Source of the DNA: Candidatus Thorarchaeota archaeon
Lineage (GTDB): Archaea; Asgardarchaeota; Thorarchaeia; Thorarchaeales; Thorarchaeaceae
Reading direction: 5' to 3'
NCBI GenBank assembly: GCA_048882485.1
Contig: JBHLRP010000037.1
Span: 1-30,752 of the forward strand
DNA: 30,752 nucleotides
Within the stretch, counting starts at the first letter, position 1, and each line of letters begins with the position of its first letter. The notes under the pieces are model-generated. The model did no database searches. It saw only the letters and a list, made by a program, of their open reading frames with translations, and was not told where the DNA came from. Made by a program: the position numbers and the translations under genes. This document shows, one piece after another, positions 1 to 30,752 of this stretch.

Positions 1-1188
1 GATGCACGTGAGGTCCTGAAAGGAATCAAGCATGTCACTAGACTTGATCATTCGACTACATTTAGCCGAATGACAGGAGGCAATGTGTATCTCAAACTTG
101 AGAATCTCCAAAAGACTGGATCTTTCAAAGTGAGAGGTGCCGCTTATGCAATGTCCCAGCTTAATGATGATGAAAAGAAAGCTGGAGTCATAGCAGCATC
201 TGCTGGAAATCATGCACAAGGAGTTGCATATGCGGCGAAGCGACTTGGTCTGAAGTCTACGATTGTGATGCCGCGTTTCTCGCCAGTTGCGAAGATCCAA
301 GCAACTCAGGGTTATGGCGCCAAGGTAGTTCTTCATGGAGATGTGTTTGATGATGCATTGGCTCATGCTAGAGAAACCGCAGAAGTGAGAGGTGCAACCT
401 TTCTTCATCCTTTCAATGACGAGAATGTGATTGCTGGCCAGGGAACCATAGGTCTTGAGATCCTTGAAGAACTTCCTGAAGTGGATGTAGTGGCCATCCC
501 TGTGGGAGGGGGAGGTCTCTCAACCGGAATTGCTATTGCAATTAAGGAACAAAAGCCCGAAGTGGACATCTACGGAGTCGAGGCTGACTCTGCAGCGTCC
601 ATGAAGGCGTCTTTAGAAGCAGGCCGAGTCACAAAGGTCGAAGGCTTGGACACTGTGTGTGACGGGATTGCAGTGAAGAAACCGGGACGCCTGACATTCA
701 AAATCGCAAGAGATCTTCTCACAGATGTCGCTACTGTCGAGGAGCTAGAGGTCACAAGGACTCTCTTCCTTTTGCTTGAACGTGCCAAGATTGTTGTGGA
801 ACCTGCAGGATGCGTCGGACTAGCGGCGTTCCAGCATGGACATATCGATATTAGAAAGAAGAATGCTGTTGCGGTGTTATCAGGGGGAAATATCGACATG
901 AGCTTCATGGCAAGAGTCGTGGAGAAGGAATTGTTCCGACTTGGACGCAATGTCAGAATAAAGGGAGTGATTCGCGATCGAGTTGGCAGTCTGAATCAAG
1001 TACTCACCATAGTAGCTGAGTCAGGCGTTAGTGTTATTGAGATTGTCCAAGACAGGTTCGACCCAGACATTGCTCCAAATAAGAACGAACTGAAAATGGT
1101 CCTTGAGGTTCCTGATGAATCCGCAGTAAGGAATCTATTCAAGCTATTCAAGAGAGCGTCTCTAGAGTTTGAAATCTATGACGACTAG
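1..1188 (+). CDS. ilvA: Threonine ammonia-lyase (PLP-dependent dehydratase) with C-terminal ACT domain; 5'-truncated by the window edge
   Basis: Frame 1 is open from base 1 (DAREVLKGIKHVTRLDHSTTFSRMTGGNVYLK). Motifs: KLENLQKTGSFKVRGA (PLP Lys), ASAGNHAQGVA, PVGGGGL, LSGGNID, and an ACT-like C-terminus (IRDRVGSLNQVL). Confidence 0.93.
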   Translation, partial: DAREVLKGIKHVTRLDHSTTFSRMTGGNVYLKLENLQKTGSFKVRGAAYAMSQLNDDEKKAGVIAASAGNHAQGVAYAAKRLGLKSTIVMPRFSPVAKIQATQGYGAKVVLHGDVFDDALAHARETAEVRGATFLHPFNDENVIAGQGTIGLEILEELPEVDVVAIPVGGGGLSTGIAIAIKEQKPEVDIYGVEADSAASMKASLEAGRVTKVEGLDTVCDGIAVKKPGRLTFKIARDLLTDVATVEELEVTRTLFLLLERAKIVVEPAGCVGLAAFQHGHIDIRKKNAVAVLSGGNIDMSFMARVVEKELFRLGRNVRIKGVIRDRVGSLNQVLTIVAESGVSVIEIVQDRFDPDIAPNKNELKMVLEVPDESAVRNLFKLFKRASLEFEIYDD

Positions 1189-2978
1189 ACAAGTGGCATA
1201 GAATTGACCAGTATCCAGGAATAAAGGAATGCATTAACGAATATTGCCGGCCATGGATTCTTGAATCTTGATGATGTCAAGAACAAGATGAATGTAGCAG
1301 CTGTAGAAGCAATGATAAAGTAGAGCAGGAGAAGTCCCAGGACAACTGATGGTCCTGCAACAATTCCAAGAAAAGTGCTACCATACGCCATAGCAAAAGC
1401 AAAGGCCGTCAAAGGTGCTAGTCGCAAGATGAAGGCCATTGCCAACTCTCTGAATTGATGCCGGTAGCTATCCCAAGCCTTGGCTGGCAGGAGTAAATCA
1501 GACCATAGAGCATCCGCTATTGAGAGGGGCAATGCAAAAATCATCAAAATCAAAATACCCACCAACCTTTGGTCGATCGGGATACGTAGAATTGGCAGGA
1601 TGATAGTGGTTTCAGTCAAATCCCCTAAGCGCATCCATATCGTCAGCCAAAGAATACAAATCAGAGTTGGCACAATTGCGCTGGCAGAAGCCTTGAGCAA
1701 GCTAGACGGATTCCCTGATTTATATCCAAGTCCATTCAGTAGCTGCCGCAGAGTTTGCTCTTTGAGAATAAGCATCATAAATAGAACTGTAACTAAAGGC
1801 CATAATAGGAAGAAGACAATCAGTCCAGAAGAATTATAGATATTTAGCCATAGAAAGTCCGGATCCCCTATTGCTTGAAAAGAATAGCCTGTGATGGCAT
1901 AGAGTGTCACCATCATAGCCGCCAGCGAAATACTGACCATTGCTGCTAGCTTGGGAGGAATCCGATTCTCTTCAAGCAGAATCGGTCGTGCACTAATTCG
2001 TTTTGGAAGACGCTCAGAAATAATGATGAGCAAGGGAATGAGTGAAGCTAGCAGTGAGAATGCTCCAACCACATAGGCGATTGCTCTGTTTCTGTAGACA
2101 AGATCATAGGTTCGGAAATAGGGCCTCCAGAACTTCAATGTGTGAATGAGTTGGTCTTCTCCTTGGAGCGCTTGTATCATCCAAGTGACTGATTCGATGA
2201 CTATCAGCTGATCGCTAATCTCGGTTATATGATTTGAGCCGCCGAGTATCAGTCTATAAGCTGTCCCCTCTGTCAGATTCCCATAGGTCACTCCTGCTTC
2301 TGCTGATGAATTGCCTGTAATGGTTTGGAACTCTGTTAGGAGTTTTCCTGGAGGTATTAGCTCGTCAAACTGGCCAGACGCGAGGAGCGTGCTAGCTGGT
2401 ATTGACACAACCTCATCAATCCAGACAGGACCCACGGCTACGAGTGCCTCTGGTGGCGTGGGCTGATCATACATAGCAAGGCCAACATGCCACCCGAGTG
2501 AGTGTCCAATGACTCCATAGACTCCAGGAGCAGTGCCCGCGTAATTTTGCCAGACATACTGCAGCGCCTCGTAGCAATCATCGGCGAGTCTATCATAACT
2601 ATCCCATTCGAACAGGACGTTTGAATCTCCATGCCCAGCCAAGTCAACTGAAACAACAGTGAAGTTACGCCTTGCTAATTCTATGTTGAAAGCATACATG
2701 CTCTCCTTAGACCCGCCAACACCATGAATAGTCAGAACTACGGGCATAAAACCAGAATAGGTGTGTTCTCTAGGTGTATACACGGTGAAATTGACGTTGC
2801 GTCCTGGCTCAACCTCAATACCCGTTCTTTCCAAATCGATTGTTCCTTGACCACTTTCTGCAATCCAAGAAAGATACAGTGAGGAGGCAATCAGGATCGT
2901 TAAGATGAACAGTACGTAGTAATGCACACGTCTGTCTACAGCCATTGACCACCACGTCTTTTCTTCGAGCACTCGCAC
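1185..2978 (-). CDS. Membrane-anchored alpha/beta hydrolase with multi-pass C-terminal membrane domain
   Basis: N-terminal TM helix, HGVGG oxyanion motif, GHSLG nucleophile elbow, candidate Asp (FDEL) and His (SNHITE), then several hydrophobic helices. Its stop overlaps the ilvA stop at CTAG 1185-1188. Confidence 0.85.
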   Translation of the reverse strand: MRVLEEKTWWSMAVDRRVHYYVLFILTILIASSLYLSWIAESGQGTIDLERTGIEVEPGRNVNFTVYTPREHTYSGFMPVVLTIHGVGGSKESMYAFNIELARRNFTVVSVDLAGHGDSNVLFEWDSYDRLADDCYEALQYVWQNYAGTAPGVYGVIGHSLGWHVGLAMYDQPTPPEALVAVGPVWIDEVVSIPASTLLASGQFDELIPPGKLLTEFQTITGNSSAEAGVTYGNLTEGTAYRLILGGSNHITEISDQLIVIESVTWMIQALQGEDQLIHTLKFWRPYFRTYDLVYRNRAIAYVVGAFSLLASLIPLLIIISERLPKRISARPILLEENRIPPKLAAMVSISLAAMMVTLYAITGYSFQAIGDPDFLWLNIYNSSGLIVFFLLWPLVTVLFMMLILKEQTLRQLLNGLGYKSGNPSSLLKASASAIVPTLICILWLTIWMRLGDLTETTIILPILRIPIDQRLVGILILMIFALPLSIADALWSDLLLPAKAWDSYRHQFRELAMAFILRLAPLTAFAFAMAYGSTFLGIVAGPSVVLGLLLLYFIIASTAATFILFLTSSRFKNPWPAIFVNAFLYSWILVNSMPLV

Positions 2979-3037
2979 TCAGTATAACGCGATGCAATCC
3001 ACCAATGAGATAAGCCTAACGGTCATCTAGTGCTGGA

Positions 3038-4450
3038 TTATTCCCCGGAAGCGAACTGTCCTGCCCACCTTCCAGCTACAATGCATTCCAGTGTTGCATT
3101 GCAACCAAGTCTGTTCGTACCATGGAAGCCCCCTGTGACTTCTCCTGCTGCATAAAAACGCGGGATTACTCTCCCATTTCTGTCCAATACCTGAGTCCAT
3201 CCACTGCCACCGACTCGCAGCCCTCCACAGGTATAGTGACGGGCTATTGATAGCAATGTCGCCCAGAAAGGAGGCTTCTCAATTTTATTGACGAGCATGT
3301 GAGGTGCCTGATTGAATTCTGGATCCTCCTTATTCTCGACAAACGAATTGTATCGTGCAACTGTGGTCTTCAAACTGTCTGACGGAATTCCCATCTTATC
3401 TGCAAGCTCTTGAAGCGAGTTGCCCCCGAACATTAGACCGTTATCGACTCTCTTCCACGCATCTGCAAGATCGATCCCATTTAGCTCCCTAATCTTGTCA
3501 TCTGACACAACGAAACTGCATTTCTCGGGGAGTGCCATAATTGCATCAGTGATTTCATTTCGACGCGCATCAGAATTGATGAATCGTTTGCCTTCCCAGT
3601 TGACATGAATCACATGTTGAATATTGCCATAGTTGATTACCTTGATTGTGTATCTCTTGCCCGTTCGAAGATCATATGGCCAAGGCACACCTTGAATATG
3701 ATCCATGCCTACTATATCAGCTCCTATGTTCTGTGCAGCTACGATCAATTCTCCTGTGGCTTCCTTTATTCCTGAGGATGCCAAATCCTTGAATCTGTAC
3801 TCGTGCTTTCCCACCATCACATCATCGGATGCAAATCCTCCGCAGGCTAGAATCAAAGCTTTGCTTGCCCGAAAACACTGGATTTGGTCCTCGAAAACGA
3901 CTTCTACACCCATCACTTCTCCATCAAGGGAATTATCTCGGATTATTCGAGTTGCTTTGTGATTCAAGAGAACTGGTATCTTTCTCTTCTTGACCTCATC
4001 AGCCATCTTCTTTATGATGCTCATCCCTCTGCCAACAGGCATATGCGACCGAGGCCACAAGGACCCATAACCTTGGATTATGTTCTTTTCCCACTCCACA
4101 CCGATTCCATCAAGCCACTGAATTGTAGCCTCTCCTTCATTGACTACAGCTTCGATTCTCTCTGGATTGGCTCTATAGTCGCCTCCGCTCCATGTATGTT
4201 CAGTGTGCTTCTCCACCGAGTCTTCAATCCCCTGAGCATTCTGCTTCAAGGGATAGACTGCATTGATGCATCCATATGCAATAATCGAGTTCCCACCAAT
4301 CTTCGACCTCTTTTCAAGTACGATGACACTCGATCCTGCGTCGAAAGCCTCGATTGCAGCTGCCAAGCCAGAGAATCCGGTTCCAATCACAATTATATCC
4401 ATAGTGCTATACCAATCTGTGGTCAGGTTCTGATTAGCGGCGCCCATCAT
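3038..4450 (-). CDS. Flavocytochrome c-type FAD-dependent reductase (fumarate/urocanate reductase flavoprotein family), stand-alone
   Basis: VIGTGFSGLAAA FAD motif, GGNS, HYTCGG, YAAGEVTGGFHGTNRLGCNA. Likely ATG start at 4450 or 4447; the ORF is open to 4468. Confidence 0.88.
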   Translation of the reverse strand: MMGAANQNLTTDWYSTMDIIVIGTGFSGLAAAIEAFDAGSSVIVLEKRSKIGGNSIIAYGCINAVYPLKQNAQGIEDSVEKHTEHTWSGGDYRANPERIEAVVNEGEATIQWLDGIGVEWEKNIIQGYGSLWPRSHMPVGRGMSIIKKMADEVKKRKIPVLLNHKATRIIRDNSLDGEVMGVEVVFEDQIQCFRASKALILACGGFASDDVMVGKHEYRFKDLASSGIKEATGELIVAAQNIGADIVGMDHIQGVPWPYDLRTGKRYTIKVINYGNIQHVIHVNWEGKRFINSDARRNEITDAIMALPEKCSFVVSDDKIRELNGIDLADAWKRVDNGLMFGGNSLQELADKMGIPSDSLKTTVARYNSFVENKEDPEFNQAPHMLVNKIEKPPFWATLLSIARHYTCGGLRVGGSGWTQVLDRNGRVIPRFYAAGEVTGGFHGTNRLGCNATLECIVAGRWAGQFASGE

Positions 4451-4509
4451 GGCTAAAACCTCTTTCAAAATCCAGAGCTGGCCTATGTCATAAGAGTGGT
4501 GGTCTTGGC

Positions 4510-5466
4510 CTACTTATAGTTAACTCCGAGCTTCTTTGAAAGTTTGTCTAACATCTCTGTAACCATTGCTGGGAGGTCATAATCTGGTTTCCAGCCCCAT
4601 TCTTCTCGAGCAACACTGTCATCAAGTGACATAGGCCATGAATCCGCAATCTGCTGCCTGAAATCAGGTTCATATTCTATTTCAAAGTCAGGTATATGAT
4701 TCTTAATTTCTTCAGCCAGCTCTGATGGAGTGAAACTGAATGCTGTCACATTGAATGTGCGGTGTTTGAGCGTCTCGTTGTCTGCCTCCATAAGATCTAT
4801 AGTGGACTTGATGCAGTCTGGCATGAACATCATGGGAAGGCGAGTGTCAGGCCCCAGGAAGCATGTGAATTTCTTCTCCTTTAGTGCCTCATAGAATATG
4901 GCAACTGCGTAGTCAGTAGTACCTCCTCCTGGCATGGCTTCGGCACTAATGACACCAGGATAGCGAAGTGAACGGAAATCTATTCCATATCTAAGATTAT
5001 AGTACTCGCCAAACAACTCGACGAAGACCTTAGTCACCCCATACATACTAGTGGGACGAGTAATTACGTCATTAGGGGTATTGTTTCTAGGTGAGGATGG
5101 ACCGAAGGCAGCAATAGAACTAGGTATGAGTGCCTGTTCGAGGCCAAGAATTCGAACAGCTTCCATTACGTTATATGTACCTTCTATATTAGTCCGGTAA
5201 GCAAGTTGTGGGTTTTGCTCTCCAGTCGCTGATAGAACTGAAGCGTTATGGATAACAATGTCAATCTGGTGATCAACCAGCATCGTGTGAAGCTGGTTGG
5301 TATCAAGAGCATCCAATCTATAGTATGGACCATCTTCCTTGAGAATTGGAGGAGGAAACTTCCTTCCAGTGGCGATGACATTTTCCCCGCCATATTTCTT
5401 GCGAAGAACTCCAACAAGCTCAACTCCTATTTGTCCATAGCTTCCAGTAACAAGAATCCGCTTCAT
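4510..5466 (-). CDS. tdh: L-threonine 3-dehydrogenase (extended SDR type)
   Basis: VTGSYGQIG Rossmann motif, PSSIAAFG, YGVTK (YxxxK) and the PGGGTTDYAV signature of SDR-type TDH. Confidence 0.9.
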   Translation of the reverse strand: MKRILVTGSYGQIGVELVGVLRKKYGGENVIATGRKFPPPILKEDGPYYRLDALDTNQLHTMLVDHQIDIVIHNASVLSATGEQNPQLAYRTNIEGTYNVMEAVRILGLEQALIPSSIAAFGPSSPRNNTPNDVITRPTSMYGVTKVFVELFGEYYNLRYGIDFRSLRYPGVISAEAMPGGGTTDYAVAIFYEALKEKKFTCFLGPDTRLPMMFMPDCIKSTIDLMEADNETLKHRTFNVTAFSFTPSELAEEIKNHIPDFEIEYEPDFRQQIADSWPMSLDDSVAREEWGWKPDYDLPAMVTEMLDKLSKKLGVNYK

Positions 5467-5670
5467 GAATCATTCCTCTACGACGCCGTGCTGGTGCCAT
5501 CGTCATTAAAAGTCTTGGCGTGAAAGTCTGTAGTTCTATAAACTGGTCCAAGCCTTTGGCATTTTCTGCCTAGCATCCTGAAAATGTGGAAATAATTATG
5601 AATTTCTGACTATAAATGAGAATTCAAATTGAAGGAATAGCAAGAATAATACTATCAAGTTAGATAATGA

Positions 5671-5685
5671 ACAGATTATTAAGAT
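5671..5685 (+). promoter_or_regulatory. Putative archaeal BRE/TATA promoter (ACAGA-TTATTAAG) of the ThDP enzyme gene
   Basis: TTATTAAGAT ends about 24 nt upstream of ATG 5709, the spacing expected for a short-leader or leaderless archaeal transcript. The identical 10-mer occurs at 22379-22388. Confidence 0.5.
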
Positions 5686-5708
5686 GGCGCGAGTCAAGAA
5701 GGTTGTTG

Positions 5709-7403
5709 ATGATGAAGGGTGCAGAATCGCTTTATAACCTATTGAGAGACTATGGAGTGAAATATCTCTTTGGAATGGATTCTCCAGAGAGCCTATATCA
5801 AGAGATCCACCATGACGAGATACGACCTATTACTGTACGCGATGAGAGATCAGCGGCACACATGGCTGATGGATTTGCCCGTGTGAGCTACCGCCCAGGA
5901 ATATGTACAGCGATACACGGGCCTGGTGTCACCAATCTAATAACAGGAATAGCTGAGGCTTATGCCTCCTGCATCCCTATGATAGGATTAGTATCTGCTG
6001 TTGATTCTAATCTTCTTGGCAAGCATAGCATTCAGGAAATCGATCAAGTATCGTTGCTGAGGCCCATTACGAAATGGGTGACACGCGTAGAGAGTCCCGA
6101 TCACATTCCTGATATGATAAGAAAGGCATTTAGAACTGCAACTACAGGAAAACCAGGTCCTGTCGTACTCAATCTCACTTACACCGCGTTGGAAAATGAG
6201 CAAACAGAAAATGCTTCCACAACTATGGGGGCTGAACCAGAATATTCTTCGATTCCTGCGGCAAGGGTTGCACCAGATTCCAAACTCATTCTAAGAGCTG
6301 CTGAAATGCTTCTTGAAGCCAAGAATCCATGCATTATTGCAGGAGGAGGCGTAATTCTTTCTAGAGCATGCAATGAACTCATGCAATTGGCAGAACACCT
6401 CGTTATTCCCGTCGCTACCACAATGCTAGGAAAGGGTGCTATTCCAGATAATCATTATCTCTCTATAGGTGTTACTGGATATTACACAGATGGAATACCT
6501 GGACGGGGACGGATTGCAAATAGGATTGTCAAAGAGTCCGATACTGTTCTCCTAATTGGAACTCAGACTGAGCAGCCCGATACGGCTGATTGGACAATAC
6601 CTGACCCAGAGTCAACAATAATCCACATTGATGTAGATGCAAATGAAATTGGACGAAATTACCCTACAGCCTTAGGTATTGTAGCTGATGCCAAATTGGC
6701 ATTGAGCCACCTTCTCAATAAAGCGAAAGACAAAGTTTCCAAAGAGCCATCTGAATACCCCCGCGTCAAGCAAATAGAAGAGCTTTTGCAGGAGTGGCGC
6801 GATGCTATTTCGCCAGAATGGAACTCCCAGAAGGCTCCGATAAATCCCCAGCGTGTTATGAAAGAGTTGCAGGAATTCATCGATAGAAAATCCATCCTGG
6901 TTGCAGATGCCAGTTATAGCTCTCTATGGGCGCTGAGCCACATAGATTTCCCTATATCAGGGCGAAGATTTGTTGCACCTCGTGGACTTGGCGTTGTTGG
7001 ATCTGGGTTGCCGTTAGCTATGGGCGTGAAACTTGCATCTCCCGAAAAACGCGTCATGTGCCTTACGGGCGACGGGGGCTTTGGATATTCTTATCCCGAG
7101 CTAGAAACGGCTGCTCGGTATGAAATCCCTGTAGTGGTGCTGATTCTGAACAATCAAACACTAGGCTTCCTCAAGCATTATGAAAAAGTCCTGTACGGAA
7201 AATCTGTTGAGTGTGATTTTCTTGATGCAAATTACGCATCAATCGCTAATGCACTCAAGTGTGACGGGACCCGAATTGAAAACCCGGATGAAATTCACGA
7301 GGCCATTAAAAGCGCTCTAGCGACTAAACGACCATCTGTAATAGACCTGATTGTTGATCCAGACATTCCAGGGCCAATGTCCCTTTTCGACTCGCTTCAA
7401 TAA
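5709..7403 (+). CDS. Thiamine diphosphate-dependent enzyme, acetolactate-synthase-like superfamily
   Basis: VRDERSAAHMADGFAR (catalytic Glu), GPGVTN, central domain GGGVI..TTMLGKG, and ThDP motif GDGGF..NN. No regulatory small subunit nearby. Start placed at MMKGAE, downstream of the TATA box. Confidence 0.88.
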   Translation: MMKGAESLYNLLRDYGVKYLFGMDSPESLYQEIHHDEIRPITVRDERSAAHMADGFARVSYRPGICTAIHGPGVTNLITGIAEAYASCIPMIGLVSAVDSNLLGKHSIQEIDQVSLLRPITKWVTRVESPDHIPDMIRKAFRTATTGKPGPVVLNLTYTALENEQTENASTTMGAEPEYSSIPAARVAPDSKLILRAAEMLLEAKNPCIIAGGGVILSRACNELMQLAEHLVIPVATTMLGKGAIPDNHYLSIGVTGYYTDGIPGRGRIANRIVKESDTVLLIGTQTEQPDTADWTIPDPESTIIHIDVDANEIGRNYPTALGIVADAKLALSHLLNKAKDKVSKEPSEYPRVKQIEELLQEWRDAISPEWNSQKAPINPQRVMKELQEFIDRKSILVADASYSSLWALSHIDFPISGRRFVAPRGLGVVGSGLPLAMGVKLASPEKRVMCLTGDGGFGYSYPELETAARYEIPVVVLILNNQTLGFLKHYEKVLYGKSVECDFLDANYASIANALKCDGTRIENPDEIHEAIKSALATKRPSVIDLIVDPDIPGPMSLFDSLQ

Positions 7404-7464
7404 TGGCATATTCCACCCTAAATGGTAAAGACTATAGCATTGTTTCCTCAATATTGGAAATGAT

Positions 7465-7653
7465 ATGATTGAGCAATGTTCCCATAATCTACTCTATTTA
7501 GGAGAACAGAAGGGAGAGAAGGACTCCAATCGTTATTTCTATTGTACTGAATGCGGTGCAATTGTAATCAGAGCTGAGGATGGGCAGAAGTACATATTGC
7601 CAGGCTCATCAAATCAAAAAGAAAATCCCAAAGTCAAGCAACCACCTTCATGA
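7465..7653 (+). CDS. Small putative Zn-ribbon protein (CxH...CxxC)
   Basis: 62 aa: MIEQCSHNL...YFYCTECGAIV. ATG start 62 nt after the ThDP gene; metal-binding pattern CSH plus CTEC. Confidence 0.55.
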   Translation: MIEQCSHNLLYLGEQKGEKDSNRYFYCTECGAIVIRAEDGQKYILPGSSNQKENPKVKQPPS

Positions 7654-8758
7654 TTACCTCTTCATTGTATCCTACAATCACTCTCATAAAGCCTGATAGC
7701 ATCCGATTGACCTCTGAGTTTCCAGTATCCACAAGAAGTGTGTAACTTGATCCCAAGGAAAGGATTTTTTCCCTAGTCGCGATCACGATGATATTCTCCT
7801 TCCCAACCCTTCTAAGCACATCGGGACTAAACTGCTGATTCCCTCTTCCGAAAATGAAGCCTTGTCCACCAATTGGGGATACAATGATTTTGACACAACT
7901 GCCATCAAATAGGGAAAGCAGCTGTGTTTCATTCTGGTCTTTCGCTACTACTCTCTTTTTCTGAATGACATCTACTCCTAGCAGAGTCTTTTCGATCAAC
8001 AACTCCTCAGAGATTGCTCCGACTGTTGTTCCCGGACCGAGTACATAGTAGGTTTCATCATTCATATCGTCAATGACACGAGCTGCAATAGCTCGACGAT
8101 TCTGATGTTCATCGTACAGGTGGAAGCTACTACTCTTGATTTCTTGAACGAGTCCCTTTTTGTGGGGTATTCTTAGATATCCGTAGAGGCGAGCTGAAAG
8201 TCTATTATCACGGAAGTCTCTTTCGCTTACATCCATGACTTCAGCTTCACGAAGCTGGGCTCTATTACAGAGGTACTCCAATGCTAGGATGCCTGCCATT
8301 CTTGGGTTGATGGCAAATACTCCTGAATGCATCTTCACTCCCGTCGGTATTCCAAGCGCGGGTACTTGTTGGTCAATTACTTTGCAAATGTCCCTCGCTG
8401 TTCCATCTCCTCCCGCGAATAAAATTAGGTCTACACCGAGCTTCATCATTTCTTTGGCTGCTTTCTCTGTGTCTGCAGCTGTAGTTCTTCCCTTTGAGAA
8501 CGGCCCTATAAGTCTAGGATTGAAACCACACGATCGAGTAACATTGCCGCCCATGTCAGATGGACAAGCTACAAATTCAATTTGGCCTTTTATAGATTCC
8601 AATTCAATTATTGCCTCTGCTGTACGAGCTTCAGAAATTGGTTTTGCCCCCATCTCTATTGCCTTCTCAAGAGTGTCAATTCCATCAGTGCCCTTGAGCC
8701 CAACTCTTCCCCCCATGCCTGCAATCGGGTTCACAATAATGCCAATTTTCCTTGCCAA
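7634..8758 (-). CDS. ATP-NAD kinase family / AcoX-like protein (COG3199-type)
   Basis: IGIIVNPIAGMGGRVGLKGTDG, GGDGTARD kinase motif, GIPTGVKMHSGVFA, GGQGFIFGRGNQQ. Likely TTG start at 8758, right after the gcvPB stop, with an upstream AGGAAGGT. Confidence 0.85.
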   Translation of the reverse strand: MARKIGIIVNPIAGMGGRVGLKGTDGIDTLEKAIEMGAKPISEARTAEAIIELESIKGQIEFVACPSDMGGNVTRSCGFNPRLIGPFSKGRTTAADTEKAAKEMMKLGVDLILFAGGDGTARDICKVIDQQVPALGIPTGVKMHSGVFAINPRMAGILALEYLCNRAQLREAEVMDVSERDFRDNRLSARLYGYLRIPHKKGLVQEIKSSSFHLYDEHQNRRAIAARVIDDMNDETYYVLGPGTTVGAISEELLIEKTLLGVDVIQKKRVVAKDQNETQLLSLFDGSCVKIIVSPIGGQGFIFGRGNQQFSPDVLRRVGKENIIVIATREKILSLGSSYTLLVDTGNSEVNRMLSGFMRVIVGYNEEVIMKVVA

Positions 8759-8759
8759 G

Positions 8760-17356: not shown

Positions 17357-18604
17357 TTGAATATCATGAAAAAGGTAACGGAGCAAATGAGAATGTTTGT
17401 GAGACAAGAAGTTCTGGATAGAATATACCCCGAGTTTCCTGCAAAGGAATACGAAGAACGGATCCGGCGGATGAGAGAATCAATGGAGAAGCATGAAATC
17501 GATGCGCTTCTGACAACTGATAAGAAGAACACGGAATACTTCACTGGGAGCATGGTCATGCTTGGCCCCTGGGTTTCAATCCTTTCATTGGATGCTGAAC
17601 CTGTTATCCTAATCCCGGCATTCCTAGCTGGTTCTGCAGAAAAGACTGCATGGGCAAGAAACATAAAGAAGAATCCAACAGCTCACATGAAAACAGATCC
17701 GATGTATTTTGCGAAGTTCATCGTTGAGAACTTCAAAGAGCTGGGACTGAGCAAGGGAACCATTGGATTGGAATATGGGGAGGATCTGGTTACCGGACTT
17801 CAGATTTCTGAGTTCGACTATGTGAGAAGCAATCTGCCGGACGCGAAGTTTGTTAGCGGTGAAGATGTCATATGGGATTGTAGAATGATCAAATCCAAGC
17901 TTGAACTTGAGAAAATGAAGAATGCAGCCGAGATTGCTATGGCTGGCTACAGCAATGCTCGGGAAGAAGTAAAGAAGGGTATGACTGAGATTGAGATTAG
18001 TGAAGTTTTCAAAAGAACATACGTAGAGGAACAGGCCAAGAGGAAGCATAATACTCAGGAGCTTGGAATCTTCAATATCAGGTCCGGCCCTGAGAGGTAT
18101 CACATGGCTGATTCATTCAATCAAGATCGGAAGGTCCAGGATGGAGAAACATTGGTAATGAATGTGGGTGCATGGTACAGAAGATACTATGCTAATTGGT
18201 CAAGAACAGCGTTCGTAGGAAAGCCAAAAGACGGGCATATGAAGGGACTCAAGGCTATTGAGAAGTGTTTCGAAGTGATAGCGGAGGAAACAGCCCCCGG
18301 GATTAAGGCAGGAGACCTCTACGATAAAGCAGTCGAACCCTTGAGAGACAGTTTTGGCTCCGGAGAGGTGTATGCCACAGTTGGCATTGGATGTGGATTA
18401 TATCCACATGAGCCGCCTTACATCGGAAAGGATCGAAAGGATATATTGCAGCCAGGAATGGTCTTCACTGTTGTCGCATGGTCCTATGACATCGTACCTG
18501 ATGGACTCGGCATCTTGGGATTTGAACACGAGTTTGTTGTTACCGAATCAGGCAATAGACCAATTGTACCCTTTGAGGACGAATTGCTATGGGTCTTAGA
18601 CTAG
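17357..18604 (+). CDS. M24 (pita-bread fold) hydrolase with creatinase-type N-domain, metal ligands degenerate
   Basis: EYEERIRRMRESM..IDALL N-domain; RMIKS..ELEKM, GMTE.EI, HEPP, LQPGMVFT. Real start is probably ATG 17387 or 17393. Confidence 0.85.
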   Translation: MNIMKKVTEQMRMFVRQEVLDRIYPEFPAKEYEERIRRMRESMEKHEIDALLTTDKKNTEYFTGSMVMLGPWVSILSLDAEPVILIPAFLAGSAEKTAWARNIKKNPTAHMKTDPMYFAKFIVENFKELGLSKGTIGLEYGEDLVTGLQISEFDYVRSNLPDAKFVSGEDVIWDCRMIKSKLELEKMKNAAEIAMAGYSNAREEVKKGMTEIEISEVFKRTYVEEQAKRKHNTQELGIFNIRSGPERYHMADSFNQDRKVQDGETLVMNVGAWYRRYYANWSRTAFVGKPKDGHMKGLKAIEKCFEVIAEETAPGIKAGDLYDKAVEPLRDSFGSGEVYATVGIGCGLYPHEPPYIGKDRKDILQPGMVFTVVAWSYDIVPDGLGILGFEHEFVVTESGNRPIVPFEDELLWVLD

Positions 18605-18646
18605 TCACAGTGAGTCCGCAATTCATAAATCATAGGTGGTGTAAAA

Positions 18647-19066
18647 ATGAAGAAAATCGAGCTTGAATTCAAGGACAGCACGGTCAAGAGTATCGGGGTT
18701 CTACTGGAAAAGGATGCTCCAGAAACATGCAAAGCCTTTTGGGATGCACTTCCGCTTGAAAACGAAATGGTTCATTCATCGTGGTCTGGAGAAGCCATAA
18801 TTGCACATCCATGTGGCGTAAAAGTGGGTGCAGATTTCCCTCAAGAGAATAAGACAATCTTCGTTGGCCCGGGAGAACTTACAATGGAAACAAATGTGGA
18901 GGAGCTAATGATATTCTATGGAAGGGGCCATCCGCGTTGGAGAATGGGTCCTATTCCCATGAGTGTTTTTGGCAAGATTGTAGATGGGCTGGAGGACTTC
19001 GCAGAACAGTGCAAGAGGCTCCCGAAGGAAGGATCAAAAGTCCTGATAATCAGAAGGAAGGAATAA
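18647..19066 (+). CDS. DUF3830 family protein (cyclophilin-like fold)
   Basis: LLEKDAPETCKAFWDALPLE..HSSWSGE, EN.T...PGE, IFYGR, VFGKIVDGL; good RBS. Confidence 0.8.
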   Translation: MKKIELEFKDSTVKSIGVLLEKDAPETCKAFWDALPLENEMVHSSWSGEAIIAHPCGVKVGADFPQENKTIFVGPGELTMETNVEELMIFYGRGHPRWRMGPIPMSVFGKIVDGLEDFAEQCKRLPKEGSKVLIIRRKE

Positions 19067-20018
19067 TCTCTTTCCCAAGGACCTTCACGGTATCCAGGAT
19101 GTCAGAGAGTGTGCCAAATCTGAGGCAACAGATTTCATCAATATGCTGCTCGAGACTTTCAATCTGAACAATGCATTGACTGGAATTCCCTGCAATTGCA
19201 AACTCGCGAACCAAATCATCAGTGACCATTTCGGCACCCTTTGATCTATCAGTCCTCATTGCGTCTGCAATCTGCCTGATTAGCGCCTTAGATTCTGTCA
19301 ATTCAATTGCATACGAAGGTGTTGTTGGAATGGATAACGCTACAACAGGTTTCACTGCATCAATATTGCCATCTTCTGATATATGCATTGGAACATTATC
19401 GACGACTTCAATTTTGCTTCTCTTTGATTTCCTCAAGCCTTCCTCTACCTTCTCCAGACAAAGCAATTGAGCTTCAAATGGAGGAGTGATTATAATCCCA
19501 TCAGCCATTTCTCCTGCCAGCTTTGATAGAACTGGTCCCCGTGTTCCTACAAAGAGCGGAATGGATACCGGATCGAATATGCGGACTCCCTTCAGACGCA
19601 CGATTTTCCCATCATATTCTACTATGTCACCTTGAAACAAGGTGCGAAGCATGTCTATTGATTCCCTGACTGCTGTAACTGGCCGGTCCCACATCTCGAT
19701 CTCTAATGGCCTAAGAGGCAATGTTCCACCAGCACCCATTCCTAGGATAATTCTATCTCCACAAAGCTCAGCAAGCGTGGCAGCTGCAACACCAATATTC
19801 GCTGCATATCGAGAATATGGGTTTGAAACGCCACAACCTATTCGAATGGTTTCAGTACCTTGACTTATTGCTGCCATCGTTATGAAAGGATCTCTCCAAT
19901 TTGTTGCTGGCGTATGATCAGCAATCCACACTGAATTGAACTCATTTTTCTCTAATGCTTGTGCTATCTCAACCATTTCCGTGATTGGGAGGTTTCCCAC
20001 GGCTAAACCAAACTTCAT
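19050..20018 (-). CDS. LLM-class, probably F420-dependent oxidoreductase, Mer (methylene-H4MPT reductase)-like
   Basis: MKFGL.., VWIADH, TETIRIGCGVSNPYSR, ATLAEL..DR..LGMGAG, GTRGP..KLAGEMADG parallel Mer motifs. ATG start at 20018. Confidence 0.8.
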   Translation of the reverse strand: MKFGLAVGNLPITEMVEIAQALEKNEFNSVWIADHTPATNWRDPFITMAAISQGTETIRIGCGVSNPYSRYAANIGVAAATLAELCGDRIILGMGAGGTLPLRPLEIEMWDRPVTAVRESIDMLRTLFQGDIVEYDGKIVRLKGVRIFDPVSIPLFVGTRGPVLSKLAGEMADGIIITPPFEAQLLCLEKVEEGLRKSKRSKIEVVDNVPMHISEDGNIDAVKPVVALSIPTTPSYAIELTESKALIRQIADAMRTDRSKGAEMVTDDLVREFAIAGNSSQCIVQIESLEQHIDEICCLRFGTLSDILDTVKVLGKEIIPSF

Positions 20019-20226
20019 TGCTTTTCCCCCATGATATTTGCATTCTATTTGAATTGTGACATGTATACTTGCATTCACACCAATAAATCTGATGGTTTAT
20101 TCAGCATATATACATTAATTCTCTGATTTCCTGTTTCTCCTGTGAGCATTTGGTTCTTCTAATTCCATATGAAAACATCTATGAGAGGATACAGCTCTTT
20201 TGCTAGGAATCACAGATCATCACATC

Positions 20227-21606
20227 CTAAAAGACGAACTCGATACCAATATCTGCAATTTCATTCCTAATTGTCTCATAGATATGAAAGGCCTCTTTGG
20301 ATGGTAGCCCGGTTACAGGATTACAGCATTCCTGGAAACGCTTCCCTGCAGGCGGGGCTTCAATCTGATCAATGTATCGTGGAACTATCTGCCTTACCAT
20401 TTCATTTGCATCGGCTCGGGTGACTCCTGCTGAAGAGTATGCCACCTCGGATATGAACATTGGTTCAATAGGAGTCAAGAAGTCAATCTTTTTCCCCTTG
20501 GCAACAGCACCTGTTTCTATTGAAGCGCCTGAAGCTACTGTGGCGATATATCCCGCGGCGAATTCTCGGAGTGCCATTTCGGTACAAGGACCAGCTGCAG
20601 TATATGGATAATATAGAGTAGGCACATTAGTATTCCTCGTTGCAGCCTGTGCATATGTGCTGGCTATCCATATTAGCTGAGGCATTGAACTAGCAACATG
20701 ATTAATGTGTATTGGAAAGAAGAGTGTCCAGCATGCACCATAGACGAGTATCGCCATTATTTGAGCAGCTGCACATGTGACTGCGGTACCCTCTGCACCT
20801 CCTGAATATCCTCCATAGATAGGTCCGAAAAGACCTGCAATTGGAAGTCCCAGGGCCTGGAGAAATGTTGCACGATTCATTAAGTCGAAATCCGTTTTCA
20901 TCTCTGTAAGTTCAGCAATCATGTAGCTATCTGATTTTCTTAACCCATATTGAGGATGAATGCCGGATGCTAGGGCGACTGATGATTCTGCTGTACCAAT
21001 TGCACTCATTATGGGCAATCCCGGCCGTCCAGCTCTTCTCAGGGCTTCCCTTCCCAGAATAACGGTTCTAATCGAACCCTCTATTTCCAAGGGTGACCGT
21101 GTTCTAATGTCTATACCATCAATATTTGCCAAACAAGGAGTGGTTATTGCATCTGCTATGGGTATCATGGTGGCTGCTCTTTCGACCAGAAGGGTGAAGA
21201 TTCTTTCGTCAGAAACCGGAGAGCCACCTGCACCAGCGAAAATCCAGGGATGGCTTTTTGATTCGGGACGTCTAGGAATTAGAGTTCCCTGCTCAAGCCC
21301 TTCACCAAAAACAGTCTGCTGATGCGAAAGTCGAATTTCCTTCCTAATCTCCTTTTCTTCAAACCCGATAATTCTCTCAGTATCTTTGCAGTACACCCCA
21401 ATATGCGATATTAGATCAAAACCAGCTTTGAATATTGAATCGGCTAAACCGTCGTCAGAGGGAACAATGAATTCAGGATCATAACTAATCCCGTATTCGC
21501 GAACTAATTCTTGCACTTTGGGAGCAAATAGGCGGACATCGAAATCCCTTTCTAGATATGGCCTCCCTTCAAGAGCGCGCCTAGTTATTTCAATCATTGG
21601 TATCAT
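20227..21606 (-). CDS. mtmB: Monomethylamine:corrinoid methyltransferase (MtmB) homologue lacking pyrrolysine
   Basis: 459 aa from ATG 21606 (RBS AAGGAGG). Motifs GVYCKDTERII, GSPVS, AGRPG, PIYGGYSGG.E, AGPCTEM, APPAGKRFQEC match MtmB. No in-frame TAG. Confidence 0.88.
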   Translation of the reverse strand: MIPMIEITRRALEGRPYLERDFDVRLFAPKVQELVREYGISYDPEFIVPSDDGLADSIFKAGFDLISHIGVYCKDTERIIGFEEKEIRKEIRLSHQQTVFGEGLEQGTLIPRRPESKSHPWIFAGAGGSPVSDERIFTLLVERAATMIPIADAITTPCLANIDGIDIRTRSPLEIEGSIRTVILGREALRRAGRPGLPIMSAIGTAESSVALASGIHPQYGLRKSDSYMIAELTEMKTDFDLMNRATFLQALGLPIAGLFGPIYGGYSGGAEGTAVTCAAAQIMAILVYGACWTLFFPIHINHVASSMPQLIWIASTYAQAATRNTNVPTLYYPYTAAGPCTEMALREFAAGYIATVASGASIETGAVAKGKKIDFLTPIEPMFISEVAYSSAGVTRADANEMVRQIVPRYIDQIEAPPAGKRFQECCNPVTGLPSKEAFHIYETIRNEIADIGIEFVF

Positions 21607-21610
21607 CGAG

Positions 21611-22258
21611 CTAGCTCCTCCTTTCCTCAATTAGCTTTGTAGCAAGCGCTATAGCCGCAGGGGCAGTTTCTGCAAAGCCATCTGCTCCAATTTTATCTGC
21701 CCACTCTCTAGTTGTGGCTCCGCCTCCTACCATAACTATAAACTTCTGGCGATTTCCAGTTCCTTCCAGATATTCTATGACATCCTTTTGCCCTCCAAGG
21801 GTTGTTGTCATTAAAGCAGACACAGCAATGATATCCGCCTTGAAGTGCTCGGCTTCCTGGATGAATCGTGAAGGTGGAACGTCGACTCCGAGATCACTCA
21901 CTTCAAATCCGTTGGCAAGAAGCAAGGATTTCAATATGTCTTTACCAATATTATGAATGTCCCCCTTTACCGTTCCGAGGACAACCTTCCCCTTGAAGGG
22001 TATATCACTTCCTTCAATATGCGGAAGAACAGCTTCCAGTCCAGCAACCATGGCTTCTCCCGATAGAACTAGATCAGCGAGATAAAGCTCGGATTTCGTG
22101 AATAGATTTCCCACTTCCCTCGCACCAGCTGATATTCCCTTCTCCAGAATGTCAAGAGGTTTCACTCCAGATTTCAGACAATCCTTTGCATATTTCACAA
22201 CCAATTCACTATCACCCATTATGACAGATTCCCTCAAGTTCTGCATTTTGTCATCCAT
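21611..22258 (-). CDS. Cognate corrinoid (B12-binding) protein, MtmC/MtbC-like
   Basis: Cap domain followed by GTVKGDIHNIGK (DxHxxG), DLGVDVP, SALMTTT, VMVGGG. RBS GAGGTG before ATG 22258; directly upstream of mtmB. Confidence 0.92.
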   Translation of the reverse strand: MDDKMQNLRESVIMGDSELVVKYAKDCLKSGVKPLDILEKGISAGAREVGNLFTKSELYLADLVLSGEAMVAGLEAVLPHIEGSDIPFKGKVVLGTVKGDIHNIGKDILKSLLLANGFEVSDLGVDVPPSRFIQEAEHFKADIIAVSALMTTTLGGQKDVIEYLEGTGNRQKFIVMVGGGATTREWADKIGADGFAETAPAAIALATKLIEERRS

Positions 22259-22370
22259 GATTAGCACCTCTCTTTGATGTTTGAATCCTATTCAACCACC
22301 AATTCTTCCATTAAACTAGCTAAATTATGAGCAGTCTTTAATCAATCGATATTTATCATGCAGAATATTC

Positions 22371-22388
22371 AAAAAACCTTATTAAGAT
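22371..22388 (+). promoter_or_regulatory. Putative BRE/TATA promoter of VOC paralogue 1 in a divergent intergenic region
   Basis: AAAAAACC-TTATTAAGAT; the same TATA 10-mer as at 5676-5685. Confidence 0.5.
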
Positions 22389-22439
22389 AATGCTCAACAT
22401 TCAAAAACAACAAAATAAAGCGACAGTGCGTGTTCTTAG

Positions 22440-22907
22440 ATGCTGGGAGTGTTTGATCATGTGGGCATCGTTGTTCGAGATATCGAAAAGGCATTAGGCT
22501 TCTATTCTGAGGTCCTTGGCTGGAAACTTCCTTCTAAAGGCCCATACTCGAAAATCCTCCATATGGACGTGCCAGGTCAAAGAATGAAATATGCGATGCT
22601 CTTAGCAGGGAGCAGATTTGTGGAGCTGATTGAGCCTGAGGAAGGAACTTGGCTGAGCTATCTGGAAGCAAAGGGTGAAGGTGCCATATGTGAATTGTGT
22701 GTTCTCGTTGATGATATCGATGAAGCCATTTGCATGCTGGAGCAGAGAGGACTAGTACAAATGGATTGGTCCAATAAGCGGCTCTCTGAGAAGTTTATGA
22801 CCACTCCATCCGGATCCAAGTGTTTCTATCTGCCAATAAAGGAAACTCTCGGAACATTGATAGAAGTCCTTCAGCGTCCTGCAAAGAAAATTGACGAACG
22901 TATGTAG
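22440..22907 (+). CDS. VOC family protein (methylmalonyl-CoA epimerase/glyoxalase-like), paralogue 1
   Basis: FDHVGIVVRDIEKA..FYSEVLG, VELIEP, YLEAKGEG, VDDI, GTLIEVLQ. Confidence 0.85.
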   Translation: MLGVFDHVGIVVRDIEKALGFYSEVLGWKLPSKGPYSKILHMDVPGQRMKYAMLLAGSRFVELIEPEEGTWLSYLEAKGEGAICELCVLVDDIDEAICMLEQRGLVQMDWSNKRLSEKFMTTPSGSKCFYLPIKETLGTLIEVLQRPAKKIDERM

Positions 22908-23041
22908 ACATAGCGAATAGCAGCCAGTAATGAAATATCAACTTCAGTAGACTTGGGAAAACCATAGATTAATAGGAAGCGGAGAGATAGAGCAAAGAAA
23001 AATCCGAATCCATTAGTCGATTCTGCAACGGTTGAAGAAAG

Positions 23042-23857
23042 ATGTTTAGACTTGCTGTTGGACAAATGAACCCACGAATAGGCGATACAAGAGGAAACAT
23101 GATAAAAATGGTTTCTCTTCTGGAATCTGCTGAGAAACAGGATGTCGATTTAATCGTCCTTCCTGAGTGTGCAAATTCCGGCTATGTATTTGAGAATCGA
23201 GAGGAAGTGTTGAGCCTCTCGGAGGAAATTCCAAACGGACCTTTCTCAAAGAAACTTGCATCATGGTCCAAGAATGGGAGTATGGTGATTGCAGGTCTGG
23301 TTGAAAAAACACCTGAAGGTCCATATGATTCTGCAGTTGCTTTCGGGAATGGCAAACATCTTGCTACTTACCGGAAAATCCATCTCTTTGGAAAGGAGAA
23401 GGAATGGTTTCTACCTGGGAACAAAGAGCCGCAATTAATTGAATTCAATGAGTATCGATTTGGTGTGATTATATGTTTTGACTGGGCTTTTCCTGAGCTC
23501 AGTAGAATCTTGTCCCTGAAAGGAGCACAAATATTAGCTCATCCTGCAAATCTTCTCTTGAGCTATTCAAATAGAGCGATGATAACGAGATCTATTGAGA
23601 ATCACATTTTTACTGCAACTTCGAGTCGTGTAGGCGAAGATAGGGGACTGAGATTCATTGGTGGTTCCCAAGTTACAGATCCAAGGGGGCACATATTATT
23701 CAGAATGGATTATGAAGAGGAAGGAGTTGCATGGGTAGATATAGAACCAAGTGCAGCAGACAGCAAGATAATCCGAGGAAATGATATTGTGAAGGACGCA
23801 AATGTCTTGGTGGACAGAAGACCAGATCTATATGGTCGAATTACTGAGCCTGAATAA
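23042..23857 (+). CDS. Nitrilase / carbon-nitrogen hydrolase family protein
   Basis: Glu-Lys-Cys triad in LPECANSGY, YRKIHLF and ICFDWAFPE; HPANL; DRRPDLY. Confidence 0.9.
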   Translation: MFRLAVGQMNPRIGDTRGNMIKMVSLLESAEKQDVDLIVLPECANSGYVFENREEVLSLSEEIPNGPFSKKLASWSKNGSMVIAGLVEKTPEGPYDSAVAFGNGKHLATYRKIHLFGKEKEWFLPGNKEPQLIEFNEYRFGVIICFDWAFPELSRILSLKGAQILAHPANLLLSYSNRAMITRSIENHIFTATSSRVGEDRGLRFIGGSQVTDPRGHILFRMDYEEEGVAWVDIEPSAADSKIIRGNDIVKDANVLVDRRPDLYGRITEPE

Positions 23858-23923
23858 TCTCAACCGAATTCACTGAAAAAGCCCTTAAAGCGCCATTGAG
23901 AGAAGCCATGGATTAGGAAAGCC

Positions 23924-24397
23924 CTAGGAAGGAGAGAGCTCTAGCCGGGGATCCTCCTTCATGACTTTCGCTATGACTTGTGTATTCAATTGCCTTATTC
24001 CTTCTATCTTCAGGATTTGCTCAATAATTTTCATGAATGCATCTCGATCTCTTGACCTGGTCATAATCAGAAAGTCACAATCGCCCAGAATCATATATAC
24101 ACCCCACACCCCAGAAATCTTGGATAGTTCCTCGCCTATCTTGTCATAGGAACCCTTGGCAAGATTTATGCTAATTCTAATAGATGCAATGTAGTCGATA
24201 TCCATCTTTATAGGGTCTATTTTCGCATAGTATCCGTCTATGATCTCTGCCCTTTCAAGACGTCTTAGTCGATAGTGAGTTGTAGATGTAGGGGCTCCCA
24301 CTTTCTCTGCAATCTCCTGCAAGGAGGACCTACATTCCTTTTGGAGTTCTACGAGAATTGCGATATCCAGCTCATCTAGAAGTGTCTTTGCAGGCAT
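23924..24397 (-). CDS. Lrp/AsnC family transcriptional regulator
   Basis: LDELDIAILVELQKECRSSLQEIAEKVG..ST.HYRLRRLE..II.GY HTH, plus a RAM domain (VYMILGDCDF). Confidence 0.92.
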   Translation of the reverse strand: MPAKTLLDELDIAILVELQKECRSSLQEIAEKVGAPTSTTHYRLRRLERAEIIDGYYAKIDPIKMDIDYIASIRISINLAKGSYDKIGEELSKISGVWGVYMILGDCDFLIMTRSRDRDAFMKIIEQILKIEGIRQLNTQVIAKVMKEDPRLELSPS

Positions 24398-24718
24398 TCC
24401 AAACCACATTCCTTTGAGTTTGCTTCTGCATGTATGAGATAAAAATGCTCTGAAGCCTTATGGTGTTGTCACGTTTCATTCAAATCTACCTCGATATTAC
24501 TTCTCTATTAAGTCAAAATCCCTCAACGACTACATCTGTCAATCCCGGGTTGTTTGACTTATCTGAGGAGCAATTTAAATCCTGTCTCTTATTTTCCTTC
24601 ACCATTTCAATCATTTATTCATTGTATAGGCACGATTCCTGCATGGGATTCAAACTGTAATAACCCTTTTTAGATGAATTGCTAAATAACAGCAAAGCAA
24701 TTTCAAAAGAATGGTGCG

Positions 24719-25180
24719 ATGAAGATGCTTGGTATCTTTGATCATATCGGAATCGTTGTCAGTGATATTGAAAAGGCGATTGAATTCTATTCTGAAGTCC
24801 TAGGTTGGAATCTTCCCAGTGAAGGTCCCTATTCAAGAATCTTAAATGTTAATATTCCTGGAGAGAAGATTAGGTACGTGATGCTTTCATCAGGAGACAC
24901 CTATCTGGAGCTTATTGAACCGCAAGAAGGAGTATGGATGGAATATTTGGAAGAAAAAGGTGAAGGGGCAATTTGCGAGCTGTGTGTTCTAGTAGACGAT
25001 ATTAAGGCCGCCAGAAGCATCATCGAAAGCAAAGGAATATGTCCTTGTGATAGATTCGGAAATCCATTGAAGGATGAATTTGAAGAAGCCCCCTCTGGAT
25101 CAAGATATTTCTATCTCTCTTCTGAAGACTCCTTTGGAACATGGATTGAGATTCTTGAGAGACCCTGGCTGAATCAATAA
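24719..25180 (+). CDS. VOC family protein, paralogue 2
   Basis: Aligns without gaps to paralogue 1 (85/147 identical by hand count) and has the same motifs. Confidence 0.85.
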   Translation: MKMLGIFDHIGIVVSDIEKAIEFYSEVLGWNLPSEGPYSRILNVNIPGEKIRYVMLSSGDTYLELIEPQEGVWMEYLEEKGEGAICELCVLVDDIKAARSIIESKGICPCDRFGNPLKDEFEEAPSGSRYFYLSSEDSFGTWIEILERPWLNQ

Positions 25181-25201
25181 TTCATTTATATATGCAAATC
25201 G

Positions 25202-26182
25202 ATGGAGGAAGGGCAATTGCTGGTAGAGAAGGAAAGATTAGTTGAGCTATATGCAACCACTTTAAAAATTCGCTTATTCGAAGAGAAGGTTTGGGAACTT
25301 TTCAGTCAGAATCTCATTCCGGGAACCGTTCATCTGTATTTGGGCCAGGAAGCAGTGGCAGCAGGTGTGATAAATGCGTTGGAGGACCGAGATTGGGTCC
25401 AGAGCACGCACCGTGGACATGGTCACGTTATTGCCAAAGGCGCCAACATGAATGCTGCGATGGCCGAACTGCTTGGACGACGAACGGGCTCTTGCAAGGG
25501 GAAGGGCGGGTCCATGCATATCACTGAATTTTCGGCGGGCGTTCTAGGTGCGACTGGCGTTGTAGCTTCAGGACTGCCAATTGCACTAGGAGCCGCATTG
25601 TCGGCAAAGTTTCGCAATACGGATGAAGTTGTTGCATGCTTTTTCGGTGATGGTGCAGCTAATAACGGTACCTTCGGCGAGTCCCTCAACATGTCAAGCA
25701 TATGGCAATTGCCAGTCATATGGGTAGTCGAGAACAATCTCTACGCGATGGGCACTCCTATCAAGATGATGTGTCCGAGTGCAGATATAGCGGTGCGAGC
25801 TGATGGATATTGTATTCCAAAAACTGTTGTTGACGGGAATAACGCACTCGAGGTCTATAAGGCCTCATTTGAAGCTGTGGAACGAGCGCGTCAGGGCAAG
25901 GGTCCTTTTCTCATAGAATGCAAAACATACCGATTGAAGGGTCATTCTCGATTCGATGCGGGCAAATATCGTCCTTCCGAAGAGGTAGAAGAGTGGGTGG
26001 AACGAGACGCTGTCGAAATAATGCTCAATATCGCCAGGCAGGAGAAAGCCCTTACAAAGGCAAAGGCTAATCGAATTCGAAAGAAAATTGAAGTTGAAGT
26101 CGAAGCTGCCGCCAAATTCGCATTGGAATCTGAAATTCCAGATTCGAGCGAAACATACACTGATGTCTTCACGGAGGCGTAA
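25202..26182 (+). CDS. ThDP-dependent dehydrogenase E1 alpha subunit (AcoA/PdhA-like)
   Basis: PGTVHLYLGQEA, STHRGHGH, GKGGSMH, ThDP motif GDGAANNG..ENN, TYRLKGHS. Confidence 0.92.
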   Translation: MEEGQLLVEKERLVELYATTLKIRLFEEKVWELFSQNLIPGTVHLYLGQEAVAAGVINALEDRDWVQSTHRGHGHVIAKGANMNAAMAELLGRRTGSCKGKGGSMHITEFSAGVLGATGVVASGLPIALGAALSAKFRNTDEVVACFFGDGAANNGTFGESLNMSSIWQLPVIWVVENNLYAMGTPIKMMCPSADIAVRADGYCIPKTVVDGNNALEVYKASFEAVERARQGKGPFLIECKTYRLKGHSRFDAGKYRPSEEVEEWVERDAVEIMLNIARQEKALTKAKANRIRKKIEVEVEAAAKFALESEIPDSSETYTDVFTEA

Positions 26183-26185
26183 AAG

Positions 26186-27160
26186 ATGCCGGAGATAACC
26201 TATAGGCAAGCCATCACAGAGGGACTCAGAGAAGAAATGAAGAGGGATGAAAATGTGTTTCTTATTGGGGAGGATATCGGCCGCAATTGGGGAGGCGCAT
26301 TTCAGGTAACTAAAGGTCTTGCTGAGGAATTTGGAGATGATAGAGTCATCGATTCTCCGATTTCTGAGAACTCATTCGTTGGTGCATGTGTTGGTGCAGC
26401 CATAACAGGATTGCGACCGGTTGCGGAGATAATGTTTGGAGACCTAATCTCTCTGGCAATCGACCAAATCTGCAACCAAGCTGCCAAGATGCGATATATG
26501 TTTGGCGGACAGACATCCGTTCCACTTGTTGTTAGGACTGTGTTTGGCGAGTTCAAGAATATGGCAGCTCAACATTCGCAATCACTTGAAGCTTGGTTCA
26601 TGCATACCCCAGGCCTCAAAATCGCAGTGCCTGCTTTTGCTTATGATGCAAAGGGGCTCATAAAATCTGCAATACGTGATGCGGACCCTGTGATGTTTTT
26701 CGAGCATAAAATGCTCTATGATAAGAAGGAAGATGTGCCTCAAGATGAGTATACGATTCCTTTCGGAGAAGCGAGTATTAGAAGAGAGGGGGATGATATC
26801 ACAATCTGGGCTACATTCTACATGCTTCACAAGGCATTGGAGGTAGCAAAAGAACTCGGTAGAGAAGGTATCAGCGTAGAAGTGGTGGATCCGCGAACTC
26901 TAGTACCGTTAGATAAACAGACTCTGATAGATTCAGTTAAGAAAACTGGTCGATTGGTTCTTGCGACGGAAGAAACAAGGACAGGCGCTACAACAGGTGA
27001 AGTTGCCGCGATTGTTCAGGAAGAAGCCTTTGACTGGTTGGATGCACCAATCATACGAATAAACGCACCAGATACACCAATCCCCTTTAGTCCCATTCTT
27101 GAAGAAACCTACATTCCGTCCAGTAAACAGCTGATCGCAGCAATTAAGAGTATCATCTAG
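26186..27160 (+). CDS. ThDP-dependent dehydrogenase E1 beta subunit (AcoB/PdhB-like)
   Basis: GEDIG, DSPISE, RPVAEIMF.D, AAQHSQSLE, FFEHK, DPRTLVPLD. Confidence 0.92.
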   Translation: MPEITYRQAITEGLREEMKRDENVFLIGEDIGRNWGGAFQVTKGLAEEFGDDRVIDSPISENSFVGACVGAAITGLRPVAEIMFGDLISLAIDQICNQAAKMRYMFGGQTSVPLVVRTVFGEFKNMAAQHSQSLEAWFMHTPGLKIAVPAFAYDAKGLIKSAIRDADPVMFFEHKMLYDKKEDVPQDEYTIPFGEASIRREGDDITIWATFYMLHKALEVAKELGREGISVEVVDPRTLVPLDKQTLIDSVKKTGRLVLATEETRTGATTGEVAAIVQEEAFDWLDAPIIRINAPDTPIPFSPILEETYIPSSKQLIAAIKSII

Positions 27161-27340
27161 TTTATGATAGAGGTCATTCTGATAATAACTTCAAATTAAG
27201 CAGGCATGGGAGGATCCAATCATGCAGGACAATGGTGCAATCGGATTTCAGAGGGTGTTTGAATAGGCTTCAGCTATGTAGTTGTAATTTTGAACATCCT
27301 TCAGATTTAATAGCACCTTGGGGGTGAACCTAATTGGGCG

Positions 27341-28279
27341 ATGCCTCTGTCCTCGAATACAAAGTACTATGCGGCATTGGTTGTTTCGATGTTCATTTGG
27401 GGGTCGAGTTGGGTATCAATCAAAATTGTCACCTCTATTTCACAACCCATGACCGTGGGATTCTTCAGATATGCCATTGCGGGCTTACTCTTTCTACTTC
27501 TGCTTCATTCAAACGGCGTATCGCCTAGAACTCTATTCAATAGAGATACTATGCCCGCCCTAGTATTGGGAGGAATTACAGGCGTGTTTGGATTTACTTA
27601 TCTGAGTCTTGTAGGAACCCGTTTCACCACAGCCGGACAAGCGTCTATTATAGCAGGCATCAATCCAATCACCGTCAGCTTCTTTGCATATCTATTGCAC
27701 AGAGAACTACTTGCGTCTAGGGGGAGATATCTGGGAATCGTGCTTGCCTTCCTGGGGATAGTCTTCGTTGTAGGAATACAAGCACTTCTCGAATTTAACC
27801 TAGATTACCTCGCGGGGAATATGATCTTGATCATTTCAATGCTATCGTGGGGTGTCTATTCCTCTACATCAAAGATTGCCATGCAAAATCTAACTCCAGT
27901 TGAGGCTACTGCAGGAAGTATATTTGTCGGATGGTTTTTGTTTTGTATTGGAACTGTTACAGAACTTGAGTCATTGAAACAGGTTCTCCTAATTGCCGAG
28001 TTCTGGTGGAATGTGATATTCCTTGGTGCTATCTCTGCCTTTTTTGGATTTTTGATGTATTTTGAGGCCGTCAAAAGGATAGGAGTGACAAGGACCGGGA
28101 GCTTTACAAGTCTAATACCCTTGTTCGGAACAGCTACATCAATAATTCTTCTTGAAGAGCAAATCCTCTGGACCTTTACGGTTGGATTGGTTCTTGTCGT
28201 CCTGGGGATAATTATACTCAATGCCCCAGGGAATGAGGAATCAACTGAAACCAGTGCGCATATTCCATCAGAAGTCTAG
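27341..28279 (+). CDS. EamA/DMT family transporter
   Basis: IWGSSW..K, FRY, two EamA repeats, about 10 TM helices, LLEE. Confidence 0.9.
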   Translation: MPLSSNTKYYAALVVSMFIWGSSWVSIKIVTSISQPMTVGFFRYAIAGLLFLLLLHSNGVSPRTLFNRDTMPALVLGGITGVFGFTYLSLVGTRFTTAGQASIIAGINPITVSFFAYLLHRELLASRGRYLGIVLAFLGIVFVVGIQALLEFNLDYLAGNMILIISMLSWGVYSSTSKIAMQNLTPVEATAGSIFVGWFLFCIGTVTELESLKQVLLIAEFWWNVIFLGAISAFFGFLMYFEAVKRIGVTRTGSFTSLIPLFGTATSIILLEEQILWTFTVGLVLVVLGIIILNAPGNEESTETSAHIPSEV

Positions 28280-28516
28280 TTGATTTGAAGTTAGACCTTG
28301 GAGTATTTCTTCAAAGACTATTGTGGATGAGATGTTTGTATCGAAATCAACTCCCACCACCATAGGCGCCAAACGCATCTGCTCCACTAGCAAGAAGCCT
28401 GTTCTAAAGTTAGTCTCTTATCTCCTTCTTCAGCCAAGTCCTTTTGAGGCTAATTATAATCACGAACCTCTCTCTGTTTCCTTCCGTAGGAGGGGGGTAC
28501 TAGAGGGGTATGCGAA

Positions 28517-29857
28517 CTACCATCGTCCCATTTCATCTATGAGGTAAGCTAACCTAAGCATGCCCTTTCGAAAATTCTCGATTTTGATGCTTTCATTTGG
28601 TGAATGACCCTTTGAATCAAAATCAGACACCCCAATTGATACCATTGGTGCGTAGTCCTTGAAGATATACAATGGGCCAGAACCCGGACTTGTCGGATGT
28701 ACTCGCAGTTTGTCAAACACTTTCGCATTTGCTCTCCGCACCACATCTACGAAAGGATGGTCCACGGGAGTTTTTCCGGCAGGGTACCCCTCATACCAAA
28801 GAAACTTGATATCAGAAAAGCCATGGTCATCAAGATGCTTCCTGAATTTTCTCCTGATATCCTCAGGATCCATCCCCTCAACAAGTCTGAAGTCTATTTT
28901 TGCTGAAGCCTTGGCTGGAAGCACGGTCATCGACCCCTCACCCTGGTAGCCACTTGTTAGCCCGCAGATTGTACACGTGGGAGCATTGTAATAGGCTTCC
29001 TTGAAATCCCGTCCAGACATTTCATTAAGAAACTCCTTGATCCCATAGCTTTCTTTGATGTCTTCCTCTCGCAGGTCGATTTTGTCTATTGCATTCCATT
29101 CAGCATCAGTGAGGGATTTCATGCCATCATAGAATCCGTCAATCAGGATCTTATGGTCTGCACCTTTTAGTGATTCCAGAGCCATCACTAGGCGTTGAGG
29201 TGCCGACGGAAGGACACACCCCATACTTGAGTGCACATCTCTAGTAAGAAGTTCAATCTCCAACTGCACATAGAAGATGCCCTTTAGCCCCAGCCATGCC
29301 TCCTGAACGCCATCATAACCCTCACCTCCAAACTCCCAAATGCCGCCATCGGCTTTCATGAATTCTTTGTTCTTCTCTACAAATTCTGGAAAGTGAATGC
29401 TACCAATCTCCTCCTCGCCTTCGAAGATACACTTGATGTTTACTGGGAGACCCGTACCGGTGTCAGTGTACGCCTTGAGTGCCCACAGCCGAGATATCGT
29501 GTCACCCTTATTGTCAGCAACACCGCGGCCATAGATTCGTCCATCTCGTATGTCTGGCTCGAATGGTGGGGTTTCCCATAGGTCGAATGGCTCTGCAGGT
29601 TGAACATCATAGTGATCGTAGAACATCAGAGTTCTTTTGGCATCAACATCAAGAAATCCAGTAATAACCGGCGCTCCTGTAATCTCATGGATCTCGGCTT
29701 CAAGTCCCAGTACTTCCAGTTTTCCTCTGAGAAACTCTGCGGTTTCATAGAGACCTTCGTTCTTTGCCGCAACGGAAGGGATTCGCACAATCTCCTTCAA
29801 TTCCTCAATTGCATTGTCAATGTTCTTTTCTATGTACTCGAGGACTTCCTCAATCAT
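28517..29857 (-). CDS. M20 family metallopeptidase (dipeptidase/deacylase-like)
   Basis: HYDVQP, GRGVADNKG, EGEEEIGS, DVHS, HSPNE. Confidence 0.92.
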   Translation of the reverse strand: MIEEVLEYIEKNIDNAIEELKEIVRIPSVAAKNEGLYETAEFLRGKLEVLGLEAEIHEITGAPVITGFLDVDAKRTLMFYDHYDVQPAEPFDLWETPPFEPDIRDGRIYGRGVADNKGDTISRLWALKAYTDTGTGLPVNIKCIFEGEEEIGSIHFPEFVEKNKEFMKADGGIWEFGGEGYDGVQEAWLGLKGIFYVQLEIELLTRDVHSSMGCVLPSAPQRLVMALESLKGADHKILIDGFYDGMKSLTDAEWNAIDKIDLREEDIKESYGIKEFLNEMSGRDFKEAYYNAPTCTICGLTSGYQGEGSMTVLPAKASAKIDFRLVEGMDPEDIRRKFRKHLDDHGFSDIKFLWYEGYPAGKTPVDHPFVDVVRRANAKVFDKLRVHPTSPGSGPLYIFKDYAPMVSIGVSDFDSKGHSPNESIKIENFRKGMLRLAYLIDEMGRW

Positions 29858-29960
29858 ATGAATCGACCACAGGGTCTATGCCATTGGTTGATGAAATATG
29901 CTCTTGTTCATGCCGCCTGCATTGATGGACAGATTTACCTGCATTTGTACTCTATTTGAG

Positions 29961-30752
29961 ATGAATCGTATGAATCTCCGTACTGTGTACGTTGGCTTAG
30001 CCACTATTCTGCTCATAGCTCCGATGACGCTAGTAACCGACATGGTAATCTACACATCAGCAGCTGACATTGACTACTTCCCACTGGATGATTGGAGGAC
30101 TTCAACACCAGAACTTCAGAACATGGACCCCGCGATATTGCATAATATGCTGGAATACTATCAGACCAATAATGTCAGCATCGATAGCATTGTGATTGTG
30201 AAAAATGGTTATGTAATCATGGAAGAATATCCATCTACCTACGGACCGAATTCAACTCATCAAATCTTCTCGTGCACCAAAAGCATCACTTCAACACTCT
30301 TCGGGATTGCGATTGATTACGGTTACATCAATGGAGTAAATGAAAGCGTGCTTGAGTTCTTCAATGACCGACCTATTGAAAACATGGACAGTCGAAAGGA
30401 TTCAATTACCGTAAAGCATCTTCTTACGATGACTGCAGGCTTTGACTGGGCCGAACTATACAGAGAAAGTGAAAGCGACTTTGATCAGATGACTAGAACT
30501 TCAGACTGGGTACAATATGTTTTGGACCGTCCGATGGAATCTGAGCCCGGTCTGAAGTTTGTGTATAACACGGGAGCCTCACATCTTCTTTCAGCAATTT
30601 TGCAAATTGCTACAGGAGTAACAATGTCAGAATTTGCCCGAACGCATTTATTCAACCTCCTTGGAATTCATGATGTCGAATGGTCTGAGGACTCCAAAGG
30701 GATTACAAATGGCGGCACACAGCTGAGACTCCGGCCTCTTGACATGGCCAAG
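29961..30752 (+). CDS. Secreted or anchored serine hydrolase, beta-lactamase class C/NylB-like; 3'-truncated by the window edge
   Basis: Not in the ORF track because it has no stop. Hand translation: MNRMNLRTVYVGLATILL (signal or anchor), W.TSTPE, IVIVKNG, FSCTKS (SxxK), HLLTMTAG, PG.KFVYNTG, LFNLLGI. Confidence 0.88.
   Translation, partial: MNRMNLRTVYVGLATILLIAPMTLVTDMVIYTSAADIDYFPLDDWRTSTPELQNMDPAILHNMLEYYQTNNVSIDSIVIVKNGYVIMEEYPSTYGPNSTHQIFSCTKSITSTLFGIAIDYGYINGVNESVLEFFNDRPIENMDSRKDSITVKHLLTMTAGFDWAELYRESESDFDQMTRTSDWVQYVLDRPMESEPGLKFVYNTGASHLLSAILQIATGVTMSEFARTHLFNLLGIHDVEWSEDSKGITNGGTQLRLRPLDMAK

Follow-up and report, generated by a model that had tools for sequence, protein, structure and literature searches.

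This locus raises the question of whether a cluster of enzymes that resemble well-known families, several of them with altered active sites, forms one catabolic pathway or is a chance juxtaposition of genes. The window analyzed is the whole stretch of 30,752 nucleotides from Candidatus Thorarchaeota archaeon (contig JBHLRP010000037.1), for which a sequence-only reading had proposed a single pathway of import, hydrolysis, corrinoid-dependent demethylation, and decarboxylation or cleavage of an N-containing compound. Pfam and NCBIfam searches of the gene content showed that all gene families listed in that reading are present. With some reservation, we favor the view that positions 5467 to 28398 are probably an accessory catabolic island for a small N compound, with a partly conserved core and enzyme look-alikes that have rewritten active sites.

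The whole island (5467 to 28398, no single strand) measures 22.9 kb and is absent from same-genus genomes. DNA comparison showed that window positions 4513 to 5465 and 28401 to 30751 match adjoining DNA in two congeners (G011:C13 and G005:C10), where the island is missing and the epimerase and M20 genes lie about 150 bp apart; on both sides, the flanks share 77 to 95% DNA identity with congeners. The region is one discrete 22.9-kb insertion that separates two genes which are direct neighbors in congeners. The island borders were searched, and no tRNA, no flanking repeat of at least 10 nt, and no integrase were found. A second small insertion (g03) is located 1 kb from the island. At 28399, contigs of runs X2 and X3 have a loose end with exactly the G005 sequence. 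A sister population without the island lives in the same sediments. Runs X1, X2, and X3, from two studies, each contain a contig of about 26 kb that alone spans positions 9000 to 28428 with no more than 3 differences, although the samples of these runs may themselves be the source of the metagenome-assembled genome (MAG); in run X4, the same segment is covered in two pieces bridged by an overlapping contig. The assembly of the island region is sound, and the host is a Thorarchaeia-type Asgard archaeon that carries the island as accessory DNA.

The core of the island recurs in syntenic order in three further genomes, which belong to two other genera (G017:C13, G389:C28 together with SDNP01000037, and G390:C10), at 50 to 80% amino acid identity and in a different genomic context. 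These co-inherited genes, about 14 in number, encode the Lrp regulator, the COG3199 kinase with variant GcvPB and GcvPA, the HAAT ABC importer, a metal-free M24 hydrolase with DUF3830, the Mer-like LLM enzyme, EamA, and the VOC-E1ab-nitrilase set. In G390, which was read only to the contig end, beyond which the right half would lie, the flanks differ and a rearrangement has occurred, yet the two main modules are still linked. The sequence-only reading had proposed neighborhood and co-occurrence as a check; whereas the core is co-conserved in other genera, the MtmB-corrinoid pair and the ALS-like gene lie outside it and are not found in the G017, G389, and G390 islands, which have a DAPDH-like gene, an aldehyde:ferredoxin oxidoreductase (AFOR) gene, and an HdrB-like gene in their place. 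A search of this genome retrieved no orthologues of the DAPDH-like gene or of AFOR. Island versions differ by 5 or 6 genes, and their chemistry may therefore differ as well. Of 400 Asgard genomes, just 5 have full-length DUF3830 matches, namely, 4 of the 86 genomes of family f1 (G000 counted) and, with a divergent copy, G195 of another family; none of the 16 other same-genus genomes has one, and DUF3830 is usable as an island marker. Only four island-bearing genomes were found, and since all are from one family they are not independent cases. Bacterial loci contain echoes of the island combinations: LLM-M24-SBP-permease-ATPases-...-M24-E1beta in Chloroflexota (L040), HyuA-HyuB-DUF3830-M24 in Bipolaricaulis (L070), and a HAAT ABC system adjoining GcvP-kinase-SDR in Anaerolineae (L173). 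The discrete insertion relative to congeners and the core synteny in other genera make the block more than chance.

The importer comprises a HAAT-family SBP (11969 to 13198, minus strand; Peripla_BP_6; 62% identity to the G017 copy), two permeases (13261 to 15401, plus strand, as 13261 to 14172 and 14169 to 15401; BPD_transp_2; 59 to 63% identity to G017), the second with a Cys-rich C-terminal tail, and two ATPases (15881 to 17345, plus strand, as 15881 to 16657 and 16590 to 17345; ABC_tran and BCA_ABC_TP_C; 58 to 65% identity to G017 and G390). A comparison with PDB relatives was uninformative as to the SBP ligand. The SBP and permease starts diverge and are 62 bp apart, so that a single divergent region serves the importer/M24/DUF3830 operon and the SBP-GcvPA-GcvPB-kinase operon, of which the SBP is the first gene; this promoter region suggests a testable supply line from importer, M24, and DUF3830 to the GcvP-kinase module. 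The M24 protein (17357 to 18604, plus strand, with Creatinase_N) is a pita-bread hydrolase without a metal site, of the creatinase/ectoine-hydrolase type. In the alignment with the Pyrococcus prolidases 1PV9 and 1WY2, four of the five metal ligands are gone (Asp to Asn, Asp to Asn, His to Ile, and Glu to Val) and the last Glu alone is kept. Its clade is small and Thorarchaeia restricted (49 to 74% identity inside, next best 31%). DUF3830 (18647 to 19066, plus strand; cyclophilin-like, PF12903), the M24 partner, adjoins M24 in G017, G390, and Bipolaricaulis L070, and in G389 M24 lies just upstream, cut by the contig end.

GcvPA (10313 to 11701, minus strand) and GcvPB (8760 to 10316, minus strand) are the alpha and beta subunits of a noncanonical P-protein-like PLP enzyme, here termed variant GcvP. 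In GcvPA, which is 38% identical to the genome's own canonical copy on contig C20, the motif YT[PS]YQPE..SQG (YTPYQPE..SQG) reads YTG-EVYSDLGRYQ; in GcvPB, AHGTNPA has become SHPCNAS, PHGGGGPG PHGSCGPG, YDGANLN IDQANVN, and TxYFPLIV FTSHEPWLV, with the PLP lysine retained. These changes are common to the G017 and G390 copies and are not seen in the canonical copy on C20. Variant GcvPB scores 552 bits with NF003346 (canonical copies, 668 to 759), its family splits from canonical GcvPB with a support of 100/100, and the island copies form one clade (88/84) inside it. Because the conserved motifs of canonical GcvP are absent, glycine is unlikely to be the substrate. The adjacent gene encodes a COG3199/NAD-kinase-fold (AcoX-like) kinase (7634 to 8836, minus strand; NAD_kinase N and C domains), the start of which is likely near 8762, since relatives align from residue ~27; it shares 54 to 58% identity with the G017 and G390 island copies versus 44% with its own second copy on C30. 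Among 78 loci compared, the kinase adjoins variant GcvP in 53, from many archaeal and bacterial phyla, and an SDR is nearby in 35. The GcvP-kinase module belongs to a widespread orphan family.

At the left end, an ALS-like ThDP enzyme (5667 to 7403, plus strand; TPP_enzyme N/M/C; 516 bits with PRK06112, under the cut-off of 673) is specific to this island version. To the right lie VOC1 (22440 to 22907, plus strand), a methylmalonyl-CoA-epimerase-like protein with an altered ligand, and its duplicate VOC2 (24719 to 25180, plus strand; 58% identity), which heads VOC-E1a-E1b and has CE at the HH position of MCEE. The VOC ligand change is His to Glu, and GEGAICELCVLVDDI is invariant in four island copies. 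The nitrilase-superfamily C-N hydrolase (23042 to 23857, plus strand; 204 bits to Pyrococcus abyssi 3IVZ; 64% identity to G017 and G389) does not deviate, its Glu-Lys-Cys triad being intact in the alignment with 3IVZ. The set is completed by the Lrp/AsnC regulator (23924 to 24409, minus strand; HTH_AsnC, AsnC_trans_reg; 63 to 65% identity to the G017 and G389 orthologues), the E1 alpha/beta pair of a ThDP 2-oxoacid/acetoin-type dehydrogenase without E2/E3 here (25202 to 27160, plus strand, as 25202 to 26182 and 26186 to 27160; 72 to 80% identity to G017 and G389), and, as the last island gene, an EamA-family transporter (27341 to 28279, plus strand; Pfam EamA; 56 to 57% identity to the G017 and G389 copies). 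Deviation at defining residues, as claimed in the sequence-only reading, was thus borne out for four families, namely, M24, MtmB, GcvPA/PB, and one VOC ligand, and judging from these residues the four enzymes appear to be neofunctionalized paralogues.

Active-site rewrites common to all island copies support the reading as an accessory catabolic island. A small N-substituted amino compound would enter through the HAAT-type importer; metal-free M24 and DUF3830 may together open a C-N bond of the amide or amidine type, in the manner of creatinase and ectoine hydrolase; and the released primary amino compound would pass to the variant GcvPA/GcvPB PLP enzyme and the COG3199 kinase, where something other than glycine may be decarboxylated or cleaved. 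The Mer-like LLM, VOC, E1 alpha/beta, and nitrilase-type amidase proteins would process the fragments, Lrp may sense the substrate or product, and EamA may move the product. Accessory genes vary by version: other genera have the DAPDH-like dehydrogenase, AFOR, and HdrB-like protein, and this genome has the ALS-like enzyme and, as an insertion on the upstream side of the LLM gene, a divergent non-Pyl MtmB with its corrinoid protein. The most economical reading has an N compound imported and hydrolyzed before decarboxylation or cleavage.

An alternative that we regard as unlikely, although it accounts for part of the data, is a mosaic flexible island, in which independent modules (GcvP-kinase, ABC-M24-DUF3830-LLM, MtmB-corrinoid, and VOC-E1ab-nitrilase) have built up at one insertion hot spot and move as a group but make up no single pathway. 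Consistent with it are the differences in content between versions, the nearby g03 insertion, and the independent existence of an MtmB-corrinoid gene pair at other loci of the genus. In addition, the GcvP-kinase module stands alone in dozens of other contexts and M24/DUF3830 was found beside it in Thorarchaeia alone among the 78 loci, so that their link could be lineage-specific co-location, and E1ab and nitrilase could be generic passengers because they have close paralogues in the genome (71 to 77% identity for E1ab, with E2 on C17; 56% for nitrilase). A mosaic does not, however, readily explain why core order and content are kept in another genus and context, why one Lrp orthologue accompanies the block, why the two main operons diverge from a common 62-bp region and stay linked after the G390 rearrangement, or why LLM, M24, ABC, and E1beta recur together in Chloroflexota.

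The full pathway of the sequence-only reading, in which hydrolysis is followed by methyl transfer from non-Pyl MtmB to corrinoid and pterin, Mer-like oxidation, and GcvP cleavage (for example, creatine to sarcosine to a glycine-like product), is improbable. The MtmB paralogue (20227 to 21630, minus strand), itself a lineage-specific insert in the island, is a full-length open frame with a Met aligned to Pyl202 of 1L2Q; it is 68% identical to the genome's own C123 copy, itself the genus orthologue (89 to 96%), and a search of 5.8e9 proteins returned best homologues of ~70% identity and nothing closer. The cognate corrinoid protein (21611 to 22267, minus strand; B12-binding, B12-binding_2), the gene of which overlaps that of MtmB, stays below the cut-offs of the MtgC and pyl_corrinoid models and is 65% identical to its C123 copy. 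Same-genus MtmB pairs are orthologues of the C123 copy in another context. Next comes the Mer-like LLM-class, probably F420-dependent oxidoreductase (19050 to 20078, minus strand). The corrinoid, MtmB, and LLM genes run in one direction, the LLM gene following after a gap of 148 bp, G029 contains MtmB-LLM-MtmB-corrinoid, Thorarchaeia have MtrAH and the Wood-Ljungdahl pathway (PMC9635834), and URO-D-type MT2 and RamA-like activase genes lie elsewhere in the genome. Furthermore, MttB-type methyltransferase, corrinoid, or URO-D genes occur within 8 kb of variant GcvP in 9 of the 78 loci, in other phyla, so that a demethylase feeding GcvP is possible; at L142 they look operonic. Against this pathway, the island contains no MT2 or activase gene, variant GcvP is unlikely to use glycine, the pair is missing from every other island copy, and MtmB is absent from the entire G017 genome (94% complete). 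The Mer-like gene, with orthologues of 51 to 53% identity in G017 and G389, is kept beside DUF3830/M24 in islands without MtmB and beside an M24 gene in the Chloroflexota locus. As a candidate for the genome's Mer it was rejected, with 161 bits on TIGR03555 versus a cut-off of 348.7; the real Mer is at C3:80517-81551 (443 bits). Of the single pathway proposed, one accessory insertion, the co-inherited core, and the shared 62-bp region thus stand, whereas demethylation followed by Mer-like oxidation of the pterin-bound methyl group is not supported. Since only this genome's island has the MtmB pair and other genera carry other genes, the pair is a local extension outside the conserved route and perhaps admits an N-methylated form of the substrate.

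Still less probable is an archaeal analogue of ectoine/hydroxyectoine degradation, with M24 as DoeA, the nitrilase-type amidase in place of DoeB, and Lrp as DoeX; relatives would go from diaminobutyrate to aspartate by means of the DAPDH-like enzyme and AFOR. An AsnC/Lrp regulator controls DoeA, which is of the creatinase-like M24 type (PMC3187862), the island M24 aligns over its full length better with DoeA 6TWK (73 bits) than with creatinase 1CHM (45 bits), and the DAPDH-like and AFOR genes of G017 and G390 would fit a route from 2,4-diamino acid to aldehyde to acid. Nevertheless, M24 scores only 86 to 110 bits with the NCBIfam DoeA models (cut-offs, 575 to 613), no better than with prolidase models (for the DoeA and PepQ models together, 110 bits; cut-offs, 575 to 630), DoeB, DoeC, and DoeD homologues are absent, this genome has neither the DAPDH-like gene nor AFOR orthologues, and GcvP-kinase, E1ab, and the LLM enzyme would be left without a role. 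That a chimeric contig created the juxtaposition is extremely improbable, since, despite an estimated contamination of 5.8% in the source MAG, the contigs of four runs cover 9000 to 28428 and both flanks match congeners.

The accessory catabolic island can be compared with several known systems. Variant GcvP shares the two-subunit architecture, fold, and PLP lysine of Thermus thermophilus GcvPA/GcvPB (1WYT; NF001696, NF003346) and exceeds the NCBIfam equivalog cut-offs, so that pipelines will call it GcvPA/PB; in contrast to canonical GcvP, at least five conserved motifs are rewritten, it forms its own clade, and it travels with the COG3199 kinase instead of T and H proteins (in this genome, gcvT-gcvH are on C38). 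In the acetoin dehydrogenase operon acoXABC of Cupriavidus necator, the NAD-kinase-fold protein AcoX occurs with ThDP E1 alpha/beta. The island likewise combines an AcoX-type protein, E1 alpha/beta, and a lipoyl-dependent enzyme type at one locus, but its kinase is coupled to GcvP, not E1ab, and E2/E3 are lacking. Creatinase 1CHM and the island M24 protein both have the two-domain Creatinase_N and pita-bread architecture without the M24 metal site; they differ in the low score noted above and in the absence of a nearby sarcosine oxidase/dehydrogenase, and creatinase is not known to have a DUF3830 partner. The AsnC/Lrp-regulated locus doeABX-doeCD/eutABCDE of Halomonas elongata and Sinorhizobium (PMC3187862), which degrades imported osmolytes of the N-heterocyclic or amidine kind as far as an amino acid, also groups its regulator with two C-N hydrolases, one of them a creatinase-like M24 enzyme. 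It has no counterpart of GcvP-kinase, DUF3830, LLM, VOC, or E1ab, and the island differs in its M24 far under the DoeA cut-offs, its lack of DoeB (M14-like), DoeC, and DoeD, and its HAAT-type importer.

MtqB/MtqC of Methanococcoides methylutens Q3c, acting on tetramethylammonium and choline, include, according to the authors, the first non-Pyl MtmB with demonstrated function (PMC13044021). In both systems, the methyltransferase has the MtmB fold, lacks pyrrolysine, and adjoins a corrinoid protein of its own; the island differs by its nonmethanogen host, the lack of a nearby MT2 gene, and the thorarchaeial clade's own motif, AGRPGLPIM[SN]AIGTAES. In the MttB superfamily, quaternary amines are demethylated by MtgB, MtcB, or MtpB with a corrinoid protein and MT2 (PMC6855144, PMC13080624). 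The island pair has the MtmB, not the MttB, fold and comes without MT2 or activase, but it resembles these systems as non-Pyl, corrinoid-dependent N-demethylation that would feed C1 metabolism in anaerobes, and MttB-type genes adjoin variant GcvP in some bacteria and Bathyarchaeia.

The 22.9-kb block between positions 5467 and 28398 is a genomic island, as evidenced by a sharp-bordered presence/absence polymorphism between close relatives. In the two congeneric genomes G011 and G005, the gene order is beta-lactamase-like, M20, epimerase, alpha/beta-hydrolase, and IlvA, and a gap of ~150 bp separates the M20 and epimerase genes, whereas these two genes are 22.9 kb apart in the window, which is the complete contig C37 (30,752 bp) of a 3.96-Mb metagenome-assembled genome (MAG) of a Thorarchaeia-type Asgard archaeon with a completeness of 90.5%. 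DNA homology to both congeners ends at ~5466 and starts again at 28399 to 28401. Pfam and NCBIfam scans together with an inspection of the borders revealed no signs of mobility there, namely, no tRNA, flanking or att-like repeat, or integrase. Short contigs from two sediment runs begin at window position 28399 and extend outward into 30 bases that are identical to G005 intergenic sequence (L102; contig C10 of G005, 1156 to 1185), and because of this loose end we conclude that an island-free sister population co-occurs in the same sediment samples. Such a clean polymorphism among co-occurring populations is a natural experiment for tying the island to a niche. Sequencing depth past the 28399 junction was higher by ~25 to 35%. 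Single contigs of ~26 kb, obtained from runs of two studies whose samples are possibly the MAG's own source, span positions 9000 to 28428; the order of the modules, including the MtmB-corrinoid pair, is therefore not an assembly artifact. At position 11753, between the genes for the P-protein subunit GcvPA and the solute-binding protein (SBP), one base is missing in the contigs of runs X1 and X2, owing either to variation between strains or to a homopolymer error. A second small insertion, a gene for an FAD flavocytochrome c-like protein (3038 to 4468; TIGR01813, 345 bits), is located between the alpha/beta-hydrolase and epimerase genes and had no match at E <= 1e-60 among the 15 same-genus genomes searched.

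The sequence-only reading had assigned the genes of this block to a set of protein families and had proposed that they form a single pathway. An ORF listing combined with Pfam and NCBIfam scans located every one of these families at the coordinates given there, and the single-pathway proposal is partly supported, by a core that is syntenic in other genera of the family. In G017, the island is found on a contig with flanks unlike those of the window, and the amino acid identity to the window proteins is 51 to 80%. The genes there are, in order, Lrp, EamA, kinase, variant GcvPB, variant GcvPA, DAPDH-like, SBP, two permeases, AFOR, two ATPases, a metal-free M24 protein, DUF3830, LLM, an HdrB-like CCG protein, EamA genes, VOC, E1 alpha, E1 beta, and nitrilase. 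Both island halves are present in G389, a member of the same genus as G017, split over two contigs, and G390, from a third genus, contains DUF3830-M24-ATPases, AFOR, EamA, and kinase-GcvPB-GcvPA-DAPDH-like in a rearranged order. Full-length DUF3830, which served as the island marker, was found in 5 of 400 Asgard genomes, namely, the four island genomes and G195, where the copy is divergent; the search found no copy in the window's 16 congeners. The genes for MtmB, the corrinoid protein, and the ALS-like protein occur in no other island copy (G017, G389, and G390), and orthologues of the DAPDH-like, AFOR, and HdrB-like genes are absent from the window's own genome. Since the core genes recur while these two sets differ between copies, the island can be divided into a stable core and a shell that varies. 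It is a real, conserved yet rare accessory catabolic island of uncharacterized subfamilies.

Several further features of the importer and regulator genes were noted. The relatives of the SBP in the PDB are generic Leu/Ile/Val-type binders that give no clue to its ligand. The second HAAT permease has a Cys-rich C-terminal tail (15243 to 15401; CQICG...CCG...CC...C...HCG), and its G017 orthologue aligns over only 276 of its 410 residues. An ORF of 106 amino acids upstream of ATP1 in G017 shows weak similarity (E 0.002) to window positions 15594 to 15876, where the frame is interrupted by a stop, and was left uncounted. Contig C97 of the window's own genome (L032; 91 to 3896) carries genes for an HdrB-like CCG protein, an aminotransferase, an Lrp protein (50% to the island Lrp), and an M24 protein (30% to that of the island), which constitutes a second Lrp-M24 pairing within this genome.

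The claim that GcvPA and GcvPB have a "wrong" active site was borne out. At least five motifs are rewritten, with YTPYQPE..SQG, AHGTNPA, PHGGGGPG, and YDGANLN all substituted in the window copy and identically so in G017 and G390, and these motifs are intact in the GcvP copies of contig C20 of the same genome and of G031. The PLP-binding lysine (NLHKSF) and the two-subunit fold are retained (308 and 233 bits to chains B and A of 1WYT). The variant subunits score above the NCBIfam glycine dehydrogenase equivalog cutoffs (485 versus 364 and 552 versus 441 bits), so that annotation pipelines mislabel them; canonical copies in relatives reach 668 to 759 bits. A gcvT-gcvH pair is present on contig C38, and the genome contains three further GcvH-like genes, none of these being inside the island. 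Both a search across the library and a scan of genomes placed the window enzyme in a large noncanonical family, the members of which are found in Clostridia, Chloroflexota, Bathyarchaeia, and Asgard archaea. The canonical AHG[TS]NP motif is missing from all of the 80 best loci of the genome scan; 60 have SHP-x-[ND]-[AG], and the remaining 20 have other variants. A gene for a COG3199 kinase of the NAD-kinase fold adjoins that of the variant GcvP at 53 of 78 loci, and an SDR gene does so at 35. The window enzyme, with its noncanonical motif set and adjoining kinase, belongs to this orphan module. The tree separates the family from canonical GcvPB with a support of 100/100, and the Thorarchaeial island copies of GcvPB form one clade (88/84) adjacent to a Bathyarchaeia clade. 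In three other Asgard families, the only COG3199 kinase gene lies 0 to 3 kb from canonical gcvPB (G027 contig C5, G039 contig C11, and G031 contig C1), which suggests that kinase and P-protein may have duplicated as a unit; their link may hence be older than the duplication that gave rise to the variant. Literature searches returned no match for COG3199 and nothing relevant for AcoX with NAD kinase or for gcvPA/gcvPB paralogues.

The M24 protein (17357 to 18604) is metal free, as had been claimed. The five ligands D, D, H, E, and E of the Pyrococcus prolidases 1PV9 and 1WY2 read N, N, I, V, and E; only the last Glu is retained, and the protein is accordingly neither a prolidase nor an aminopeptidase P in terms of its metal site. 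It matches prolidase and ectoine hydrolase models equally poorly (110 bits, cutoffs of 575 to 630); for DoeA/EutD, the scores are 110 versus 575 with NF038259 and 86 versus 613 with TIGR02993. No Pfam family of DoeB-type deacetylases was found anywhere in the window. The nearest relatives of the M24 protein are P0002 (74% identity) and P0004 (62%). An ESM Atlas query with DUF3830 returned DUF3830 clusters only, and a literature search on this family gave no match. The M24 and DUF3830 proteins of the window are on record letter for letter.

Among the remaining core proteins, the one at 19050 to 20078 had been taken for a Mer-like enzyme, and a Mer identity does not hold (TIGR03555, 161 versus 348.7 bits; NF002619, 170 versus 276). 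It is one of 13 LLM paralogues, and the true Mer of this genome is encoded on contig C3 (443 bits). A scan of metagenome contigs with the Mer-like alignment produced two matches only, each of 29%. The two VOC proteins are indeed altered: both have CE at the position of the HH ligand pair of methylmalonyl-CoA epimerase, and the third ligand is Glu instead of His relative to H/E(Q)/H/E, within 15 surrounding residues that are invariant across the four island copies. Both are below the epimerase cutoff (TIGR03081, 56 to 57 versus 115 bits). The nitrilase retains the Glu-Lys-Cys triad in an alignment with 3IVZ and is a member of the superfamily, scoring 234 bits against the NCBIfam archaeal nitrilase model with its cutoff of 500. 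The island encodes E1 alpha and beta and no E2 or E3, i.e., not a full complex. Contig C17 (L033; 6863 to 10052) carries paralogous E1 alpha/beta genes (71 to 77% identity) followed by a lipoyl E2, which the island E1 may borrow.

MtmB (20227 to 21630) is a non-Pyl enzyme, in agreement with the sequence-only reading: the full-length frame is open without a stop, and Met is found opposite Pyl202 of Methanosarcina MtmB (1L2Q), where a Pyl-dependent enzyme has an in-frame TAG. The fold is that of MtmB (PF05369, 310 bits), and the corrinoid protein gene (21611 to 22267) overlaps it by 20 nt. Two such pairs are present in the genome, in the window and on contig C123, and the residues surrounding the position once held by Pyl form the same motif in both MtmB paralogues. 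Eight of 16 congeners carry a pair orthologous to that on C123 (89 to 96% identity), located beside oligopeptide-type ABC ATPases. The window MtmB is a 68% paralogue, and a search of 5.8 billion clustered proteins yielded best homologues with ~70% identity and no 100%-identity match. The MtmB matches in G004 and G006 each contain one TAG, considered as a possible pyrrolysine codon. That of G004 is more probably the stop codon that ends the corrinoid gene located just ahead in the same frame, since the open frame of 685 amino acids equals 218 plus 467.

The same reading had a methyl group pass from a corrinoid to a pterin, and it had made co-conservation of the modules its own test. In the neighborhood comparison, the MtmB-corrinoid module is not co-conserved with the core in the island relatives. 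G017 has the island core and no MtmB genome-wide, and the slot upstream of LLM that holds the corrinoid-MtmB pair in the window is occupied by EamA/110-aa/HdrB-like genes in G017 and G389. As the pair is missing from the other island copies, the demethylation branch fails this test and finds no support as a conserved element; MtmB is an add-on to the island. A counterobservation to dismissing this branch remains: genes for an MttB-type methyltransferase, a corrinoid protein, or a URO-D MT2 are located at <=8 kb from the variant GcvP at 9 of the 78 loci, which belong to Bathyarchaeia, Chloroflexota, and Aminicenantes. In an Anaerolineales MAG (L142; 6253 to 13581), corrinoid-MttB-GcvPA-GcvPB-SDR-kinase are on one strand with short gaps in an operon-like arrangement. 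In another Asgard family (G029 contig C3, L021; 6967 to 13431), MtmB, an LLM protein (31% to that of the window), a second MtmB with one TGA, and a corrinoid protein are encoded consecutively.

Links within the core recur outside Thorarchaeia. A Chloroflexota contig (L040) encodes LLM, M24, SBP, permease, ATPases, hydrolase, MerR, a second M24, and E1 beta. In a Bipolaricaulis MAG (L070; 65 to 5497), hydantoinase A, hydantoinase B, DUF3830, M24, and a family 5 SBP are codirectional, a gene row that ties DUF3830/M24 to cyclic-amide chemistry. An Anaerolineae locus (L173) has a HAAT ABC system immediately adjoining GcvP-kinase-SDR. With one case each, these bacterial loci support the M24/LLM/E1/importer and M24-DUF3830 links. 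We propose that the importer would take up a small N-substituted amino compound, that the M24 protein with DUF3830 would hydrolyze a C-N bond, and that the variant GcvP with the kinase would decarboxylate or cleave the product; LLM, VOC, E1, and the amidase would handle the later work-up under regulation by Lrp. Substrates of the creatine, ectoine, and guanidino/ureido types each account for some of the genes, and no type accounts for all of them. In the relatives that carry them, the DAPDH-like and AFOR genes point tentatively to diamino acids and aldehydes as intermediates. More tentatively, and in our judgment rather improbably, an amino compound with an amidine or amide linkage might, after uptake, be opened by M24/DUF3830 to give the true substrate of the variant GcvP, with the new non-Pyl MtmB paralogue extending the route, in this one archaeon, to an N-methylated congener. 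If so, the island would be the first setting in nature to reveal what feeds the widespread orphan GcvP-kinase family, and an undescribed anaerobic Asgard pathway would couple corrinoid demethylation to a nonglycine "cleavage" system.

Source records name the M24 protein a Xaa-Pro peptidase and the MtmB paralogue a monomethylamine methyltransferase. Together with the mislabeled GcvP, such names will lead metabolic reconstructions of Asgard archaea to credit these organisms with additional glycine cleavage, with prolidase activity, and with the use of methylamine, all of which are probably absent in reality.

No studied members were found for any of four subfamilies, namely, the variant GcvP-kinase, the Thorarchaeial non-Pyl MtmB, the metal-free M24 clade, and DUF3830. 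Among known systems, MtqB is a non-Pyl MtmB that is associated with tetramethylammonium/choline (PMC13044021). For the GcvP-kinase family, the new point is its wiring: SBP-GcvPA-GcvPB-kinase and permeases-ATPases-M24-DUF3830 are on opposite strands with starts only 62 bp apart, so that the module shares a divergent start with a dedicated importer and hydrolase, and the ligands of the SBP, Lrp, and M24/DUF3830 could reveal a family-wide substrate. DddP, an M24 DMSP lyase, is reported to retain a metal site; the island M24 protein is unlike DddP in this respect, having lost four of the five ligands.

Follow-up and report, generated by a model that had tools for sequence, protein, structure and literature searches.

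Pyrrolysine is credited with activating methylamine, whose leaving group is poor. The residue is UAG-encoded in the monomethylamine:corrinoid methyltransferase MtmB1 (EC 2.1.1.248), which works with the corrinoid protein MtmC in Methanosarcina barkeri (PDB 1L2Q, 1NTH, 1TV2). Several pyrrolysine-free MtmB homologues have been characterized. MtqB/MtqC of Methanococcoides methylutens Q3c demethylates tetramethylammonium and choline, and MtqB has a sulfur- and aromatic-rich pocket (2026 report, PMC13044021). EmtA of Denitratisoma sp. DHT3 methylates estradiol (10.1101/714501), and AbeA of strain TUW77 demethylates 1-dehydrotestosterone (PMC11912376). Both combine a pyrrolysine-free MtmB-family catalytic subunit with an MtmC-like corrinoid protein and act on steroid C-methyl groups, which shows that the MtmB family is not restricted to N-methyl donors. 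A preliminary description of the locus studied here stated that no substrate was established for pyrrolysine-free MtmB homologues; these three enzymes make that statement outdated.

In the MttB superfamily, MtgB, MtpB, MtcB, and MtyB follow the same logic: pyrrolysine is lost, the donors are quaternary amines, and a dedicated corrinoid protein works with an MT2 that leads to folate or pterin. However, they belong to a different family: the MttB and MtgB structures matched our model of the methyltransferase described below with TM scores of 0.46–0.57 and 8–12% identity (Foldseek).

Pyrrolysine-free MtmB homologues are routinely named monomethylamine methyltransferases, and the label feeds claims of methylamine use by Asgard archaea and Bathyarchaeia. 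Here we analyzed a stretch of 30,752 nucleotides from a Candidatus Thorarchaeota archaeon (the window), which encodes such a homologue (window MT1) beside a corrinoid protein.

The methyltransferase and its corrinoid protein

The features of the window discussed here are as follows.

11972–17345, mixed strands: HAAT (Liv/Urt-type) ABC importer, candidate substrate importer (context; Pfam Peripla_BP_6, two BPD_transp_2, two ABC_tran)
17357–19066, plus strand: M24-fold hydrolase and DUF3830 cyclophilin-like protein of the importer operon (context; Pfam Peptidase_M24 and Creatinase_N, DUF3830)
19053–20018, minus strand: Mer-like luciferase-family (F420-type) oxidoreductase (context; Pfam Bac_luciferase, 1.3e-43)
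20230–21606, minus strand: pyrrolysine-free MtmB-family methyltransferase (MT1), 459 aa (PF05369, 1L2Q/1NTH, AF2 model)
21007–21009, minus strand: ATG codon of Met200, in the Pyl202 column (phmmer, MAFFT, and hhalign agree)
21614–22258, minus strand: cognate corrinoid protein, 215 aa, built from a four-helix cap and a Rossmann B12-binding domain (Pfam)

The window MT1 gene starts with an ATG at 21606, preceded by AGGAGG, and ends at a TAG stop (20227–20229), with an uninterrupted reading frame and no internal stops. It matched the Pfam MtmB profile PF05369 (gathering cut-off, 25 bits) with 310 bits (E = 2.8e-92) over profile positions 4–450 of 450, and no NCBIfam model matched it in a profile search. 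Among PDB entries, phmmer recovered 1L2Q and 1NTH (E = 8e-62), with about 30% identity to M. barkeri MtmB. An AF2 model built from a 146-sequence alignment had a pLDDT of 96.6 and high confidence along the whole chain, and Foldseek aligned this model to 1L2Q with a TM score of 0.95 and an rmsd of 1.5 Å over 455 columns, consistent with the MtmB TIM-barrel fold. Judged by profile and predicted structure, window MT1 is a full-length member of the MtmB family with the MtmB fold. The motifs GRPG, GGY, and AGPCTEM are common to window MT1 and MtmB1, and both have a corrinoid partner.

The corrinoid protein matched Pfam B12-binding (1.5e-25) and B12-binding_2 (3.7e-14), and its histidine-ligand motif reads D-I-H-N-I-G (DxHxxG, His-on). 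Its best NCBIfam matches were MtgC- and MtbC-type, every one below cut-off. The TAG stop of its gene (21611–21613) is followed after 4 nt (ctcg) by the MT1 gene. All 14 of the close Asgard loci, and 43 of the 79 metagenome loci, had a corrinoid gene directly upstream of the MtmB-like gene. Because this adjacency is conserved, the pairing of MT1 and corrinoid protein is nearly certain. These results bear out the preliminary description, which had reported a full-length MtmB homologue without in-frame TAG, 4 nt after a DxHxxG corrinoid gene and with that protein as its own partner. A bacterial promoter and terminator scan of the window was uninformative; the host is an archaeon.

Pyrrolysine column and active site

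The preliminary description had also placed the ATG at 21009–21007 at the pyrrolysine position and had regarded the acidic residues around it as gone. We compared window MT1 in three independent alignments: phmmer against PDB 1L2Q, MAFFT with TAG-bearing Methanosarcinales MtmB (L061), and profile–profile hhalign. All three put Met200 in the pyrrolysine column, and the strings quoted earlier (AGRPGLPI-M-SAIGT, DSYMI, AGLFGPIYGGY) are all present in the translation. The claim on the acidic residues stood in part. All three alignments agreed that MtmB E229 is replaced by Met229 and E259 by Leu259, but E205 paired with Glu207 after a 4-residue insert in the phmmer alignment and with Ile203 in the MAFFT and hhalign alignments. 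Since the pairing depends on the alignment used, the absence of an E205 equivalent is likely but not settled. Replacement of two of the three acidic residues is thus what the alignments support, and the aligned pocket of window MT1 consists of hydrophobic and aromatic residues. Met occupied the pyrrolysine column in 124 of the 282 MtmB-family members sampled (MAFFT).

Like window MT1, MtqB is an MT1 of the MtmB family that lacks pyrrolysine, has its own corrinoid protein, and has a non-acidic pocket. However, the two proteins are 31–32% identical, and their pocket motifs differ (VDGCMCP in MtqB, IAGLFGP in window MT1). Column 259 was Cys in all 11 members of the MtqB clade, which read G-C-M-C-P before GGY, whereas window MT1 reads G-L-F-G-P. 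The conserved Met/Cys pocket residues described for the MtqB clade were not found in window MT1 in this comparison of alignment columns. The described acceptor route of MtqB also differs, leading to CoM via MtbA in a methanogen.

Profile searches of the genome (90.5% complete) gave no match to PylS and a best PylD match of 20.8 bits against a cut-off of 150, and tRNA-Pyl was absent among the 19 tRNAs detected by aragorn, in line with the pyrrolysine-free reading of the preliminary description. TAG is the stop codon of 14 of the 26 window genes, among them the MT1 and corrinoid genes. Window MT1 is pyrrolysine-free. Unlike the host of MtmB1/MtmC, the window organism is a non-methanogen, and McrA was not found in its genome. 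Two Asgard genes flagged with one TAG (L034, L042) were rejected as pyrrolysine-containing MtmBs, with no stop left after trimming the first 8 and last 14 residues, and an MttB homologue on contig C32 flagged for TGA/TAG was actually an uninterrupted ORF of 481 aa.

Family tree and genomic context

In an MtmB-family tree, window MT1 fell inside a 157-member superclade (support 0.999), while Pyl-MtmB, MtqB, and EmtA were all outside it. MtqB (P0273, identified via 78% identity to a strain AM1 homologue) grouped with Pyl-MtmB (n = 25, support 0.96). EmtA (P0393, B9N43_10325) was in a 9-member clade (support 1.0) beside this group; it was placed by its own sequence and stands for both EmtA and AbeA. 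The characterized pyrrolysine-free members and Pyl-MtmB occupy one half of the tree. The half holding window MT1 has none, although MtrH and the archaeal Wood-Ljungdahl pathway are linked to this half. The closest characterized MtmB-family proteins were 24–32% identical to window MT1, with EmtA and AbeA at 24–26%, and the literature contained no characterized close orthologue and no characterized member of the superclade. Pyrrolysine-free MtmB homologues abound, with 922 representative clusters matching at E ≤ 0.001. By its placement in the tree, window MT1 joins a large, already recognized branch of the family.

The closest match of window MT1 among known sequences had at most 69% identity. 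Pyrrolysine-free homologues with the motif GRPGLPIMN from Thor-, Hermod-, Sif-, and Promethearchaeota and Bathyarchaeia belong to the same subclade (55–69% identity) and share with window MT1 the Met at the pyrrolysine and E229 columns and the corrinoid gene directly upstream. In contrast to them, window MT1 has Ser directly after the Met of the pyrrolysine column, where Asn is nearly invariant, and Leu for Ile at column 259. These homologues are annotated as monomethylamine:corrinoid methyltransferases. The window gene has 68% identity to another copy on contig C123. Its Asn201-to-Ser change is unique, at least 90% of the subclade being conserved at this site, and almost all subclade-invariant columns are retained. 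Sequence comparison thus identifies window MT1 as a divergent second copy.

The window pair sits in a Liv-M24-DUF3830-LLM locus, whereas the GRPGLPIMN homologues, like the common Asgard copy of the gene, lie behind an Opp/Dpp importer. The window importer has its binding protein on the minus strand and two permeases and two ATPases on the plus strand. Its NCBIfam matches were all below cut-off, and for the binding protein and importer neither PDB nor NCBIfam yielded anything beyond generic HAAT amino-acid/urea/amide matches. Aligned to prolidase 1PV9, the M24-fold hydrolase keeps E327 of the five metal ligands, and the other four are replaced (D209N, D220N, H284I, E313A). The Mer-like gene is co-directional with MT1 and about 210 nt downstream; it scored 161 bits with the Mer model TIGR03555 (cut-off 348.7), compared to 443 bits for the true Mer of the genome on contig C3. 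A specific link between this gene and the methyltransferase was downgraded, since orthologues (52–53% identity, another genus) occupy this locus with no MtmB gene present, although two MtmB-like genes in G004 flank a distant LLM.

The syntenic locus of genus g13 contains the importer, M24, DUF3830, and Mer-like genes and no MtmB pair; the pair is therefore an add-on, and its neighbours may serve another pathway. On this comparison, the importer-hydrolase locus is conserved, and the window pair is an insertion that the locus of relatives lacks. In six metagenome loci of a sister clade (51% identity), a Liv-type ABC transporter directly follows the corrinoid-MtmB-like pair, and its ATPases are 47–53% identical to those of the window importer.

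Genes for MT2 and an activase were not found within the window. In relatives, 13 loci had corrinoid, MtmB-like, and then MtrH genes in the same direction; RACo, likewise co-operonic, occurred in 15 loci and MttB-family genes in 24. The bin itself contained three MtrH, five URO-D, two RACo, and one true Mer. In its tetranucleotide use, the contig carrying the window (C37) deviated more than any other contig of the bin, and it may be mis-binned; the partners counted in its genome may therefore belong to another organism.

Proposed function and alternative readings

We propose that the pair would form two parts of a three-component system for B12-dependent methyl transfer without pyrrolysine, namely the substrate-specific MT1 (MtmB fold) and its cognate corrinoid carrier. 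MT1 would bind a methyl donor other than free monomethylamine and methylate Co(I) of the carrier. A second methyltransferase of the MtrH type, with its gene elsewhere in the genome, would then move the methyl group to tetrahydromethanopterin (H4MPT), from where it would be oxidized or built into acetyl-CoA, and a RamA/RACo ATP-dependent activase would rescue oxidized Co(II). We regard this system as a whole as fairly probable. In a non-methanogen, it would probably serve to carry methyl groups from a substrate to H4MPT; the parts that we infer are the substrate, the direction of transfer, and H4MPT as the acceptor in this organism.

It is reasonable to expect that window MT1 uses a donor other than monomethylamine. 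The precedent of all characterized pyrrolysine-free amine methyltransferases and the change of pocket Glu to Met, Leu, and aromatics lead us to guess at a quaternary or otherwise N-methylated amino compound, an assignment with somewhat less than an even chance. This compound could be imported by the neighbouring Liv-type ABC importer and possibly be released by the metal-free M24 hydrolase. A narrower version, in which the Met-for-pyrrolysine superclade, and this copy especially, demethylates a secondary or tertiary N-methyl amino compound, is distinctly unlikely. Examples would be sarcosine freed from creatine by the adjacent metal-free "creatinase-like" M24 hydrolase, or an N-methyl amino acid. 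If true, a non-quaternary methylamine would be activated independently of pyrrolysine, a missing anaerobic sarcosine/dimethylglycine demethylase would be supplied, and Asgard archaea would be tied to osmolyte-derived amine turnover. Glycine cleavage as a sink for sarcosine-derived glycine was downgraded, the GcvP-like genes of the window being 38–40% identical to the other copy in the genome.

Because no close orthologue has been characterized, the name monomethylamine methyltransferase derives solely from family membership, and since window MT1 lies in an uncharacterized branch, the name is probably a mislabel. Finding the substrate would reveal a methylated compound that is withdrawn by abundant sediment archaea before it becomes available to methanogens. 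The window alone does not answer this question, and the divergent second copy in an importer-hydrolase locus adds a second context to compare.

A donor that is not an amine is unlikely, whether an O-methyl group (methoxylated aromatic), an S-methyl group (DMSP, methanethiol), a halomethane, or a C-methyl group like that used by AbeA. The hydrophobic and aromatic pocket of window MT1 would agree with such a donor, and in some bacteria aromatic acids are bound by Peripla_BP_6 binding proteins. In EmtA and AbeA, the MtmB fold acts on C-methyl steroids (10.1101/714501; PMC11912376), but window MT1 is outside the EmtA clade at the low identity given above, and known O-demethylases and halomethane enzymes have other folds (PMC13222342, PMC10989822). 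In addition, enzymes and importers for amino acids, peptides, or amides are the neighbours in three different contexts, which speaks against a non-amine donor.

A genuine monomethylamine:corrinoid methyltransferase working without pyrrolysine is very unlikely. Pyrrolysine, with its established role in activating methylamine, and two of its three acidic neighbours have become Met, Met, and Leu, and window MT1 and Pyl-MtmB are in different major clades. The full-length MtmB family match and fold, the name given to relatives by databases, and the trace monomethylamine activity kept by MtqB (PMC13044021) speak for this reading.

Equally slim is the chance of a biosynthetic direction, from methyl-H4MPT through the corrinoid to an acceptor molecule, as EmtA does with estradiol. 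MtrH-type enzymes are reversible. EmtA sets the precedent inside the MtmB family (10.1101/714501), but importers and hydrolases, not biosynthetic genes, stand beside the pair, and close relatives have classical catabolic MT1-CP-MT2-activase cassettes, which argue for the demethylating direction proposed above. Finally, the second-copy status and the unique Ser201 would suit a decaying or redundant duplicate without its own function, but this is extremely unlikely given that both genes are intact and tightly coupled with a ribosome-binding site, nearly all subclade-invariant columns are kept, and the AF2 model is confident throughout.

The corrinoid–MtmB gene pair and its active site

The preliminary description reported a full-length MtmB homologue without an in-frame TAG, 4 nt behind a gene with a DxHxxG motif. 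That observation was correct, and the MtmB-like gene proved to be real, intact and paired.

Genes of the pair
21614–22258 (−), ATG at 22258, TAG stop at 21611–21613: corrinoid protein gene, 215 aa, B12-binding cap and Rossmann domains
20230–21606 (−), ATG at 21606, TAG stop at 20227–20229: MtmB-like gene, 459 aa, Pfam MtmB

Four bases separate the TAG stop of the corrinoid gene from the ATG of the MtmB-like gene, and AGGAGG lies directly upstream of the latter start (21606). The His-ligand motif of the corrinoid protein is D-I-H-N-I-G, and its top NCBIfam matches were MtgC-/MtbC-type methyltransferase corrinoid proteins, every one of them below the cut-off. Pfam MtmB covered the MtmB-like protein end to end (E 2.8e-92), while no NCBIfam model matched it. 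In a PDB search the protein matched M. barkeri MtmB (E 8e-62). The proposed modelling against this structure was carried out with 146 family members as AlphaFold2 input; the model (pLDDT 96.6) superposed on 1L2Q/1NTH with a TM-score of 0.95, an rmsd of 1.5 Å and 30% identity, and the MttB and MtgB structures ranked far below these two as matches.

Met200 (ATG 21009–21007), previously assigned to the pyrrolysine position, fell in that column in three alignments: phmmer against the crystal sequence of MtmB, MAFFT with a TAG-containing Methanosarcinales MtmB included (L061), and profile–profile alignment with hhalign. All three methods also paired MtmB E229 with Met229 and E259 with Leu259. The earlier claim that the acidic residues around pyrrolysine are lost was therefore borne out at these two positions, whereas the partner of E205 depended on the alignment (Glu207 with phmmer, Ile203 with MAFFT and hhalign).

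A search for a pyrrolysine system, also proposed in that description, found no PylS, PylD or tRNA-Pyl in the 3.96-Mb, 90.5%-complete bin. PylS gave zero matches, the top PylD match scored 20.8 bits (cut-off 150), and tRNA-Pyl was not among the tRNAs found by aragorn. McrA was absent from the bin as well. TAG was the commonest stop codon of the 26 complete genes in the window (14 TAG, 7 TAA, 5 TGA), and both genes of the pair end in it.

Placement in the MtmB family

Substrates are established for three pyrrolysine-free MtmB homologues, so the initial premise that there were none is outdated. In Methanococcoides methylutens Q3c, MtqB removes methyl groups from tetramethylammonium and choline (PMC13044021), EmtA of Denitratisoma methylates estradiol (10.1101/714501), and AbeA takes the C-19 methyl group off 1-dehydrotestosterone (PMC11912376). 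MtqB was identified as protein P0273 from its species name, M. methylutens, and its 78% identity to the strain AM1 homologue, a value also given in the MtqB paper (PMC13044021); EmtA was P0393 (locus tag B9N43_10325).

A midpoint-rooted tree (FastTree, LG+gamma) compared pyrrolysine with non-pyrrolysine members, as had been suggested; its 289 sequences comprised the 120 top hits, 150 representatives drawn from the whole library, hits in Asgard genomes and the reference proteins. Pyrrolysine MtmB and MtqB were united in a clade of 25 (support 0.96), EmtA belonged to a clade of nine (support 1.0), and a larger group of 44 (support 0.84) took in all three. The superclade that holds the window protein (157 members, support 0.999) was separate and included none of them; the protein shared 30% identity with pyrrolysine MtmB, 31–32% with MtqB and 24–26% with EmtA. 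In Methanosarcina sp. KYL-1, a 22-kb stretch (326–348 kb of its contig) holds three MtmB homologues that are uninterrupted and pyrrolysine-free, one of them sister to the MtqB clade; this methanogen also has TAG-containing MtmB fragments.

Inside the superclade, the window protein belongs to a block of about 130 sequences with the motif G-R-P-G-L-P-I-M-N (132 members at support 0.98 in one tree; 130, weakly supported, in the final 289-sequence tree). The pyrrolysine column of this block is Met with almost no exceptions. Because column 259 differs between subclades (E, D, C, L or I), the sequences suggest several specificities. The nearest relatives of the window protein were from Thor-, Hermod-, Sif- and Promethearchaeota (64–69% identity), followed by Bathyarchaeia (about 50–57%). 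The branch is already recognised. A Sifarchaeia pyrrolysine-free MtmB was also reported in an earlier paper, which interpreted it as a methylamine enzyme (PMC9723677). No characterised close orthologue of the window protein exists. The preliminary interpretation was partly supported: the protein likely uses a methyl donor that is not monomethylamine.

Genomic contexts and proposed role

The corrinoid gene immediately preceded the MtmB-like gene in 14/14 close Asgard loci and 43 of 79 metagenome loci, and the wider context differed by clade. In the clade at 55–57% identity, MtrH continued the operon (13 loci), with an adjoining convergent RamA/RACo activase in 15 loci and MttB-family genes in 24. 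This cluster is a predicted complete cassette of donor-specific methyltransferase, corrinoid carrier, MtrH-type second methyltransferase and activase, which would pass methyl groups to tetrahydromethanopterin. The 51% clade has a Liv-type importer directly after the pair, with ATPases 47–53% identical to those of the window, followed by a racemase-like protein, an LLM oxidoreductase and an amino-acid dehydrogenase. The common Asgard copy is preceded by an Opp/Dpp importer and followed by a conserved 389-aa protein and an M20 peptidase. The 389-aa gene is convergent and immediately downstream of the MtmB-like gene (11387–12553 (−) in locus L048; also present in 14 other Asgard loci, 47–89% identity between loci); it had no Pfam or NCBIfam match and was absent from the window. 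A locus from another Asgard family (L168, 6967–17634) contains an island of MtmB-like, LLM oxidoreductase, MtmB-like, corrinoid, MttB-like and RACo genes; the association of pyrrolysine-free MtmB genes with a neighbouring luciferase-family reductase thus recurs in a distant subclade.

The bin encodes three MtrH, two RACo, five URO-D, two uninterrupted MttB homologues and one bona fide Mer. In the window, the M24-fold 'Xaa-Pro peptidase' (17357–18604 (+)) lies in the operon of the Liv-type importer, which also encodes a DUF3830 protein, and alignment to 1PV9 showed that four of its five metal ligands are gone (D209→N, D220→N, H284→I, E313→A; E327 kept). Such ligand loss is known for non-peptidase M24 enzymes, e.g. 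creatinase. From the cassettes of relatives, the importer contexts, the MtrH/RACo/Mer set of the bin and the M24 ligand loss, we propose that the pair would act as the donor-specific front end of a methyl-transfer route from substrate to H4MPT in a non-methanogen host. The substrate class can only be inferred: the donor is probably an N-methylated amino-compound, likely a quaternary one, that is taken up by the importer.

A divergent second copy in a conserved locus

The bin has two MtmB-like genes, the window copy and the common Asgard orthologue on contig C123. Their proteins are 68% identical (66% for the upstream corrinoid genes), and nothing in a collection of 5.8 billion proteins was more than 69% identical to the window copy. 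It differs from its own subclade at three sites: Ser replaces the near-invariant Asn following Met200 (Asn201→Ser), with Gly227→Ser and Ile259→Leu.

Two genomes from a different genus of the family (G143, G215) shared the window gene order at 51–80% protein identity, covering the binding protein, permeases, ATPases, M24 hydrolase, DUF3830 and convergent Mer-like genes and continuing through EamA, VOC, E1 alpha/beta and CN-hydrolase. Judged from this synteny, the pair is an add-on to a conserved importer–hydrolase locus, because its site in G143 is taken by genes for a ferredoxin, a second EamA and an HdrB-like CCG protein. The points specific to the window are the divergent second copy, Asn201→Ser and insertion into the Liv–M24–DUF3830–LLM locus. 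The G143 locus (840–19000, compared with window 11972–27160) also has an aldehyde:ferredoxin oxidoreductase between its permease and ATPase genes.

The contig itself (C37) was not syntenic at the DNA level with any of 14 genomes from the same genus, had the most atypical tetranucleotide use among 68 long contigs, and had a GC content of 44.6% vs 46.3 ± 1.0% for the bin (1.6 sd under the mean). It may be mis-binned, represent an accessory island, or derive from a related organism that has not been sampled.

Elsewhere in the window, GcvPA/GcvPB-like genes (8763–11701 (−)) are unlikely to encode a housekeeping glycine decarboxylase, because they are 38–40% identical to the copy on contig C20 of the bin and an NAD-kinase-fold gene follows. 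Each of two VOC/glyoxalase-fold paralogues (22440–22907 and 24719–25177 (+), 58% identical to one another) stands at the head of a unit, which contains the CN-hydrolase in one case and the E1 alpha/beta 2-oxoacid dehydrogenase genes in the other.
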